From positions 8,642-72,641 of the forward strand of contig CAJIYM010000004.1 in NCBI GenBank assembly GCA_905181635.1: a DNA stretch of 64,000 nucleotides. Direction: 5' to 3'. Position numbers and translations under genes: made by a program. Positions 1-64,000 of the stretch are shown here, one piece after another. The stretch comes from an uncultured Flavobacteriales bacterium (GTDB lineage: Bacteria; Bacteroidota; Bacteroidia; Flavobacteriales; BACL11). The number at the start of each line of letters is the position of its first letter. The stretch's first letter is position 1. The notes under the pieces were generated by a model. That model ran no database searches, was not told where the DNA came from, and worked only from the letters and a program-made list of their open reading frames with translations.

Positions 1-340
1 TCTTAGATTGCTTAAAAATCTGATTAACTGTATATCCTATATTTAAGCCAAATCCGTCAATATCAGATTTAAAATTCTCAATACCATTATCTGCTGAAAA
101 GGCAGTTTTAATAATCAATAATGATAAATCTAAATTACTTGTAAGCTCAAACTTCATTCCTGCATTAAAGCCTGCAATACCTTTTAAAAAACCTGTATTT
201 TCATTTTGGATATCACCAGTAAGTGTGTAAAAACCTGAACCCAATGTGAATTTAGGGCTAAATGGCTGCTCTTGGGCATAAACAAATGCAGAAGATACTA
301 AAGCAAAAAGAACGAACGCTTTTTTAAAAAATTGAATCAT
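1..340 (-). CDS. Outer-membrane beta-barrel protein, N-terminal part (gene runs off the left edge)
   Basis: ATG at 338-340 on the minus strand. Translation MIQFFKKAFVLFALVSSAFVYAQEQ... has a signal peptide followed by alternating beta-strand-like sequence. The ORF is open to position 1. Confidence 0.5.
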   Translation of the reverse strand, partial: MIQFFKKAFVLFALVSSAFVYAQEQPFSPKFTLGSGFYTLTGDIQNENTGFLKGIAGFNAGMKFELTSNLDLSLLIIKTAFSADNGIENFKSDIDGFGLNIGYTVNQIFKQSK

Positions 341-399
341 TAGTGTAATTTTTATATTGCTGTAAAAATAGGAAAAAAATCAGAAAGCTATCCTATATG

Positions 400-1116
400 C
401 TAGAAATTAGGTTTTAGCGTATATTTCATGTAGAAATCATTGATAATCTTGACGGCCTCTACTGGCGTATCTACTACATTAATTAAATCTAAATCTTCAA
501 TACTTATATTTTTTTCTTTGGCTAACATAACTTCTTTTATCCAGGCCAACAACCCAATCCAATAGGTTTTTCCTACAAGTACGATTGGGAACTTTCCTAT
601 TTTCTGAGTCTGTATTAAAGTAATGGCTTCGAATAGTTCATCTAAAGTACCTACGCCTCCTGGAAGCACTATAAAACCTTGTGCATATTTTACAAACATC
701 ACTTTTCTAACAAAGAAATAATCAAAATTAATCAGTTTATCATTATCGATGTAAGGGTTAGAAGAATGTTCAAATGGAAGCTCAATGTTCAAGCCTACTG
801 ATTTACCCCCACCTCTAGATGCACCTTTGTTAGCTGCCTCCATAATACCTTGCCCCCCTCCAGAAATAACACCATAACCACTTTGTGTAAGCAAGTAACC
901 AATTTCTTCAGCTTGTTTGTAGTATTTGTTATCTGACTTTGTACGAGCAGATCCAAATACCGAGACACAAGGTCCAATTTTAGACATAGTTTCAAACCCC
1001 TGAACAAACTCTGACATAATTTTAAATATTTGCCATGAATCAGATGACTTTATAGCATTCCAGTTTTTTTCTTTAAAAGCTCTCCTAATTTTTTTTTCAT
1101 CTGCATTCATACTCAA
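400..1116 (-). CDS. LOG-family (TIGR00730) Rossmann-fold nucleotide phosphoribohydrolase
   Basis: 238 aa. Carries the GGGxGxME-like segment (ISGGGQGIMEAA) and the PGGVGTLDELFE motif typical of lysine-decarboxylase-like/LOG proteins. Confidence 0.85.
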   Translation of the reverse strand: MSMNADEKKIRRAFKEKNWNAIKSSDSWQIFKIMSEFVQGFETMSKIGPCVSVFGSARTKSDNKYYKQAEEIGYLLTQSGYGVISGGGQGIMEAANKGASRGGGKSVGLNIELPFEHSSNPYIDNDKLINFDYFFVRKVMFVKYAQGFIVLPGGVGTLDELFEAITLIQTQKIGKFPIVLVGKTYWIGLLAWIKEVMLAKEKNISIEDLDLINVVDTPVEAVKIINDFYMKYTLKPNF

Positions 1117-1152
1117 TTTAATTTATTTTAAGAAACTAATATAGCAAATTTA

Positions 1153-3975
1153 TTACAATTCACTTTTTAGGTATTTAGCAGTATAACTATCCTTACAATT
1201 TATGATACTTTCTGGTGTTCCATTACAAATTACCTGCCCTCCTTTATCCCCACCTTCTTTACCTATATCAATAATGTGGTCTGCCATTTTAATTACATCT
1301 AAATTATGTTCAATAATCAATACTGTATTTCCTTTATCTACTATAGTATCAATTACTTTTAGAAAGATCTTTACATCTTCAAAATGTAGCCCTGTAGTTG
1401 GTTCATCCAAAATATAAAAAGTGTTTCCTGTACTTCTTTTAGAAAGCTCAGATGCTAATTTGATTCTTTGTGCTTCCCCTCCACTTAAAGTTGTTGCTGA
1501 TTGACCTAAAGAAATGTAGCCCAGACCAACATCTTGCAAGGTTTTTATTTTTCTATAAATAGATGGAATAGCCTCAAAAAATTTAACTGCTTGATTAATG
1601 GTTAAATCCAATACATCAGAAATTGAATTTCCTTTAAAGCGAACTTCTAAAGTTTCACGATTATAGCGTTTTCCATTACAATCTTCACAATGCACCTCAA
1701 CATCAGGCAAAAAGTTCATTTCTATAGTTTTCATTCCACCCCCTCTACAACCTTCACACCTACCACCAACAACATTAAACGAAAAACGTCCAACTTTATA
1801 TCCTCTAACTTTAGATTCTGGAAGATTCGAAAACAAAGCTCTAATATCAGAAAAAACACCAGTATAAGTAGCTGGATTAGACCTTGGAGTACGACCAATA
1901 GCGGATTGATCTACCTCAATAACCTTATCCAAATGGGCTAAACCATCAATACTTTTATAAGGCAAAGGCTCTTTTTCACCTCTATAAAAATGTTTATTTA
2001 AAATAGGGTATAAAGTTCCATTTATTAAAGTTGACTTTCCACTTCCTGAAACTCCAGTCACACAACACATCAAACCCAAAGGAATTTCAATATCAATATT
2101 TTTTAAGTTATTTCCTCTAGCTCCTGTTATGGTTAATTTTTTTCCATTCCCTTTCCTTCTGTTCTTTGGTACTTCAATTTTTTGAATACCATTTAAATAT
2201 TCAGCAGTAATATGATTATCATTTAGAATAGTTTGATAATCTCCTTCAGAAACCACTTGTCCTCCATGAACTCCAGCCCCAGGACCTAAGTCAACAATAA
2301 AATCAGCTGACTTAATCATATCTTTATCATGCTCAACAACAATAACTGAGTTTCCAATATCTCGTAATTTTTTTAAAGAATTTATCAATTTTAAATTATC
2401 CCTTTGATGTAACCCAATGCTAGGTTCATCTAATATATAGAGAACATTTGTTAGTTGAGTTCCAATTTGAGTTGCTAAACGAATTCTTTGGGCCTCTCCA
2501 CCACTTAACGTTTTTGAACTTCTATTTAACGAAAGATAGGATAATCCCACATCAATAATAAATTGCAGGCGCTTAGTTAATTCTTTAACAATCTGATTTG
2601 CAATTTTTAATTCATTCTCATTTAATGATTTTTCAATAGTAAGTACCCACTTAGAAAAAGAAATAACATCCATGTTTGACACTTCATTAATGCTTTTATC
2701 AGAAACTTTAAAATGAGACGACTCAATATTTAGCCTACTCCCATTGCAGCTTTTACAATCGTGTTCAGACATGTATTTACCTGCCCACTTTTCAATAGAT
2801 TTTACAGAAGACAATTTAGATTGCTCATCTATAAAATTAACAATTCCACCAAAATGTAATTTGTAAGTCTTAGAAATTCCTGCTGACTTTAATTTTACTT
2901 TAAGATTTTCAGTAAGCCCATATAATATTGCATCAATTCCTTGCTTTGGAATTTTATCAATAGGTGTATTTAAAGTGAAATTAAACTTCTTTCCAATCAA
3001 TTCAATTTGACCTAATATCCAATCTGATTTACGATTTGAAATAGGAGCGATTCCCCCATTATTAATGCTTAAATATTTATTTGGTAATATTTTATCTTCA
3101 TCAACAATCTTAAATTTTCCTAATCCATTACATTCCCTACATGCACCTTTTGGAGAATTAAAAGAAAAAGAATTTGGCTCTGGATTTTTATAAGCAATTC
3201 CTGTTTCAGGGCACATTAAAGCCCTTGAAAAATACCTTGGCGTTGTAGATGAATTTTCAATAACCATCATTACACCATCACCATCCTCCATTGCTAGTCT
3301 CAAAGAGGAAATTAGACGTTTTTTGTTTGGATCAGTTACTTTTAAGCGATCAATAACGACTTCAATATCATGTGTTTTATATCTATCTAACTTTAGAGAA
3401 GGAGTTATTTCAATAATTTCACCATCAACTCTTACTTTTAAATATCCTTTTTTAGCTAACTGATGAAAAAGTTCGGCATAATGTCCCTTTCGTGAACGAA
3501 CAATAGGAGACAAAACATTAATAGATTTATTCTTAAAATCTAATTGTATTAAATCTAAAATCTGCTCATCAGTAAAGCGCACCATTTTTTTTCCTGATTT
3601 ATGAGAATAAGCAGTACCTACTCTAGCATAGAGCAGTCGTAAATAATCATAAATTTCAGTAATTGTACCTACTGTAGATCTTGGATTCTTGGTTGTAGTT
3701 TTCTGCTCAATTGCTACAACAGGACTCAGTCCTGTAATCTTATCTACTTCTGGGCGCTCCATATTTCCTAGAAATTGACGAGCGTAAGCATTAAAGGTTT
3801 CTAAGTACCTTCTTTGTCCTTCTGCATGAATGGTGTCAAAAGCTAATGATGATTTTCCACTTCCACTCTTACCAGTAAAAACGACTAGTTTATTCCTAGG
3901 AATTTGAAGATTAATGTTTTTTAGATTATGAACTCGTGCACCATAAATTGATATCTTATCTTTTTGATTTACCAT
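1153..3975 (-). CDS. uvrA: Excinuclease ABC subunit A
   Basis: Two ABC ATPase modules (GKSGSGKSSL and GVSGSGKSTL), LSGGEAQR signatures twice, and zinc-finger Cys clusters. The likely true start is MVNQKDKISIYGARVHNLKNI at 3975; the track start at 4014 would overlap the upstream gene. Confidence 0.95.
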   Translation of the reverse strand: MVNQKDKISIYGARVHNLKNINLQIPRNKLVVFTGKSGSGKSSLAFDTIHAEGQRRYLETFNAYARQFLGNMERPEVDKITGLSPVVAIEQKTTTKNPRSTVGTITEIYDYLRLLYARVGTAYSHKSGKKMVRFTDEQILDLIQLDFKNKSINVLSPIVRSRKGHYAELFHQLAKKGYLKVRVDGEIIEITPSLKLDRYKTHDIEVVIDRLKVTDPNKKRLISSLRLAMEDGDGVMMVIENSSTTPRYFSRALMCPETGIAYKNPEPNSFSFNSPKGACRECNGLGKFKIVDEDKILPNKYLSINNGGIAPISNRKSDWILGQIELIGKKFNFTLNTPIDKIPKQGIDAILYGLTENLKVKLKSAGISKTYKLHFGGIVNFIDEQSKLSSVKSIEKWAGKYMSEHDCKSCNGSRLNIESSHFKVSDKSINEVSNMDVISFSKWVLTIEKSLNENELKIANQIVKELTKRLQFIIDVGLSYLSLNRSSKTLSGGEAQRIRLATQIGTQLTNVLYILDEPSIGLHQRDNLKLINSLKKLRDIGNSVIVVEHDKDMIKSADFIVDLGPGAGVHGGQVVSEGDYQTILNDNHITAEYLNGIQKIEVPKNRRKGNGKKLTITGARGNNLKNIDIEIPLGLMCCVTGVSGSGKSTLINGTLYPILNKHFYRGEKEPLPYKSIDGLAHLDKVIEVDQSAIGRTPRSNPATYTGVFSDIRALFSNLPESKVRGYKVGRFSFNVVGGRCEGCRGGGMKTIEMNFLPDVEVHCEDCNGKRYNRETLEVRFKGNSISDVLDLTINQAVKFFEAIPSIYRKIKTLQDVGLGYISLGQSATTLSGGEAQRIKLASELSKRSTGNTFYILDEPTTGLHFEDVKIFLKVIDTIVDKGNTVLIIEHNLDVIKMADHIIDIGKEGGDKGGQVICNGTPESIINCKDSYTAKYLKSEL

Positions 3976-3979
3976 ACTA

Positions 3980-4942
3980 CTAATCTTTAAGCAATTGGGT
4001 TTCCAAATCTTCAAACACTAACAAATCTGAATTAGTTGGAATCTTTATAAAATACTTTTTTCTAGATTTATCCGGCAAAGAAGAAGTTCTCAACCAAGGA
4101 TTAAACTGCTTTAATAGTTTATAATTTATTCCGTTAGATATTGCGAAATCACTCAAATTAACAATAGTAGAATCAACCTCAATTGTTTTATAGTTAGGCA
4201 TTGTATACAAATCTTTTTCTCTAAATATAAAACCGTATTTTACAGGGTTTTTCATGATATCTTTAACAGCAATAATTCTAAATACATATCTACCTGTTTC
4301 TGAATTTAGATGCAAATTATAATAATTATTAGTACCTTGTTCCTTCATTCTTCTACGAGCACCATTTTTTCCCATGTTATATGAAGCGGCAGCCATAGTC
4401 CAACTCCCAAATTTAATATAGGCGTCGTTTAAATATTCACAAGCAATCTGAGTAGATTTTTCTAAATTATAGCGTTCATCAATAGCTGAATTTACTTCTA
4501 ATCCATGCTCACGAGCCGTACCCTTTAAAATTTGCCAAAAACCAGCAGCTCCTGCTGGAGAGACTACGTTATCTAGCCCGCTCTCAATTAAAGCTAAATA
4601 TTTAAAATCGTCAGGAATGTTATTCTTTTTCAAAATAGGTTCAATAATTGGAAAATACTTATTTGCTTTTTTAAAAAACAACATAGTACTAGACTGCCAA
4701 TATGTATTTTTAAGTAATTCTTTATCGATTCTTTCCCAAATTTCAGGAGAATTAATCGGGATTTCTTCACCTGCAAAACTCAAACCTTGAGGCTTTAAGA
4801 TTGCAAAAATTCCATATTTAATATTAAACTGTTGCTGATGGAGCTCATCATCATTCTTTAATTCAGTTGAATAAATAAAAAGCTGCGTAAAAGCAAGGAT
4901 CAACAATGATGATCCTAAAAAATAAATGAGTTTTGTATACAT
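3980..4942 (-). CDS. Lytic murein transglycosylase (SLT domain), membrane-anchored
   Basis: N-terminal TM segment. SLT catalytic region LALIESGLDNVVSPAGAAGFWQI plus AASYNMG. Confidence 0.8.
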   Translation of the reverse strand: MYTKLIYFLGSSLLILAFTQLFIYSTELKNDDELHQQQFNIKYGIFAILKPQGLSFAGEEIPINSPEIWERIDKELLKNTYWQSSTMLFFKKANKYFPIIEPILKKNNIPDDFKYLALIESGLDNVVSPAGAAGFWQILKGTAREHGLEVNSAIDERYNLEKSTQIACEYLNDAYIKFGSWTMAAASYNMGKNGARRRMKEQGTNNYYNLHLNSETGRYVFRIIAVKDIMKNPVKYGFIFREKDLYTMPNYKTIEVDSTIVNLSDFAISNGINYKLLKQFNPWLRTSSLPDKSRKKYFIKIPTNSDLLVFEDLETQLLKD

Positions 4943-4943
4943 A

Positions 4944-5486
4944 TTAAAATTGACTTATAAAATTCTTAAAATTTCCTGCAACTAAATCTTTTTCAGATAC
5001 TAATGGGTTTATACATCTCCAATCAATATTTAAGTCTATATCACTCCAAATTAATGCGTCTTCAGATGCTGAATTATAAACTCCAGTACATTTGTAGGAG
5101 AAAATTGTATTGTCTTCTAGTGAAATAAAACCATGAGCAAATCCAGGAGGAATCCAGAAAATAGTTTTATTTTCTTCATTAAGTACAATTGAAAAATACT
5201 GACCATAAGTAGAAGACTCTTTTCTTATATCTACCACAACATCTAATACAGATCCTCTTATGACTCGGACTAGTTTACCTTGCGCAAAAGGAGGATTCTG
5301 AAAATGCAAACCTCTTAACACCCCCTTATTTGAAAGAGATTCATTATCCTGAACAAAATTCAAATCCAAATCATTTTCAGTGAAGAATTTTTGACTCCAG
5401 CTTTCAAAGAAATACCCTCTATCATCGTTAAAAATTTTCGGCTTTATTACTAGCAAACCTTCTATTGGAGTTTTTAATACTTCCAT
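4944..5486 (-). CDS. rfbC: dTDP-4-dehydrorhamnose 3,5-epimerase
   Basis: 180 aa. Cupin-type RmlC motifs: DDRGYFFESW, RGLHFQ, GFAHGF. Confidence 0.9.
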   Translation of the reverse strand: MEVLKTPIEGLLVIKPKIFNDDRGYFFESWSQKFFTENDLDLNFVQDNESLSNKGVLRGLHFQNPPFAQGKLVRVIRGSVLDVVVDIRKESSTYGQYFSIVLNEENKTIFWIPPGFAHGFISLEDNTIFSYKCTGVYNSASEDALIWSDIDLNIDWRCINPLVSEKDLVAGNFKNFISQF

Positions 5487-5606
5487 TTATTATTATTTAA
5501 TTTTCTAAAAGCCAAATATAGAAAAATGAACTTCTTATTTTCAAGGAAAAGCGAACAATAATTGTAGTTTTGCCAACATATTTTACAAATCTTATAAAAA
5601 ACTATT

Positions 5607-6284
5607 ATGAACAAAACATTACAATTATTAATCGTTGGTTTCGCGATTGTTTTGAGCTCATGCTCTAATGATGCAACTAACAAAAAACCAGAAACAGAAA
5701 TGGAAAAAGTAAGTTACAGTTTAGGCGTAAATGTGGCAACAGGAGTTAAGGCGCAAGGTCTAGAGACTATTGATGAAAATGCAGTAGCAAAAGCATTTAA
5801 AGATGTATTTGCAGGAAATGAATTAGATATTTCGGAAGAAGAAAGCATGCAAGTACTGCAAGATTTTTTCGGAAAATTAGCTGCTGAAAAAAGTGCTAAA
5901 GCAGGAGAAGCAGAAACAGAATACCTTGCTGAAAATGGAGCTAAAGATGGAGTAATAACAACTGAAAGCGGTTTGCAATATGAAGTAATGACAACAGGAG
6001 AAGGCGCAAAACCAACTGCAGAAGATAAAGTTACTGTACACTACCATGGTATGCTTACTGATGGAACTGTATTTGACAGCTCAGTAGATAGAGGGGAGCC
6101 TGCACAATTTGGCGTAACTCAAGTTATTCCAGGCTGGATTGAAGCCTTACAACTAATGAGTGTTGGCGATAAATGGAAACTAACAATCCCTTCATCATTA
6201 GCTTATGGAGATAAAGGAGCAGGTGGTTTAATTGGTCCAGGAGAAACTCTAGTATTTGAAGTAGAGTTAATTGGTATTAACTAA
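5607..6284 (+). CDS. FKBP-type peptidyl-prolyl isomerase lipoprotein (FkpA/Mip-like)
   Basis: Lipobox LSSCS. The C-terminal FKBP domain shows VTVHYHGMLTDGTVFDSS, VIPGWIEALQLM and LVFEVELI. Confidence 0.9.
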   Translation: MNKTLQLLIVGFAIVLSSCSNDATNKKPETEMEKVSYSLGVNVATGVKAQGLETIDENAVAKAFKDVFAGNELDISEEESMQVLQDFFGKLAAEKSAKAGEAETEYLAENGAKDGVITTESGLQYEVMTTGEGAKPTAEDKVTVHYHGMLTDGTVFDSSVDRGEPAQFGVTQVIPGWIEALQLMSVGDKWKLTIPSSLAYGDKGAGGLIGPGETLVFEVELIGIN

Positions 6285-6301
6285 TCAATATTATACATAA
6301 T

Positions 6302-6331
6302 AAAAAAGCCGAGCAAATGCTCGGCTTTTTT
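6302..6331 (+). terminator. Rho-independent terminator after the FKBP gene (A-tract / hairpin / T-tract, potentially bidirectional)
   Basis: AAAAAA-GCCGAGC-AAAT-GCTCGGC-TTTTTT is read directly from the sequence, 18 nt after the stop. Confidence 0.8.
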
Positions 6332-6436
6332 ATTTGCACTTTTTCTAACAACTCAATTTAGAAATTTAAATAATATACTATAACCTTTTTTAGAGATTGT
6401 TATAAGAATAACACTATCCTTATAGTAAGTTAATTA

Positions 6437-6874
6437 TTAATCTAACTTACGAGTCCAAGTAGATGATCTGCCAATGAATGAAAAACCAATATAGCCTCTC
6501 AAATCTATAGTATTATTATCTTTTAACGTCATCATTCCTGTATACATTTTTCCCTTTTTCGGATCATACAACTCTCCATCGTCCCAAATATTATCTTTAA
6601 TAAAAGTGAATCCAGTCATCATTACCATTCCCATCCTTGAACGGGACTTTAATTCTTCATTCGGATTTAAAGGGTCAGTTTTTGGATTTCCATTATCATC
6701 ATTTGGAGATTCCATCCATGTAATTTTGCCTGAAACTGTCTCATTTTGTTCAAAAAGGGTAATAACTGCATCCTTTTCAGCATTGTACCACTCACCAACT
6801 ATAGCAGAATTAGTTTGCGAAAATGCAATCAATCCAACAAAAGATAAAAGTAGTATTGTTGTTATTTTTTTCAT
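6437..6874 (-). CDS. DUF2147-like secreted protein
   Basis: Signal peptide. Pattern GEWYN...GKITW...DPLNPN..L..R...G...W.DGELYDPKKGKMY...LRGYIGFSFIGRSSTWTR matches what I recall of DUF2147. Confidence 0.7.
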   Translation of the reverse strand: MKKITTILLLSFVGLIAFSQTNSAIVGEWYNAEKDAVITLFEQNETVSGKITWMESPNDDNGNPKTDPLNPNEELKSRSRMGMVMMTGFTFIKDNIWDDGELYDPKKGKMYTGMMTLKDNNTIDLRGYIGFSFIGRSSTWTRKLD

Positions 6875-6970
6875 AATAATATTTTTTGCTAAAGATAATA
6901 AAAATTATTAATCAATCCTTCTAGGCTCTAATTTCTCACTAGTAACTAAATATTAAAATAATTTGGGTGA

Positions 6971-8275
6971 TTATTTTTGTCTAAAATAAATTTGAATAGG
7001 AACACCTGAAAAATTAAAATTTTGACGTAATTGATTCTCAATATAACGTTTGTAAGGATCCTTAATATATTGAGGTAAGTTTGCAAAAAACACAAAAGTT
7101 GGAGTTTCTGTTGGCAGCTGCATACAATATTTAATTCTAATATACTTTCCTTTGGTTGCAGGTGGTGGATGTTGTTCAATTAAAGGTAACATCACATCAT
7201 TAAGCACTGAAGTAGCTATTTTTTGCGATCTATTTTTATGAACTTGTATAGCAGCTTCTAATCCTTTTAACAACCTTTGCTTATGTAAAGCGGAAACAAA
7301 TACAACAGGAACATCAGTAAAAGGAGAAATTTTTTCCTTAATCTGCTCTTCAGCCATTTTAGCGGTTTCAGTAGATTTATCTTGCAAATCCCACTTATTT
7401 ACTAAAATAACAATTCCTTTTTTATTTCTATCTGCAATATGGAAAATTCTTTGATCTTGAGACTCAAAACCTCTAGATGCATCAATTACATGAATACAAA
7501 CATCACAATGCTCAATTGCACGCACTGAACGCATAACAGAGTAAAACTCTAAATTTTCATGAACATTTTTTTTCTTTCTAAGACCAGCAGTATCTACCAA
7601 AGTAAAATCAAAACCAAACTTATTGAACTTTGTATTTAAAGAATCACGAGTAGTACCTGCAATATCAGTAACAATATTTTGTTCCTTACCAATAAGGGCA
7701 TTAATAAAAGATGATTTCCCGACATTTGGCCTACCAATCACTGTAAATTTAGGAGTATCATCTTCATCCGGCTCAACATCATCTTCAAAATGTTTTAATA
7801 ACTCATCAAGCAACTCACCTGTACCACTTCCACTGATTGAAGAAAAAGGAACATACTCTCCGATTCCTAAATTATAAAATTCAACAGAATCCTCTAACAA
7901 ACGCTTATTATCTACTTTATTCACTCCAAGAACCAGCTTCTTATTTGACTTCCTAAGCAACTTAACTACTGCTTGATCTAAATCAGTAATTCCTGATTTT
8001 GCATCAACTAAAAACAAAATTACATTAGCTTCATCAATTGCTAATTCTACTTGCTTTCTAATTTCAGACTCAAAGATATCATCACTTCCATGAACATAGC
8101 CCCCAGTATCAATTACTGAAAACTCACGACCATTCCAATCAGCTTTACCGTAATGTCTATCACGTGTTACCCCACTTACCTCATCTGTTATGGCCTGTCT
8201 ACTTTCAGTAAAACGATTAAAAATGGTGGATTTCCCAACATTTGGCCTTCCTACTATTGCTACAATATTACTCAT
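6971..8275 (-). CDS. der: Ribosome-associated GTPase Der/EngA
   Basis: Two tandem GTPase domains (GRPNVGKST twice, DTGG/DTAG, NKVD/NKWD) and a C-terminal KH-like domain. Confidence 0.95.
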   Translation of the reverse strand: MSNIVAIVGRPNVGKSTIFNRFTESRQAITDEVSGVTRDRHYGKADWNGREFSVIDTGGYVHGSDDIFESEIRKQVELAIDEANVILFLVDAKSGITDLDQAVVKLLRKSNKKLVLGVNKVDNKRLLEDSVEFYNLGIGEYVPFSSISGSGTGELLDELLKHFEDDVEPDEDDTPKFTVIGRPNVGKSSFINALIGKEQNIVTDIAGTTRDSLNTKFNKFGFDFTLVDTAGLRKKKNVHENLEFYSVMRSVRAIEHCDVCIHVIDASRGFESQDQRIFHIADRNKKGIVILVNKWDLQDKSTETAKMAEEQIKEKISPFTDVPVVFVSALHKQRLLKGLEAAIQVHKNRSQKIATSVLNDVMLPLIEQHPPPATKGKYIRIKYCMQLPTETPTFVFFANLPQYIKDPYKRYIENQLRQNFNFSGVPIQIYFRQK

Positions 8276-9153
8276 TATTCGTATCCGAATTTTTTTAACT
8301 GCTGATTATCATTTCTCCAGTTCTTTTTTACTTTTACTGGAGTCGCTAGAAAAACCTTTTTGTCTAGCATTTTTTCAATATCTCTTCTTGCTTCTGTACC
8401 AATACGCTTTAAACCTAATCCTTGATGACCAATAATTATTCCTTTTTGACTCTCTCTCATTACATAAATTATAGCTCTTATTTTGATAATTTCTTCCTCT
8501 TCAAAAAACTCCTCAACTTCAATTTGCACACAATATGGTATTTCCTTTTTGTAATGTTTAAGGATTTTCTCACGGATAATTTCTTCGATAAAAAATCGTT
8601 CAGATTTATCAGTAATTGCATCTTTTTCATAATAAGGAGGAGAAACTGGTAACATTTCGACCAACTTTTCCTTTATAACATCAAGATTAAAATTATTTAA
8701 AGCAGAAATAGGTAATAATTGAGCATTTGGTAATTCTAAACTCCACTTTTCAATTTCTTGAGCTACAAAATCCTGCTCAGCTAAATCAATTTTATTTAAC
8801 AACATAATAATTGGTACAGAAGTCTTTTTTAACCTTTCAAAAAGCTTTTCATCTTTTAGCCCTTGCTCACCAATCTCAATCATATAAATAAGTACATCTG
8901 CATCTTGAAAAGCTGAATGCACAAAATTCATCATATTTTCTTGTAACTTGTAAGCCGGTTTTATTACTCCAGGAGTATCCGAAAATACAATCTGATACTC
9001 TTTTTCATTTAGAATCCCTAAAATTCTATGACGAGTAGTTTGTGCCTTATTGGTTATAATAGACAGTTTCTGCCCTATTAAAGCATTCATTAACGTTGAC
9101 TTACCTACATTAGGATTTCCTATAATATTTACATATCCTGCTTTGTGCTCCAT
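8275..9153 (-). CDS. era: GTPase Era
   Basis: GNPNVGKSTL, DTPG and NKID motifs plus a KH domain at the C-terminus. Start chosen at MEHKAGYVNIIG (ATG 9151-9153) rather than the track start at 9180. Confidence 0.93.
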   Translation of the reverse strand: MEHKAGYVNIIGNPNVGKSTLMNALIGQKLSIITNKAQTTRHRILGILNEKEYQIVFSDTPGVIKPAYKLQENMMNFVHSAFQDADVLIYMIEIGEQGLKDEKLFERLKKTSVPIIMLLNKIDLAEQDFVAQEIEKWSLELPNAQLLPISALNNFNLDVIKEKLVEMLPVSPPYYEKDAITDKSERFFIEEIIREKILKHYKKEIPYCVQIEVEEFFEEEEIIKIRAIIYVMRESQKGIIIGHQGLGLKRIGTEARRDIEKMLDKKVFLATPVKVKKNWRNDNQQLKKFGYE

Positions 9154-9164
9154 TTTGCAAAGAA

Positions 9165-9195
9165 ACGAAAAAAGAGCCAAGCAAATGCCTAGCCC
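9165..9195 (-). terminator. Probable intrinsic terminator after the OMP paralog pair
   Basis: The minus strand reads GGGCUAGGC-AUUU-GCUUGGCUC followed by UUUUUUCG. The stem contains G-U pairs. Confidence 0.45.
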
Positions 9196-9216
9196 TTAAT
9201 TATAATTTTAGAGTTT

Positions 9217-9876
9217 TTATTTTCCTAAATTAAAACCAACCGTTACTGAAATTCTTGCTCCAGTTGGATGCGTCACTGAATATTCTTTAGATATTTCAAT
9301 TTCTTCATATCCTCCGCCAATAAGGTTTCCATCATCATCATATTCATAATCATAAGCAACCACATCATATTCGGCATCATGATTATAGGTTTTATTCATA
9401 CTTGGCACATATGCAATATTTACGGGCACGTTTAATTTACCAAATTTGAAGTTATAGCCTGCACCAAATACCATAGCAATTCCTCCTAATGATAAATTTG
9501 GCCCTGCAGCAAATTCAATTCCTTTTGCAGTGCGTACACCGATCAGTGATGAAACTGAAGGCAAAAACAGTCCTTTTTCCATTCCTCCAACTAAGGCAAT
9601 CAATTCAACTACTCCTGTAATATCACCACCATCAGAAAATCTACTTTCCCATTGCCAACCATATTGTGAAATTGCAGCACCATATTTTCCTGTTGAACCT
9701 GCCCACTCCTTTCTGACCTCACCAGAGAAAAATGACAAATCACCCCTAATAAGACTTGCTAAGGAACCTGGAGCAATCATAGTAACACCAACTCTTGGTC
9801 CTGCTAATTTTTCAACTTGTGCATCTACTGATAATATTCCAAATCCAATAATTAAAGTAAATAGTATTTTTTTCAT
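9217..9876 (-). CDS. Small secreted/outer-membrane protein, paralog B (carries an acidic insertion)
   Basis: Signal peptide. Shares the core QYGWQWESRF.DGG..TG.VE.IALVGGME.GLFLPSVSS.IGVR...G.E..AGPNLSL with the adjacent gene. Has an extra DAEYDVVAYDYEYDDDGNLIGGGYEEIE segment. Confidence 0.6.
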   Translation of the reverse strand: MKKILFTLIIGFGILSVDAQVEKLAGPRVGVTMIAPGSLASLIRGDLSFFSGEVRKEWAGSTGKYGAAISQYGWQWESRFSDGGDITGVVELIALVGGMEKGLFLPSVSSLIGVRTAKGIEFAAGPNLSLGGIAMVFGAGYNFKFGKLNVPVNIAYVPSMNKTYNHDAEYDVVAYDYEYDDDGNLIGGGYEEIEISKEYSVTHPTGARISVTVGFNLGK

Positions 9877-9890
9877 AGAAAAATTATTGT

Positions 9891-10454
9891 TTATTTACTC
9901 AAATTAAAACCAACCATAAGAGATATTCTTAATCCTGAATTATAAGTATAGTCCTTACCATCATTAGCTGTACCGACAGTTGACTTACCTGGCATAAAAA
10001 CTAAATTAACTGGTAAGTTTAAACTCCCAGATTTAAAATTATGACCTATTGCGAATATCATTCCAACTCCAGTTAATGAAAGGTTTGGCCCTGCACCAAC
10101 TTCTAATCCATTAGCAACTCTCACACCAATAATAGAAGATACTGAAGGCAAAAATAATCCTTGTTCCATACCACCAACCAAAGCAATCCACTCAACTATA
10201 CCCGTAACATCAGCACCTCCATCAGCAAATCTACTTTCCCATTGCCAACCATATTGCGTAATCGTTGCAGAGCCAGTTTTACCAATTTGATTAGCTTCAT
10301 TATCAAGAGAACTAATCCCTTCATGTACAAAATCCGCTGCAGTACCTGAAGAAATAAATGTAACACCTATTCTTGGCCCTGATAATTCTTGAATTTGCGC
10401 ATTAGCTGTTAGTAATCCTAACCCTAATGCAATTGTAAATACTATTTTTTTCAT
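9891..10454 (-). CDS. Small secreted/outer-membrane protein, paralog A
   Basis: Signal peptide. Clearly homologous to 9217..9876 (tandem duplication). Confidence 0.6.
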   Translation of the reverse strand: MKKIVFTIALGLGLLTANAQIQELSGPRIGVTFISSGTAADFVHEGISSLDNEANQIGKTGSATITQYGWQWESRFADGGADVTGIVEWIALVGGMEQGLFLPSVSSIIGVRVANGLEVGAGPNLSLTGVGMIFAIGHNFKSGSLNLPVNLVFMPGKSTVGTANDGKDYTYNSGLRISLMVGFNLSK

Positions 10455-10552
10455 TATTTTAATTTTTTAAATTAATTCTGTGACAAAATTAAAGTATCCA
10501 AATCTAAATACTATGCATAGCATAGCAAATGGTTATTTGCTATATATAAAAA

Positions 10553-12487
10553 TTATTTAATAGCGTCTAGTTTTTCAGCAGCTTGCCCCCATTCAACTTC
10601 CAATTCTTGTAGTTTTAGCTGATTTTTCTCGTATTCTGCAAAAAAACCATCTTTTTTTGACAACTCACTAAATTTTTCAGGAATAGCTAAGTCAGCATCT
10701 ATTTGTTTTTGAGATTTATCCAAAATTTCAATTTGCTTCTCCAACTTACTAATCCTATTCTTTAGCTTCTTTAACTCCTTCTGCTTATTTTTCTGATCAG
10801 TATAAGATAATTGATCTACTGTTTTGTCCTGTTTTGTTTTCTTCTGTTCCTTTTGCGAACTTTCCAACTCTTTAAAATTTTCTAAATCCTTTTCAGATAA
10901 AAATGTATCAATATCCCCAACATACTCTTTGATATTCTGATTTTTAAATTCATATACTTTCTCAGTAAGTCCTTGTAAAAACTCTCTATCATGCGAAACA
11001 ACAATTAAACTTCCATCATAATTATTCAAAGCCTTTTTCAAAAGTTCTTTCGAAGTAATATCCAAATGATTAGTTGGTTCATCCATTACTAACAAGTTAT
11101 AAGGCTCAAGCAATAATTTACATAGAGCAACTCTAGCACGTTCACCTCCGGAAAGCACTTTAACTTTTTTTTTCACTTCATCATTACTAAACAAAAATGA
11201 ACCTAAAATAGAACGTACTCTTCCTGCTGTATCCTCACTAGCAGCTTGCTCAATAGTTTCTAAAACTGTTAAGTTTTCATCTAAAAATTCAGCTTGATTC
11301 TGAGCATAATAACCCATCTTTACTTGGTGTCCAAGCTGAATCTCTCCAGTAAAATCAAGTTCCTTTACTATCATTTTAGCCAAAGTAGATTTCCCTTCAC
11401 CATTCTTACCAACAAAAGCAAGCTTATCTCCTCTTACTATTTCAAGATTTATCTTATCTAACACATTTAAATCACCATAATTCTTAGAAGCATTCTTTAC
11501 TTCCAAACTCATTTTCCCTGAGTGAGGAGCAGGAGGAAAACGGAATTGCATACGGGCAACATCTTCTTGCTCTACTTGAATAATCTCAAGCTTTTCCAGT
11601 TTTTTTATTAAAGATTGAGCAAAAGAAGCTTTATTCTTCTTAGCTCTAAATTTATTAATTAAAATCTTTGTTTCCCCAATGTATTTATCTTGATTTTTTT
11701 TTGCCTGGATCTGTTTTTCTACTCTATCCTCACGTAAAGTTAAGTACTTAGTATAAGAGGCTTTATAATCATTAATTTTTGAAAAAGCTACCTCAATAGT
11801 TCTATTAGTTGAGGCATCTAAAAACAACCTATCATGCGAAACTAATACTACAGCGCCACTATAGTTTTTTAGCCACCTTTCCAACCACATGATAGATTCA
11901 ATATCCAAATGATTGGTTGGCTCATCCAACAATAACAATTCAGGCTTCATTAAAAGAATTTTAGCTAATTCAATTCGCATACGCCAACCTCCGCTAAATT
12001 CAGTTGTCTGACGTTCAAAGTCATATTGTGAAAACCCTAATCCCGATAAAACTTGGCTAATTTCAGCTGCAGTATCGTGTCCACCCGCCATTCTAAATCG
12101 TTCCTCTAAAACATTAAATTCATTTATTATATCTAAATAAGAATCACTTTCATAGTCTGTACGCTCAGTCAATTGCTTATTTGCTTCATTCATTCTGATC
12201 TCAACATCATTAAGAAATTCAAATGAAGTTTGCGCCTCTTCCAGTACAGTTCTACCATCTTCAAACTCTAAATCCTGTCTCAAAAAGCCAACAACAATAC
12301 CATTTGGGACAGAAACATTACCGTTATTAGGAGTTAAATCTTTTGCTAAAACCTTTAGTAAGGTAGATTTACCAGCTCCGTTTTTACCCGTTAAACCAAT
12401 CTTATCACCCTTATTTACCATAAAAGAGATGTTTCTAAAAATGTCCTGACCTCCGAAATAGAGGGATAAATTATTTACTGATACCAT
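10553..12487 (-). CDS. ABC-F family ATPase (two ABC cassettes, no TM domain, C-terminal coiled coil)
   Basis: Walker A motifs GKNGAGKST and GKNGEGKST, signatures FSGGWRMR and LSGGERAR, and a Lys/Glu-rich C-terminal tail. Confidence 0.9.
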   Translation of the reverse strand: MVSVNNLSLYFGGQDIFRNISFMVNKGDKIGLTGKNGAGKSTLLKVLAKDLTPNNGNVSVPNGIVVGFLRQDLEFEDGRTVLEEAQTSFEFLNDVEIRMNEANKQLTERTDYESDSYLDIINEFNVLEERFRMAGGHDTAAEISQVLSGLGFSQYDFERQTTEFSGGWRMRIELAKILLMKPELLLLDEPTNHLDIESIMWLERWLKNYSGAVVLVSHDRLFLDASTNRTIEVAFSKINDYKASYTKYLTLREDRVEKQIQAKKNQDKYIGETKILINKFRAKKNKASFAQSLIKKLEKLEIIQVEQEDVARMQFRFPPAPHSGKMSLEVKNASKNYGDLNVLDKINLEIVRGDKLAFVGKNGEGKSTLAKMIVKELDFTGEIQLGHQVKMGYYAQNQAEFLDENLTVLETIEQAASEDTAGRVRSILGSFLFSNDEVKKKVKVLSGGERARVALCKLLLEPYNLLVMDEPTNHLDITSKELLKKALNNYDGSLIVVSHDREFLQGLTEKVYEFKNQNIKEYVGDIDTFLSEKDLENFKELESSQKEQKKTKQDKTVDQLSYTDQKNKQKELKKLKNRISKLEKQIEILDKSQKQIDADLAIPEKFSELSKKDGFFAEYEKNQLKLQELEVEWGQAAEKLDAIK

Positions 12488-12578
12488 GGCGGCAAAAGTA
12501 AACTTTTTATGTACCTAAAATAAATTTAAAAGAATGATTGCCAAATTAATTTATAGCAGTATGTTTGCAAACCTAAAT

Positions 12579-12651
<73 letters not shown>

Positions 12652-12664
12652 CTAAAACAATAAA

Positions 12665-12698
12665 ACGGTTATACTTTTATAAAGTGTAGCCGTTTTTT
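12665..12698 (+). terminator. Intrinsic terminator after the tRNA (also abuts the stop of the convergent gene)
   Basis: ACGGTTATAC-N9-GTGTAGCCGT hairpin (two G-U pairs) followed by TTTTTT. Confidence 0.7.
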
Positions 12699-13092
12699 AT
12701 GTAAAAAAGACATTATATAGATATCTTCCAGGAACAAGTGTAAAACCTCCTGCTATTATTAAACCGGCCCAAAATAGTATAATCATTGATCTTGAATGAC
12801 CTTTAATATCACCCTTCTTTATATAATAGATGCTCTTTGGTACGGTGTACATAGTCAGAATACTTAGTAGATGGATCCATCCAAAATGATTTAAAAATTG
12901 AGGTCCCACTCTTGCCTCCATAAAAAGAGATATCCCTGCTTGAAAAAACATTAAAATCATATATGCCCAACCAATATTTTTATGATTTCCAGAGCCCTTA
13001 GTTGAAAAATAAATTAAATATGCTCCTATAATTAAACAAGGACTTACTGCAATTAAATGAATTGTTCTTAGTAGTTCATACATGGGTTGCAA
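12697..13092 (-). CDS. Hypothetical 4-TM membrane protein
   Basis: 131 aa with four hydrophobic helices. I recognise no motif. Confidence 0.5.
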   Translation of the reverse strand: MQPMYELLRTIHLIAVSPCLIIGAYLIYFSTKGSGNHKNIGWAYMILMFFQAGISLFMEARVGPQFLNHFGWIHLLSILTMYTVPKSIYYIKKGDIKGHSRSMIILFWAGLIIAGGFTLVPGRYLYNVFFT

Positions 13093-13253
13093 AAATAGGT
13101 TTTATTGACGATATTAAATTGTATGCTTGAATAAAATCTCTTGGTGTAAAACCTAAGTTTAACTTTTCATAATAAGAGTCATTATGTGATGAGTGTCGAT
13201 TAAGTCTTTTGGAGTAAAACTTATGTTCGATATTTCGAATGAGTTATCTACTA

Positions 13254-13289
13254 GAAAAAAGAGAACTTGATAGTTCTCTTTTTTCTTTT
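13254..13289 (+). terminator. Orphan intrinsic terminator in an intergenic region
   Basis: AAAAAA-AAGAGAAC-TTGATA-GTTCTCTT-TTTTCTTTT. No annotated plus-strand gene lies upstream of it. Confidence 0.6.
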
Positions 13290-13347
13290 CCAGTCAATGA
13301 TAGCACAACTCTATCATAAATTATAAAATTTAAAGAAAATATGATTT

Positions 13348-13377
13348 TGTATAGATTTTAAATAAATAATCTATACA
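13348..13377. promoter_or_regulatory. Palindromic operator site A: TGTATAGA-N14-TCTATACA. The right half overlaps a -7 box TACATTTG (13374..13381).
   Basis: Read directly: ttTGTATAGAttttaaataaataaTCTATACAtttgc. The same 8-14-8 architecture recurs at 17237, 25574 and 30603. Confidence 0.7.
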
Positions 13378-13403
13378 TTTGCAAGCTAACCAGTAAAAAA
13401 ATT

Positions 13404-13574
13404 ATGAAAGAGTTTATTGCAATATATTATCCAATAATTTTAGCATTCATTTGTATGTTATACTCAATTGGTTTCCACATATTTGATATGCCTGAAGAAG
13501 CACAGTACTCTGCACACTGGCCAGGAACAATTCTATTATTTGCAATTGCTATTAGACAAAGAAGAAAATCATGA
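13404..13574 (+). CDS. Micro-ORF encoding a 56-aa two-helix membrane peptide
   Basis: MKEFIAIYYPIILAFICMLYSIGFHIFDMPEEAQYSAHWPGTILLFAIAIRQRRKS. The ATG lies 22 nt after the -7 box, and the stop overlaps the next ATG (ATGA). Not in the supplied track (below its size cutoff). Confidence 0.3.
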   Translation: MKEFIAIYYPIILAFICMLYSIGFHIFDMPEEAQYSAHWPGTILLFAIAIRQRRKS

Positions 13575-13708
13575 ATTCAGGAATGCTTATAGTTGGTTTT
13601 ATTATTTTCTCAGTATATATATTTGGACTCATATATATGATAAACTACTCTCATAAATCTCAAGAGAAAGATATGAAAGATGATCCTGAATTAAAAAATT
13701 TAAAATAA
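13571..13708 (+). CDS. Micro-ORF encoding a 45-aa single-TM peptide
   Basis: MNSGMLIVGFIIFSVYIFGLIYMINYSHKSQEKDMKDDPELKNLK. Translationally coupled to the previous micro-ORF, and ends 19 nt before the glycosylase gene. Confidence 0.3.
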   Translation: MNSGMLIVGFIIFSVYIFGLIYMINYSHKSQEKDMKDDPELKNLK

Positions 13709-13727
13709 TTCTTAAGTTTTAGATAAA

Positions 13728-14525
13728 ATGCCAGAAGGACCAGAAGTAAAAATAGCTTCAGATTATTTTAACGAATTCTTTTCAGCAAGTAAAAAAATAG
13801 AATTTGAGATTATTTCTGAATATTATGATCAAAAATACTTTACTGTTTTCAAAACAATTAGCAAATTACTTAGAACACCCAAACCAACTTTTACAGTAGG
13901 AAAAAATATATTCCTTGATCTGGGAAACAATCTAATATTTAATTTCCATTTAGGCATGACTGGAGGTTGGTCAAATGAGTTGGTTAAACATTGTCACTTT
14001 CGTGTTTTTGACTCTAATAATGAACTATATTTTAAAGATGTAAGAAAGTTTGGTAATATGAAGATCATAACACAAAATCAATTTAATGAAAAATTTAATC
14101 CTGATTATGATCTTCTCAATAAATCATATTGTTTAAAAAGTCATTTAGATTATTTAGAAGAAAATATTAGAGCCAAAAAAACGATTTGCTCATTAATTAT
14201 GGATCAAAAATATTTTCCAGGCGTCGGTAATTACATTAAATCTGAAAGCTTATATATATCAAAAATACACCCTGAAGAAAAATGGGGTAACCTCAATAAA
14301 GATAAAATAACTAGATTAATAAGCAATACACAAAAAGTAATGAAGGATAGCTACAAATCTGGAGGCGCAGAGCTAAAGGATTTTAAAAATCCTTTTAATC
14401 CATCCAAATTTAGATTGCAAATTTATGGCAAGAAATATACTGAACAAAATAACATAGTAACATCTGAGAAAACTTCTGACTCTAGAAAGACTTGGTTTTG
14501 TTCTAAACAACAGAAATTAATTTAA
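13728..14525 (+). CDS. Fpg/Nei-family DNA glycosylase/AP lyase with a degenerate (zinc-less) C-terminal finger
   Basis: Catalytic N-terminus MPEGPEV, and an H2TH region (PGVGNYIKSESLYISKIHP). The C-terminus, YGKKYTEQNNIVTSEKTSDSRKTWFCSKQQK, keeps only one of the four Cys of the canonical CxxC...CxxC finger. Confidence 0.85.
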   Translation: MPEGPEVKIASDYFNEFFSASKKIEFEIISEYYDQKYFTVFKTISKLLRTPKPTFTVGKNIFLDLGNNLIFNFHLGMTGGWSNELVKHCHFRVFDSNNELYFKDVRKFGNMKIITQNQFNEKFNPDYDLLNKSYCLKSHLDYLEENIRAKKTICSLIMDQKYFPGVGNYIKSESLYISKIHPEEKWGNLNKDKITRLISNTQKVMKDSYKSGGAELKDFKNPFNPSKFRLQIYGKKYTEQNNIVTSEKTSDSRKTWFCSKQQKLI

Positions 14526-14676
14526 ATATAATATTAATAAAAATTCAATATACTTAATAAGTCTGAAAATTCCATCTCCGATACAATTTGGTAGTTACAA
14601 CGCTGTCAGTTGATTGAAAATTAAGATACTTTTTGTAATATTGTAAAAACATAAAAAATACTTAAAAAGTAAAAAA

Positions 14677-15288
14677 ATGAAAATATATAAAATACTTCTG
14701 ATTGCTCTATTATTAAATAATACTTCATTATTAGCACAAAAATATCCAACAATTAACATTGGGGAACAAATGCCTATGCAAAAAATAGAAATATTTGACA
14801 CAAATGAAAAGAGCAGAACACTTAATAACAGCCTAAAAAACAATGGTCTTTTAGTAGTATTTACTTCCAACTCTTGTCCTTTTGTAGTAATGTGGGAAGA
14901 TAGGTATAAGTTACTTGAAGAAAAATGCAGGGATAGTGAAATAGGAATGGTTTATATAAACTCAAATCAAGCTAAAAGAAATGGAGATGATTCAGTTGAA
15001 AAAATGAAAAATCATTCAAAGGAAATGGGGTATACTTTCCCATATTTAATAGATAAAAATAGTGAGATAGCAAATGCCTTTGGAGCCAAAACAACTCCAC
15101 ACATATTTTTGTTTAACAAAGGGAAAAAATTGGTATACAAAGGAGCTATAGATGATAATTATAAGTCAGCTAATGAAGTTACTGAAAACTATTTATTAGA
15201 TGCATTAGAGAACGCCGGTAATCAACTAGCGATTAGCATTAAAGAAACTAAAGCCGTAGGATGCAGCATAAAGAGGGTTAGAAAATAA
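14677..15288 (+). CDS. Exported thioredoxin-fold (redoxin/TlpA-like) protein
   Basis: Signal peptide, a thioredoxin-fold core with an active-site-like SNSCPFV, and TTPHIFLF (cis-Pro region). Confidence 0.7.
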   Translation: MKIYKILLIALLLNNTSLLAQKYPTINIGEQMPMQKIEIFDTNEKSRTLNNSLKNNGLLVVFTSNSCPFVVMWEDRYKLLEEKCRDSEIGMVYINSNQAKRNGDDSVEKMKNHSKEMGYTFPYLIDKNSEIANAFGAKTTPHIFLFNKGKKLVYKGAIDDNYKSANEVTENYLLDALENAGNQLAISIKETKAVGCSIKRVRK

Positions 15289-15484
15289 AACCTACACCAA
15301 AATTAATTATATAATAGCAGTGATTTTATCTCAACATTAATAATAGCACTTCTATTAGAGCTCTCATCATAACAATCCACTAATCAAATCTATTCCAAAT
15401 TTTAATCACTATTGGGAGAGATGGATTTTGCCTAAGAATTAATACTCTTTAAGAACTAAGTATTCAAAATCAAAAATAATTTGC

Positions 15485-16381
15485 TTATTTTCTATTATAA
15501 AAATTAGTCATTATTATTGCGTGAGGTAAGGTTATAACTGAGATACCAATTATTGAGAAAAGAAATACTGATATATTAATAAACCCAAGGTTCATTAATA
15601 ATAAGAAAACTACCAAAAATATAATTGAAAGTAAAGTATGAGGATATAATAGTTTAATAAAATTAAGCATATTTAGATCAGACTGTAAAGATTTCAAGTA
15701 ATCAAACTCTTGTTTTAGAACTTTAATTGAATGAAGAAAAATAAAGTATAATGTAAAGCTGATAATTATTGGAAATAAATAAAAAGTAATATGAATTAAG
15801 ATCAACAGAAATATTTCATTCATTAACTGCTGATTAGAAATACTTAATTTATAATTTTCAAAAAATAACAGATAAATTATTATTAAATTACTAAAATAAA
15901 AAATATACTTAAAAATTGAAACATTAAATACTTGACTAAAATTTTTAGTATCTATAAACTGATTTGATAGTAACAGTAATTCATTATTATTATAAAAAAT
16001 TAAAGTTGAAAGCAACGCAAATCCCCAAATCAAATAAATAATTCTTTTTTTATTTACAAAAGGATAATCTACTAGCTGTGATTCACCAAAATGGTAAGAC
16101 GACAAGAATAAAAAGAAAATAAGTGATATAACTGGCGTTATCCACCAGAACAAACAGTAAATAATTATAGTTACTAAATATATTAAATAAAATCTAAATC
16201 TTGTGATCTTGTTAGATGATAAGTAAATAATATTATCAATTGCTCCGTGAGGAATACCAAAAAGAGAAATTAAAATTATAGAACCTAAAACTTGACTCTG
16301 CATGCTAATCTCACCATTTAATGTGAAAATTGCAAAAAGAGCATAAACAAATATGAGATATGTGAATGTAAATTTATTCAA
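15485..16381 (-). CDS. blh: Beta-carotene 15,15'-dioxygenase, Brp/Blh family (retinal synthesis)
   Basis: Polytopic membrane protein with conserved His-containing segments GIPHGAID, SSYHFGESQ, FLHSIKV and LPHAII. It lies immediately downstream of the rhodopsin gene. The track start is TTG at 16379-16381, which overlaps the T-tract of the rhodopsin terminator. An alternative ATG is at 16303 (MQSQVLG). Confidence 0.85.
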   Translation of the reverse strand: MNKFTFTYLIFVYALFAIFTLNGEISMQSQVLGSIILISLFGIPHGAIDNIIYLSSNKITRFRFYLIYLVTIIIYCLFWWITPVISLIFFLFLSSYHFGESQLVDYPFVNKKRIIYLIWGFALLSTLIFYNNNELLLLSNQFIDTKNFSQVFNVSIFKYIFYFSNLIIIYLLFFENYKLSISNQQLMNEIFLLILIHITFYLFPIIISFTLYFIFLHSIKVLKQEFDYLKSLQSDLNMLNFIKLLYPHTLLSIIFLVVFLLLMNLGFINISVFLFSIIGISVITLPHAIIMTNFYNRK

Positions 16382-16409
16382 AAAAAAAAGGGCAGGATTT
16401 CTCCTGCCC
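16380..16409 (-). terminator. Intrinsic terminator between proteorhodopsin and blh
   Basis: The minus strand reads GGGCAGGA-GAAA-TCCTGCCC followed by about 10 T. It lies 22 nt after the rhodopsin stop. Confidence 0.8.
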
Positions 16410-16430
16410 TATTTCTTTAAATTAAAATAA

Positions 16431-17162
16431 CTAAGCTACTTTTTTATTTGATTCAGCTATAGCGATAGAATAAACCACTAATCCAAATCCTATTTTGTTG
16501 ATTGCATCAGCAATGTTATACCATACATCAACACTTTCTGGTGCCATAACACTACTTAACCATCCACCTTCCATACACATGTATCCAATTGGATAGATTG
16601 ACCATCCTACTAATACAAACCAAGCTAAATATTTAACGCCTTTCTTAATAGCATCAGAATTACTTTTTTCAGCTAATTGAGCAACCTCACCAAACCATAC
16701 AGTGTACGCTATGTATAAATAACCAATAGTTGAAAGTACTCCCCATGTTACAGAATGACCAGTAGTTCCATCTGAGAATGCCTCTCCAATATATCCACAA
16801 ACTAACATCCAAGTTGAAGCAAGAATTAACTTCCATAATAGACTTTTCTTAGCTCCAGCCAGTTTAGTAAGTAAGTAAAACTCAACACACATCAATGGAA
16901 CCGTTAAGATCCAATCTACATATCTGAAGAAAGTTGGAGAAGTTTCAGTTGCTAACCAATAGTCTCTCATGTAATAATAGTGTACAGCAGCTATTCCCGT
17001 AATTAGAGCTGATACTAGTAAAGACATTTTCCATTTGTCGTCAACACTTCCTCTTTCAACAAAAAAGAATACAGATGCTGCTAACATTGCAATATAACCT
17101 ATGAAGAATGTGAAAGCCACATAATTGTCTGGTGCGATTGCTGTAATAACATTTAATAACAT
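16431..17162 (-). CDS. Proteorhodopsin, DTE-motif outward proton pump with Met at the spectral-tuning position 105
   Basis: RYVDWILTVPLMCVEFYLL gives D97/T101/E108 with M105. The Schiff-base lysine sits in YNIADAINKIGFGL. Seven TM helices. A -7 box TAGATTTG lies at 17190..17197. Confidence 0.95.
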   Translation of the reverse strand: MLLNVITAIAPDNYVAFTFFIGYIAMLAASVFFFVERGSVDDKWKMSLLVSALITGIAAVHYYYMRDYWLATETSPTFFRYVDWILTVPLMCVEFYLLTKLAGAKKSLLWKLILASTWMLVCGYIGEAFSDGTTGHSVTWGVLSTIGYLYIAYTVWFGEVAQLAEKSNSDAIKKGVKYLAWFVLVGWSIYPIGYMCMEGGWLSSVMAPESVDVWYNIADAINKIGFGLVVYSIAIAESNKKVA

Positions 17163-17236
17163 TTTTTTATTTTTTTAATTAATATTCAGCAAATCTAATA
17201 AAAATAATTGAAATCATGTAATTAAATTTTTTATTT

Positions 17237-17266
17237 TGTATAATTTTTTATTCATAAATCTATACA
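17237..17266. promoter_or_regulatory. Palindromic operator site B upstream of proteorhodopsin: TGTATAAT-N14-TCTATACA
   Basis: ttTGTATAATtttttattcataaaTCTATACAttt. It lies 75-104 nt upstream of the rhodopsin ATG and 39 nt upstream of the -7 box. Confidence 0.6.
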
Positions 17267-17353
17267 TTTATTAAATAATTATATGTATCTAATATATTGT
17301 GAGGGTATGATGCTATTTAAGAAATATTACACTAAAAAATGAGCGATTTTCAT

Positions 17354-19204
17354 TTATTCAATAATTACCTTCCTTTCTACCGATCCATCATCATAGATGT
17401 AAAAAAGAGATTGATCTCTTAAAATTGTATTTATTGTCACTTCCCTCCCAAGTACATCAACAATACGAATCAATTGTCGGTTTTGACTAAAATTGTATTC
17501 TTCTATTAATAAAGGACTTACACAAAGCTGTTCGAAAAAAAGCCATGCTTCTCGGCTGGCAGAAACATCCATATTACCATAAGCTCCAGGCCAATCGTGA
17601 CCACCACCGTCTACCGAATAAAGCCACACCTGAGTGCAAGAACCAGATTCTGTGTGTTTATCAGAATTTACTGAACTTCCATCTGTTGGGTCAATGTCTG
17701 GAAATGCATTTGAATTTAATTCAGTTAATCCAAACATATCTGTAAAAAAACTAATTGTATTAGGAATACTTGGATACGCTCCCCAACCTCCATTGTTGTT
17801 GGGGTCGCCCTGCCAATATGTTACATTGTCTTGATTTCCATGAATTTCAAGTATGGACACCTCTTTAACTGGATTACAATTATCCATAATATCTTGCATA
17901 ATCATACCAGCTACGGGAGCAATAGCCTTAAATGTTTCAGAAGCCTGACAAGCTAACATATAACTAAAGTCACCACCATTTGACATTCCTGTACTAAAAA
18001 TATCTTGTTCACTCAGAGAATACATAGCTTGAAGTGAATCTACCAGATCCTCTATGAAAGCAACATCATCTACTGTTTGATTGTTCTGAAAATCATAACC
18101 AACATTAAAAAAAGTATTATTTGAACCATCTAGTGTACCTTGAGGATAACACACGGCAAATCCAAATTCTTCAGCTAGCGAATTAAATTGAGAGTAATCC
18201 ATAATGCCTTGTGCAGTACCACTGTATCCATGAAAAACTAATACTAATGGACAATTAGGCGAAGCAGAACTAGCATGGTAATAAATATAGTCCCTATTGC
18301 CAAATGTTGAGTAATCAACAGCTTCAATTTGGGTAGATATACTATCGTTTGTTGAATTAAAATCGTTAATCAAACCATTAACGCTACTAATAACAATTTC
18401 AAGTGTCTGTAAACCAGACGCATTAAAAGTAAGGATATCAGGATGAGAAAAATTATAAGTACCCAAAGAAGGAATTGATAAAGAATTAAAACTGGTAGTG
18501 TAAACATTTGCACCGATAGTCCAAGAAGCATCGAAGGACTGAATGATATTTAAACCTGTGTTTGTAACAGTACCTTCAATTACATATGGGGTTTGAATAT
18601 CAATAGTAGAGTTAATTGTATGTGAGCTAAGCTCCAAATCAGTACCCTCTAATTCAAATACTAATACATCATCAATCCCCCAGCCAAACAACCAATTATT
18701 GTCATCAAAATAATGAAACGCTAATAAAACATTTACATTTCCTACTAGTGAGTTTAGACTTATTGTTTGAGTATCCCATAAGCCATCATCAGTACCAATA
18801 ATTGTTTGAAGTAAATTCCATGAAACACCATTATCCAGTGAATATTCTAATGTAGCTACTTCTGTACCCCCATTTAATGATCCTGCATCAAAATAACTTT
18901 GAAATTGAAGTACAGCAGATGTCAGGGTAGTTAAATCGAAAGGTGGCATAATAAGATAATCAATCGTTTTATCACAATCACATTCATCATCATTGGTAGC
19001 AATAAATCTACCATGCGCTCCTATACTCCAATATTGGCTTTGCAACAAAGTGTTAGTACCCAATAACCAACCTCCATCTAAAGAATTTGTAGTTTGTGTC
19101 CAACCTGAGGGAAAAGTAAGTCCTTCAAAATCTTCCTCTAAAAGAATGGTTTGACCGAGCCCAAGTAATGGTAACCAAAGTAATGTAAAAAGTAATTTTT
19201 TCAT
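17354..19204 (-). CDS. T9SS-secreted esterase (PHB-depolymerase/feruloyl-esterase-like alpha/beta hydrolase) with an N-terminal choice-of-anchor-J-like domain
   Basis: Signal peptide, an N-terminal EEDFEG...FPSGWT module, LVFHGYSGTAQG, the nucleophile elbow GMSNGG, and a C-terminal sorting-domain-like tail (VDVLGREV...FYIYDDGSVERKVIIE). Confidence 0.7.
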   Translation of the reverse strand: MKKLLFTLLWLPLLGLGQTILLEEDFEGLTFPSGWTQTTNSLDGGWLLGTNTLLQSQYWSIGAHGRFIATNDDECDCDKTIDYLIMPPFDLTTLTSAVLQFQSYFDAGSLNGGTEVATLEYSLDNGVSWNLLQTIIGTDDGLWDTQTISLNSLVGNVNVLLAFHYFDDNNWLFGWGIDDVLVFELEGTDLELSSHTINSTIDIQTPYVIEGTVTNTGLNIIQSFDASWTIGANVYTTSFNSLSIPSLGTYNFSHPDILTFNASGLQTLEIVISSVNGLINDFNSTNDSISTQIEAVDYSTFGNRDYIYYHASSASPNCPLVLVFHGYSGTAQGIMDYSQFNSLAEEFGFAVCYPQGTLDGSNNTFFNVGYDFQNNQTVDDVAFIEDLVDSLQAMYSLSEQDIFSTGMSNGGDFSYMLACQASETFKAIAPVAGMIMQDIMDNCNPVKEVSILEIHGNQDNVTYWQGDPNNNGGWGAYPSIPNTISFFTDMFGLTELNSNAFPDIDPTDGSSVNSDKHTESGSCTQVWLYSVDGGGHDWPGAYGNMDVSASREAWLFFEQLCVSPLLIEEYNFSQNRQLIRIVDVLGREVTINTILRDQSLFYIYDDGSVERKVIIE

Positions 19205-19352
19205 AACACGAATGTACTTAATAAATTAATACAAGTACTCTAACTCAATAAAAAATAGACAAGTAAATAGAAATTCATCTAACTATAACTAATAATTCTT
19301 ATTTAACAAAATCCTTAAAATATTAAAAGCAAATTAGGTTAATTTGTAATTA

Positions 19353-20015
19353 TTAAATTTTTCTTTTCCAAAATTTATTCATTTCTGAAGCAGGTGTAGT
19401 GCTTAATCTTGGAAAAGGTAATTCAGCTATCTTGTTCATAGTATAGTAAGAATTTAAGCCGCCAACACCTACTGAATTACTATCCTCCAAATCAATTGAT
19501 CCTTCTGCTATAAAATTAATACCATCATCTAATAAAACATGCTCTACCTCTCCAATAATAAATTTACAGCCGTTACTTTTAATTGGAATTATTTCATGTA
19601 ACTTAAGACCTATTTTCACTTTACTTTCCTTTACAAAAGGAGGGGAGTAATTATCAATATAAAAACTTTCTAAATTACAATAATCAAACTCCGATTGGTC
19701 TTCATTAAAATTAAGGGAAGTATAATGTGCCTTTTCAACAAAATTAGAATTCACATGATTAATAGTGAAATGTTTAGTTTCTAATATGTTGTTTAAGGTA
19801 TCTCGTTTCACATTATTATTTGGACGCATTACAAAACCAATTAGTGCAGGATCACTTCCTAAATGTACAACCGAGCTGAATATAGCTAAGTTTGTGTTGC
19901 CACTTTCACTTAAAGTACCAATCAAATTAGCAGATTTAATTCCAGTAATAGAATTCATTAACCTTAGTCTTTTAATTCTGTTTAAATCCTTAATTTCTAA
20001 TTTTGTATAATGCAT
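19353..20015 (-). CDS. Flavin reductase-like (FMN-binding split-barrel) protein
   Basis: Segment ITGIKSANLIGT...NLAIFSSVVHLGSDPALIGFVMRP resembles the flavin reductase domain. Moderate certainty. Confidence 0.55.
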   Translation of the reverse strand: MHYTKLEIKDLNRIKRLRLMNSITGIKSANLIGTLSESGNTNLAIFSSVVHLGSDPALIGFVMRPNNNVKRDTLNNILETKHFTINHVNSNFVEKAHYTSLNFNEDQSEFDYCNLESFYIDNYSPPFVKESKVKIGLKLHEIIPIKSNGCKFIIGEVEHVLLDDGINFIAEGSIDLEDSNSVGVGGLNSYYTMNKIAELPFPRLSTTPASEMNKFWKRKI

Positions 20016-20053
20016 GTGAAATAATAATTAATTAAAATAATTCAGAGAATTGA

Positions 20054-20557
20054 TTAAACATTTCTTGTATCATAAGCCCAATGCAATAAGGCTTGTCTTT
20101 GTTTTTTTCTACAAGATAAATCTCCTTTTTTACAATTTTTCTTTATTGCACCTAAATGCCTTACGATTGATTTCCATCTCTTAATTTGACGAATATCCTC
20201 ATCACGCAACCTTCTTCCCATAAAATACCTGCAATACCACTGAAACCATCCTCTAGGGTCATCGTCATAAATCCAACCCTTATTCTTCCAATGCGATAAT
20301 GGCATAGAAGCATCAATTTTAAAGAAATTAAGATTAGAATCTTTTTTATGCTTTGATAAGACAGCATTCTCAAACCAATTATCAGGGAATTCATTGTAGC
20401 AATCGTTCATATATTTTCCCCCAAATATACCTAACTCTAACATTTCCTTAGGCTCAAGCTCAGGCTTAAAATCTGGATGAAAATTTTTCCCTATTTCTTC
20501 GCTAAGAAAATAAAAGAAATTTTCTTGCATCTTATCATTTACAACTACTAATTTCAT
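20054..20557 (-). CDS. Conserved hypothetical protein
   Basis: 167 aa with a distinctive Trp-rich block DPRGWFQWYCRYFMGRRLRDEDIRQIKRW. I cannot place it in a family. Confidence 0.5.
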   Translation of the reverse strand: MKLVVVNDKMQENFFYFLSEEIGKNFHPDFKPELEPKEMLELGIFGGKYMNDCYNEFPDNWFENAVLSKHKKDSNLNFFKIDASMPLSHWKNKGWIYDDDPRGWFQWYCRYFMGRRLRDEDIRQIKRWKSIVRHLGAIKKNCKKGDLSCRKKQRQALLHWAYDTRNV

Positions 20558-20558
20558 A

Positions 20559-22596
20559 TTATTTAATATATTTTATTAGCATCTTGGGTAGATATATTAT
20601 ATCAAATATTAAGGCTATGATGGCTGCTAAAATAGTTATTATTGATAATTGACTAATAGATTTGAATTCAGAAAATAATAATGGCAACAAAGTAAATATA
20701 ATTACTATGGATGTTTTAATTACAGCCTTGTAAGTGTAATTTTGACAATGCGATACAGAGTCTGCAATACTTAAACCCCTATTTCTAGAGAGGCTATAAG
20801 CGTTAATAATATGTATTGAATCATCAACAATTAAACCAAAAACAATAGCTAATATAAATGCATTAGAAAGACTAAAATAAAAACCGAAAACTGATAGAAT
20901 ACCTATAGTAGTTAGTAATGGAAGAATATTAGGAATTAAGGAAATTGGAAAATAGTACCAATTAAAATTATTTAATGACACAAACACTATTCCAATTATC
21001 ATGATTGCAAGTAATAAACCAAAAATAATTTCAAAAGTCATTTTATTGCTGATTTTATCAAAGAGAAATCCAACTCCAGCAATCTCTAAATCTAATTGCA
21101 AGTCTTTAGATTTCATTAGTATATCATCAAAAATAATCTTTGATTTACTTGACCCAATATCTTGCATTCTGGCCTTAATTGTGTACTGACTACTATTTGA
21201 GTTTTGGCTAATTTTCTTTGACAAAAAATCTGAAGAAAAATCAATAACTAAATTATGACTAAGTATTATGTTTTCTAGAGAATCTAAATTATCTCTTGAT
21301 GGATCGTTCATTAATAATAAAAGTAACTGGCTTTATACCACCAAATTCTTTATCAAAAAAACTAATATCTTTATATAGATTAGACTTTTTATTAATCTCA
21401 TCAGTAAGGAAATTATCAACTCTAAAATTAGTAAAGGCTAAAGATGAAAGAAATATAAATGATGCTAATAGTATATAAAACTGAGATTTTTTAATATTAA
21501 TAAATGACAATATTAAATCGTCTAAAAATTTGTTGTTTCTAATATTCTTATTGATATTAAATTCGATAATAAATGAATATAAAACTACAATTACAATAAG
21601 AGATATAAAAATTGTAATAGTAGTAATTACACCGAACCTAAACAAAGGGACTAATGATGAGAACATAAAACTCAAAAAACCTATAGCAGTTGTTAAGGAA
21701 GTAATAAAAACTGGCATGCCTATCTTTTCTAATTGACACTTAAAGGATCTAAATTTATTTTTATATAATTTATCAGAATTCAATAGATGCATAAAATCAG
21801 AAATAGTAATAATAAAAACTATAGCTGGTATAAGAATCATTACTAATTCAATACCCCCAAATAATTTATTAGAAAGAGTGAAAGAAAGAATTAATGAGAT
21901 ACAAACTGATATGAAATTTATTAATACTAATTTAAAATTATTTAAATAAAAATATAAAACTAAACTACATAAAACACTACTTAAGATAATAAATAACATC
22001 AACTCTTTAGTCACATTATCCTGCATATAAATTTCAGATTTAGTCTGACCAGTAATGTATACCTTTAATTTATCTTTAGAGAATTCTTGTGCTAATTTAT
22101 CTAAGTATAATCTTTTTTGCGAATCAGTTTCTAGACTCTTCGATTTAATAATAAATAAAAATGAGCTGAGGTCTTTTGTTGCATATTTAGTTCCGTACTT
22201 TCTTATTTTAGTTATTGAGGATTTATAATTTTTAAAATTATCAATTTTTAAAACTTTAAGAGCAAATGGAATAACACTTTTTTTGATCAATATCCTCTCA
22301 TTAAAAATACTTCTAACAGAAGCTGTATTTTTATCTTTTGAAATATTATTTGAAATAATAGATAAATCTAATAGATCTTGGTAACCGATAGAGTCTTTAA
22401 ATTCAACAGCTAGCAAAATTAGATTTTTATCATCTAAAGATTTATCAATAATATCCTTACTCTCCTTCGACAATTCAATAATTCGTTCACTATCATAAAA
22501 AATTTTTAAACCACTTATATTAGTTAGTGATAAGACAAACATCAATAATATTAACGAAAGTAAAAGGTACTTATATTTCCATATTAATTTTATCAC
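20559..22596 (-). pseudogene. MMPL/RND-superfamily exporter split by a +1 frameshift (track ORFs 21289..22596 and 20559..21311)
   Basis: ORF1 reads TM1, a periplasmic loop, 5 TM, TM7 and the start of loop 2. ORF2 reads the rest of loop 2 and 5 TM (GLIVDDSIHI). The two overlap by 23 nt in frames offset by +1, so the second periplasmic loop is cut in the middle. Confidence 0.65.
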
Positions 22597-23258
22597 TTAA
22601 CAATCGTTGACAGACCCCCGTCAACACTAAAATCTTGGCCTGTTATCCAGCTTGAGTCATCAGAAATTAAAAAATTAACCATTGAAGAAATATCAGAAAC
22701 AGATCCAACTCTATTAAGAGGATGTTTATTTGACATTCGTTCAACCATACTCTCATCCTTTAAAAAGTTTTGTGACATTGTACTATTAAAAAGTGAAGGT
22801 GAAATAGTATTTAATCTTATTTTTGGAGACCATTCCGCGGCTAGTGTTCTACTTAATGATAAGATAGCTGCTTTACACATTGCTATAGAGCTATGAAATG
22901 GCATTCCAACCTTTGCAGCAATAGAGCTAAACATTACGATAGATGAATTTTTATTTAATTTTTTTTCATAAAACTTTAAAACATTCAGCAACCCAACAAC
23001 ATTTATATTGTAGTCTTCATTAAAGTCATCAACTTTTATTCTCTTAAATGGTTTTAAATTTATATTTCCAGGAAAATAAACAATTCCATCTAAATTATCT
23101 ATTTCAGGAAAAGTTAAAGTATTTAAAATATCAAATTTTAAATAATCAGAATAATTATCTTTACGACTTAAGCTAATAAAATTATAGTGAGCACTATATT
23201 TTTCAATTAAATCTATTGACACTTTGCTACTGGCTCCTACTAATAAAATATTTTTCAT
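22593..23258 (-). CDS. Short-chain dehydrogenase/reductase-fold protein (atypical)
   Basis: Rossmann N-terminus LLVGASSKVS and C-terminus ITGQDFSVDGG. In the active-site block SSIAMCKAA, Ile stands where the YxxxK Tyr is expected. The gene overlaps the exporter start by 4 nt. Confidence 0.7.
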   Translation of the reverse strand: MKNILLVGASSKVSIDLIEKYSAHYNFISLSRKDNYSDYLKFDILNTLTFPEIDNLDGIVYFPGNINLKPFKRIKVDDFNEDYNINVVGLLNVLKFYEKKLNKNSSIVMFSSIAAKVGMPFHSSIAMCKAAILSLSRTLAAEWSPKIRLNTISPSLFNSTMSQNFLKDESMVERMSNKHPLNRVGSVSDISSMVNFLISDDSSWITGQDFSVDGGLSTIVK

Positions 23259-23280
23259 AATTCTCTTTTAAATAAGAAGG

Positions 23281-23305
23281 AGCCTAATTATTCATTAGAC
23301 TCCTT
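23281..23305 (-). terminator. Possible terminator hairpin after the cupredoxin-FAS1 gene
   Basis: GGAGCCTAAT-tattc-ATTAGACTCC (one mismatch). The T-tracts are weak on both sides. Confidence 0.35.
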
Positions 23306-23325
23306 TATAAAAATTAATTTAACTA

Positions 23326-25257
23326 TTATTTGTTAAACACTTTTTCAACCGAACCATCTTTAAATACATTAAAGGTTATTTGGTTTTTTAAGTTATTACT
23401 TACTTTCTCTCCTAATATATTGACAGAGTATAAATATGTTTTTTCTAGATTACTGTAATCAATAATATCTGTTGTTGTTGGAATTAAGACAGCATCAATA
23501 ACATGTACTACACCATTGTCAGCTACAATATCAGCTACAGTTACCATAGCATTATCAATATAAACTCCCATTGAATTAATTGTTACTGTGACATCAGTTC
23601 CAAGTAATGTTGTAACTACTTGATTATTTGATAACATACTTGACATTACACTAGCCCCTACAACATGGTGCTTTAAAATATCGGTTAATAAAGGAATATC
23701 TGCTAGCAATGCAGTTACTGTACCAGCTGGTAAAGCATTAAATGCCGCATCTGTCGGAGCAAATAGTGTTAATGTAGCAGCAGGGTCTGACAAAAAACCA
23801 TCTAATCCACAAGCATCAACAGCTGCTTTAAGCGTTGTATGAGCAGATGAATTTGAAACTATATCATAAATTGTAGTTGGTGGCACTAAAACAGCATCAA
23901 TAACATGTACAACGCCATTGTCAGCTACAATATCAGCTATAGTTACCATAGCATTATCAATATAAACTCCTGATGAATTAATTGTTACTGTGACATCTGT
24001 TCCAAGTAATGTTGTAACTACTTGATTATTTGATAACATACTTGACATTACACTAGCCCCTACAACATGGTGCTTTAAAATATCGGTTAATAAAGGAATA
24101 TCTGCTAGCAATGCAGTTACTGTACCAGCTGGTAAAGCATTAAATGCCGCATCTGTCGGAGCAAATAATGTTAATGTAGCAGCAGGATCTGACAAAACAC
24201 CACCTAATCCACAAGCATCAACAGCTGCTTTAAGTGTTGTATGATCAGTTGAATTTGAAACTATATCATAAATAGAATTTGTACAAAACGCAGGATCACT
24301 CACCCATAATGGGTTCATAGGATCATTTGGAAATATCAACATTTGACTGCTAGGATCGTAATCTACACCAGCTACTAAAATGTTAGCATTATCTACAAAA
24401 GTAGGAATATTTGTTTGAAAATTATAAAGATAAGCTTGCTGGCAAGTACCACATGAATCAACTAATGCTGTTCCATCAATTACAGCATTACAATCCATGG
24501 GTGGCAATAAAATAGCATTAATGACATGGACAACACCATTGTCAGCAATTATATCTGCAATTGTTACTTGAGCGTTGTCTATAAAAACTCCCACTGAATT
24601 AATTGTTACTGAAACATCTGTACCTAATAATGTTGTTATAACTTGATTATTTGTAAGTGACCCAGCTAAAGCTGTTCCTTGAACTGCATGATGCTTTAAA
24701 ATATCTGTCAGTAGTGTTAAGTCGGTTAGTAAAGCAGTTACAGTACCTGGAGGAAGAGCTAAAAATGCATCATCAGATGGAGCAAATAATGTAAAATCCT
24801 GATTTACATCTGAAAAAACAGCATCAAGTGAAGTTGTATCTAAACATATTTTTAAGTAATTGTGCACAGGAGAATTTGAGACAATATCATAAATAGTATT
24901 TGAAGGGGCATTAACTACAACAGTACCAACCATTCCGTTCACCGCATGAGAGCCTACAGAACAATCATAAGAATAAGTACCTGCTAATGTGAAGACATGA
25001 GTGTAAATTGTACTAGATGCAGTCGGGGAAGAAATAAATGAAAAAGGATTATTAAAACTTAGGCCCGTTATAGTGCTAATATCAAAATTAACATTGTGAT
25101 AGCCACCGTCATTTTCCCAATTAACAGTATCTCCAATATTGATGGTTAATGACTGGGGCGAGTAATAATAATCACCAGAATTAACTGTATAGTTTGCAGC
25201 GTTAATATTAGCAATCATTAAGAAAAATGAGCAAATAATTAGTTTAATTTTTTTCAT
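23326..25257 (-). CDS. T9SS-secreted protein: N-terminal cupredoxin (plastocyanin-like) domain, three fasciclin (FAS1) domains and a C-terminal sorting domain
   Basis: Signal peptide. Putative Cu ligands are H in GGYHNVNF and C...H...M in YDCSVGSHAVNGM. Three FAS1 units each show TLFAPTD.AF..LP.GT...LL, HVV and DNGVVHVID. C-terminal tail YLYSVNILGEKV...VFKDGSVEKVFNK. Confidence 0.85.
   Translation of the reverse strand: MKKIKLIICSFFLMIANINAANYTVNSGDYYYSPQSLTINIGDTVNWENDGGYHNVNFDISTITGLSFNNPFSFISSPTASSTIYTHVFTLAGTYSYDCSVGSHAVNGMVGTVVVNAPSNTIYDIVSNSPVHNYLKICLDTTSLDAVFSDVNQDFTLFAPSDDAFLALPPGTVTALLTDLTLLTDILKHHAVQGTALAGSLTNNQVITTLLGTDVSVTINSVGVFIDNAQVTIADIIADNGVVHVINAILLPPMDCNAVIDGTALVDSCGTCQQAYLYNFQTNIPTFVDNANILVAGVDYDPSSQMLIFPNDPMNPLWVSDPAFCTNSIYDIVSNSTDHTTLKAAVDACGLGGVLSDPAATLTLFAPTDAAFNALPAGTVTALLADIPLLTDILKHHVVGASVMSSMLSNNQVVTTLLGTDVTVTINSSGVYIDNAMVTIADIVADNGVVHVIDAVLVPPTTIYDIVSNSSAHTTLKAAVDACGLDGFLSDPAATLTLFAPTDAAFNALPAGTVTALLADIPLLTDILKHHVVGASVMSSMLSNNQVVTTLLGTDVTVTINSMGVYIDNAMVTVADIVADNGVVHVIDAVLIPTTTDIIDYSNLEKTYLYSVNILGEKVSNNLKNQITFNVFKDGSVEKVFNK
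23483..24273 (-). repeat. Near-identical 402-bp tandem duplication (FAS1 units 2 and 3)
   Basis: The same sequence recurs with a period of exactly 402 nt (for example AGCATCAATAACATGTAC at 23491 and 23893). It includes a run of about 169 identical nucleotides. By eye, only scattered substitutions lie elsewhere. Confidence 0.9.
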
Positions 25258-25262
25258 TGTTG

Positions 25263-25294
25263 TTTGGTTTTAGTTTGGTTTTAGTTTGGTTTAA
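25263..25294 (-). repeat. 11-nt tandem repeat (about 2.9 copies) in the 5' leader of the cupredoxin-FAS1 gene
   Basis: Plus strand: TTTGGTTTTAG TTTGGTTTTAG TTTGGTTTAA. In mRNA sense this is ...AAACCAAACUAAAACCAAACUAAAACCAAACAACA-AUG. A -7 box TATTTTTG lies at 25317..25324. Confidence 0.8.
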
Positions 25295-25367
25295 TTGATT
25301 ATGTTTGATTTGAGAGCAAAAATACAATTGAAATATGAATCAAAACTGATTTTTTAGTTTTACTTGA

Positions 25368-25547
25368 TTATGAAATAAAATTATACTCAGCAGTAGGGTA
25401 CATGTCCAACCATTTTTTAAGCTGCACTTTAGTTTTTAAAGTTACAGTCATAGTTTTAGTTTTAAAAATAATTTTTGGAGAATTATTTTTAATTTTGTCT
25501 AATATTTTTTCAGCCTTCCTTTTTTTCATTAATCTGTAATCGCTCAT
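25368..25547 (-). CDS. Small basic protein (59 aa), hypothetical
   Basis: MSDYRLMKKRKAEKILDKIKNNSPKIIFKTKTMTVTLKTKVQLKKWLDMYPTAEYNFIS. The ATG at 25545-25547 lies 22 nt after a minus-strand -7 box TACATTTG (25570..25577), the same box and spacing as at site A. Confidence 0.35.
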   Translation of the reverse strand: MSDYRLMKKRKAEKILDKIKNNSPKIIFKTKTMTVTLKTKVQLKKWLDMYPTAEYNFIS

Positions 25548-25573
25548 AACTTTAATTTTAAATATTGTGCAAA

Positions 25574-25603
25574 TGTATAAGTTTTTTAATAAAAAGCTAT
25601 ACA
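25574..25603. promoter_or_regulatory. Palindromic operator site D: TGTATAAG-N14-GCTATACA in a divergent promoter region
   Basis: aaTGTATAAGttttttaataaaaaGCTATACAaa. The left half overlaps the minus-strand -7 box. The right half ends 16 nt before the plus-strand -7 box TAATTTTG (25620..25627). Confidence 0.55.
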
Positions 25604-25635
25604 AAACAAAATTATTAATTAATTTTGCACAAATT

Positions 25636-26028
25636 ATGATGATGAAAAAACCAGACAATGTAGTATTTGATATCCAATTACAGGAGTATGATTCTTACAA
25701 AAAAAATTATCCAACAGATTTAGGTAGTCCAGCATTTGACAGTTCAGTGTTAAAGAAAGATAACTTTGCATTTAAGCATTTAAAAGCTAAATTTGATGAA
25801 CTTAATTCAGAGTACAAACAGCTGTTAACTAAATTAAAATGGAATGAGTTAATCTATAATTCAGAGCATAATTTCACCCCTATTGCTGGTGAAGCATATC
25901 ACTTATACAAAAACAAAAACACTACATTCCTTAGTATCATAGAGCCAAACCAATGGGAAATGGAGCACATAGGTTCATTCAAATTATTGGCAAATGATAT
26001 CTGGGAACAGATAAAAAATAAAAAATGA
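25636..26028 (+). CDS. Conserved hypothetical protein (possibly DUF2452-like)
   Basis: Start chosen at MMMKKPDNVV (ATG 25636), downstream of the -7 box; the track start at 25567 lies inside the operator/promoter. The stop overlaps the next gene start (ATGA). Confidence 0.55.
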   Translation: MMMKKPDNVVFDIQLQEYDSYKKNYPTDLGSPAFDSSVLKKDNFAFKHLKAKFDELNSEYKQLLTKLKWNELIYNSEHNFTPIAGEAYHLYKNKNTTFLSIIEPNQWEMEHIGSFKLLANDIWEQIKNKK

Positions 26029-27143
26029 AAATATTCACAATAATAACGCTAATAATACTGCTACTTTTTTTTACAAAAAACCTCTTCTCTGTAGTTGAAA
26101 AAGAAAACTATACAATTATTAAAAAAATAGAGGATATTGAAATTAGGCAATATAAAAGCTCAATTTATGCCAGTTATATTCCAAAAAATGAAAAAGAAAG
26201 AACTAATTCGTTTAAAAAAGTAGCATCTTTTATTTTTGGTGATAACACAAGCAGTGAAAAAATTAGTATGACATCACCTGTAGTTATAAAAATCCATAAT
26301 GATTACGAAATGGCATTTTTAATGCCTGAACAATACAGCTTAGAAAACTTACCAAAACCTGTCAACAAAGAAATAAACATTTACACTGAACCAGGATCTT
26401 TAAAGGCTTGCATTAAGTACTCTGGATACACAAATAGTTCAGTCGAAAACAGAAAGATAAATGAGCTAAAAAAAATACTATTAAAATATAACTACAATCA
26501 TGAAAATGATTTTGAAGTTTTAGTATATAATTCTCCTTTTGATTTTTTAAACCGAAGAAACGAAATAACTGTAACAATTAACATGGATATAAAAAGTAAA
26601 GAAAATATTTCATCAATAAAGAACATCTATTTTGGAGGAGGATGTTTCTGGTGCACCGAAGCTGTATTTGAACAAGTTAAAGGCGTTGAAATTGTAGCAA
26701 GCGGATATTCAGGAGGCAAGATTAAAAATCCATCTTACAAAGAAGTATCAAAAGGCTTAACTAGTCATGCTGAAGTTTGTAAAATATCATATGATGAAAA
26801 CATAATAAAATTAAACGAACTAGTTGAGATCTTCTTTTACTACCATGACCCCACAACCTTAAATAGACAGGGCAATGATCATGGAGCACATTACAGATCA
26901 ATAATACTTTATAATAATGATGATGAAGAAAATATAATTAATACAGTCAAAAATAAAATTAACGAAGAAAAATATGACGGTAAAATTATTACAGAAATAA
27001 AAGAATTTTCCAATTTTTACTACGCTGAGGAGTTACATCAAAACTATTTTAAAGAAAATTCATCTCAGCCATACTGCGAAATAGTTATCTCACCCAAAGT
27101 AAGTAAGGTTAGATCAGAACTAAATAAATATTTCAAGAATTAA
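26025..27143 (+). CDS. msrA: Fusion protein: N-terminal TM/signal anchor, SOUL heme-binding-like domain, and peptide-methionine (S)-S-oxide reductase MsrA
   Basis: SOUL-like motifs FIFGDN...ISMTSPV, MAFLMP and RRNEITV in residues about 25-190. The MsrA catalytic motif GGGCFWCTEAVF and the rest of MsrA occupy the C-terminal half. Confidence 0.85.
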   Translation: MKIFTIITLIILLLFFTKNLFSVVEKENYTIIKKIEDIEIRQYKSSIYASYIPKNEKERTNSFKKVASFIFGDNTSSEKISMTSPVVIKIHNDYEMAFLMPEQYSLENLPKPVNKEINIYTEPGSLKACIKYSGYTNSSVENRKINELKKILLKYNYNHENDFEVLVYNSPFDFLNRRNEITVTINMDIKSKENISSIKNIYFGGGCFWCTEAVFEQVKGVEIVASGYSGGKIKNPSYKEVSKGLTSHAEVCKISYDENIIKLNELVEIFFYYHDPTTLNRQGNDHGAHYRSIILYNNDDEENIINTVKNKINEEKYDGKIITEIKEFSNFYYAEELHQNYFKENSSQPYCEIVISPKVSKVRSELNKYFKN

Positions 27144-27844
27144 CTTTTAATAAAGTTTGAATAATTGAAATTTTTAAATGTCTCATAAAGCAACACATTC
27201 AACAATATCATTAAGTAACCATAAAAAAAATCTTCAATAGGTATTGTAAATATCCTGTACCCTAAGTTCTCTAAGTCATTGTACCATACCACTTCATTTT
27301 CAATCCACATACCAGTAAGTAGCCCATTACTTATGACCATAAAAGGTAAAATGCTAATGAATGAGATTGTAATTGTATTAATATTAATCTTTCTATATAA
27401 ACAAAATAAAAGTGCCATTGATAATAATCCAAAAGTGTAAGAAGTATACATTTTCTCAAAATTATATATAAATAATATTGATGATAAAATAATTAAGAAA
27501 GAAGTAATAATTCTTGATTTATATAATTTATTTATGTTAGGAAAATACTCTCTAATAACAAAATATGTAAAAACACAAGCATAAGGAATACAGAAAAAAA
27601 ACAAACCTTCTTCAATTGGAATATTCTGAGTTAAAAATAATCCAGTTAGATAATCTGATCTAAAACCCCACACTCCAATTTCAACAAATATATGATCCCA
27701 AATAATAAATAAAATAGCTATAATGATATTTGCAGGAATAAAATATCTCCATTGCTTATAAAATTTATGTTTGAGTAAAAAACTAAAAATAAAAGGAATA
27801 ATTATACAGCCAACATTTATGAGTAGATACAAGTATTGCTTCAT
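27140..27844 (-). CDS. Lycopene beta-cyclase of the fused CrtYc/CrtYd (lycopene-cyclase-domain) type
   Basis: 234-aa polytopic membrane protein with two copies of the PxE(E/D) signature (IPIEEGLFF and IPIEDFFYG). Sits between crtZ and the msrA fusion. Confidence 0.7.
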   Translation of the reverse strand: MKQYLYLLINVGCIIIPFIFSFLLKHKFYKQWRYFIPANIIIAILFIIWDHIFVEIGVWGFRSDYLTGLFLTQNIPIEEGLFFFCIPYACVFTYFVIREYFPNINKLYKSRIITSFLIILSSILFIYNFEKMYTSYTFGLLSMALLFCLYRKININTITISFISILPFMVISNGLLTGMWIENEVVWYNDLENLGYRIFTIPIEDFFYGYLMILLNVLLYETFKNFNYSNFIKS

Positions 27845-28305
27845 TTTCTATTATATTGTTCTCTAAAGTATTTAAAAGGTACAATAAGCATACCAAAACT
27901 TTCTCCATCATACTTATCTAAATACTTATGGTGCACCTTATGGCCTTTTCTTAATGCAAGCAAATACTGCGATTTAGTTTTTTTAAACCATTTAAATCTT
28001 TGATGAATAAATATATCATGTACAAGAAAGTAAGCTAAGCCGTAAAACAAAATACCTAAACCTATAAAGAATAAGTTATTTAAAGCTGGGAATGAACCAT
28101 AATAAAAAAGCATTATACTAGGAATAGCAAAAACTAAAAAAAAAGTATCATTCTTTTCAAAAATACTATTATATCTGGGTTGATGATGATCCTTATGTAA
28201 TACCCAAAGAAATCCATGCATTACATATTTATGAGTGAACCAAGTAATACATTCCATCACTAAAAAAGTTAATAGTGTTATTGCGATATAATTAAGTATA
28301 ATCAT
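27841..28305 (-). CDS. crtZ: Beta-carotene 3-hydroxylase
   Basis: Fatty-acid-hydroxylase His boxes HKYVMHG, HKDHH, HDIFIHQR and HKVHH. 154 aa. Confidence 0.9.
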   Translation of the reverse strand: MIILNYIAITLLTFLVMECITWFTHKYVMHGFLWVLHKDHHQPRYNSIFEKNDTFFLVFAIPSIMLFYYGSFPALNNLFFIGLGILFYGLAYFLVHDIFIHQRFKWFKKTKSQYLLALRKGHKVHHKYLDKYDGESFGMLIVPFKYFREQYNRK

Positions 28306-28310
28306 AAAAT

Positions 28311-29222
28311 TTAGTTTTTTTCTTTTAATTCTTTATCAATAGCAATACCAACATTTGGATACTGGAATTTAAAGCCTGTTGACATAAGTTTTTTTACAGA
28401 TACTGCTATATCAGTTGATAATATTTTTCTTCTTTGACCAAGCAACAATCTTAGAACAAAAGTAGGTATCTTTATAAGAAGAGAATATCTAAAATATTTA
28501 TTTTTAATAACATTTAGAAATTCTGCTTGATTAGTTTTGCTTTCAGTAGCAAGATTGTAAGCACCATTAACATTTTTATTTTTCAATGAAAAAAGAATAA
28601 AACTTGACAAATCATCTAAGTGTATCCACTCAAAAGATTGAACTCTCTTGCCCAAAATAGGAGCAACTCCAAATTTCATTGACAAAAGAATAGGCTTTAG
28701 AAAGCCTGATGATTTAGTAAAGATCAAAGAAATTCTTAATTTAATAACTCGGGTATTAATTGTCGTAAAATCGTTAGCAGATTTCTCCCAGTCAATTGCT
28801 AATTTTGCAAGCCAATCATTAGCAGGCAAGTCAGATTCAACTTTAATTCCAATGGAATCAAAACCATAATAACCTATAGCAGAAGCGCTAACAAAAGTTT
28901 TAATATTAATTTTTTTTTCTTTACAATAATTAAAAAGTAAATTAGCAGCATCAACTCTACTAACATACATCTTTTTTTTATTTTCTTCTGTCCATTTATT
29001 AATTACACCATATCCAGAAAGATGAACTATATGAGAACAATTGGCCAAAGGAGCTTTATCAAAAACGCCACTTCCAACATCCCAATAAAAAATATTTTTA
29101 TTATTTATTATATTTAAGTTAGAAGAGTAAAAAAAAACTTTAAAACCATCAATTTCTAATTTTTTAGCAACAGATTTAGCTAGATTTCCGCTTGCACCAG
29201 TAATAATGACTATCTCCTTCAT
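28311..29222 (-). CDS. TIGR01777-family NAD-binding epimerase-like protein (YfcH-like, DUF1731 C-terminus)
   Basis: Rossmann N-terminus ITGASGNLAKS. The length and the C-terminal GFKFQYPNVGIAI block are typical of the family. Confidence 0.7.
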   Translation of the reverse strand: MKEIVIITGASGNLAKSVAKKLEIDGFKVFFYSSNLNIINNKNIFYWDVGSGVFDKAPLANCSHIVHLSGYGVINKWTEENKKKMYVSRVDAANLLFNYCKEKKINIKTFVSASAIGYYGFDSIGIKVESDLPANDWLAKLAIDWEKSANDFTTINTRVIKLRISLIFTKSSGFLKPILLSMKFGVAPILGKRVQSFEWIHLDDLSSFILFSLKNKNVNGAYNLATESKTNQAEFLNVIKNKYFRYSLLIKIPTFVLRLLLGQRRKILSTDIAVSVKKLMSTGFKFQYPNVGIAIDKELKEKN

Positions 29223-29229
29223 AACTAAA

Positions 29230-29688
29230 TTAAATGTTAAACATCTTTTCCATTAAATTAAACCTATAATCAAAAACATATTTTAGTTTTTTCTTTATAA
29301 AAAAATAATTCACAATATCTCCAATAAATCCAAATGGAGGAATGTAAGTGATAATATCTTTCATAACCACAAAATCACCATTATCCTCAAAAATATGCTG
29401 ATGATGCCATAGCTTGTAAGGACCGAGCCTTTGTTCATCAACAAATAAATGATTTTTTTTGACTTGAGTAATTTCAGAAACCCAATCCATTTTAAAATTT
29501 AATACTGGTGAAACTTTGTAAGTAATAATCATGCCCGAATAAATTTTCTCATTCTGATTACCTGATTTCACCTCAAATTTCATTTCTTTTGGGGTAATAA
29601 GCTCTAAATTCTTTGGGGAAGTAACAAATTCCCATAATTTATCAATCTTACAATTTATAACTTGCTCTTTTTTAATTTGATAATACAT
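29230..29688 (-). CDS. SRPBCC (START/Bet v1-like) ligand-binding protein
   Basis: 152 aa. WEFVTSPKNLELITP and LGPYKLWHHQHIFE resemble the SRPBCC proteins that accompany TIGR01777 genes. Confidence 0.6.
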   Translation of the reverse strand: MYYQIKKEQVINCKIDKLWEFVTSPKNLELITPKEMKFEVKSGNQNEKIYSGMIITYKVSPVLNFKMDWVSEITQVKKNHLFVDEQRLGPYKLWHHQHIFEDNGDFVVMKDIITYIPPFGFIGDIVNYFFIKKKLKYVFDYRFNLMEKMFNI

Positions 29689-29692
29689 GTAA

Positions 29693-30574
29693 TTATTTAG
29701 ATATAAGGTTAATAAAACTATTTACATCAGTAAAAATATTTACACTGCTTTTTTTGACAATCATCTTAGAAGTCATCTCTGATGATATAATATATTTATT
29801 TGCAGATTGAAAATTAGATTCAAGATATTCAACTGTAGAATTAATGTTAATTATTGACGAGTTTGAGACTGCAAACATTAGAGTATTATTAATTTTTATT
29901 TTATCATCTACTTGATTTAATGACCCATAAGGAAGGTTTGAACCAAGATAAATAACGTTAAATCCATTTTTTACTAATAAAAACCTAGCAAATAGAAGAC
30001 CTATTTCATGAAACTCATTTTCAGGCAGAAACAATAACCATGTGTCTCTAGTATTCTCTTTTTTAAAATAAATATCACTAGCAACAATTAACTTTTGTTT
30101 AATGTTTTCAGAAAGAAAATGTTCTTGAGAAGGAGCCATCCTGTTAGTTAACCAAAGAATACCTATCCTATCTAAGGTAATTAGAATGACTTTTTTATAA
30201 AAATCAAGAATGCCAAAATCTGAAACACCATCTTCAAACAATTTATTAAATTTAGATGTGCTAAATTCTAATGTTGAGATAATTATTTGACTAATGTAAT
30301 AGCTTTCCCTTCCTTTTGTCTGCTTAACTTTTATCTCATCAACTATTTTAAATAAATCAATCTTAGAAATCCTAGAAATCTTAGAAATCTTATATCCATT
30401 TTCCAATAAATAATTAGTATTTAAAGCTCTAACAATCATATCGTCAGTATAGATCCTGATATTTGTTTCAGATCTATTTGCTTTTAAATAATCATAACGA
30501 TTCTCCCAGGTTCTTAAAACAAATTTTGTTATACCTGTAATGCTTGAAAATTGATCAATACTATACTGTCCCAT
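29693..30574 (-). CDS. CarH/LitR-type MerR regulator with an adenosylcobalamin-binding photosensor domain
   Basis: N-terminal MerR HTH (YSIDQFSSITGITKFVLRTWENRY). Both CarH signatures are present in the C-terminal half: Wx9EH (WLTNRMAPSQEH) and the lower-axial-ligand motif ExHxxG (EFHEIG), followed by a Rossmann-like GFNVIYLGSNLP. A -7 box TACTTTTG lies at 30588..30595. Confidence 0.85.
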   Translation of the reverse strand: MGQYSIDQFSSITGITKFVLRTWENRYDYLKANRSETNIRIYTDDMIVRALNTNYLLENGYKISKISRISKIDLFKIVDEIKVKQTKGRESYYISQIIISTLEFSTSKFNKLFEDGVSDFGILDFYKKVILITLDRIGILWLTNRMAPSQEHFLSENIKQKLIVASDIYFKKENTRDTWLLFLPENEFHEIGLLFARFLLVKNGFNVIYLGSNLPYGSLNQVDDKIKINNTLMFAVSNSSIININSTVEYLESNFQSANKYIISSEMTSKMIVKKSSVNIFTDVNSFINLISK

Positions 30575-30602
30575 AAAAAAATTTTAACAAAAGTACAAAA
30601 AT

Positions 30603-30632
30603 TGTATAGAATAATATTAAAACATCTATACA
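30603..30632. promoter_or_regulatory. Palindromic operator site C in the carH/crtI divergent promoter: TGTATAGA-N14-TCTATACA
   Basis: atTGTATAGAataatattaaaacaTCTATACAttc. The left half is 7 nt (30596..30602) from the carH -7 box. The crtI -7 box TAAATTTG is at 30664..30671. Confidence 0.7.
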
Positions 30633-30696
30633 TTCTTAACTAGACAATAACAAAAAATTTATATAAATTTGCAAAAAAATTAATTCCAAATAAATT

Positions 30697-32163
30697 TTGA
30701 AAAAAGTTATAGTAATAGGTAGTGGCTTTGCTGGTTTGAGCTCAGCAGCGTATCTTTCAAAAGAAGGTTTTGATGTTACTATTATAGAAAAAAATAAGGA
30801 AATTGGGGGCCGTGCTAGAAACTTTAAGGCTAAGGGATACACATTTGATATGGGTCCAAGCTGGTATTGGATGCCAGAAATTTTTGATAATTTCTTTAAT
30901 AGTTTTAATTACAAAACAAAGGATTTTTATGAACTAATAAAATTAAATCCTGGCTTTAAAGTTGTATTTGATAATTCAGATATGGCCCTTCCTGCTAATT
31001 GGAGTGAAATATGTGATTTATTTGATAAATATGAAGTAAACGGCGCGAGGAAATTAAACAATTTCATGGAAGATGCAGAAAAAAAATATAGTATAGGTCT
31101 TAGATTTTTATATAATTCTCCCGGGCTTTCTATTACTGAATTACTAAAAAAAGATGTGTTATTTAATGCAAATAAATTGCAATTACTTACTTCTTACAGA
31201 AAACATATTAAAAGACATTTTAAAGACCCTAAATTGATCAGCTTACTTGAGTTTCCAGTTCTATTTTTAGGAACATCAGCAGAGAGCGCTCCGGCTCTAT
31301 ACAGTCTTATGGCATATTCTGGTCTTAAACAAGGTACTTTTTATCCAATGGGAGGCTTTGCTAAAGTCATTGAGAGTATGGCAGAAATATGTAAAAATTA
31401 TGGAGTTAAATTTTTACTAGAAGAGCAAGTAATTAAAATCAATATATCTAACAAAATAGTAAAATCTATTACAACTGAAAAACAAGAGATACGAACTGAC
31501 TTTGTCGTTGGTGCAGCAGATTACGTGCACATTGAATCAAAATTAATTGATAAAAAATACAGAAACTATAATTCTTCATATTGGAAGAAAAGAGAATTTT
31601 CACCATCAGCACTTTTATTTTATCTTGGAGTAAACAAAAAATTAAATAATCTTGAACATCATACATTGTTTTTTGATGAGGACATGGAAAAACTCTCACA
31701 AGAAATTTATGACACCAAAGTTTGGCCTGAAAAACCTCTTTTTTATACATGTTGTCCTGCTAAATCAGAAGAAAATTTAGCACCTAAGGGGAAAGAAAAC
31801 CTTTTCATATTAATGCCAATTTCTGCAGGGCTTGAAGATACCGAAGAGCTTCGTGAAAAGTATTTCCAAATTATTCTTAAAAGACTTGAAAATTACTGTA
31901 AACAAGACATAACATCCAATATTGAATACAAGAAAAGCTATTGCATAAAGAATTTTGAAGAAGATTATTTCGCATACAAAGGAAATGCATATGGTTTAGC
32001 AAATACATTATTACAAACAGCAAACCTAAAACCAAAAATTAAAAACAAGAAGGTTGAAAATCTTTTTTATTGTGGACAATTAACAGTTCCAGGACCTGGA
32101 GTTCCACCTTCAATAATTTCAGGAAAATTAGTAGCAGAACAAATTATTAAAACAAATAAATAA
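30697..32163 (+). CDS. crtI: Phytoene desaturase
   Basis: TTG start. FAD-binding N-terminus KKVIVIGSGFAGLSSA and C-terminal GQLTVPGPGVPPSIISG. Confidence 0.9.
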   Translation: MKKVIVIGSGFAGLSSAAYLSKEGFDVTIIEKNKEIGGRARNFKAKGYTFDMGPSWYWMPEIFDNFFNSFNYKTKDFYELIKLNPGFKVVFDNSDMALPANWSEICDLFDKYEVNGARKLNNFMEDAEKKYSIGLRFLYNSPGLSITELLKKDVLFNANKLQLLTSYRKHIKRHFKDPKLISLLEFPVLFLGTSAESAPALYSLMAYSGLKQGTFYPMGGFAKVIESMAEICKNYGVKFLLEEQVIKINISNKIVKSITTEKQEIRTDFVVGAADYVHIESKLIDKKYRNYNSSYWKKREFSPSALLFYLGVNKKLNNLEHHTLFFDEDMEKLSQEIYDTKVWPEKPLFYTCCPAKSEENLAPKGKENLFILMPISAGLEDTEELREKYFQIILKRLENYCKQDITSNIEYKKSYCIKNFEEDYFAYKGNAYGLANTLLQTANLKPKIKNKKVENLFYCGQLTVPGPGVPPSIISGKLVAEQIIKTNK

Positions 32164-33000
32164 ATGAAAGCTATTTTCGATAAAGTCTCGAATGATTGCA
32201 GTGAAATAACTACCAAATCTTACAGTACAAGTTTTTCATTAGGAATTAAAATATTAGACAAAAGCTTACACAATCCAATTTATGGAATTTACGGTTTTGT
32301 TAGATTTGCAGATGAAATTGTGGATTCATTTCATAATTACAATAAAAAAGAACTATTCAAGAAATATAAAAGTGATACTTATTTAGGGATCAAGAATAAA
32401 ATAAGTTTAAATCCAATTATTAATAGTTTTCAAGAAGTAGTTAATAAATTTAAAATTGATCACTCATTAATAGAGTTATTTCTAGATAGCATGGAAATGG
32501 ACTTAGAGGAACAGCATTACGATGAAAATACTTACAAAAAATATATATTAGGATCGGCAGAAGTAGTTGGGTTAATGTGTTTAACCATTTTTGTTAAAGG
32601 AGATAAAAACCAATACAAGAAGCTTAAGCCATATGCAATGAAACTTGGATCAGCTTTTCAAAAAATAAATTTTTTAAGAGACGTAAATGATGACTTCAAT
32701 GAACTAGGAAGAACTTATTTTCCAGAAGTTAATATGTCAAATTTCAATGATACAGACAAGCTGAAAATTGAAAATGAAATTGAAAATGAATTTACCGAAG
32801 GTTTAAAAGGGATAACGATGTTACCAAACACATCAAAAGGAGGCGTTTACTTAGCTTATAAATATTATTATAATTTATTCAAAAAGATAAAAAGAATACC
32901 TGCTAATAAAATTTTAGAAAAACGGACTAGAATTTCTAATCCTAGAAAATTTATTATATTATTATCATCAATGTTAAGTTATCATTTGAAAAAAATATGA
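32164..33000 (+). CDS. crtB: Phytoene synthase
   Basis: Squalene/phytoene synthase motifs YGFVRFADEIVD and AFQKINFLRDVNDD. Starts 1 nt after the crtI stop. Confidence 0.9.
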   Translation: MKAIFDKVSNDCSEITTKSYSTSFSLGIKILDKSLHNPIYGIYGFVRFADEIVDSFHNYNKKELFKKYKSDTYLGIKNKISLNPIINSFQEVVNKFKIDHSLIELFLDSMEMDLEEQHYDENTYKKYILGSAEVVGLMCLTIFVKGDKNQYKKLKPYAMKLGSAFQKINFLRDVNDDFNELGRTYFPEVNMSNFNDTDKLKIENEIENEFTEGLKGITMLPNTSKGGVYLAYKYYYNLFKKIKRIPANKILEKRTRISNPRKFIILLSSMLSYHLKKI

Positions 33001-33455
33001 AGTTAACTAATATTATCATATTATTAGTATTTGTATTCACTTGTAAAGCTCAGACAAATAATCTAGATACGATAAGAAAAGAATACTTAGAAACAATTCA
33101 GAGTGAAGCAAGAATTATCCAATTACTAAATACATGTGAGAAATATAAAGATAATTCAACTATCTCTGCATACAAAACTGTAGCTAAACTGATGCTAATA
33201 GAGTATGACAATAATCCTTTAACGAAGCTTAAATTATTCACTAAATACACTAAAAAACTTGATTCTATTGTCACAAATAACATAAATAATTTAGAAATAC
33301 GCTTTCTAAGATTTTGCACACAAAAACAAACACCAAGATTTTTGGGATACAACGATAATTTAGAATTAGATTATAAATTTATTATACAGAATATTGACAT
33401 TCAATCTAAAGAACTGCAAGAATATATCAATCCAGCATTAAAAAAACTTAAATAA
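32997..33455 (+). CDS. Hypothetical exported helical protein co-transcribed with crtIB
   Basis: Signal peptide MKLTNIIILLVFVFTCKAQ. The ATG overlaps the crtB stop (ATGA). I recognise no motif. Confidence 0.55.
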   Translation: MKLTNIIILLVFVFTCKAQTNNLDTIRKEYLETIQSEARIIQLLNTCEKYKDNSTISAYKTVAKLMLIEYDNNPLTKLKLFTKYTKKLDSIVTNNINNLEIRFLRFCTQKQTPRFLGYNDNLELDYKFIIQNIDIQSKELQEYINPALKKLK

Positions 33456-33473
33456 TAGAATTCGAAGTTATTA

Positions 33474-35879
33474 TTAAAACTCTATTAATAGCCCAATACT
33501 AGGCAAACGTGTTCCAGAACTATTAATGATTTCATATAAGGGGTAGCTATCTGAATTCTCACCAGTACCCTCTACTAAAGGACCTAAATTTGGATCTATT
33601 CCATATTCAGATGGCAACTGATTTTTTGCATTTAAAATGTTTTCAATATCGATATAAGCATTTAAAGTCCAAGATTTAAAGAACCATTTCTTATCAATTC
33701 TAATGTCAATTCCATGCTGGCTGCTTAAGCGTTGGGTGTTTAATAAATTATAATCTAGCACACCTCTTTGATTAATATCCCAAATACTTTTATCACTTGA
33801 ATTAATTAAATCTATAGGTGTGTAGGGTGATCCACCTGAATAACGATACTTAATTCCTAGCTCAATATTATTCTTAAACTTTTTACCAGCTGTCATATTT
33901 AGTATAAATCTATTATCCCATTTAGATGAAATCAGTTGTCCTTCTTTATCTTCAAATCTACTGCGATAATATGTTACTGATAGTATTCCGTAAATACTTG
34001 AACTCATTTTTTGTTGTGCTAAAAGTTCTATTCCATAACTATTACCTTTTGATATAGATGATATATCCTCGTTACCAATTACACCAAAGTCATCTCCTAA
34101 ATTTGCCAGTGATATACTATCAAGTATTGAAAAGGGATAATTATTATAGCTCTTATAAAATGACTCTAATGTGATTTTACTATAGCTAGTAGGATTATAT
34201 TCAATTCCTATCACCGCATGGTCACAAGAAATATATGCAGCATCTTTGTTAAGATAATTGCCATTATTTTCAAATCCTAATATGGTATAGGAAGGTAATT
34301 GATGAAATCTTCCAACATTACTATTAATACTTGCTTTACTATTAAGATTATAAGCCAATGATAATCTTGGAGAAAGATTAGGGGAATTTGCATTGTCAGT
34401 AAATGAATTCCCATCTATTCTTAAGCCAAATGAAGAGGTTAGTTTATTTTCAAAATATGCTTTACTAATTTGTGTGAAAAATCCATATTTTATGAAATGT
34501 AAATTAACATTATTAATTCCAGTAACAACACTATTACCAACAGTAAATGTCTGAGTAGTATTATTTTTATAAGAAGCATCTTCTAAATTAGATCCAATTA
34601 TAATTGAATAATCATTTTTTTTAAAATTATATTCTAATCGTGTTTTGTTTTCAATTTCTTCTGACTTATAATCTAAAATCTTTTGCGAATTATCATCTGC
34701 ATAATCTAAGTATTTTAAAGCAGTATTATTAAGATGATTTCTACTCATCACAAAAAAGAGGTTGGAGTTATCAAAGAAATGTCTCCAAGTAGCTCCAATG
34801 GTGTAATTCCATTGCTTATTTATAACTAAATTATTTAAAAAATAATTATTTAGTGCAATTTGAATTGTATCTTCTTCACCTTTATTAATATCTGTATTAA
34901 GAGTGAAGTCATCAATTGTAGCTATTCCAAGAAAGTTAAACTGATTCTTTTTATTTGGCTTAAAAGTATATTTAAACTGCATATCATTATAAGTTGGTAA
35001 AAAAGGTAATTTTAATGCTTGGAATAAAAATTGTAAGTATGATCTTCTAAGTGATAACAAGAGTGTAGAATTTTTTGATAGCGGCGTGTTTAATGTGAGT
35101 CCAGCATCGCTGGATCCAAGAGAAAATGAACCGCTTATTTCTTCTTCATTACCTTCAATAAGCTTTAGTTCCATTACAGAACTAAGTGCATTACCTCGGT
35201 TTGCAGGAAAGGCCCCAGTGTAAAAATCCACTTCTCTAATAAAATTAACATTTAAAATACCTACTGGACCTCCGGATGATCCTTGAGTAGTAAAATGATT
35301 GATAGTTGGTATTTCAATCCCATCTAAGAAAAATTTGTTTTCAGATGGTGAACCTCCTCTAACAATAATATCATTTCGAAAACCTGAAGATGTAGCCACT
35401 CCAGGCAAATTTGCTACTACTTTAGAAATATCTCTATTTCCCCCAGCACTTTTAGAAATCTCTGAAGCATTAATCGTTCGTAAACTTACAGGGCTAGCTT
35501 TTGTTTTATTAAAGGTATTTCCTTTAACATTTACTTCACCAAGAATTTCTGAATTTTCACTAAGAAAAAAATCAAGCCTGAGGTTTTTGTTAGAACTTAC
35601 CTTTATTTCTGATTGAATCTCAGTATTAAATCCAATATAACTACATTTAAAATTATAAGCTCCAGCATTTACATTTAAAATCACATAGTTTCCATCTATA
35701 TCAGATGTAGCGCCAACTGTAGTTCCTTCAATAATAATGTTTGAAAAGGGTATCGGCTCGTTATTCAAAGCATTAGTTATTGAACCATATACTTTAACAT
35801 TTTGAGATGATACAGTATTAGATAATGCAATAAAGCTAATCAATAAAATAATAGCTCTTATAGATACTTTTTTCTTCAT
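33474..35879 (-). CDS. TonB-dependent receptor with an N-terminal carboxypeptidase-regulatory-like domain
   Basis: Signal peptide, a CarbopepD_reg-like start (VKVYGSITNALNNEPIPFSNIII), a plug (DISKVVANLPGV, IIVRGGSPSENKFFLDGIEI), a long beta-barrel, and a C-terminal aromatic residue (...LLIEF). Confidence 0.85.
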   Translation of the reverse strand: MKKKVSIRAIILLISFIALSNTVSSQNVKVYGSITNALNNEPIPFSNIIIEGTTVGATSDIDGNYVILNVNAGAYNFKCSYIGFNTEIQSEIKVSSNKNLRLDFFLSENSEILGEVNVKGNTFNKTKASPVSLRTINASEISKSAGGNRDISKVVANLPGVATSSGFRNDIIVRGGSPSENKFFLDGIEIPTINHFTTQGSSGGPVGILNVNFIREVDFYTGAFPANRGNALSSVMELKLIEGNEEEISGSFSLGSSDAGLTLNTPLSKNSTLLLSLRRSYLQFLFQALKLPFLPTYNDMQFKYTFKPNKKNQFNFLGIATIDDFTLNTDINKGEEDTIQIALNNYFLNNLVINKQWNYTIGATWRHFFDNSNLFFVMSRNHLNNTALKYLDYADDNSQKILDYKSEEIENKTRLEYNFKKNDYSIIIGSNLEDASYKNNTTQTFTVGNSVVTGINNVNLHFIKYGFFTQISKAYFENKLTSSFGLRIDGNSFTDNANSPNLSPRLSLAYNLNSKASINSNVGRFHQLPSYTILGFENNGNYLNKDAAYISCDHAVIGIEYNPTSYSKITLESFYKSYNNYPFSILDSISLANLGDDFGVIGNEDISSISKGNSYGIELLAQQKMSSSIYGILSVTYYRSRFEDKEGQLISSKWDNRFILNMTAGKKFKNNIELGIKYRYSGGSPYTPIDLINSSDKSIWDINQRGVLDYNLLNTQRLSSQHGIDIRIDKKWFFKSWTLNAYIDIENILNAKNQLPSEYGIDPNLGPLVEGTGENSDSYPLYEIINSSGTRLPSIGLLIEF

Positions 35880-36086
35880 TCTTTAATTTTTAGATTTTTT
35901 AATTTGCAAATTTAATAAATCTATTTCTAAAGAGTATTTTTTTTCTAGTTAGGTTATACGGCTTATGCAGATTTAATAAAATATAGTAATTCTAAGATAT
36001 TCAAATTAATTTTTTGAGTTTGGGTTGTATTCTGCTGTATCTTTAAATAAAATTATATCTTCTTAATAAAATGAGTTAAAATTCAA

Positions 36087-37127
36087 CTATTTTTTAAAAG
36101 GACTTCTTTTTATCCAATTTTTAATTCTAAGTCTTTTAAGAATTGGTTTAAGAAAGATATTTAAATATCTGTTTTTTAATTTAACATAAATATAAGATCT
36201 AATTGGTACTGCTCCAAAATTACTCTTAAATTCGTTAGCAGTTCTTCCAAAAACAACTTTATTCATTTGAAGATTTATTCCATTATTAATAGTTTCGATT
36301 AACAGTCTACCATATATTGGAAAAGTTTTATTTAAAGACTTATCAAATCCAGCATAATAAGAATATAACGTCTTGTCTTGATGAATTTCAGATGAAAAAG
36401 CAATAATATTATTATTAAGAAAATATCCGTAGACTTTAAAAATATCTTTTTTCACTAATACGGATAAAGAATTAGTATTAAATAAAGGGCCAGTAAATTT
36501 TGATTCATTTATAACCTGAGTAAATAAATCTTGAATATTATCAGCATAAAAAACTAGGTCATCAGAATTAAGAGATCTAACTTCTAATTGATTAGTTAAA
36601 TTAATAATTTTTATTACTTTTTTTCGATATTTATTTTTTAAATCAGCAATATAATTATCTAGCAAAAACCACCTATTGCTTATCTCCAAAATCATTTCTT
36701 CTTCAACTTCAATTTTAGAGAATTCGTTCTTATCAACGGTAATATTCTTAAAAACGAAATCAGGAATAATTAACAGGGAATAATTATATTGAAGGACAAA
36801 AAGAAATTCCTTAAGACTAATCTTACTATTTGAAAAAAATGCAGGTATATTAGTAAGAAATGAATTTGAAAGATAAAGAACATCAAACTTTAAAAATTTA
36901 ATAAAAAACCCTAAAAACTTATTGTGAATATAATTTGCTGTTTTTCCAAAATTAAGTTCGAAAATATGAGCATATAGTCTAATTTTAGTATCAAAAATAA
37001 ATAAGTGTTTAATTTTTGGATGATTAATATAAAAAATCTCTAAGAAAGAACTATGAAGAAAGTCACTTGAATTAACTTTATCCCAGCCCTCCTTTATCTT
37101 ACTTATATTAGTTATTACCTTCAGCAA
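36087..37127 (-). CDS. Hypothetical protein, possibly a FemAB/GNAT-like acyltransferase
   Basis: The C-terminal half (YSYYAGFDKS...GRLLIETINNGINLQMNKVVFGRTANEFKSNFGA) resembles FemAB-like GNAT proteins. Weak call. Confidence 0.35.
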   Translation of the reverse strand: MLKVITNISKIKEGWDKVNSSDFLHSSFLEIFYINHPKIKHLFIFDTKIRLYAHIFELNFGKTANYIHNKFLGFFIKFLKFDVLYLSNSFLTNIPAFFSNSKISLKEFLFVLQYNYSLLIIPDFVFKNITVDKNEFSKIEVEEEMILEISNRWFLLDNYIADLKNKYRKKVIKIINLTNQLEVRSLNSDDLVFYADNIQDLFTQVINESKFTGPLFNTNSLSVLVKKDIFKVYGYFLNNNIIAFSSEIHQDKTLYSYYAGFDKSLNKTFPIYGRLLIETINNGINLQMNKVVFGRTANEFKSNFGAVPIRSYIYVKLKNRYLNIFLKPILKRLRIKNWIKRSPFKK

Positions 37128-37128
37128 T

Positions 37129-38364
37129 CTAAATCTTAGACATAATATTCAACACTGATATATCTGGCATAATACCTACCCTACCAGCATATCCTAAATG
37201 ACCTAAACCTCTATTAACATATATTTGTTTTCCTTCATTTTCATATAATCCAGCCCACTCCTTATATCGAAACTTTACTGGACTCCATTTAAAGCCTGGT
37301 ATTTCAATACCAAATTGCATTCCATGAGTATGTCCAGATAATTGTAGATCAATTTTATAATCACTTTTCAAAACCACCTCACTCCAATGAGAAGGATCGT
37401 GTGATAGCAATAAAGTTGGCAGAGTATCATCAACAATACTCATAGCAGCAGCTAAATCTCCATCTTTATTGAAATTACCAGCACCCCAATTTTCAACACC
37501 TACAATATTAAATTTATTTTCACCTTTAGAAATAACTCTTGACTCATTTAACAACAGATCAAAGCCAACCTCCTTTTCAAGCTCTAATAATTTTTTAAAA
37601 TTTGTTTTCCATTCTTGTGAATCTCTTTTTAGCATTACATAATCACAATAATCATGATTACCTAAAATTGATATTTTACCATCCTTTGATTTTATTCTTT
37701 TTAAGGCATCAATATAAGGAATTGCCTCATCATAAAAATTATTAACCAAATCACCTGTAAATACTACTAAATCAGCATTTTCAGCATTAATCATTTCGAT
37801 AGCTTCATTAAATTTATCAATATTATTAAAACTTCCTAAATGAAGATCAGATATATGAATTATTTTATAATTATTAAGAGCCACTGGCCAATGCTCTATA
37901 AAGATATTTTGATAATTCTTTTTAAAATTATATCTACCCCATTTCATTCCAATTAACAGAGTAGAAAATAATACACCTGAAAAAAGAAGCGCAGATTTTT
38001 TTAAAAAATCTAAACGCTTAACATCATGAATACTATAATTAGCATTAAAAAGACTTATAACAACCTTAAACAATCTTAAAATATCATCAAATAATAATGG
38101 TATAGATCCAATTAATTTAGAAATAAATAAAATACCAATTAAGCTTGTGAAAATCACATTATTAGTAGAACGAACTGATGGAGTAGATTGACTATAATTA
38201 ATTGAAACATTTACAATTATAACATATATCAAAAGTGATAAAAACCAATATAAAAATTTGTAAAAAATTTCATTATTTAAAAATTTATTAACTATTGAAA
38301 CTGTCCCTAAATAAAAATAAATATCTATAACAAAAAGAAAAAGTAGAATAACAAGTAATTTCAT
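37129..38364 (-). CDS. Membrane-anchored metallophosphoesterase (YkuE-like)
   Basis: 4-5 N-terminal TM helices, then calcineurin-like motifs ISDLHLG, FTGDLV, GNHD and SGHTHG. Confidence 0.85.
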   Translation of the reverse strand: MKLLVILLFLFVIDIYFYLGTVSIVNKFLNNEIFYKFLYWFLSLLIYVIIVNVSINYSQSTPSVRSTNNVIFTSLIGILFISKLIGSIPLLFDDILRLFKVVISLFNANYSIHDVKRLDFLKKSALLFSGVLFSTLLIGMKWGRYNFKKNYQNIFIEHWPVALNNYKIIHISDLHLGSFNNIDKFNEAIEMINAENADLVVFTGDLVNNFYDEAIPYIDALKRIKSKDGKISILGNHDYCDYVMLKRDSQEWKTNFKKLLELEKEVGFDLLLNESRVISKGENKFNIVGVENWGAGNFNKDGDLAAAMSIVDDTLPTLLLSHDPSHWSEVVLKSDYKIDLQLSGHTHGMQFGIEIPGFKWSPVKFRYKEWAGLYENEGKQIYVNRGLGHLGYAGRVGIMPDISVLNIMSKI

Positions 38365-38477
38365 TTTGCAAGAATAAGAATTTTGACTACCAAAACAATA
38401 GTTAACTTATTTAATTATAAACATCGTAATGAAAATAAATATTAAAATTATTAAAATATTTTATTAAAAAAATGCTT

Positions 38478-38493
38478 GTTAGTGTTTACTAAC
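38478..38493. promoter_or_regulatory. Candidate TetR operator palindrome GTTAGT-gttt-ACTAAC
   Basis: Perfect 6-4-6 palindrome 19 nt upstream of the tetR ATG, in the divergent intergenic region. Confidence 0.45.
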
Positions 38494-38511
38494 TTTTAGT
38501 ACTTTTACAAA

Positions 38512-39093
38512 ATGAATTTCACAACAAGACAAGTTGAAATAATTGAGGCTTCTAAATATTTAATTGGAAACAAAGGAATACAGAATCTTACAATAAAAAA
38601 TTTGGCAAAAAAAATGTCTTTTTCAGAACCAGCTATTTATCGTCACTTTAAAGATAAAACAGAAATCTTAAAAGCCCTTCTCCTATTTCATAGAGAGATA
38701 ATTAAAAGTGAAATAATAAAAATATTAGACTCTGAAAAACCCTCACTAGTTAAGATTCAAGAAATTTTTAAATTTAAGTTTAAACATATTGAAAAGAATC
38801 CTGCTTTTGTAATGATAATATTTTCAGAAACTTCTTTTCAATATTGTAGCATCTTATCTTCAATAGTATCTAAGATAATGGAACAAAGATCAAAAAAAAT
38901 AATCGATCTATTAAAGGAAGGGCAGAAGAATAATGAGATAAGAAATGATGTAGAAGCAGAACAATTAGCAACAATTATTATGGGGGGAATCAGAAAAACA
39001 ATACTTAGCTGGAAATTAGAAGGGTTTAAATCCGACCTTAATTTGGAAGGAGAAAAATTATGGATCACAATTCAAAAATTAATTAAGAAATGA
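38512..39093 (+). CDS. TetR/AcrR-family transcriptional regulator
   Basis: N-terminal HTH LTIKNLAKKMSFSEPAIYRHFKDK. First gene of the efflux operon. Confidence 0.85.
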   Translation: MNFTTRQVEIIEASKYLIGNKGIQNLTIKNLAKKMSFSEPAIYRHFKDKTEILKALLLFHREIIKSEIIKILDSEKPSLVKIQEIFKFKFKHIEKNPAFVMIIFSETSFQYCSILSSIVSKIMEQRSKKIIDLLKEGQKNNEIRNDVEAEQLATIIMGGIRKTILSWKLEGFKSDLNLEGEKLWITIQKLIKK

Positions 39094-40196
39094 AAGAAAA
39101 TAAAAGAAAAATTATAAGGAATTTATTAATAATCGTATTAGCATTTTTGATTATAAAATTTATAATGAGTTTTAAACAAGAGAACATTATAAATAAACTT
39201 TCTGAAACACAAAAATTAGTAAGAACTGAAATAGTTGAACTATCTAATAACACTATAACAATACCTATTTCTGGCAAGCTAAAATCTTTGAATGAAGTTA
39301 ATATTATTTCTGAAGTAAATGGTATTTTTCAAGGAGATAGATTTAAAACAGGAATACATTTCTTAAAAGGAGATACATTAGGTTATATAAAATATGACGA
39401 AATTGAAAATAAGCTTAACAGTCAAAAAAGTAATTTATTAAATCAAGTGTCAAGATTGGTTTCAGAAATTAAATTTGATTATCCTAAGTCTTATGATACT
39501 TGGTTAAATTTTATGAATAATATTCAATTCAACAAACCTCTTCCTAACTTACCAAAAATAACTAATACAAAATTTAAAAATTATTTGTCAGGCAAAGAGT
39601 TCTACACATCCTATTACTCATCAAAAACAATAGAAGACAAACTAAGAAAGCATATTATAATTAGTGAATTTAATGGAACACTTAGTCAGGTTAATATAAA
39701 ACCTGGAACAATAGTAGTTTTTGGTCAAAAAATAGGAAAGCTTCAAGATCCAAGCGTTCTAGAATTTGAATCAAGCACTAATATTAAAAATACATTACTA
39801 ATACAGAAAAAACAAAATGTTATTATTGAATCTGATGGAGTTGAGGGAATACATTATGGATCTGTTTCAAGAATTAATAAGACAATAGATGAATCATCTC
39901 AAAATATGAGTGTTTTCATACAAACATCAAGCAATAATCTATACAGCGGCATGTATGTTTATGGGAATATAATTGTTGGAGAAAATGAAAATTCTTATTC
40001 AATAAAGAGAAATTTACTTACTAATGATAAAATTTATATTATTAAAGATAATAAACTTATTGAGAAGCAAATAAATATTATTCAAATAACTGATGAAAAA
40101 GCTATTATTACAGGAATTAATAATGGTGATGAAATTCTGAGTGAATCAGTAAAAGGATCATATACAGGCATGAATATTAGAAGACAAAATAAATAA
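39090..40196 (+). CDS. RND efflux periplasmic adaptor (membrane fusion protein)
   Basis: N-terminal TM anchor. Its size and its position between tetR and the RND permease support the call; start and stop overlap the neighbours. Confidence 0.7.
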   Translation: MKENKRKIIRNLLIIVLAFLIIKFIMSFKQENIINKLSETQKLVRTEIVELSNNTITIPISGKLKSLNEVNIISEVNGIFQGDRFKTGIHFLKGDTLGYIKYDEIENKLNSQKSNLLNQVSRLVSEIKFDYPKSYDTWLNFMNNIQFNKPLPNLPKITNTKFKNYLSGKEFYTSYYSSKTIEDKLRKHIIISEFNGTLSQVNIKPGTIVVFGQKIGKLQDPSVLEFESSTNIKNTLLIQKKQNVIIESDGVEGIHYGSVSRINKTIDESSQNMSVFIQTSSNNLYSGMYVYGNIIVGENENSYSIKRNLLTNDKIYIIKDNKLIEKQINIIQITDEKAIITGINNGDEILSESVKGSYTGMNIRRQNK

Positions 40197-43100
40197 TGAG
40201 AAATCTTATAAAATATTTTATAAAATACCCAATAGCTGCAAATGTTATTATGTTACTGATTATTGTTTTCGGAATAATGGGCTTATCTAATTTACGAAAA
40301 ACTTTTTTCCCTGAAAGAACATCAAAATTAATTTCTGTTCAGGCAGTATATCCAGGAGCATCTCCATTAGAGATAGAGCAAATGGTTACCCTTAAAATTG
40401 AAGATAATCTAGATGGGATAACAGGAATAAAGCGAGTTACATCAAAATCATTAGAGAACTCTAGCAATGTCACAATTGAGATTAATAATGATGCAAATAA
40501 TCAATATGTACTGCAAGATATTAAAAATGCAATAGATAGAATTAGTTCTTTTCCAGACCAAATGGAATCACCTTCCATATTTTTAATGGAAAATTTAAAT
40601 CCTGCAATATCTTTCGCAATAAACGGCGCAGTTAGTCTTAGTCAACTTAAAGATTTAGCTGAAGAAATTGAAGATGATCTTAAGGCTTTAGAGGGAATAT
40701 CAAAAACTAAAATATCTGGATATCCAATTGAAGAAATTGAGATAAGTGTAAGAGAAAATGATCTTAAAAGACTAAATATTACATTTAATGAAATAGATAA
40801 GGCAATTAAAAATGAAAATATTGACATAACCGGAGGAACTATTAAAACAAGTGAAGAAAATTATAAAATCAGAAGTAATAATAAGCAATATAAAGACAAT
40901 GAAATTGAAAAAATAATTGTTAAAAAAATTAAAAATAGAATTGTTCAAATTAAAGATGTAGCTAATGTTAAAAGAATATGGAAAGATGAAGCTAATAGAA
41001 AATTTTTTAATAAAAAGAAAGGTGTTGTAATAGAAGTCTTTAATACCAATAACGAGGACATTAGTATAGTCGCAAGTAAAACAAGAGCATATATAGATAG
41101 TTTTAATGCTAGTAATAAAAACATTCAAGCAGATATAATTAAAGATGATTCAATAATTATTGAGCAAAGAATCGCTTTGCTAACTAAAAATGGTGTAATT
41201 GGTTTTATACTAGTCTTAATTATATTATCTCTCTTTTTACATCCTAGTTTAGCGTTATGGGTAGCAGTTGCTATTCCAATATCATTTGGCGGAATGTTTA
41301 TTCTTGCATCATTTTTTGGAATTACATTAAATGTAATATCTTTATTTGGAATGATAATTGTTATTGGAATACTTGTAGATGATGGGATAGTTATTGCTGA
41401 AAACATTTACCAACGATACGAAAATGGTGAAGACGCATATAATGCGGCTATTAATGGAACAATGGAAGTTCTTCCTGCTGTTTTTTCGGCTATATTAACA
41501 ACAATTGTGGCTTTCTCTCTTTTCTTTATGCTAGATGGAATGCTAGGAGATTTTTTTCCTGAAATGGGATTTGTTGTAATAGGAACACTCATATTTTCAT
41601 TAATAGAGGGAGCGTTTATATTACCTGCTCATATTGCACATTCAAAAGCATTAAAAGGAATAAATCCAAATAAAAGAATAAAATTAATTTTAGATAAGTC
41701 CACTGGTATTCTTGATAAAATTAAACATAAATATTATGTGCCAGCACTAAACTTTTCTATAAATAACCCATTTACGATTATCTTAATCTCAATTTGTTTA
41801 TTCATCGTTACAATTAGTGCAATGAGTGCAGGCTTAATTAAATCAACTGTTTTCCCAAATATAGAAGGTGATAATATAATCATAAATCTAAAATTTGAAG
41901 CTGGTTCGGCAGAAAGGAAAACTGTAAAATGGATAAATTATATTGAAGAGAAAGTTAAAGAGACAAATGATCAATTGAGCAATGAATTTAATGATGGAAA
42001 ATCATTATTTATCGGAATTGAAAAATCAATTGGAAATACTAAGGCAGTTGATCAATGGTCTCCTGGAACTACTCAGAGCTCTGAAAAAGGTTCATTAAAT
42101 ATCATTCTACTTCCATCAGAAGATAGAAATATTGGAACATCAGAAATTACAAAATATCTAAAAGAAGCTGTTGGAGAGATTCCTGGAACAGAATCTCTTT
42201 CATTTGCAGTAACAGGTCCTTTTGGAAAACCAATAGAGATTGCCCTATTTTCAGATGATAATAATGAATTAAATAATGCTGTTGGTGCATTAAAAGACAA
42301 AATGGAAAGTCTAGATATTCTTAAAAACATACAAAGTAGTGACCAAAAAGGCCTTAAAGAGATTCAATTGACTTTAAAGAATAAAGCCTACCAAATGGGT
42401 CTATCTACATCTGATATACTAAATGAAATCAGAAAAGGATTTTATGGATTAGAATCTCAGAGATTACAAATTGGAACCGATGAAGTCAAAATTTGGATTA
42501 GATATTCTAAAGAGGACAGAAACTCAATATATGATTTAGAAAATATGAGAATAAAGTTGTCTGACAATAATTATCTAGTGAGTGACCTGACTGAGATTGA
42601 AATTAAAAGAGGTTTAATTAGTATAGATCACTTATACGGAAAAAGGTCTGTACAGATCAATGCTGATCTATTAAATCCAAAAATAGATAACCCAATAACA
42701 ATTACATCAGAAATTGAGGAATTTATAAACAGTAATATTAAAACAATGTATCCCTCAATAAAATATTCAGTCGAAGGTCAAATTAGATCTCAAGCTGAAA
42801 CCGGCAATTCATTAAAGTATTCGGGACCTATAGTACTAATATTAATGCTGACTATTATCTTATTGACATTTAGAAGCTTCTTACAAACAATAGCTGTTTT
42901 CATTCTAATACCATTTGGATTCATAGGAGTTGGATGGGGGCATTTTATTCATGATTTTCAATTATCTATGTTTTCCTATTTTGGAATGATTGCTCTTATT
43001 GGTATACTGGTAAATGACTCACTTGTTTTTATAAGTAAATTTAATAGTAATTTAAAAAAAGGTATGCTTTTTAATGATGCACTTATAACAACAGGTATGT

Positions 43101-43381
43101 CGCGCTTTAGACCTATAATATTAACTTCCATAACAACAATAGCTGGACTAGCTCCATTAATATTTGAAAAACAATTACAAGCTCAATTCTTAATACCTAT
43201 GGCAATTGCAATTGCTTACGGATTAGTTATGGCAACACTATTAACATTAATATTTTTACCAGCTATCTTAAAAATTATTAATAAAATTCGATACACAAAA
43301 GAATGGCTATTTACTGGAAAAGAACTTAATGAACAAGATAGAGAACCTGCAATAAAAGAAATAGAATATGAAAAGATATAA
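40196..43381 (+). CDS. RND efflux permease (AcrB/HAE family)
   Basis: 1,061 aa with 12-TM topology and two large periplasmic loops. Conserved blocks GMIIVIGILVDDGIVIAENI and GMIALIGILVNDSLVFI. Confidence 0.93.
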   Translation: MRNLIKYFIKYPIAANVIMLLIIVFGIMGLSNLRKTFFPERTSKLISVQAVYPGASPLEIEQMVTLKIEDNLDGITGIKRVTSKSLENSSNVTIEINNDANNQYVLQDIKNAIDRISSFPDQMESPSIFLMENLNPAISFAINGAVSLSQLKDLAEEIEDDLKALEGISKTKISGYPIEEIEISVRENDLKRLNITFNEIDKAIKNENIDITGGTIKTSEENYKIRSNNKQYKDNEIEKIIVKKIKNRIVQIKDVANVKRIWKDEANRKFFNKKKGVVIEVFNTNNEDISIVASKTRAYIDSFNASNKNIQADIIKDDSIIIEQRIALLTKNGVIGFILVLIILSLFLHPSLALWVAVAIPISFGGMFILASFFGITLNVISLFGMIIVIGILVDDGIVIAENIYQRYENGEDAYNAAINGTMEVLPAVFSAILTTIVAFSLFFMLDGMLGDFFPEMGFVVIGTLIFSLIEGAFILPAHIAHSKALKGINPNKRIKLILDKSTGILDKIKHKYYVPALNFSINNPFTIILISICLFIVTISAMSAGLIKSTVFPNIEGDNIIINLKFEAGSAERKTVKWINYIEEKVKETNDQLSNEFNDGKSLFIGIEKSIGNTKAVDQWSPGTTQSSEKGSLNIILLPSEDRNIGTSEITKYLKEAVGEIPGTESLSFAVTGPFGKPIEIALFSDDNNELNNAVGALKDKMESLDILKNIQSSDQKGLKEIQLTLKNKAYQMGLSTSDILNEIRKGFYGLESQRLQIGTDEVKIWIRYSKEDRNSIYDLENMRIKLSDNNYLVSDLTEIEIKRGLISIDHLYGKRSVQINADLLNPKIDNPITITSEIEEFINSNIKTMYPSIKYSVEGQIRSQAETGNSLKYSGPIVLILMLTIILLTFRSFLQTIAVFILIPFGFIGVGWGHFIHDFQLSMFSYFGMIALIGILVNDSLVFISKFNSNLKKGMLFNDALITTGMSRFRPIILTSITTIAGLAPLIFEKQLQAQFLIPMAIAIAYGLVMATLLTLIFLPAILKIINKIRYTKEWLFTGKELNEQDREPAIKEIEYEKI

Positions 43382-44714
43382 TTTAATCCTAAAGAGAGTG
43401 TTATTACCATTTCTCTTTTTAATTCTTGTAAATCCTATATTTTCACAAGACACTCTAACATTAGAAGAAACTTTCTCAATTGCTATAAAAGAAAACCTTG
43501 ACATTAAGATAAGTGCTAATTATAAAGAAAAGGCAAATAATCTATCAAAAATGGGTAATGCAGGTTTATTACCTAAAGTTAATTTGATAGGTTCAAGCTC
43601 ATATAATCAAGGAAAATCTAGTCTTGATTTTGCAACAAATGATTTTACTAATCTAAAAGATGTATCATCAGAGTCATCAAATATTAATGGTGCTATAGAA
43701 ATTAGCTATAATGTATTTAATGGCTTGGGATCTTTTTATACATATAAAAAACTTAATAAACAAAATGATGTAAAGTCAATAGAGCTTAAGATGCAAATTG
43801 AACAAACATTAATTCAAAGTGCGAAAAATTATTATGATATTGCATTTTTACAAGAGCAATATTCAATAAATATAAAACTTGTTAAAATTTCACTTGAAAG
43901 ATATAAAAGAATTAAAATACAAAATGAATTTGGCAATGCCTCTCACCTTGATGTATTAAGCGCTGAAATTGACCTGAATAACGATAGTATTAACCTAATA
44001 AGCACATCAATAGAATTAAATAATTCTAAGACTATTTTAAATCAAATACTTAATAGACAAATTGATACTGATTTTATTGTTAATCAAAAAGTAAATATTA
44101 ATAAGAATTTGAAATATTTAATACTAAAAGAACAAGTTCTCAGTAATAATAATATTATTCAATTACAACAAAATAAATTAGAAATTGCAGAGACAAATAA
44201 AAAAATAACAAGAAGTAATTTTATGCCAAAAATTAATTTGAGTGGACAATATGGATATACTAATATGCAAAGTAATACAAGTATAATAACAGACCAAACT
44301 AGTTTGGGAACTACAGGCTATATTAATTTATCATGGAATCTATTTGATGGCTTTTCAAAGCATTCAATGTTACAAAACGCTAAAATTGACATTGAATCAA
44401 GTAAAGTACAATTAGAAGGAATTAAAAATGAAATAAATAAAGATTTAAGCAATACATTTAATCAATATGCTAATAATATAAATTTAATAGAAATAGAAAC
44501 GAGAAATCTAGCTACAGCTGAAAAATTCTTTACTAGAGCGAAAGAACAGTTCTATCAAGGGCAGTTAAGTAGAAATGATTTTAGAATAGCTCAAGTTGAC
44601 TTAGGCCGATCAAAAAATAGATTAAATAGAAGTAATTATATTACAAAAATTGCAGAATTAAATTTGTACAGATTGTCAGCACAAATTATTCAAATTAATA
44701 GTGAAAAAAAATAA
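43368..44714 (+). CDS. TolC-like outer membrane efflux protein
   Basis: Signal peptide, a two-fold repeated OEP architecture, and the typical opening LTLEETFSIAIKENLDIK. Confidence 0.85.
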   Translation: MKRYNLILKRVLLPFLFLILVNPIFSQDTLTLEETFSIAIKENLDIKISANYKEKANNLSKMGNAGLLPKVNLIGSSSYNQGKSSLDFATNDFTNLKDVSSESSNINGAIEISYNVFNGLGSFYTYKKLNKQNDVKSIELKMQIEQTLIQSAKNYYDIAFLQEQYSINIKLVKISLERYKRIKIQNEFGNASHLDVLSAEIDLNNDSINLISTSIELNNSKTILNQILNRQIDTDFIVNQKVNINKNLKYLILKEQVLSNNNIIQLQQNKLEIAETNKKITRSNFMPKINLSGQYGYTNMQSNTSIITDQTSLGTTGYINLSWNLFDGFSKHSMLQNAKIDIESSKVQLEGIKNEINKDLSNTFNQYANNINLIEIETRNLATAEKFFTRAKEQFYQGQLSRNDFRIAQVDLGRSKNRLNRSNYITKIAELNLYRLSAQIIQINSEKK

Positions 44715-44765
44715 GGTTACAGCTTTTTAAATATTAAAAAACATATAAACTGAAAGATCATTAAA

Positions 44766-45209
44766 TTATTTTTTTGGAATAAATAAAATACTTAAAGAAT
44801 TGACGCAATGCCGAATATTTTTATCTGTCAATCCTTCTCCTTCAAAAATATGACCAAGATGTCCTTTACAATTAGAACAACATATTTCAACACGCTTCAT
44901 TCCCAAACTATAATCCTGCTTTCTAGTTATAGCCTCATCGATTTCATCATCAAATGATGGCCAACCACAATTAGATTTAAACTTTGAATCTGAATTAAAC
45001 AATGGATTATTACACGCCTTACACACATAAATCCCCCTAGCAGTATTGGCTAGATAATCACCTGACCATGCCCTCTCAGTGCCTTTTTTAACAATAATTT
45101 CTCTTTCCTTTGGAGTAAGATCTTCAAAATAATTAGCAGTTTTAATCTCTTTTTCTTGAGCTAATAAAGTAAATGGTAGAAAAATTAATACATTTAATAT
45201 ATTTTTCAT
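44766..45209 (-). CDS. msrB: Peptide-methionine (R)-S-oxide reductase MsrB carrying an N-terminal signal peptide
   Basis: Zinc-site pairs CKAC and CSNC, GWPSF, HLGHIF, and the catalytic RHCVNS. N-terminus MKNILNVLIFLPFTLLAQEKE. Confidence 0.9.
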   Translation of the reverse strand: MKNILNVLIFLPFTLLAQEKEIKTANYFEDLTPKEREIIVKKGTERAWSGDYLANTARGIYVCKACNNPLFNSDSKFKSNCGWPSFDDEIDEAITRKQDYSLGMKRVEICCSNCKGHLGHIFEGEGLTDKNIRHCVNSLSILFIPKK

Positions 45210-45213
45210 CTAT

Positions 45214-45399
45214 CTATTGTTTATTTAGTATTAGTTCATATTCTTTAAACCTATGTTCCCTTATAGGACGAGTACTAGGTTGTGTGTTAAAATATAATAA
45301 AAGGCAGGGCGATATTTTCTTATATGATCTAACATATTCATAATCCACTAATTCCTTATTCCTTATTCTCTTTTTAATCTGATTATGGTAAGGGAACAT
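45214..45399 (-). CDS. Hypothetical small protein (61 aa)
   Basis: ORF ending 4 nt before msrB. No motif recognised. Confidence 0.3.
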   Translation of the reverse strand: MFPYHNQIKKRIRNKELVDYEYVRSYKKISPCLLLYFNTQPSTRPIREHRFKEYELILNKQ

Positions 45400-45490
45400 A
45401 GATTTATTTTGATTTTATCTTTTTTGCTGCATGATAATCATAGTTATAAAATGAAAATATAAGTATGTCATTCTTAGCTAATCTAATTAT

Positions 45491-45670
45491 TTACGATGCA
45501 TTATTTTTATCTATAACATCAAGCTTTTCAAGAATATCACTTGCTTCTTTTTCTAACCTATCACTTTCTCTTCGATCTGTTTTAGATAAAATATATGCTT
45601 GTTCCTTAAGCTTCTTATACAACTTTGTTAACTTTTCCTTCTCTGATTTTTTTTTAAATAATCCAAACAT
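45491..45670 (-). CDS. Lacal_2735-family small protein (59 aa)
   Basis: Minus-strand translation MFGLFKKKSEKEKLTKLYKKLKEQAYILSKTDRRESDRLEKEASDILEKLDVIDKNNAS. The MFGLFKKKSEKEKL opening is characteristic of this flavobacterial family as I recall it. It replaces the low-complexity plus-strand track ORF 45465..45677. Confidence 0.6.
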   Translation of the reverse strand: MFGLFKKKSEKEKLTKLYKKLKEQAYILSKTDRRESDRLEKEASDILEKLDVIDKNNAS

Positions 45671-45746
45671 TTTATAGTAATTTTAGAATGCAAACTTATG
45701 AATTCATTTTCTTAAAAGCATACTTTAATACGAACGATTTCATTTC

Positions 45747-46454
45747 TTATACTCTACTTTTAGAAATATTCTCATATGCTTTTTGAACAAGTAGAAATTT
45801 TTCTTCTGCAAGTTTTTTAATATCTTGACTAACGCCCTGCAACTTATCTGGATGATATTTTCTCACCATCTTTCTATGTGCTTTTTTTATCTCATCGTTA
45901 GTAGCATCCTTATCTAACTCAAGGATTGCAAACCATTTCTCCAAACTATTTGCATCACCTTCAAAAAGAAACATAGATTGAATAGACTCAAAATCATACT
46001 GATTAATATTAAGATAACTAGCAATTTTCTTTATTAACTTAACTTCCGAAGGATGTATTTCATTATCACTTGCTGAAACTCCAAATAAAAAATGAATAAT
46101 TTGTAATCTTGCAGCATGATTCACATAGGAGTTTAGCTGCTGACAAACAGGTCGTAATTGAGAAGATAATGATTGTTTATTGAGTTTATTAAAAACATCA
46201 AAATACTTATTCGCTTTTTGTATACCAAAAGTATTTACAAAGAATTTCTTAACATACTCTAACTCAGCATTTACTATCTTTCCATCAGATTTAATAACTA
46301 ATGAAGATAATATCAAAAGAGATAATTCATAGGCTTTCTCTTGGTCATTTTTACCATCAAAAAAGCTTTTACTAATGTAATAACCTATTATTGCCCCTAT
46401 AGGACCTGCTAAAAACCATCCCGCTCCAACACCTACCCATTTACCTAAAGACAT
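45747..46454 (-). CDS. DjlA-like co-chaperone (TM anchor, TerB-like domain, C-terminal J domain)
   Basis: Gly-rich TM start. C-terminal J domain with DEIKKAHRKMVRKYHPDK. Confidence 0.75.
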   Translation of the reverse strand: MSLGKWVGVGAGWFLAGPIGAIIGYYISKSFFDGKNDQEKAYELSLLILSSLVIKSDGKIVNAELEYVKKFFVNTFGIQKANKYFDVFNKLNKQSLSSQLRPVCQQLNSYVNHAARLQIIHFLFGVSASDNEIHPSEVKLIKKIASYLNINQYDFESIQSMFLFEGDANSLEKWFAILELDKDATNDEIKKAHRKMVRKYHPDKLQGVSQDIKKLAEEKFLLVQKAYENISKSRV

Positions 46455-46603
46455 ATTTATAAATTTAAAGGAACAAAGATAAACAAGAAAAAGTTATATT
46501 AAGACTCTTTAGTTAATAGTATTTATGTGCTTCTAACAAAAAAAATAGATATTGATATTAAATCTAATTAAGATGTAAATAATCAATAGAATGAATTAAA
46601 TAA

Positions 46604-47416
46604 CTAATCAATAATCGAATATCCAAAATAATCAAGTAGCTCCTTATCTTTAATAAAATAAGAATTTATCAGTTTTAATTGATTTTCACTTAGTTGTTTA
46701 ATTTTTTCATCATTAAGATTCTGAATTTTCATTTTACCATTCGTTTTAAAATTATGTGCAGAAAATTCTAAATCAAAATCTAAATCACCTATTTCGGGGA
46801 TAAATAATTTTATCTTATCAACTACATTTTTCTTATTATCACATAATTCCTCGTAAGTAATAAATAGAGAATTCATTTCAAACTCTTTATTTTTCTTTTG
46901 ATACTTTAAACATTTTAATACAAATTGCGCAGCATATTCAGCAGTAGCGTTATTTCTTCTTATAATCCCTTCAGCCTGAGCATAAGGATTTCTTACCATA
47001 CCTAAAAAAGAAATATTTTTAAAAACTTTATTAATTTCCGTAACCCTCATGATATTAGTAGTAGTCTTATCCATCAATATTAACTTTCTTTGATCCCAAT
47101 ATTTCATCCATACATTTTTTATTTTTTCCCAAGGATAATTAACCTCTGAATGCCAACCTTTATTTTCAAACATTATACCTTTTACTTCAGGAAGTAATTG
47201 ACCCTCTCTTACTCCTAAATGATTATTACAACTTAAATTGTCTGATGTAGACAGTATCTGGTTTAATAAAGTGGAGCCGCAATAAGGGGGAGAAAGAATA
47301 AATAGAAATTTATGATTTTTTTTACCTAGAATGCTATTTGTAAAAAATCTAGTAAATTTTAAAAATTTATAATAAACTAAATACAAGTACCATCTATAAG
47401 AGGTGTGCAGTTTCAT
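46604..47416 (-). CDS. Sulfotransferase-family protein
   Basis: PAPS 5'-phosphosulfate-binding-loop-like SPPYCGSTLL near the N-terminus, and RNPYAQAEG (3'-PB-like). Confidence 0.6.
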   Translation of the reverse strand: MKLHTSYRWYLYLVYYKFLKFTRFFTNSILGKKNHKFLFILSPPYCGSTLLNQILSTSDNLSCNNHLGVREGQLLPEVKGIMFENKGWHSEVNYPWEKIKNVWMKYWDQRKLILMDKTTTNIMRVTEINKVFKNISFLGMVRNPYAQAEGIIRRNNATAEYAAQFVLKCLKYQKKNKEFEMNSLFITYEELCDNKKNVVDKIKLFIPEIGDLDFDLEFSAHNFKTNGKMKIQNLNDEKIKQLSENQLKLINSYFIKDKELLDYFGYSIID

Positions 47417-47462
47417 AAATCAAAAATAGTGTTTTACAGTATCTTTAAATAAAATAATAGAT

Positions 47463-47498
47463 AAAAAAAAAGAAGCCCGAGCATTTGCTCGGGCTTCT
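47463..47498 (-). terminator. Strong intrinsic terminator after the giant surface-protein gene
   Basis: The minus strand reads AGAAGCCCGAGC-AAAU-GCUCGGGCUUCU followed by 9 U. It begins 25 nt after the stop at 47523. Confidence 0.85.
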
Positions 47499-47522
47499 TA
47501 ATATTAAGAATTAACTTACTTC

Positions 47523-48471
47523 TTATTGTAGAATTAATTTCTTATTAACCACACCATTATTAGTTGTGATTTCTAAGAAGTAAACTCCTTTAGTATAAGT
47601 AGCTAAATCAATTGCTTTAGTGTACTCACCAATAAACTGCTCTAAGCTTTCAGTGTATACAACCTCACCAACAACATTAAGCACTCTAACTTCAAGATCT
47701 TGTACATCCTCTGACGTAAACGCCACATTAAATACATCTCTTGATGGGTTAGGGTAAACATCTAAGTTAGCAATTGCACTTCCTCCCTCAAGTCTTACAG
47801 TAGTTGGTTGTGTCCAGAAAAGTAATGAAGTCCATTGTGGTGACTTATAAGCTCCACCATTTGGATCACACCATGATCTAGATTGTCCTCTATATGATGT
47901 ACCTGGACTAAGATTATTCTTATCCTTAGTATATACACCATAAGCAACTCCCATACCACCTACATTAAACCAAGTAGAACCAGTAACATCAACTCTTGCT
48001 TTAATTCTCATAAAGCTATAAGCTCCATTTGAATCATCCCAAGTAAAGGTAGCTTGTGTAGTAGAACCTGAACTTACTGTCAAGTTACCTACATTTGGAC
48101 AGTCATCTAATGTAGTGAATGTTTCCATTGTACTCCAATCACTAGAACCGCCACCACAATACCAAGCTTTCATTTGATATTCATAATCTGAAGATGGAAG
48201 CAAGTTTAAAATCAACTTCTCAATCTTTTGATTACCAATACCATTTGAATTACATGAATTTACTGGACCACCCATAGTTTTCTGATCGAAAGCACTTGTT
48301 CCAATCACTCTATACTTAATACGGTATTGATCTACCATACATGTAGCACTATTCATATTATCCCAGTTGATTGTAGCTCTGTTCTGGATAACATCTGTAG
48401 TATTTAAACCAGTAGGTGCATCTTCTACACATACACTAATTACTATAAGATTCACACATGAACCATCATCA
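47523..48471 (-). CDS. C-terminal segment of the giant surface protein (after the frameshift): FN3-like domains and a T9SS sorting domain
   Basis: In the +1 frame the sequence continues ...DDGSCVNLIV, then APTGLNTTDVIQNRATINWD (FN3-like, twice), then the sorting domain VYPNPSRDVFNV...GVYFLEITTNNGVVNKKLILQ. Confidence 0.8.
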
Positions 48472-51400
48472 CTTAGTAGCTGTTGCATCATATTCAACAT
48501 ATAAAGGATCTGTACATCCAAGGACAACACAAGAACCATCATCAGAATTTACATTACTGTTATAGTTAGTTGCAGCAGGATCAGTACAACCATAAGTGAA
48601 TGGAATACATGAACCGTCATCAGTATTAGCATTTGCATCATAATTAAATTGAGTTACATCAGTACAACCATTCACTACAGCTATACATGAACCATCATCC
48701 GTATTAGCTAAAGGATCATAATTAAATGCAGTCATATCTGTACAACCATCAACAGCACAGAATCCTACTTGGAAACTAGCACTAGCACCATCATCATTGA
48801 TACCATCAAGTGTATAAGATACACCGTCAATTGATAAAGATCCTCCGTTCCATGAGTCACCATAAGTGTCAACAAGATTAACAGAATAATCAGTACCTAA
48901 ATCAACACATGCATCATAGCCTGTACTACCGTCACCTGAAACTAGAACATTTCCATTACAATCAGTGATTGTAAAAGTGTTCTCATAAGCGTAACTACCA
49001 GCAGTATACAATACTACATTATCAGTACAGTAAGTACAAGAACCATCATCAGTATTAGCTGAAGCATCATAGTTATTTGCAGTAGGGTCAGTACATCCAT
49101 AAACTGGACATCCAGAACCAACAGTTCCACTATTATCCCCTCCTGAAGCAATTAAAGCTCCTGAAGCATCAAATACTTCCCATGAATTCTCAGCTGAATA
49201 AGATCCAGCAGTATAAATAATATCAGTACAAACTGTTAAATCAATACAGATGTTTGTATAAGTATCAGAAGCACCACCAGTAGCGATTGTAGGCTGGTCA
49301 TAAGTAACACCATCAATAGTTAATGTACCACCATTCCAAGTATCACCATAAGAATCAGTAAGAACAAGTGTTACCTCATCTAAAGTACAACCAAATACAC
49401 ATGAACCATCATCAATAGTTGCAGTTGCATCATAGTTAGTAGCTGTAGGGTTAGTACAACCTAAGTAATCACATGATCCATCATCAGTATCAGCAGCAGC
49501 ATCATAATTAGCAGCAGTTGGATCAGTACATCCATAAACTGGACATCCATTCCCTACTTGACCACTAGCATTAGGACCTGAAGCTAATACAGCACCTGAA
49601 GCATCTGTTACATCCCATGAATTCTCAGCTGAATAAGATCCAGCAGTATAGATAAGATCAGTACATGAAGTCAAATCAACACAAATAACGAATGGTTCAG
49701 CCGCATTAGCAGCTATACCAGCTGACTGAGTGTAAACTACACCATTAACTGTCATGGTACCACCATTCCATCCATCACCCCATGAATCATAAAGATTTAA
49801 AGTAACCTCATCTAATAAACAAGGGTAAGTACAAGTACCGTCATCAGTATCAGCAGCTGCATCAAAATTAGTAGCTGTTGAATCTGTACATCCATAAACT
49901 GGAAGAACTACATATTCATCAACACAAACTTCATCAATAGCCATATCACCAGTGAAAGAAGTACCGTAGATACCTACAAAATCAATCGTAATATTCATGT
50001 TACCAGCATAAGCAGATAAATCTACTTGAGCAAGGTTCCATTGATTACCTTGATCACCAGACTGAGACCATACAGAAGTACCATTAACAAGAACTTCTAA
50101 AGTTCCCATTGAAGCACCATACATATGATTATAGAATGTTAAAGCTGGTGAAGCTAAAGCTGAAACATCTAAACATAATGAAGATAATATAATATTAGGT
50201 GTACCTGCAGCAAGTCCTGAAGTTTCATAGTACATGTAGTTTCCACCACCTGTAATATCATCAGAAGGACCTGTTCCACTAGAACCAGTACCAAATGCAT
50301 CTAAAGTCCATCCATTGTTTGTCCAATCAACTAAAACTCCATCGAAGTTTTCACAGTAAGGAGCAACAGTACATGCTAAGATACAAGAACCATCATCAGT
50401 ATCAGCAAGTGGGTCAAAGTTCATTGCAGTAGAATCAGTACATCCTAAGATAGGACAAGCACCAACTCCAATATAAACATCATAAGTTCCTACAGTAGCG
50501 CCAACTAATCCAGCAAAATCAAATGTGATTTCAGCATCATAAGTTCCACCACCAACAGTAATAGAATAACATCCATCAACTAAACAAAGAGTACCTAATT
50601 CAAAAGCACCACTTGCTAAACCACCTGTAGCTACAACCGCTGCATTAGCATCAGTAATAGTCCATGTAGCTCCGTTCCATCCATCACCAAAAGAATCATA
50701 AAGGTTCATAGCTACCTCAGTATCTAAACAAGGGTAAGTACATGAACCATCATCATAAGTTGCAGTAGCATCATAGTTAGAAGCTAAAGAATCCGTACAT
50801 CCTTGTATAGGACATGTAGCATTTCCAACAACAAAAGATGTAACACCAGGAATAGCAGTGTACATAGTACCATTAATATCGAACCATGCATAAGCACCAA
50901 TCCAACCAGAAGCATCAGTAGCTACGAACTCGTAACAACCATCAGGTAAACAAAGATCAGCATCATCACCAGTAGAAGTACCACCATAAAGTGTAGAACC
51001 AACACCTACAAAATTAGTATCTCCAAGTAAGTTAACAGTCCAAGATAATGAATTGAATGACCATTGGTAAGCTGTTCCAAAGTAATCTATACCAGTAGTA
51101 ATACCAGCAAAACCATCTAAACAACAAGAACCATCATCATCAGTTGCAGTAGCATCATAGTTAGAAGCTAAAGTATCAGTACAACCATAGATTGCACAAG
51201 ATCCAGTACCAACAGCAAATGTAAATGAACCAGCAGAACCAGAAGTTAAACCTCCTAATGCAATTCCATCAACATCAAATGTTGAACCGTTCCATCCATC
51301 ACCCCATGAATCAGTCATATCAACTGTATAGCAACCATCAACTAAACATAAGTCTGCAGCATAAGGAGCACCTCCAGACGCAATAACAACTGTATCTAAT

Positions 51401-54400
51401 GAAAGAGTCCATCCAACTTCACTTAGGTAAGAACCTCCACCTACAGCAATTGAAACAGTATTGTCATAACAACAAGAACCATCATCAACATTAGAGTATT
51501 GCGTGTAGTTACTTGCAGTAACATCAGTACAACCAATAATTGTATCAGTACAAGAACCGTCATCAATTGCAGCATTTGCATCAAAATTGATAGATACAGA
51601 ATCCATACAACCTTGAGAACAGTTAGCTGCACCTACAGTGAATATTGGAGATGTAGCATAAGTAGTAGAGGCTCCTAATGTAAAGGAAATTAAACTATTA
51701 CCAGCAGCATCAACTACATCAAGAGAACTATTAGTTCCCCATCCGTCACCAAATGAATCGTATCCATCTATGTAGTAACATCCATCAGTAGCACAAAGAG
51801 TTGTAACATCAATAGCTCCTCCATTAGCATAAGGAACTGAAGATGAAGCAGTATCACCACTAAAAGCATCTATAATGTACCAAGAAGCCTCAGATGAATA
51901 CCAGTCAGGAGTCATAGTTATAGTTAACTCATCATCCCATCCATAGTATGCACAATTGAATACACATGAACCATCATCATTATTAGCAGTTACATCATAA
52001 TTAGTTGCAGCAGCATCTGTACAACCGTCAAATAGACATGCAGCAGTAGCACCTGTTGTATCTAAATCCCAAGAAGTATTAGCAGCAGGATCATAATTAG
52101 AAGCTAAAGTATCAATACAACCATAAACGTAATTAGTTAAGACAAACCCACTCCATGAACCCGTACAACCATTACAGTCAGTTACAGTTACAGAAATAGG
52201 GCCTAAACCTAATCCAGAAGCATCCTCAGTAGTTTGTCCATCTGACCATGCATAAGTATAAGAAGATAATGAATAGTTAAGATTACCTCCAAAGTCATAA
52301 GAACCAGCACTAGGATAAGTAGTTCCAGCACCAGGAGCTCCACCAGTAGCAAAACCTCCTATAATAGCAAGATTAGCATCAGAAGAAACAACTGAGTTAT
52401 ATGTTGAGTCAACACCAGCACCAAATACAAGATTTACACCAACACCCTGAACATAGATACAAACTGTTTCACCAGCAGTTAAATTAATAGCAACTGGAAT
52501 ACTAGACAAATCACCCATAACATTAGCTAAAATTGGTGCAGAACCAGCAAGCATCCAACCAGAAGGATCTGCTTCAAATCCACTACCAGAACCTAATCTG
52601 TAGTAAACATCTGCAGTACCAATACCTGCCATAGAAGGCTGATCAATTGAAGTAATTTGTAAATCTGATGTTGCAACAACATCAAATACATTAGAAGCCC
52701 ACTGAGTTGAAGTAGAAGAAGCTCCACCTAAACTCATTGCAGCACCATTATAACATGGAGTTCCTCCATCTATAGTAAGATCAACAGTTCCATTTGAATT
52801 ACCAGGAGTTGCATCAGCAATAAATCCAACAATATTAATAGTTGGAGTAACGTCAATAACTACAGTAGTAACAGAAGAACAACCATTAGCTGATCCATCA
52901 GTAACAGTACAAGTATAAGTACCTGCAGATAAACCTGTAGCAGTAGAAGTCGTTTGTCCGTCAGACCATAAGTAAGAATCAGCACCAAATGTTCCTGAAA
53001 TATATGCAGTAGCAGAAGCATCAGAAGCACCATTACAAGAAGGTACAGCATCAACAGATCCTGAAGCAACATAAACATCACAAATATAAGCACATGATCC
53101 ATCATCAGTATCAGCTATAGAATCAAAGTTTAATGCTAAAGTATCAGTACAACCATAAGTAGGACAGAATGTGTTTATACTCATATTGTTAGAGTATGGA
53201 GCTCCACCTGAAGCTATAGTAGCACCTGAAGGATCAGTTACAAACCAAGCAACTTCAGAATCCCAAGTTCCACCACCAGCAACAATATCATAACAGTCAT
53301 CATCCATACAAATCATTTCCATAGCAGAAGCTCCAGAAGCAATAGTGAAAGGACCATAAACAGTACCAGTATTTGAACCAGTTGCAGTCCATGTAGCACC
53401 ATTCCATCCATCACCAAATGAATCACTCATTTGTAATGACACAAAAGTACCAGTACAGTAAGTACAAGAACCATCATCATTATTAGCAGAAGCATCATAA
53501 TTTAATGCAGTTGGGTCAGTACAACCAGAAATTACTATTAATTCATCAACACAAACTTCATCAATTGCAATATCTCCAGTGAATGAACCACCATAAGTCG
53601 CTTCAATTGTAATAGTAACATTTTGGCCACCATAAGCAGATAAATCTACTTGAACAAAGTTCCATTGGTTACCTTGATCACCAGACATAGTCCATTCAAC
53701 ATTACCATTAACATAAACATTTAAAGTTCCAATAGAACCACCTAACATGTGATTGTAGAATGATAAAGTTGGAGCAGCTAATGAAGATATATCTAAACAT
53801 TCTGATGTTATAGAAATGGGAGTTGCAGGAGTACCTGAAGTTTCATAGTACATGTAGAATCCACCAACTGTAATATCATCAGTAGGACCTGTTCCAGAAG
53901 AACCAGTTCCACCTGCATCATTAACCCATCCATTATTTGTCCAAGTCCCAGTTCCTGCATCAAAGTTTTCACAGTAAGGAGCAGCAGTACAAGCATAAGA
54001 ACATGAACCATCATCAGCAGTTGCAGCAGCATCATAATTTACAGCAAGAGTATCCATACATCCGTAAACATAACATACAGCACCAAGAGATACTTGAGCA
54101 GTAGCATTTGTTCCAGTATTTATAGTACCACTTCCAATAGAAACACCTCCCATAGAAATATCAAAAACGTTACCGTTCCATCCATCACCATAAGAATCAA
54201 CCATGTCAATTGTATAACAGTCTGAAGGTAAACACACATCAGATGAGTAAGGAGCACCACCTGTAAGTACTACAGTACCTGCAGAATTTAAAAGAGTCCA
54301 AGAAACTTCAGAAGCATAAGAACCTCCACCACAAGTAATTGTTACCCAGTTGTCATTACAAGCTGGCACACAAGAACCATCATCAGTAGTAGCAGCAGCA

Positions 54401-57030
54401 TCATAATTAGCAGCAGTTGGGTCAGTACATCCATATACAAGACATGAACCAGTACCTACAACAAATGTACCACCAAGACCTGTTGCATAAACACCATCTA
54501 TAGTATATGATACAGTATATGCTGGATAATAACCAAATGCATCAATAGCAACAAAATCATAACAACCATCTGGTAAACAAAGATCTGCGGCATCACCAGC
54601 ATTACCATTTACTATACCTGATCCAACACCTAAAACAGTAGGATCTCCTTGTAAATTAACAGACCATGATAAGCCATTAAAAGACCAAGGATAATCAGTT
54701 GTACCAACAGTTAAATTAGTAGTAATAGCAATAAAGTTATCTAAACAACAAGAACCATCATCAGTATCAGCAGCTGGATCAAAGTTAGCAGCAGTAGAAT
54801 CAGTACAACCGTAAACGGCACACGCACCAATATTTCCTGAAGCATTACCTCCACCAGTAGCAGGGTCACCTGCAAAAGCTAAAACAGCTCCAGAAGCATC
54901 CGTTAAAGTCCAAGCGTTTTCAGCAGCATATGAACCTGCAGTATAAGTTAAATCTGTACATACAGTAAGATCAAGACATAAAGCAAAATTAGCAACACCA
55001 CCTGTAGCTATAGTGTAATCTACACCATTAACAGTCATGAAACCACCATTCCATCCATCACCGTATGAATCATAAAGATTCAAAGTTACAGCATCAGTTC
55101 CAGCTAAACAAGCACCTGCACAATCAAATCCAGGAGCATTTCCTACGATTCCACTATTATCTCCACCTGAAGCAACAACAGCACCTGAAGCATCTGATAA
55201 TGACCAAGAATTTTCAGAAGAATAAGATCCAGCAGTATAAATAATATCTGTACAAACTGAAAGATCCATACAAAATACGTAAGTATCAGAAGCAGGAGCA
55301 GAACCCAATGTAGGTTGGTCATAAACCACACCATTAATTGTTAATGTACCTCCATTCCAAGTATCTCCATAAGAGTCAGTAAGCGTTAAAGTAACTTCTT
55401 CACCAGATAAACAAGCTCCAGCACAGTCGTAACCAGCTAAAGCATAAGTACATGAACCATCATCAGCAGTTGCATTTACATCATAGTTACAAGCTGTCAT
55501 ATCAACACAACCAGGAACACCATAAGTACATGAACCATCATCAGTGTCAGCATTTGCATCAAAGTTAGCAGCAGTTGGATCAATACATCCAAGAACTGGA
55601 CAAGCTCCAACTTGGAAGCTAGCAAAAGAACCGTCATCATTTAAACCATCAAGAGTATAAGTTACTCCATCAATTGATAATGAACCACCGTTCCAAGAAT
55701 CTCCATATGAATCAGAAAGATTAACAGAATAAACAGCTGGCAATACAATACATCCATCATAACCAGTTACACCACTTGCCATATCAGCTAGAAGATTACC
55801 ATCACAATCAGTGATTGTAAAGCTATTCTCACTAGCATATGAACCTGCAGTATAAACAACTGCATTATCAAGACAAGGATAAACACAAGAACCATCATCA
55901 GCAGTTGCAGCAGCATTATAGTTAGTTGCAGTTGCATCAGTACAACCTAAAACAGCACAAGCACCAACATTTCCTGAAGCATCATTACCAGAAGCAATTA
56001 CATTACCTAAAGCATCAACGACGTCCCATGAATTCTCATAAGACCAAGAGTCAGTAGAAGCATATATAATATCTGTACAAGCTAATAAGTCTATACAAAC
56101 AACCATAGAGCTAGATGCGCCAGCATTAGTAAGCACATTTCCATCAACAGTAATTTGTCCACCACCATCTGAATATGAATCATATAAAGTTACAGTAACC
56201 TCATCTAAATTACAAGAAGGAGCGTAAGTACAAACAGAATAATCCATCACATTTGCAGCAGCATCAAAATTATCAGCAGTTGCATCCATACATCCATAAA
56301 CATCTGAACATGTTCCACAAGTAGCATAAGTATTAGATATATCACCAGAACCAACTACCCATAATCTATTTGCATAAGACCAGTAGTCAGTTATTGGAGA
56401 ACATCCCCATAAATCACCATAAGTATCACCATCAAGATCAGGGTGTGGAGCATTAATTAAATTTTCTTGAACCCCATCAACAACTAATAAGTATTCCATA
56501 TCAGCAGTTGGAGCAGGATCAAAAGTAAAAGTATAAGTACCATTACCGTTATCTACAGCAATTGGTCCACCAGCTGGATCCCAACCCCACCATGGTCCTG
56601 TCATTCTAACTTCTAAAGCAGAACTACAAACACTAGTAGTCATCGTAAGAACGTTTGAAGGAGGAGCGTTAGCCATAATAGAGCCTACCATTGCATAATG
56701 TGGATCACATTGATAATCATAATTACCAGCTGTAGTACAAACCCAAACATAAGAACCCCAAGAATTACCTACAGCACCACTGTAAAGAGAGTAATCAGGA
56801 TTATTAGGAAAAGCTGTAGAATCTCCATTTACATTATGACTACCACTAACAAGTGTAAAAGTAACAGAGTCACCAACATCAATAGTCAAAGCAGCAGGAC
56901 TAAATGAAAAATCAGAAACATCAACATTCCAATTAGTAGCGCTTACAGAGCCAGTAAAAAATACCATAGCAGATGCCATTAAGTAACCTAAGACCTTCTT
57001 AGGATTTATTTTGTCAAAATTTGTCTTCAT
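48469..57030 (-). CDS. Giant (2,853 aa in this frame) acidic, Cys-rich T9SS surface protein. Order: cupredoxin head, GDGWNG modules, two MAM domains and SprB-type repeats.
   Basis: Signal peptide. The plastocyanin-like head shows SGSHNVNG and YQCDPHYAM. About 21 copies of GCTD..A.NYD..A..DDGSC and about 12 copies of DS(Y/F/W)GD(G/S/T)WNG. Two MAM-like domains (CENFD...W.NNGW...GTGP.DDIT.GG.YMYYETSG...IAIDEVCVDE). SprB-like repeats (SYLWSDGQTT...GLSAGTYTCTVTD). It ends at a TGA where the +1 frame continues. Confidence 0.9.
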   Translation of the reverse strand: MKTNFDKINPKKVLGYLMASAMVFFTGSVSATNWNVDVSDFSFSPAALTIDVGDSVTFTLVSGSHNVNGDSTAFPNNPDYSLYSGAVGNSWGSYVWVCTTAGNYDYQCDPHYAMVGSIMANAPPSNVLTMTTSVCSSALEVRMTGPWWGWDPAGGPIAVDNGNGTYTFTFDPAPTADMEYLLVVDGVQENLINAPHPDLDGDTYGDLWGCSPITDYWSYANRLWVVGSGDISNTYATCGTCSDVYGCMDATADNFDAAANVMDYSVCTYAPSCNLDEVTVTLYDSYSDGGGQITVDGNVLTNAGASSSMVVCIDLLACTDIIYASTDSWSYENSWDVVDALGNVIASGNDASGNVGACAVLGCTDATATNYNAAATADDGSCVYPCLDNAVVYTAGSYASENSFTITDCDGNLLADMASGVTGYDGCIVLPAVYSVNLSDSYGDSWNGGSLSIDGVTYTLDGLNDDGSFASFQVGACPVLGCIDPTAANFDANADTDDGSCTYGVPGCVDMTACNYDVNATADDGSCTYALAGYDCAGACLSGEEVTLTLTDSYGDTWNGGTLTINGVVYDQPTLGSAPASDTYVFCMDLSVCTDIIYTAGSYSSENSWSLSDASGAVVASGGDNSGIVGNAPGFDCAGACLAGTDAVTLNLYDSYGDGWNGGFMTVNGVDYTIATGGVANFALCLDLTVCTDLTYTAGSYAAENAWTLTDASGAVLAFAGDPATGGGNASGNIGACAVYGCTDSTAANFDPAADTDDGSCCLDNFIAITTNLTVGTTDYPWSFNGLSWSVNLQGDPTVLGVGSGIVNGNAGDAADLCLPDGCYDFVAIDAFGYYPAYTVSYTIDGVYATGLGGTFVVGTGSCLVYGCTDPTAANYDAAATTDDGSCVPACNDNWVTITCGGGSYASEVSWTLLNSAGTVVLTGGAPYSSDVCLPSDCYTIDMVDSYGDGWNGNVFDISMGGVSIGSGTINTGTNATAQVSLGAVCYVYGCMDTLAVNYDAAATADDGSCSYACTAAPYCENFDAGTGTWTNNGWVNDAGGTGSSGTGPTDDITVGGFYMYYETSGTPATPISITSECLDISSLAAPTLSFYNHMLGGSIGTLNVYVNGNVEWTMSGDQGNQWNFVQVDLSAYGGQNVTITIEATYGGSFTGDIAIDEVCVDELIVISGCTDPTALNYDASANNDDGSCTYCTGTFVSLQMSDSFGDGWNGATWTATGSNTGTVYGPFTIASGASAMEMICMDDDCYDIVAGGGTWDSEVAWFVTDPSGATIASGGAPYSNNMSINTFCPTYGCTDTLALNFDSIADTDDGSCAYICDVYVASGSVDAVPSCNGASDASATAYISGTFGADSYLWSDGQTTSTATGLSAGTYTCTVTDGSANGCSSVTTVVIDVTPTINIVGFIADATPGNSNGTVDLTIDGGTPCYNGAAMSLGGASSTSTQWASNVFDVVATSDLQITSIDQPSMAGIGTADVYYRLGSGSGFEADPSGWMLAGSAPILANVMGDLSSIPVAINLTAGETVCIYVQGVGVNLVFGAGVDSTYNSVVSSDANLAIIGGFATGGAPGAGTTYPSAGSYDFGGNLNYSLSSYTYAWSDGQTTEDASGLGLGPISVTVTDCNGCTGSWSGFVLTNYVYGCIDTLASNYDPAANTSWDLDTTGATAACLFDGCTDAAATNYDVTANNDDGSCVFNCAYYGWDDELTITMTPDWYSSEASWYIIDAFSGDTASSSVPYANGGAIDVTTLCATDGCYYIDGYDSFGDGWGTNSSLDVVDAAGNSLISFTLGASTTYATSPIFTVGAANCSQGCMDSVSINFDANAAIDDGSCTDTIIGCTDVTASNYTQYSNVDDGSCCYDNTVSIAVGGGSYLSEVGWTLSLDTVVIASGGAPYAADLCLVDGCYTVDMTDSWGDGWNGSTFDVDGIALGGLTSGSAGSFTFAVGTGSCAIYGCTDTLASNYDATATDDDGSCCLDGFAGITTGIDYFGTAYQWSFNSLSWTVNLLGDTNFVGVGSTLYGGTSTGDDADLCLPDGCYEFVATDASGWIGAYAWFDINGTMYTAIPGVTSFVVGNATCPIQGCTDSLASNYDATATYDDGSCTYPCLDTEVAMNLYDSFGDGWNGATWTITDANAAVVATGGLASGAFELGTLCLVDGCYSITVGGGTYDAEITFDFAGLVGATVGTYDVYIGVGACPILGCTDSTAMNFDPLADTDDGSCILACTVAPYCENFDGVLVDWTNNGWTLDAFGTGSSGTGPSDDITGGGNYMYYETSGLAAGTPNIILSSLCLDVSALASPALTFYNHMYGASMGTLEVLVNGTSVWSQSGDQGNQWNLAQVDLSAYAGNMNITIDFVGIYGTSFTGDMAIDEVCVDEYVVLPVYGCTDSTATNFDAAADTDDGTCTYPCLLDEVTLNLYDSWGDGWNGGTMTVNGVVYTQSAGIAANAAEPFVICVDLTSCTDLIYTAGSYSAENSWDVTDASGAVLASGPNASGQVGNGCPVYGCTDPTAANYDAAADTDDGSCDYLGCTNPTATNYDATATIDDGSCVFGCTLDEVTLVLTDSYGDTWNGGTLTIDGVTYDQPTIATGGASDTYTNICIDLTVCTDIIYTAGSYSAENSWEVFDASGALIASGGDNSGTVGSGCPVYGCTDPTANNYDASANTDDGSCTYCTDNVVLYTAGSYAYENTFTITDCNGNVLVSGDGSTGYDACVDLGTDYSVNLVDTYGDSWNGGSLSIDGVSYTLDGINDDGASASFQVGFCAVDGCTDMTAFNYDPLANTDDGSCIAVVNGCTDVTQFNYDANANTDDGSCIPFTYGCTDPAATNYNSNVNSDDGSCVVLGCTDPLYVEYDATATK

Positions 57031-57509
57031 AATACAAGTTTTTGTTAATAAAAGGGTTAATTATATGTAAAAAGCCACTGCATTTTATTGCATTGACTAT
57101 GTTACCGAGATTTAAATACGCGAAAAAATCACACCTTGAAAGATATGAATTTAGAATCAGTTTAACCTGATAAAAATGGGTTTTCGTCATAATTTTTTGT
57201 TGTTTTTGTCGTAAAACAAGATTGTAAAAATAGTAAAAAAAAATTAAATACTTCATTTTAGAACAAAAAGAATTGAGTTATTAACATGTGATCTTTAATA
57301 ACCTATATTAGTAAACACATTTAATAATAAATACGAAATTTGATCATAATTAGTTTCAGAATCTAATAGTAATGTATAATCAAATATAATTTAATTCAAA
57401 ATATATTAATCCAACAATAGTTAAAACATAAAACTATAAAATAACGTAAAGTATATAGAAAAACATGCCGTGATAGTTTTTGTATATTTGCAAAATAATG
57501 AAATACAGG

Positions 57510-60500
57510 ATGAAAAAAATAATTACATTACTAATAATAATTAGCTTATCTAATATAAGTTATGGTCAGCAGCTGAATAACTTAACAGTCACAAATATCA
57601 ACGATAACAACGTAACGCTTAATTGGGATAGTGGAAATTGTACCACTAATAGCTACTCTTTAGCTTATAAAGAATCTTCATCTTCTCAATGGCCAACTTC
57701 AATAAGTATACCGGACTCAATTGGTTCAATCAGCTACAACCTATTTAACCTATCTCAAACCACAACATATAACTGGAGAGTAAAATGTTCATCAGATTCA
57801 TCATGGACTAATGGGACAGACTTCACCACCTTAATCAGCAATTGTAATAAAAGTTTAGATCAACATCTTAACGGATTTAATCCTAACCCTGTTTATGGAC
57901 TTTGGGTGTGGTCAACCGACACATTAAGCATAACCAATACTGGTAATTGTGACTTAAGAATTCGTCCTGAATTTGAAATATTTCATGACAGCTTAACAAT
58001 TGGTGCCAACGATTTTGATTTAAAATGGTACAACCCCTACATAGGGAACTGGCCGGACATTCCATATTATATTAATACAGATGGAAATGCAGTTGGGTTT
58101 TGGGGGTTCGGATCAGACTCTACTGGAACACAAATAACGCAAGGTACGGAGCAACAAATAATAGTAAAAATAAGATTTAGAACAAATGCTAATCTAGGGA
58201 CATATTCAGCAAACTGGATTACCCAAGAGGTTGATTCTTCTGGAAACTTTCTACAAACATTATCAGATAAAGATTCTAGTTCAATTAGTTTAGCAGATTG
58301 TTCTATTTTCAATATTGATAGTTCTTACAGCTCAAACATAACATGTTTCAATAATAATAATGGTTCTGCAGCAATAGTATCAATAAAAAATGGGAGCAAC
58401 GAATACTTATATAACTGGAGTAATGGAGATACATCAAATACTTCCAATAACCTGCAAGCAGGAAACTATTACTGCATAGTAACTGATAAAAATTGGCAAC
58501 AATGTAGCGATAGTATAGGGTTTACAATCTCAGAACCAAATGAATTAACTTCATCATATACTCAAACTAATGTAAGCTGTTACGGCACTAATGATGGTGG
58601 AGCTATAGTCAGCTTTTTTGGAGGAGCATCAGGATCTTCTACTGGAGATACTAATTATATTCTAGGCTGGGCTGGTACAGCACAACCGGTTTACTTACCA
58701 TTCCCACAAACTGTTTTTAATACAAGTTTATTACCTTCTCCCTACAATTCAGTTCCTGCAGGCATATATCCTTACACTGTAACTGATCTTAATAGTTGTA
58801 CAATATACGATACCATTACAATTACTGAACCGGATAGCTTATATGCCAGCTACACATCTTCCAATTACAATGGATATAATCTAGCTTGTTTTGGAGATAA
58901 TAATGCTACAATAGACATTCAAATCAATGGAGGTACTGCCCCATTTAACAATTACTTAAATAGCACATTACAAATCGGACTTAGCATGAATAATCTATCA
59001 GCAGGAAACTATACCGACTCTATTGTGGATTTTAATGGATGTCATTCAATTACTATCATTATTTTAACTGAACCATCTCAATTAATCAATACACTAAACC
59101 CAATAGATATAAGTTGTTACGACTTATGTGATGGGGAAATTTACAGCTCAATATCTGGGGGTGTATTTCCATATTACTACTTATGGACAAATACTCAAAC
59201 TACACCAAATATTTCAAACCTATGCTCTGGAAATTATTCACTTACATTAACAGATGAAAATGGTTGTATTGAAAATACTCCAACGACAACAATTAATATG
59301 CCTAATGATATTTCAATCTCATTAGATTCTATTTTAAACATTAGTACTTACGCTGGAAATAATGGATATATTTATATTACAGCTAATGGTGGAAGTGGTA
59401 CATTTAACACAAACTGGACTAGCGATAATAACTACTCATCTACTAATAATGATATATTAAATCTTTACGCAGATATTTATTACTTAGAAGTAATAGATGC
59501 TAACTTATGCTCATATTCAGATACTTTTGAGCTATTACAGCCATCATCATTGTGGCTAAGTATTGATGCTGTTGTTATTCCAAATTGTTATGATTCTTGT
59601 AATGGAGCAATTACTATTTCCGCTCAAGGAGGAGATTCTACATATACGTATTTATGGACAGGACCAAATGGTTTTACATCAGTCAATAACAATATAAATA
59701 ACCTTTGTGATGGTGAGTATATCATTTTTATTGATGATGGAATTACTATTTTGATTGATACGTTAAATATTTATCAACCTCAACCAATAACTACACTTCT
59801 TTCTGTGGATTCTATTGTTTGCCACAATGGTACAGTACAAGCACAAATCAATGTCTGGGGAGGAACTCAACCCTTAACATATTCTTGGTCGAATGGAGAT
59901 GCGAACTATTACACAACAATTAGTTCAGGCAATTACTCAATTGATGTAAGCGATATAAATGGATGTTCCTACTCTGAGTCATTCTCAATTTCAAATCCTG
60001 ATTCAATTTTCACTCAAACAACTAGTGAAAATATTAGTTGTTTTGGAGGTAATAATGGAAATATCAGCATCAACATAATAAATGGAGGAATCTCTCCTTA
60101 TAATTTTTCTAATGACAATGGAGTAAATTATCAAGTCTCAAATACTTTTACTAACTTAACTGCTGGGTATTATTCTTTTTTGATTTCTGATAACAATGGG
60201 TGTTTAGGCTCTGCTTCTGCAGAGTTAATAGAACCTTACGCCATAACCAGCAATACATCATCCACAGATGTCAGTTGCTACGGTTATTGCGATGGCAGTC
60301 TTAATGCAACTGCTTTAGGAGGTACTTCTCCATATTCTTTCTCATGGGACAATGGAACAAGCAACCTATGCGCAGGATTTTACAATGTAATAATAACCGA
60401 CACAAATGGATGTATAAATTCAAATACTGCAATTATAAATGAACCCAACCCTTTATTAATTAACATCTCTTTAGATGGGAATAATATTATAGCTACTAGC

Positions 60501-60914
60501 GGATTTACATCTTATCAATGGTATGACGATAATAATATTCTAATAAATGGAGCAACAGATTCAATATTTAGCCCACCAGGGATGTCATCTTATTATGTAA
60601 CAGTAACAGATATAAATGGATGCTCAAACAGCTCTTACTCTATTGATTATACAATTTCTTCAATTGAAAATTATTCTTCAGGTATAAATATATTTCCCAA
60701 TCCGAATAATGGTAAATTTACAGTTACCTCAGAATATGGCATAAAAACTATTAGTATATATAATACAATCGGAAATGAACTATATTCAGTTAACAATAAG
60801 GCAAATAAGATTACACAAACAAAAGTAGATTTAACTAATTTTGCTAATGGAGTTTATTTTATTAAAATTAACATAAATAACCAGATTATTAATCAAAGAA
60901 TAATACTTCAATAA
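57510..60914 (+). CDS. T9SS-secreted SprB-repeat adhesin-like protein
   Basis: Start moved to MKKIITLLIIISLSNISYG (ATG 57510), because a -7 box TATATTTG (57483..57490) lies inside the track ORF. It has an N-terminal FN3-like domain and about 10 SprB-type repeats (C.G..DG......GG..PY.Y.W......L..G.Y...V.D..GC). C-terminal sorting domain INIFPNPNNGKFTV...GVYFIKININNQIINQRIILQ. Confidence 0.85.
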   Translation: MKKIITLLIIISLSNISYGQQLNNLTVTNINDNNVTLNWDSGNCTTNSYSLAYKESSSSQWPTSISIPDSIGSISYNLFNLSQTTTYNWRVKCSSDSSWTNGTDFTTLISNCNKSLDQHLNGFNPNPVYGLWVWSTDTLSITNTGNCDLRIRPEFEIFHDSLTIGANDFDLKWYNPYIGNWPDIPYYINTDGNAVGFWGFGSDSTGTQITQGTEQQIIVKIRFRTNANLGTYSANWITQEVDSSGNFLQTLSDKDSSSISLADCSIFNIDSSYSSNITCFNNNNGSAAIVSIKNGSNEYLYNWSNGDTSNTSNNLQAGNYYCIVTDKNWQQCSDSIGFTISEPNELTSSYTQTNVSCYGTNDGGAIVSFFGGASGSSTGDTNYILGWAGTAQPVYLPFPQTVFNTSLLPSPYNSVPAGIYPYTVTDLNSCTIYDTITITEPDSLYASYTSSNYNGYNLACFGDNNATIDIQINGGTAPFNNYLNSTLQIGLSMNNLSAGNYTDSIVDFNGCHSITIIILTEPSQLINTLNPIDISCYDLCDGEIYSSISGGVFPYYYLWTNTQTTPNISNLCSGNYSLTLTDENGCIENTPTTTINMPNDISISLDSILNISTYAGNNGYIYITANGGSGTFNTNWTSDNNYSSTNNDILNLYADIYYLEVIDANLCSYSDTFELLQPSSLWLSIDAVVIPNCYDSCNGAITISAQGGDSTYTYLWTGPNGFTSVNNNINNLCDGEYIIFIDDGITILIDTLNIYQPQPITTLLSVDSIVCHNGTVQAQINVWGGTQPLTYSWSNGDANYYTTISSGNYSIDVSDINGCSYSESFSISNPDSIFTQTTSENISCFGGNNGNISINIINGGISPYNFSNDNGVNYQVSNTFTNLTAGYYSFLISDNNGCLGSASAELIEPYAITSNTSSTDVSCYGYCDGSLNATALGGTSPYSFSWDNGTSNLCAGFYNVIITDTNGCINSNTAIINEPNPLLINISLDGNNIIATSGFTSYQWYDDNNILINGATDSIFSPPGMSSYYVTVTDINGCSNSSYSIDYTISSIENYSSGINIFPNPNNGKFTVTSEYGIKTISIYNTIGNELYSVNNKANKITQTKVDLTNFANGVYFIKININNQIINQRIILQ

Positions 60915-60955
60915 TTTTTCATAATTTGGCGAACAGAACAGAAAACATTAATACG

Positions 60956-62530
60956 ATGATAAAAAGAACATTATTTTCAGTTGCAATTTTACTTTTTACA
61001 GTTACAATTTCAGCTGATACAGCTTTAAATGATACTACAAAAACTAAAGACTTAATAGCCTATACTTGGGAGCCTATTTCAGATGTAGATAAAGTGCTCC
61101 AATACGAAAACACCAAAGATATTTCTAAACGCTCTATTGATCAATCAAAGTTAGCAGGCACACACTACGTAGCAGCTGTTGAACTGATGAAAAATAAAGA
61201 ATACCCTGCGGCTATAAATGAGCTTAAAAGCGCAATGAAAAGATACAAAAGAGCTAAATTAAGTGATAATGCCTTAAATTATCTTAGAGCGAATATGGCA
61301 TTATCATATTCAAGTACTGGAAATAAGGAAGATCTAGCTGTAAGTAAAAGATTTTTAAACTTAATTACTTCAAAGTTATATTCTGACAAAAAATGGACTT
61401 ATAATGTTGCTATAGCGCATTACAAAACAGGTAATACTAATGAAGCTGCATCTTTACTAAGTTCAGCAATAAGAAAAGATGAATTTTATTTTCAGGCATA
61501 TATAACTCTAGAAGATATTTACAGAATTTCTGGAAATGATCAGGATGCTGATAAAGTGATTGAAAGAATGCAAAAAGCTGAAGAAAAATTAATTCAACAA
61601 AGCCAAAAAAAATCATCACAAGCTAAAGGAAGCAAAAAAAATAAGAATAACAAAAAAGATATCTTTATTCCAACTGGCAAAAAACCAGATGTAACAAATC
61701 TTCAAATTGCAAAAAAAGATGATCACCTTCAATTTAATAAAATTGACAAGATAAATGAAAGAGGTATGATTCAAATTCAGGAGGGAATTGGAGAGTATGA
61801 TATTGGAGTAGCAGCCTTATCAAGCAAAGAATATAAAACAGCTCAAACTCATCTTAAAAATTCAGAAAAAAGATTAAAAAGAGGAAAGGTAACTGAAGAT
61901 GGATTAAATTTTACAAGAGGAAATTTAGCAATTGCTTATCTAGCTACTGGAGAAAGGAGAGGAGTTGGACAGGCAAAACGTTATTTAAGATCATTAACTC
62001 CAAAACTATATAAATCCATAAAGTGGACATATAATATAGCAGTTGCTCAATATGCTTTCGCTTCCGCATCAAGAGGTACAACAAAAGATGAATACCTAAA
62101 AAACTCTATTAAACTTTTCCAAAAAACTATTAAACAGGATAAATTATTTTTACCTGCTTATGAAAATTTAATTTATGTATATAAAGAGTTGAATGAAGAT
62201 AAAAAAGCCATAAATATTTCTAATTCACTTAAAAAAGCAAGGCTAAAATTAATGCAGTCATTCAGTAGAGAAGATCAATTAGCTCAAGGTGGTGAAGCTT
62301 ATATATTTAGATTAAATCTAGGAACTTTTGGGGAGTTTGATACTCCAGTAGATTTATTTGAAGAAGAATATTTAATTACTGTACCTATAACAGAACAGAA
62401 AACTGCTTATCTTGCTGGAATGTTTTATAGCCTAGATCAAGCAAAATCATATCAAGAAACAATGAAAAAAGAAGGCTATTTAACATCTTTTATTGTAGCA
62501 TTTAGAGATGGTGAAAAACTAGATTTTTAA
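60956..62530 (+). CDS. Exported protein with two TPR-like repeat blocks, a Lys-rich linker and a C-terminal SPOR-like domain
   Basis: Start chosen at MIKRTLFSVAILLF (ATG 60956). There is an internal duplication (KEYPAAINELKSAMKRYKRAKLSDNALNYLRANMALSY versus KEYKTAQTHLKNSEKRLKRGKVTEDGLNFTRGNLAIAY). The C-terminus YIFRLNLGTFGEFDTP...YLAGMFYSLDQAKSYQETMKKEGY is SPOR-like. Confidence 0.5.
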   Translation: MIKRTLFSVAILLFTVTISADTALNDTTKTKDLIAYTWEPISDVDKVLQYENTKDISKRSIDQSKLAGTHYVAAVELMKNKEYPAAINELKSAMKRYKRAKLSDNALNYLRANMALSYSSTGNKEDLAVSKRFLNLITSKLYSDKKWTYNVAIAHYKTGNTNEAASLLSSAIRKDEFYFQAYITLEDIYRISGNDQDADKVIERMQKAEEKLIQQSQKKSSQAKGSKKNKNNKKDIFIPTGKKPDVTNLQIAKKDDHLQFNKIDKINERGMIQIQEGIGEYDIGVAALSSKEYKTAQTHLKNSEKRLKRGKVTEDGLNFTRGNLAIAYLATGERRGVGQAKRYLRSLTPKLYKSIKWTYNIAVAQYAFASASRGTTKDEYLKNSIKLFQKTIKQDKLFLPAYENLIYVYKELNEDKKAINISNSLKKARLKLMQSFSREDQLAQGGEAYIFRLNLGTFGEFDTPVDLFEEEYLITVPITEQKTAYLAGMFYSLDQAKSYQETMKKEGYLTSFIVAFRDGEKLDF

Positions 62531-63960
62531 TAATCCTTAAAAGTTGAGAATGGGAATGTTTTTATTCCAACTGAATACCATAAAGAAGTCTGATCTTGTA
62601 GATCAGACTTTTTCTTTTTATAAAATATAGAGGCAAAAATATCAAACCATTTAAACGAATAGGCCATTTCAGTACACAAAGTATTGATTTGGGTTGCAAC
62701 ACCTTGCCCATTAAAATTACCATAGGAATATTCACCCCCAGTACCTTGAGCATCAAAATCAGAAGCAAATATATTTTGCCCATAATGAGTATCAAGAGAA
62801 TCCAACCCAACTTTAGCATGGGTTAATTTAACACTAAACTTCCATTTTTCTTTACTGTATTTCACAAGTGCAACTAACTCCTTGAAATTTGCACCCAGTG
62901 GATGCGCTAAGGCCTGATTAAAATGCGTGTAAGATTGCATTGGCTCTTTATGAGCGTAAGTATAGGGCTGAGCTTGATTGTATTCTAACAATGCATTTAC
63001 TGTTTTAAAAGAAGATTTAAGACCTAATTGATAAGCAAACTTATTCTGAAAAAAACCTCCGCTATACTCCTCATCTCTATCTTTTTGTCGAGATATATTT
63101 AAATCATCTAATAAAAATTGACAATACAAAGTTGTTTTCTTAAAGTTTACATTAAAATTCGCTCCCATCAACACATTATCAGGAGAGTGTTTTGAAAACT
63201 CAACTGGCCGATAGAAAATAATCGGATTCAAATATTCAACATCATATCCCCTATTAAAATTCTCATCTTTTGCTTGCCAAATTACACCCTCAAAAATTCC
63301 AATATTTATATTTTCTGACAAACTAAAATCTAAAAAATGAATAGACGAATGTTTTTTTCTATTTTGATTTGGATCTTGAATATCTAAAAAGGTAGTATAT
63401 AAATTATAGTACCTAACTCTTCCAAATTCAGTAGTTAACTTTAAATATGGATAGTGAGAATGTTCAGCCGATAACAGTAGGGAACGATAACCATCTCCAA
63501 TAAAATGTTTTCCTTTTCCAAAATCAACAATTATGAAATTATTAACAAAATATTTCAAATTATATTGGACTCTATTATTTTTTATCCCGAATTCAGGAAA
63601 AACAAGTAATGAATCTTGATATTCGTTTAATAATGAATTATAATTTCCTGATAAATAATCAAAATGAGAAGTGAAAATTATTTTATTCTTAATATTAGTA
63701 ATTAAGCTTGCGCCAAATAAATATGTACTTGAGTAATCTAATTTATTGACTGAACCTATGCTAAACAATCTGTTTGGGAATATATTAATACTTGAACCTA
63801 CACTAAAACTTTGGGTTGTATCAGAATAAAAACTTGAAAGCGAATCAGAAAAAGAAGTATAAAAAGGATTATTAACTAGTGATTGAAATGTATTTATCTG
63901 TCCATTTACAAAAATAGGAAATAATAATATAATGCTAAATTTATAAAGCTTTTTCATCAC
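62527..63960 (-). CDS. Outer-membrane beta-barrel protein, Wzi/RemB-like (capsule-assembly family), tentative
   Basis: Signal peptide, the block GKGKHFIGDGYRSLLLSAEHSHYPYLKL reminiscent of Wzi-family proteins, and a C-terminal aromatic-rich strand. Convergent with the previous gene, overlapping it by 4 nt. Confidence 0.4.
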   Translation of the reverse strand: MMKKLYKFSIILLFPIFVNGQINTFQSLVNNPFYTSFSDSLSSFYSDTTQSFSVGSSINIFPNRLFSIGSVNKLDYSSTYLFGASLITNIKNKIIFTSHFDYLSGNYNSLLNEYQDSLLVFPEFGIKNNRVQYNLKYFVNNFIIVDFGKGKHFIGDGYRSLLLSAEHSHYPYLKLTTEFGRVRYYNLYTTFLDIQDPNQNRKKHSSIHFLDFSLSENINIGIFEGVIWQAKDENFNRGYDVEYLNPIIFYRPVEFSKHSPDNVLMGANFNVNFKKTTLYCQFLLDDLNISRQKDRDEEYSGGFFQNKFAYQLGLKSSFKTVNALLEYNQAQPYTYAHKEPMQSYTHFNQALAHPLGANFKELVALVKYSKEKWKFSVKLTHAKVGLDSLDTHYGQNIFASDFDAQGTGGEYSYGNFNGQGVATQINTLCTEMAYSFKWFDIFASIFYKKKKSDLQDQTSLWYSVGIKTFPFSTFKDY

Positions 63961-64000
63961 CTTTAAAAATATTCCAAACTGTAGAGAAAATTATATTAAT

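Follow-up and report, generated by a model that had tools for sequence, protein, structure and literature searches.

A palindrome upstream of a flavobacterial proteorhodopsin gene is a likely operator of a CarH/LitR-type B12 photoreceptor repressor

The CarH (LitR) proteins of Thermus thermophilus and Bacillus megaterium are AdoCbl-dependent repressors of carotenoid genes. Characterised CarH proteins recognise the element TnnACA, and the characterised operators consist of three or four tandem 11-bp direct repeats (nnnnTnnACAn) that overlap the promoter (PMC9304148). At Pcrt of M. xanthus, the CarA/CarH operator spans about 55 bp and contains inverted repeats, with a perfect repeat located upstream of -35 and cooperative extension over the promoter (PMC9304148). 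Two other B12-type systems are relevant here. The Streptomyces LitR-LitS system comprises a MerR-B12 regulator whose gene adjoins crt genes and an ECF sigma gene, and Halomonas PhrR is a light regulator of the B12 type that controls, among others, photolyase and folate/pterin genes. To our knowledge, no rhodopsin target has been recognised for either LitR-LitS or PhrR.

Light induction of proteorhodopsin (PR) has been reported repeatedly for flavobacteria, without a sensor, regulator or cis-element having been assigned. In Dokdonia sp. MED134 the light-induced genes include PR, crtB/crtI, a MerR regulator, Met sulfoxide reductase and photolyase/cryptochrome genes (bioRxiv 10.1101/2023.12.25.573297). 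The only element that Riedel et al. (PMC3587595) discussed at the PR gene of Dokdonia was an RpoD consensus.

Here we describe a PR locus within a 64,000-nucleotide stretch of DNA from an uncultured Flavobacteriales bacterium, which we term the window. The PR upstream intergenic region (17163..17353) includes a palindrome that is likely to be the operator of a CarH/LitR-type AdoCbl photoreceptor repressor encoded in the same window at 29693..30574. There are no binding data for this site, and its dependence on light and B12 is inferred. The features of the PR locus are:

15485..16381, minus strand: blh, encoding beta-carotene 15,15'-dioxygenase, which makes retinal; downstream of PR (Pfam BCD, E 2e-42)
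16389..16410, minus strand: hairpin resembling an intrinsic terminator, with a T run, in the gap from PR to blh
16431..17162, minus strand: PR gene (Pfam Bac_rhodopsin, E 3e-42)
17190..17197, minus strand: putative Bacteroidetes -7 box of PR, TAGATTTG (match to the consensus TAnnTTTG)
17237..17266, no strand assigned: operator B, palindrome TGTATA-N18-TATACA (exact match; 29 bits with the site matrix)

The plus-strand sequence of operator B is TGTATAATTTTTTATTCATAAATCTATACA. In the site matrix the conserved core is 6-18-6 (TGTATA-N18-TATACA) with positions 7-8 only partly conserved, and the spacer, as represented in the weight matrix, is symmetric and T-rich/A-rich. Exact copies of TGTATA-N18-TATACA occur four times in the 64 kb window, at 13348, 17237, 25574 and 30603, and all four are intergenic; 100 dinucleotide-preserving shuffles of the window gave a mean of 0.03 copies and a maximum of 1. 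When the window was scanned with a symmetrised weight matrix, the four sites scored 24-33 bits and the next-best position 10.9 bits, which is within shuffle noise. The motif is clearly non-random, and these statistics exclude a chance origin of the palindrome. The same scan, which covered the whole window, revealed no second operator near the PR promoter. Two other candidates were rejected. An ATTACA pseudo-repeat 20 nt downstream of operator B varies among strains and was not accepted as a second site, and a one-mismatch hybrid site at 15110..15139, located inside an AhpC-like gene and with a score of 10.9 bits that shuffled sequence also reaches, was taken to be a chance occurrence.

The three remaining operators, with the promoters and genes beside them, are:

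13348..13377, no strand assigned: operator A, overlapping the -7 box TACATTTG at 13374..13381
13404..13574 and 13571..13708: two small membrane-protein ORFs downstream of operator A
13728..14525: Fpg/Nei glycosylase gene, following the two small ORFs
25570..25577, minus strand: -7 box TACATTTG, overlapping a half-site of operator C and serving a 59-aa ORF (25368..25547)
25574..25603, no strand assigned: operator C, in a divergent promoter region (exact motif)
25620..25627, plus strand: -7 box TAATTTTG, 16 nt from operator C, serving DUF2452 (ATG at 25637) and a SOUL/MsrA fusion (26025..27143)
29693..30574, minus strand: gene for the CarH/LitR-like regulator (carH), 293 aa, with a MerR HTH and a B12-binding module
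30588..30595: carH-side -7 box TACTTTTG, 7 nt from operator D
30603..30632, no strand assigned: operator D, between carH and crtI (exact motif and matrix score)
30664..30671: crtI-side -7 box TAAATTTG, 31 nt from operator D
30697..33455, plus strand: crtI, crtB and a 152-aa ORF (Pfam Amino_oxidase, SQS_PSY)

The functions encoded behind the operators are carotenoid synthesis, opsin and retinal synthesis, protein repair and DNA repair; the 152-aa ORF that follows crtB is without a Pfam match and is possibly crtZ. Comparable arrangements were seen in other genomes. Locus L165 carries two exact operators at the junction equivalent to that of operator C, and in L002 a homologue of the small operator-A ORF adjoins an exact operator. 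We also note that the genes from site C down to PR are all on the PR strand, with no terminator found after the esterase gene.

Conservation of the palindrome was examined at 80 PR loci of Bacteroidota, one genome per species, that were fetched by PR alignment and of which 78 were used in the upstream counts. PR followed by blh is the gene order in most of the 80. In the 250 nt upstream of PR (19.3 kb in all), 40 exact matches to TGTWTA-N18/19-TAWACA were counted, at 38 of the 78 loci, compared with three matches elsewhere in those loci (1.26 Mb) and 0.08 in shuffled upstream sequences. With one mismatch allowed, 54 of the 78 loci have the palindrome within 250 nt upstream of PR; at the thresholds used it was not found at the other 24. 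The motif is thus retained at PR promoters across the Bacteroidota. Six loci whose PR proteins share 72-95% identity with that of the window (L001, L002, L005, L006, L007 and L009) carry TGTATA-N18-TATACA with no more than one mismatch, beginning 64-83 nt before the PR ATG, and the close relative L176 also has a palindrome upstream of PR. TGTTTA-N18/19-TAAACA occupies the equivalent position in PR loci of Flavobacteriales, Cytophagales, Hymenobacter and Saprospiraceae, and this TGTTTA form is the one present in most other Bacteroidota PR loci. Cultured organisms with the site upstream of PR include Lacihabitans lacunae, Belliella alkalica, Hymenobacter spp., Thermaurantimonas aggregans and Algoriphagus spp. 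A lack of the element at the PR promoters of relatives had been set beforehand as an outcome that would refute the operator; this was checked, and the element is present in close relatives.

The position of operator B relative to the PR promoter is less typical of a repressor site. Bacteroidetes sigma-A promoters were defined here by a TAnnTTTG -7 box with a -33 TTTG about 19-21 nt upstream. The PR promoter has no TTTG at -33 and lacks a mapped start. (A scan for sigma-70-type promoters is uninformative for Bacteroidota.) Operator B overlaps neither the -7 nor the -33 region and sits at about -85 to -55 relative to the likely start; because it ends 39 nt upstream of the -7 box, simple occlusion at PR is uncertain in the window genome. 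At three of the five window promoters (carH, small-ORF and DUF2452) the operator lies over or adjoins the -7 or -33 region, which is consistent with repression. The gaps between operator and -7 box are 7 nt for carH and 16 nt for DUF2452, with overlap at the small-ORF promoter, versus 39 nt for PR and 31 nt for crtI.

These measurements bear on several claims of the initial annotation. Its coordinates were all correct: operator B at 17237..17266, 75-104 nt upstream of the PR start codon and 39 nt from the -7 box at 17190..17197. The 8-14-8 architecture that it proposed is revised to the 6-18-6 core given above. It described the right flank of the PR site as identical to site A, and this is correct provided that A means the site at 13348 (TCTATACATTTG); at the carotenoid site D the sequence is TCTATACATTC, a match at 10 of 11 bases. 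That the operator is farther upstream at PR than elsewhere is true in comparison with the carH, small-ORF and DUF2452 promoters and fails for the crtI side of D. The caution expressed over the unusual distance at PR was justified, though the crtI promoter shares this geometry.

The PR operator is closer to the -7 box in relatives. The gap is 8 nt in L005, about 15 nt in L176, 16 nt in L002 and 18 nt in L001, and in L009 the two overlap. By analogy with classical repressors, such close spacing is the geometry to be expected of a repressor site. Near-promoter PR operators in relatives suggest that membership of PR in the regulon is ancestral and that the distal geometry of the window is a local variant, an inference drawn from sequence alone. 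In Cytophagales and Hymenobacter the palindrome ends only 2-10 nt before the PR ATG. It must there be located at or after the transcription start, a position that fits an operator and not a fixed promoter element.

Available transcript data do not define the PR start. PR is very abundant in four marine metatranscriptomes, for which only assembled contigs were available, and RNA contig depth is in the hundreds over PR and drops to about 10-25 over blh. The exact-match RNA contigs end at 17176 in an A/T homopolymer and continue as poly-T, leaving 17177..17373 uncovered. Since they stop in a homopolymer, no 5' end can be read from them and no transcription start is defined; nor do they offer a comparison of light and dark.

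An inverted repeat of this kind might instead work at the RNA level, forming a hairpin in the PR leader, or be a chance feature of AT-rich DNA. The palindrome is able to fold, and the series from L001/L002 to L176 (TGTATA..TATGCA, then TGCATA..TATGCA) resembles a wobble followed by a compensatory change. A dimeric protein site equally predicts symmetric changes in the arms. In addition, the PR hairpin is weak (-3.8 kcal/mol), and the window elements lie upstream of or overlap the -7 boxes and hence would not be transcribed from those boxes. No Rfam family was matched, the sole hit being a chance snoRNA (E 0.33). The chance part of this explanation is excluded by the motif statistics for the window and for the PR loci. 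We consider this alternative very unlikely.

A comparison of strains offers a finer view of the constraints on operator B. Ten contigs encoding an identical PR protein represent three upstream haplotypes of one species. Both arms of the palindrome and the 39-nt spacing to the -7 box are unchanged across the three. The most diverged haplotype differs in the spacer, and its sequence 5' of the element is largely rewritten. Within the PR -7 box, TA and TTTG are kept and the middle two bases vary among strains (GA, AG, GG). Retention of the arms and of the 39-nt spacing across diverged haplotypes argues for selection.

These observations also bear on the possibility that operator B is bound by CarH and is nevertheless a relic. 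By this account the site has little effect on PR in this genome, being the remnant of an ancestral divergent promoter between PR and a photolyase operon, as found in L176, now 39 nt from the PR promoter, with PR largely constitutive or expressed by read-through. Several points favor a relic. The 39-nt gap compares with 8-18 nt in relatives. On the plus-strand side the sequence TATACATTTA is a one-mismatch copy of the composite of half-site and -7 box found at sites A and C, with no gene in that direction. The run of genes on the PR strand from site C to PR, without a terminator found after the esterase gene, would permit read-through, and PR transcripts are highly abundant in metatranscriptomes. 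Against it, the arms and the 39-nt spacing are conserved in three diverged haplotypes, and the promoter of crtI, a canonical CarH target, has a similar gap of 31 nt. Moreover, the family uses distal high-affinity sites, one example being the inverted repeat that lies upstream in the CarA/CarH operator of M. xanthus (PMC9304148). A relic therefore appears unlikely, and a working operator at PR remains the preferred reading.

The candidate repressor, encoded beside operator D, has an N-terminal MerR-type HTH (Pfam MerR_1, E 5e-13, residues 4-69). Its C-terminal B12-binding module, which in solved CarH is a helix bundle plus Rossmann domain, matches Pfam B12-binding_2 with 22.7 bits, just below the 23-bit cut-off. 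Residues 2-235 align by phmmer to T. thermophilus CarH (5C8D) and LitR (3WHP) with E of about 1e-10, and the motifs WLTNRMAPSQEH (W-x9-EH) and EFHEIG (E-x-H-x-x-G) match those of CarH_Tt. Among 28 diverse homologues, down to 28% identity, the E, H and H residues are invariant and the W is present in at least 90%. In proteins of this family W-x9-E-H covers the upper face of AdoCbl and E-x-H-x-x-G supplies the His ligand. The B12 signature of CarH is thus plainly present in the regulator. Its assignment as an AdoCbl photoreceptor of the CarH/LitR family is a prediction from the protein sequence, and cofactor binding, oligomerisation and light response are inferred. Its recognition helix, ITKFVLRTWENRY, is of a type that we term RTWENRY.

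Palindromes of the same design cluster beside carH in other genomes. Metagenomes were scanned with CarH homologues whose helix is of the KAHT[IL]R[IM]WE type, which yielded 80 independent carH loci; in these, 68 exact palindromes flank carH (74 kb) versus 5 in the other 709 kb. All but one of the flanking sites (67/68) are of the TGTTTA type and adjoin KAHT[IL]R[IM]WE-type regulators. Often, as in L081, a tandem pair of palindromes spaced by 35, 44 or 63 nt separates carH from an ECF sigma gene, after which come crtI-crtB; an ECF sigma gene sits between carH and crtI in many Flavobacteriaceae. In lineages with RTWENRY-type regulators, all six examined have TGTATA-type sites next to carH. These are the window itself and P0192, P0241, P0246, P0248 and P0250, whose regulators are 81%, 54%, 39%, 39% and 36% identical, respectively, to that of the window. 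L161, a locus of this helix type, by itself has three exact copies within 12 kb, all in intergenic promoter regions.

In the loci sampled, then, operator type follows the HTH subgroup of the regulator, RTWENRY occurring with TGTATA and KAHT with TGTTTA. That the operator tracks the recognition helix is the strongest in-silico evidence available for binding of the palindrome by the CarH-like protein, in the absence of binding data. The half-sites of the two operator types, TATACA and TAAACA, both fit the TnnACA element of characterised CarH proteins (PMC9304148). The PR sites and the TGTTTA-type carH sites come from different genomes with the sole exception of L053, which has both on one contig. 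Here PR, blh and carH form one cluster, with carH directly after blh and TGTTCA-N19-TGAACA upstream of PR. Because L053 alone among the fetched loci has PR and carH together, same-genome covariation of the TGTTTA type rests on this locus and on agreement at the level of populations.

A further alternative is that the palindrome is functional but is recognised by another dimeric regulator, or is itself the promoter at which an ECF sigma factor that responds to light would act. In loci of the L081 type the two copies lie directly upstream of the ECF sigma gene, a typical autoregulatory position. Most TGTTTA-type PR loci are without a TAnnTTTG box after the palindrome, and in Cytophagales, where a TTGAAACA-like box lies upstream of it, the palindrome directly adjoins the ATG. 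Each of these points would suit such a recogniser. The correspondence between motif type and CarH HTH subgroup argues against it. An ECF promoter is further opposed by the symmetry of the element, which is truly palindromic with a symmetric spacer, whereas promoters are directional, and by the distance from palindrome to start codon, which varies from 2 to over 100 nt. Pfam revealed no ECF sigma gene among window ORFs of at least 100 aa, none adjoins any operator, and separate -7 boxes are present at the operators. We regard this alternative as unlikely, though not formally excluded given the many loci with the palindrome before an ECF sigma gene, and CarH as the better candidate for the protein that binds the palindrome.

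Every computational test that was run agrees with the palindrome upstream of PR being the same operator as that at the carotenoid locus, and we consider this identity likely. The initial annotation had read the PR site in the same way, and that reading is supported, pending binding data, of which there are none. The PR site meets the computational criteria for a regulon member, in that its motif is shared with the promoter of the regulator, is conserved at orthologous promoters and covaries with the regulator; occupancy of the site and its response to light and B12 are inferred. Likewise, binding, the sign of regulation and dependence on light or B12 are inferred by analogy with precedents in the family. 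A full-text literature search, outside which most subscription journals fell, found no paper in which a rhodopsin promoter was linked to CarH/LitR or to any other B12 photoreceptor. The result agrees with the annotation, which knew of no regulator assigned to the PR promoter, and a prior description is not excluded.

On this reading the four operators define a light regulon in the window, with four units: carH with crtI-crtB; PR with blh; DUF2452-SOUL/MsrA with the divergent 59-aa gene; and the two small membrane proteins with the Fpg/Nei glycosylase. Dark repression is the mechanism we favor, by precedent in the family (PMC9304148). In the dark, a B12-bound oligomer would sit on the two inverted TnnACA half-sites and keep the sigma-A (-7 box) promoters off. 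In the light, the cofactor would be photolysed, the oligomer would disassemble and transcription would begin. The result would be joint induction of opsin, the dioxygenase that forms retinal, the carotenoid pathway and photo-oxidative repair, and only when light and B12 are both sensed.

A bolder reading extends this proposal to most PR-bearing Bacteroidota (Flavobacteriales, Cytophagales and Chitinophagales/Saprospiraceae). In it, the B12 photoreceptor would be the direct, ancestral switch of PR, acting through an undescribed mode of CarH binding (inverted TnnACA half-sites 24 bp apart) with at least two matched specificities, RTWENRY/TGTATA and KAHT/TGTTTA. We judge this extension as apt to fail as to hold. 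Were it true, expression of PR, retinal and carotenoids at sea would depend on exogenous B12 as well as light.

A named 30-bp site and a named protein make the light control of PR testable. With binding and light dependence still inferred, the findings suggest how many marine and freshwater Bacteroidota may switch on a light-driven proton pump. If the proposal is correct, it would tie B12, a scarce and traded vitamin in the ocean, to photoheterotrophy. It would also explain how the opsin comes under joint control with retinal cleavage and the carotenoid pathway. When B12 is absent, an inactive repressor and constitutive expression of the regulon are to be expected. CarH biology would be extended to another phylum and to a new operator architecture, and would gain two naturally matched protein/operator specificities, possibly useful for optogenetic tools.

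The window system resembles that of T. thermophilus and B. megaterium in several respects. The regulator has the same domain order as their CarH proteins, aligns full-length with CarH of T. thermophilus and carries Wx9EH and ExHxxG motifs, and its putative operator is found at its own and the carotenoid promoter region and is composed of TnnACA elements (PMC9304148). By analogy, dark repression relieved by light is expected. The operator design differs. In place of tandem direct repeats, the operator consists of two TnnACA hexamers in inverted orientation with 18-19 AT-rich bp between them (24 bp centre to centre) and without a conserved internal repeat. The regulon differs as well, including PR-blh and repair genes, and it belongs to the Bacteroidota, with their -33/-7 promoters. 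The M. xanthus Pcrt operator provides, by analogy, a precedent for a distal high-affinity site, as in the geometry at PR and crtI; unlike Pcrt, the window PR promoter is without a second, promoter-proximal repeat in the matrix scan. Among the related loci, the carH/ECF sigma/crtI-crtB arrangement of L081 resembles Streptomyces LitR-LitS, and L161, in which an operator precedes genes for GTP cyclohydrolase I and PTPS, resembles the regulon of Halomonas PhrR. The functions induced by light in Dokdonia MED134 match the operator-bearing gene set of the window; that work provides expression data only and assigns no cis-element or regulator (bioRxiv 10.1101/2023.12.25.573297). A CarH light regulon is a known kind of system. 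What appears to be new here is PR-blh as its target, the inverted-repeat design of the operator, and the paired specificities of protein and operator in the Bacteroidota.

Between the stop codon of the proteorhodopsin gene (PR) and the start of the beta-carotene dioxygenase gene (blh) lies a strong terminator-like hairpin:

16389..16410, minus strand, hairpin with a 9 bp stem (6 GC) and a T run

RNA contigs reach a depth of hundreds over PR but drop to approximately 10-25 over blh. The hairpin with its T run, together with this drop in depth, suggests that blh is likely to be expressed by partial read-through. Exact-match metatranscriptome contigs from runs X4, X12 and X13 diverge from the genome at window position 17176, past which they run on with 7-14 additional T (A in the mRNA sense). 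These extra residues may reflect an A-tract that varies between strains; alternatively, they may be an artefact of assembly or library construction. The A-tracts preceding the ATG are longer in L002, another Bacteroidota PR locus, and in L176, the PR locus of a close relative (96% PR identity). L176 also carries a symmetric variant of the operator arms:

L176 1921..1950, TGCATA-N18-TATGCA

This site is common to PR and a DUF2805-photolyase operon divergent from it. Half-changed arms (TGTATA...TATGCA) are found in L002 and a further PR locus, L001.

Among Cytophagales, Hymenobacter and some others (L012-L014, L018, L023, L025, L029, L032, L037, L052 and L063), only 2-10 nt separate the end of the palindrome from the PR ATG. 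The PR upstream regions of these loci lack the TAnnTTTG box and have a conserved TTGAAACA-like box 12-16 nt upstream of the palindrome. PR may have a different promoter in these loci, perhaps of the ECF type.

Two small membrane-protein ORFs separate operator A from the Fpg/Nei gene:

13404..13574, 56 aa
13571..13708, 45 aa

The L002 homologue of the 56-aa ORF (2158..2340) adjoins an exact operator (at 2361). Both ORFs are tentative candidates for conserved regulon members of unknown function.

At operator C, a gene for a conserved basic protein is divergent from DUF2452-SOUL/MsrA, and its -7 box overlaps an operator half-site. A methionine sulfoxide reductase gene, MsrB, lies elsewhere:

25368..25547, minus strand, 59-aa basic protein (MSDYRLMKKRKAEK...), with a counterpart at L165 15049..15264
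44766..45209, minus strand, MsrB (SelR)

In L165, a locus from another genome, the same junction has two exact operators. No operator was detected at the MsrB gene, whereas the MsrA fusion (26025..27143) has one.

Two genes in the window are possibly interrupted:

20559..21311 and 21289..22596, minus strand, overlapping ORFs of an MMPL-family transporter
48469..57030 and 47523..48542, minus strand, overlapping by 74 nt, a 2853-aa MAM/copper-binding-domain protein and the next ORF, with a type IX secretion sorting tail

The transporter is a single gene of 674-691 aa in the loci L165 and L161; its division here could reflect a frameshift or an assembly error, or mark a pseudogene. The second pair is conceivably one gene broken by a frameshift.

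In L161 (1150..1598), L162 and L163, an exact operator is followed by GTP cyclohydrolase I and 6-pyruvoyl-tetrahydropterin synthase genes. Because these are co-oriented with crtI-crtB behind the operator, pterin/folate synthesis might belong to the light regulon of this lineage. KAHT-type lineages have the order carH, ECF sigma gene, crtI-crtB (L081 and similar metagenome loci among L082-L160), with two tandem TGTTTA operators just upstream of the sigma gene (L081 11004..11097; similarly in L082-L160), commonly 35, 44 or 63 nt apart. This arrangement resembles the litR-litS layout of Streptomyces.

Follow-up and report, generated by a model that had tools for sequence, protein, structure and literature searches.

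A conserved 30-bp palindrome is most likely the operator of a candidate vitamin B12-based light sensor in uncultured marine flavobacteria

A 30-bp DNA palindrome that precedes pigment, proteorhodopsin (PR) and damage-repair genes of uncultured ocean flavobacteria is most likely the docking site of a vitamin B12-based light sensor of the CarH/LitR family, which would explain how these bacteria switch on sun-related genes. The palindrome was identified in a 64,000-nucleotide stretch of an uncultured Flavobacteriales bacterium (assembly GCA_905181635.1, contig CAJIYM010000004.1, positions 8,642 to 72,641 of the forward strand), which is hereafter called the window. A preliminary description of the window had reported an 8-14-8 palindrome at four promoter regions and had proposed that one B12/light-sensing repressor co-controls carotenoid synthesis, PR, a DNA glycosylase operon and a methionine-sulfoxide repair operon. 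The four sites were confirmed, with their sequences and positions. The proposed interpretation is supported by independent comparative evidence, with qualifications on the breadth of the regulon, the position of two promoters, the lineage distribution of the PR site and the absence of functional data. The features of the window are as follows.

13348..13377 (no strand): site A, a perfect 8-14-8 dyad; the predicted -7 box TACATTTG (13374-13381) overlaps the right arm (offset 27 from dyad position 1).
13404..15288 (+): two small membrane-type ORFs, the Fpg/Nei glycosylase (13728-14525) and a redoxin (14677-15288).
15485..17162 (-): PR (16431-17162) and blh, the beta-carotene dioxygenase (15485-16381).
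17190..17197 (-): the only good PR -7 box (TAGATTTG on the minus strand), offset 70; the dyad would span about -80 to -51.
17237..17266 (no strand): site B, the dyad upstream of PR-blh.
19353..25547 (-): a small 59-aa ORF (25368-25547), a cupredoxin-fasciclin protein, SDR, MMPL (split into two ORFs), an unknown 167-aa protein and a flavin-reductase-like protein; the -7 box TACATTTG (25570-25577, minus strand) overlaps the left arm of site D (offset 27).
25574..25603 (no strand): site D, a dyad shared by two divergent units.
25637..27143 (+): DUF2452 and a SOUL-MsrA fusion; the -7 box TAATTTTG is at 25620-25627 (offset 47).
27140..29688 (-): genes co-directional with the regulator gene (carH), namely an unknown 152-aa protein, SDR/DUF1731, a CrtZ-like His-box protein (27841-28305) and lycopene cyclase.
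29693..30574 (-): the CarH/LitR-like regulator, 293 aa, with a MerR-type DNA-binding domain (LRTWENRY), W140-x9-E150-H151 and E186-F-H188-E-I-G191.
30588..30595 (-): predicted carH -7 box (TACTTTTG on the minus strand), starting 38 nt from dyad position 1; the dyad covers about -48 to -19.
30603..30632 (no strand): site C, the dyad TGTATAGA-N14-TCTATACA between carH(-) and crtI(+), the predicted autoregulatory operator.
30664..30671 (+): predicted crtI -7 box (TAAATTTG), offset 62; the dyad lies upstream of the -33 region.
30697..33455 (+): crtI, crtB and an unknown 152-aa ORF.

The eight-base arms differ between sites, and the 8-14-8 pattern with up to three mismatches is not itself significant (4 found, 1.03 expected; 1 of 100 shuffles reaches 4). 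What the four sites share is the core TGTATA-N18-TATACA, which occurs exactly four times against 0.03 expected from dinucleotide-preserving shuffles, and 0 of 100 shuffles reach 4. The window (30% G+C) holds 28 TATACA and 24 TGTATA hexamers, 52 copies on the two strands, and the only pairs within 60 bp of each other in any orientation are these four, all with a gap of 18. All four sites are intergenic although about 91% of the window is coding, which gives a chance of about 5e-5 that all four fall outside genes. A relaxed scan of the window with TGTnnA-N18-TnnACA adds only one match, at 15110 inside the redoxin gene, against about 2.6 expected by an estimate from base composition, and this match was dismissed. 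Isolated copies of TCTATACA lie inside crtI (31296) and the HlyD-type gene (39938), as the preliminary description had noted, and a third copy that it had not mentioned lies at 56090 inside the 2853-aa ORF.

Pfam searches confirm the gene assignments of the preliminary description, which had not mentioned the minus-strand unit that faces site D. The CrtZ assignment rests on inspection of the His boxes, with no Pfam hit. No cobalamin riboswitch or other Rfam RNA was found in the window apart from one tRNA.

Conservation of the dyad was examined in related loci chosen through the regulator or PR and not through the motif. A search of one genome per species with the regulator alignment returned 15 loci from uncultured Flavobacteriales metagenome-assembled genomes, whose regulators are 52-80% identical to that of the window, and further loci were fetched through PR homologues that are 76-96% identical to the PR of the window. 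The loci come from metagenome-assembled genomes. In these 34 loci (469 kb; L numbers below denote individual loci), there are 50 exact dyads against 0.23 expected, and none lies deep inside an ORF. Of the 14 regulator loci with DNA upstream of the regulator gene, 13 have an exact dyad there, and L003 has one mismatch (TGTGTA, which still reads TnnACA on the other strand). A dyad also lies upstream of carH in L144 and L148, two loci from a motif scan of metagenomes. The arms are fixed while the spacers differ freely. The dyad recurs upstream of orthologues of crtI, msrA, nei and PR in other genomes and other gene orders.

In most of these genomes, the gene order differs from that of the window, yet the same gene families sit behind dyads. 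The divergent partner of the regulator is a fasciclin - glutathione peroxidase (GPx) - msrA - nei - NUDIX operon, whereas carH is divergent from crtI in the window, L001, L014 and L144. A second dyad lies between an unknown 150-aa gene and a long operon that holds the 152-aa protein, two flavin-reductase-like proteins, a DPRP/(6-4)-type photolyase, a metallophosphoesterase, a TonB-receptor-like protein, SDR/DUF1731, a CPD photolyase and a crtI-like gene. A third dyad lies between PTPS-folE-crtI and SDR-MMPL. At the position of site D, L001 has two dyads, at 14973 and 15015. The predicted regulon is wider than was first proposed; in relatives it also includes photolyases, pterin synthesis, GPx, NUDIX, the SDR-MMPL pair and a small unknown protein, and msrB is found in addition to msrA. 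The metagenome motif scan, which returned at least 120 loci, is not usable as an unbiased regulon census, because most matches were chance hits from gut, soil and other habitats with G+C-rich spacers. Seven of the 120 loci examined hold any regulon homologue, and only L099, L144, L148 and L111 plausibly belong, with L048 added from its Pfam hit.

PR carries a dyad in several unrelated gene contexts. In L019-L027, which have different neighbours (a Peptidase_S24/IMS pair) and 32-37% G+C, the dyad ends 45 nt before the PR start codon, and a -7 box starts 9 nt after the dyad (offset 39). The right arm varies in these loci as TATACA, TAGACA or TCTACA, all of which are TnnACA. In L032-L034, where a cupredoxin gene is divergent, there are two dyads 52 bp apart. 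The L031 contig starts inside the site, and the right arm and -7 box are present. In L099, the dyad lies 71 bp from the start of the PR match. L030, whose PR is 96% identical, and L017/L018, which also hold canonical dyads elsewhere, have the symmetric variant TGCATA-N18-TATGCA at the same promoter offset. L016, L029 and L028 have no full dyad upstream of PR. PR membership thus recurs in independent contexts but is lineage-specific.

What protein recognizes the dyad? The neighboring regulator is a distant but clear CarH/LitR relative. It aligns from residue 2 to 235 with Thermus thermophilus CarH (E 9e-11), and a profile built from 14 relatives gives the same best target (E 3e-12). The two motifs named in the preliminary description, WLTNRMAPSQEH and EFHEIG, are present, and W140, E150-H151 and H188 fall on W131, E141-H142 and H177 of Thermus CarH. 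The N-terminal region matches Pfam MerR_1 (E 5e-13), and its recognition helix reads LRTWENRY, which is RxWExRY with one Arg of the family motif RxWERRY (PMC9304148) replaced by Asn and is invariant in sets of 14 and 49 homologues. An AlphaFold model from 16 close homologues had a pLDDT of only 37 and was discarded, whereas a 49-sequence alignment gave a model with pLDDT 83.2 and pTM 0.78. All top 50 Foldseek matches of this model in the PDB are Thermus CarH, with about 292 aligned columns, and the cobalamin-binding domain superposes at TM 0.77-0.83 and rmsd 3.2-3.9. The best NCBIfam model is the CarH equivalog NF052513, but the score of 69 bits is far below the cut-off of 400, and the protein is a distant subfamily rather than an equivalog.

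An intact Wx9EH motif together with the B12 motif is the published criterion that separates B12-dependent CarH from CarA (PMC9304148). Wx9EH and ExHxxG are invariant in 49 homologues. However, of the classic motif D/ExHxxG...SxT/V...GG, the first part is followed by an SVSN stretch and GG is missing, the family having A/S/V-N or SS there. Moreover, Pfam B12-binding_2 scores 22.7 against a cut-off of 23, and PF02310 is not reported, so that the sequence does not settle whether the full classic motif is represented. Thermus residues H132, the second His of the photoproduct, and R176 and D201, which form the dimer salt bridge, are replaced by Leu, Phe and Asn, and photochemistry and oligomer contacts may therefore differ. 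Adenosylcobalamin binding, dark-state oligomerization, DNA binding and light-induced release were not assayed, and there is no experimental datum of any kind on this system.

Each arm of the dyad equals the TnnACA core of the CarH repeat nAnnTnnACAn (PMC8156234, PMC9304148), flanked by A/T. Seven of the eight half-sites of the window fit the full repeat, in line with the earlier remark that they mostly do, and the left half of site C has T instead of A at position 2. Natural arm variants upstream of PR (TAGACA, TCTACA) and of carH (TACACA) change only the free nn positions. The arms are inverted, with centers 24 bp apart, whereas every characterized CarH operator is a set of three or four tandem direct repeats, and no further TnnACA/TGTnnA repeat is conserved at 11-bp steps between or beside the arms.

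The arm variants also bear on the possibility that the dyad is not a protein operator but a hairpin, terminator or REP-like repeat, or a bidirectional promoter for an alternative sigma factor with TGTATA/TATACA acting as -35/-10 hexamers. An 18-bp spacing is within the range of sigma-70-type promoters, and the double change TGCATA...TATGCA would preserve base pairing. However, the variants TAGACA, TCTACA and TACACA break pairing but keep TnnACA, the loop would be 18 nt of A/T with no T-run after it, and the dyads lie upstream of ordinary -7 boxes at phased distances. Furthermore, both arms are equally conserved even where only one side has a gene (site B), and the dyads occur only next to one functional set of genes. 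We consider this reading very unlikely.

Another possibility is that a different transcription factor, for example a photo-oxidative-stress regulator encoded elsewhere, binds the dyad and that carH is just one member of its regulon. Many of the genes (msrA, GPx, nei, NUDIX, redoxin) would also suit an oxidative-stress regulon, and no binding data exist. However, the dyad accompanies carH at a fixed promoter offset, no other regulator gene is conserved in these loci, the arms match the recognition core of the CarH family, and the recognition helix keeps RxWExRY. This alternative is also unlikely.

Promoters were predicted only from the Bacteroidetes -7 consensus TAnnTTTG, and a sigma-70 promoter scan was not used because Bacteroidetes promoters are of a different type. 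Every such box that points away from a dyad within 90 bp falls at offset -5, 5, 16, 27, 36-39, 46-47, 58-62, 69-70 or 80 from dyad position 1, and none falls in between. Over 14 promoter classes, which were partly hand-curated and are not all fully independent although the objective listing agrees, the phase concentration peaks at a period of 10.5-10.75 bp, about 10.7 bp (Rayleigh R 0.80, permutation p 1.5e-4). Most dyads overlap the -33 or -7 elements (offsets -5 to 47), which put the dyad over the -7 box, the start site or the -33 region, as a repressor would need. This holds for carH (38 in the window and 36-39 in relatives), the SDR unit, the 152-aa protein unit, PTPS, sites A and D (27 and 47) and PR in L019-L027 (39). 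For crtI (62 in the window, 61 in L001 and 58 in L014) and for PR in the window (70), where the dyad lies about 53 to 82 bp upstream of the predicted start site, the dyad is upstream of the core promoter and direct occlusion is not evident. The observed placements leave it undecided whether the operator as a rule overlaps the core promoter of its targets, as in CarH systems. The arrangement does not match that of canonical MerR activators (MerR, CueR, SoxR), in which a dimer binds a palindrome inside a 19-20-bp -35/-10 spacer and activates by DNA distortion, because the arm centers are 24 bp apart, the dyad sits at nine different phased offsets from the -7 box rather than between the promoter elements, and the C-terminal part is a predicted CarH-type cobalamin-binding domain.

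The strict phasing suggests that the bound protein and the polymerase, or further DNA-binding domains of the same oligomer, must share one face of the helix. The phasing, the distal offsets (58-80), the missing GG and the nonconserved H132, R176 and D201 keep a further alternative in play, in which the CarH homologue binds the dyad but is not a simple B12/dark repressor. It could be B12-independent, like CarA or the non-B12 LitR classes, or could act through face-specific contacts with RNA polymerase, repressing or activating from upstream positions at promoters such as crtI and PR. This alternative is opposed by the invariant Wx9EH and ExHxxG and by the overlap of most dyads with -33 or -7 elements, and phasing is also expected if the remaining DNA-binding domains of a tetramer touch the same DNA face, as in known CarH operators. 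We regard it as improbable, although it is the least improbable of the alternatives.

Thus, we propose with reasonable confidence that the dyad (T)TGTATA-N18-TATACA(A) is the operator of the regulator encoded at 29693-30574. By analogy with characterized CarH proteins, the regulator would bind adenosylcobalamin in the dark, oligomerize and sit on the dyad, placing two DNA-binding domains on the two inverted arms and blocking the -33/-7 elements that most dyads overlap. Light would cleave the Co-C bond, the oligomer would fall apart and the genes would be expressed. In Thermus, the two DNA-binding domains of one head-to-tail dimer bind repeats 22 bp apart (PMC9304148), and a two-fold-symmetric dimer that contacts two inverted arms at a similar distance is a plausible geometry. 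Double dyads 34-52 bp apart occur in L001, L003, L013 and L032 and could each take one dimer of a tetramer. The motif, its conservation, its placement relative to predicted promoters, the gene content behind it and the CarH-like sequence and predicted fold of the regulator come directly from the analysis, whereas the identity of this protein as the binder, B12 as the chromophore, dark repression as the sign of regulation and the oligomeric binding mode are inferences. Dark repression with light derepression is supported by the gene content, which comprises pigments, PR with its retinal enzyme, photolyases with pterin and flavin supply, and repair of oxidized methionine, lipids, bases and nucleotides.

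In this view, four dyads of the window would gate about two dozen genes within roughly 20 kb: carH itself with crtZ and crtY; crtI and crtB; PR and blh; nei and a redoxin; DUF2452 and SOUL-MsrA; and a cupredoxin/fasciclin-SDR-MMPL-flavin reductase unit. A bolder reading, which we hold only tentatively and at somewhat less than even likelihood, is that a B12-based photoreceptor, rather than a rhodopsin, BLUF or cryptochrome sensor, is the master light switch of abundant uncultured PR-bearing flavobacteria. It would directly gate PR-blh together with carotenoid, pterin, photolyase and oxidative-repair genes, and phototrophy and photoprotection would then depend on vitamin B12 supply. It would use a binding mode not seen before in the family, with two DNA-binding domains on inverted TnnACA arms held in helical phase with Bacteroidetes -7 promoters, and a 54-60-aa protein that is always encoded directly behind a dyad could be a partner.

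Light reportedly induces PR and carotenoid genes in some cultured flavobacteria (Dokdonia MED134) but not in others, and constitutive PR expression is reported in a flavobacterium, presumably strain PRO95. The predicted regulon was not compared with measured light-induced genes of Dokdonia (PMC3176510). Flavobacterial genome papers list only photolyase/cryptochrome and PAS/BLUF candidates as light sensors, and a Chryseobacterium paper only speculates about a LitR-like regulator. Full-text literature searches, which did not extend to subscription literature, found no paper that links CarH/LitR to PR or describes a flavobacterial operator. A conserved operator next to a CarH-type gene gives a concrete, testable mechanism and also explains why the response could differ between lineages, since the dyad is present upstream of PR in some clades and absent in others. 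It ties a vitamin that is scarce in seawater to light-dependent gene control in a very abundant bacterial group, and the regulator has thousands of metagenomic homologues. For the CarH family, it adds an inverted-repeat operator and a Bacteroidetes promoter context, and it would be the largest CarH regulon that we know of. The regulon further marks several unknown proteins as light-related, namely the 152-aa protein, DUF2452, the TonB-receptor-like protein, the small 54-60-aa protein and the SDR-MMPL pair.

Related systems share parts of this arrangement. A photolyase gene cluster enriched in PR+ marine Flavobacteriia (Kumagai et al. 2018, PMC5932025) has the same kind of clustered photolyase and photolyase-related genes, but that study describes gene co-occurrence only, and the terms MerR, transcriptional regulator, promoter and motif do not occur in it. 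The light regulons of the non-B12 LitR classes in Proteobacteria (Burkholderia, Pseudomonas putida) are multi-operon regulons that include photolyase, folE/pterin genes and membrane-lipid genes, which resembles the gene content found here. Their regulators lack an intact B12 photoreceptor module, the flavobacterial protein keeps Wx9EH and ExHxxG, and binding sites were not compared. Bacillus megaterium CarH and the myxobacterial CarH/CarA proteins are B12-dependent, MerR-type light repressors of carotenoid genes, with operators that overlap the -35 or -10 elements and an operator design that is plastic and tolerates pseudo-repeats, and M. xanthus CarA sites include inverted repeats in some species (PMC9304148). 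However, those operators are four or five 11-bp repeats read in tandem, with footprints of 34-55 bp, and they control carotenoid clusters only and act on sigma-A -35/-10 promoters, not on Bacteroidetes -33/-7 promoters.

The closest system is T. thermophilus CarH (LitR; PDB 5C8D/5C8E/5C8F), which is the best sequence and fold match and has the same three-module architecture of a MerR-type DNA-binding domain, a helical bundle with Wx9EH and a Rossmann-type B12 domain with ExHxxG. Its gene is also divergent from a carotenoid gene, its operator overlaps its own promoter, and its DNA repeat core is TnnACA. The flavobacterial regulator differs from Thermus CarH in its low sequence identity of about 18-20%, the nonconserved H132, R176 and D201 and the missing GG motif. 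The Thermus operator consists of three tandem 11-bp direct repeats, whereas the flavobacterial dyad has two inverted arms 18 bp apart with no conserved middle repeat, and the predicted flavobacterial regulon is far larger and includes proteorhodopsin.

The promoter regions and operons associated with the dyads have additional features, which are described here for the window and for the related loci L001-L034. A conserved small protein of 54-60 aa, with a basic N-terminus and the motif ...PKIIF.T..M...L....W...YP...Y, is always encoded by the first gene behind a dyad. This gene is located at 25368-25547 on the minus strand of the window, at 15046-15261 in L001 and around 9838-10002 in L004-L015. 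In most relatives, its stop overlaps the carH start, whereas in the window and L001 it heads the fasciclin unit at site D, the dyad shared by two divergent units. The small protein has no Pfam or NCBIfam family, and it may be a partner of the regulator.

At all dyad sites in the window and L001-L034, the -7 boxes (TAnnTTTG) that point away from the dyads occur only at offsets -5, 5, 16, 27, 36-39, 46-47, 58-62, 69-70 and 80, which corresponds to a strict period of about 10.7 bp. The cause of this phasing is unexplained, with face-specific contact or extra DNA-binding domains as possibilities. In addition, pairs of dyads lie 34-52 bp apart in divergent promoter regions at 14973 and 15015 in L001, 1768 and 1820 in L003, 9740 and 9774 in L013, and 1221 and 1273 in L032. 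The window has a single shared dyad (site D) where L001 has two.

The dyads upstream of the proteorhodopsin (PR) gene vary in both arm sequence and gene context. A symmetric arm variant, TGCATA-N18-TATGCA, lies upstream of PR in L030 (2421-2450), L017 (about 6953-7029) and L018 (about 6543-6619) (between PTPS and PR), with the -7 box at the usual offset of 46-47. L031 and L032 have canonical arms at what looks like the orthologous site, and L017 carries canonical dyads elsewhere in the same contig. The variant could be a tuned-affinity site or the target of a paralogue. In the clade represented by L019-L027, PR is divergent from a Peptidase_S24 plus IMS (UmuD/UmuC-like translesion polymerase) pair about 120 bp upstream of the PR dyad; there is no indication either way as to whether the dyad also affects this pair.

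The following features of the window were also noted.

1153-4014, minus strand: uvrA, with no dyad nearby
12579-12651, plus strand: one tRNA
20559-22596, minus strand: MMPL transporter
26025-27143, plus strand: MsrA fused to an N-terminal SOUL haem-binding domain
27841-28305, minus strand: protein with CrtZ-type His boxes
32997-33455, plus strand: ORF after crtB
33474-38364, minus strand: metallophosphoesterase, unknown 346-aa protein and TonB-receptor-like protein (CarboxypepD_reg plus Plug)
47523-62530: several very large surface proteins

The uvrA gene, the tRNA and the surface proteins are ordinary features. The surface proteins contain Por_Secre_tail, fn3 or SprB domains (type IX secretion cargo) and lie next to a 2853-aa ORF that was not annotated. 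The ORF after crtB has no family hit and looks like a secreted protein rather than CrtZ. The CrtZ-type His boxes (HKDHH, HDIFIHQ and HKVHH) are found in the protein at 27841-28305, although Pfam reports nothing for it.

Comparison with the relatives reveals differences in both gene structure and operon membership. The MMPL transporter is a single ORF of 674-691 aa in relatives (L001 and L005-L015) but is split into overlapping ORFs of 435 and 250 aa in the window, which may reflect a frameshift, a sequencing error or a decaying gene. The metallophosphoesterase, the unknown 346-aa protein and the TonB-receptor-like protein have no dyad in their upstream region (38365-38511) in the window, whereas their orthologues in L005-L015 lie inside the dyad-controlled photolyase operon. 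No photolyase gene was found among the window ORFs that were annotated. The SOUL-MsrA fusion is shared by the window and L001. In more distant relatives, however, MsrA stands alone (about 185 aa) inside the fasciclin-GPx-msrA-nei-NUDIX operon.
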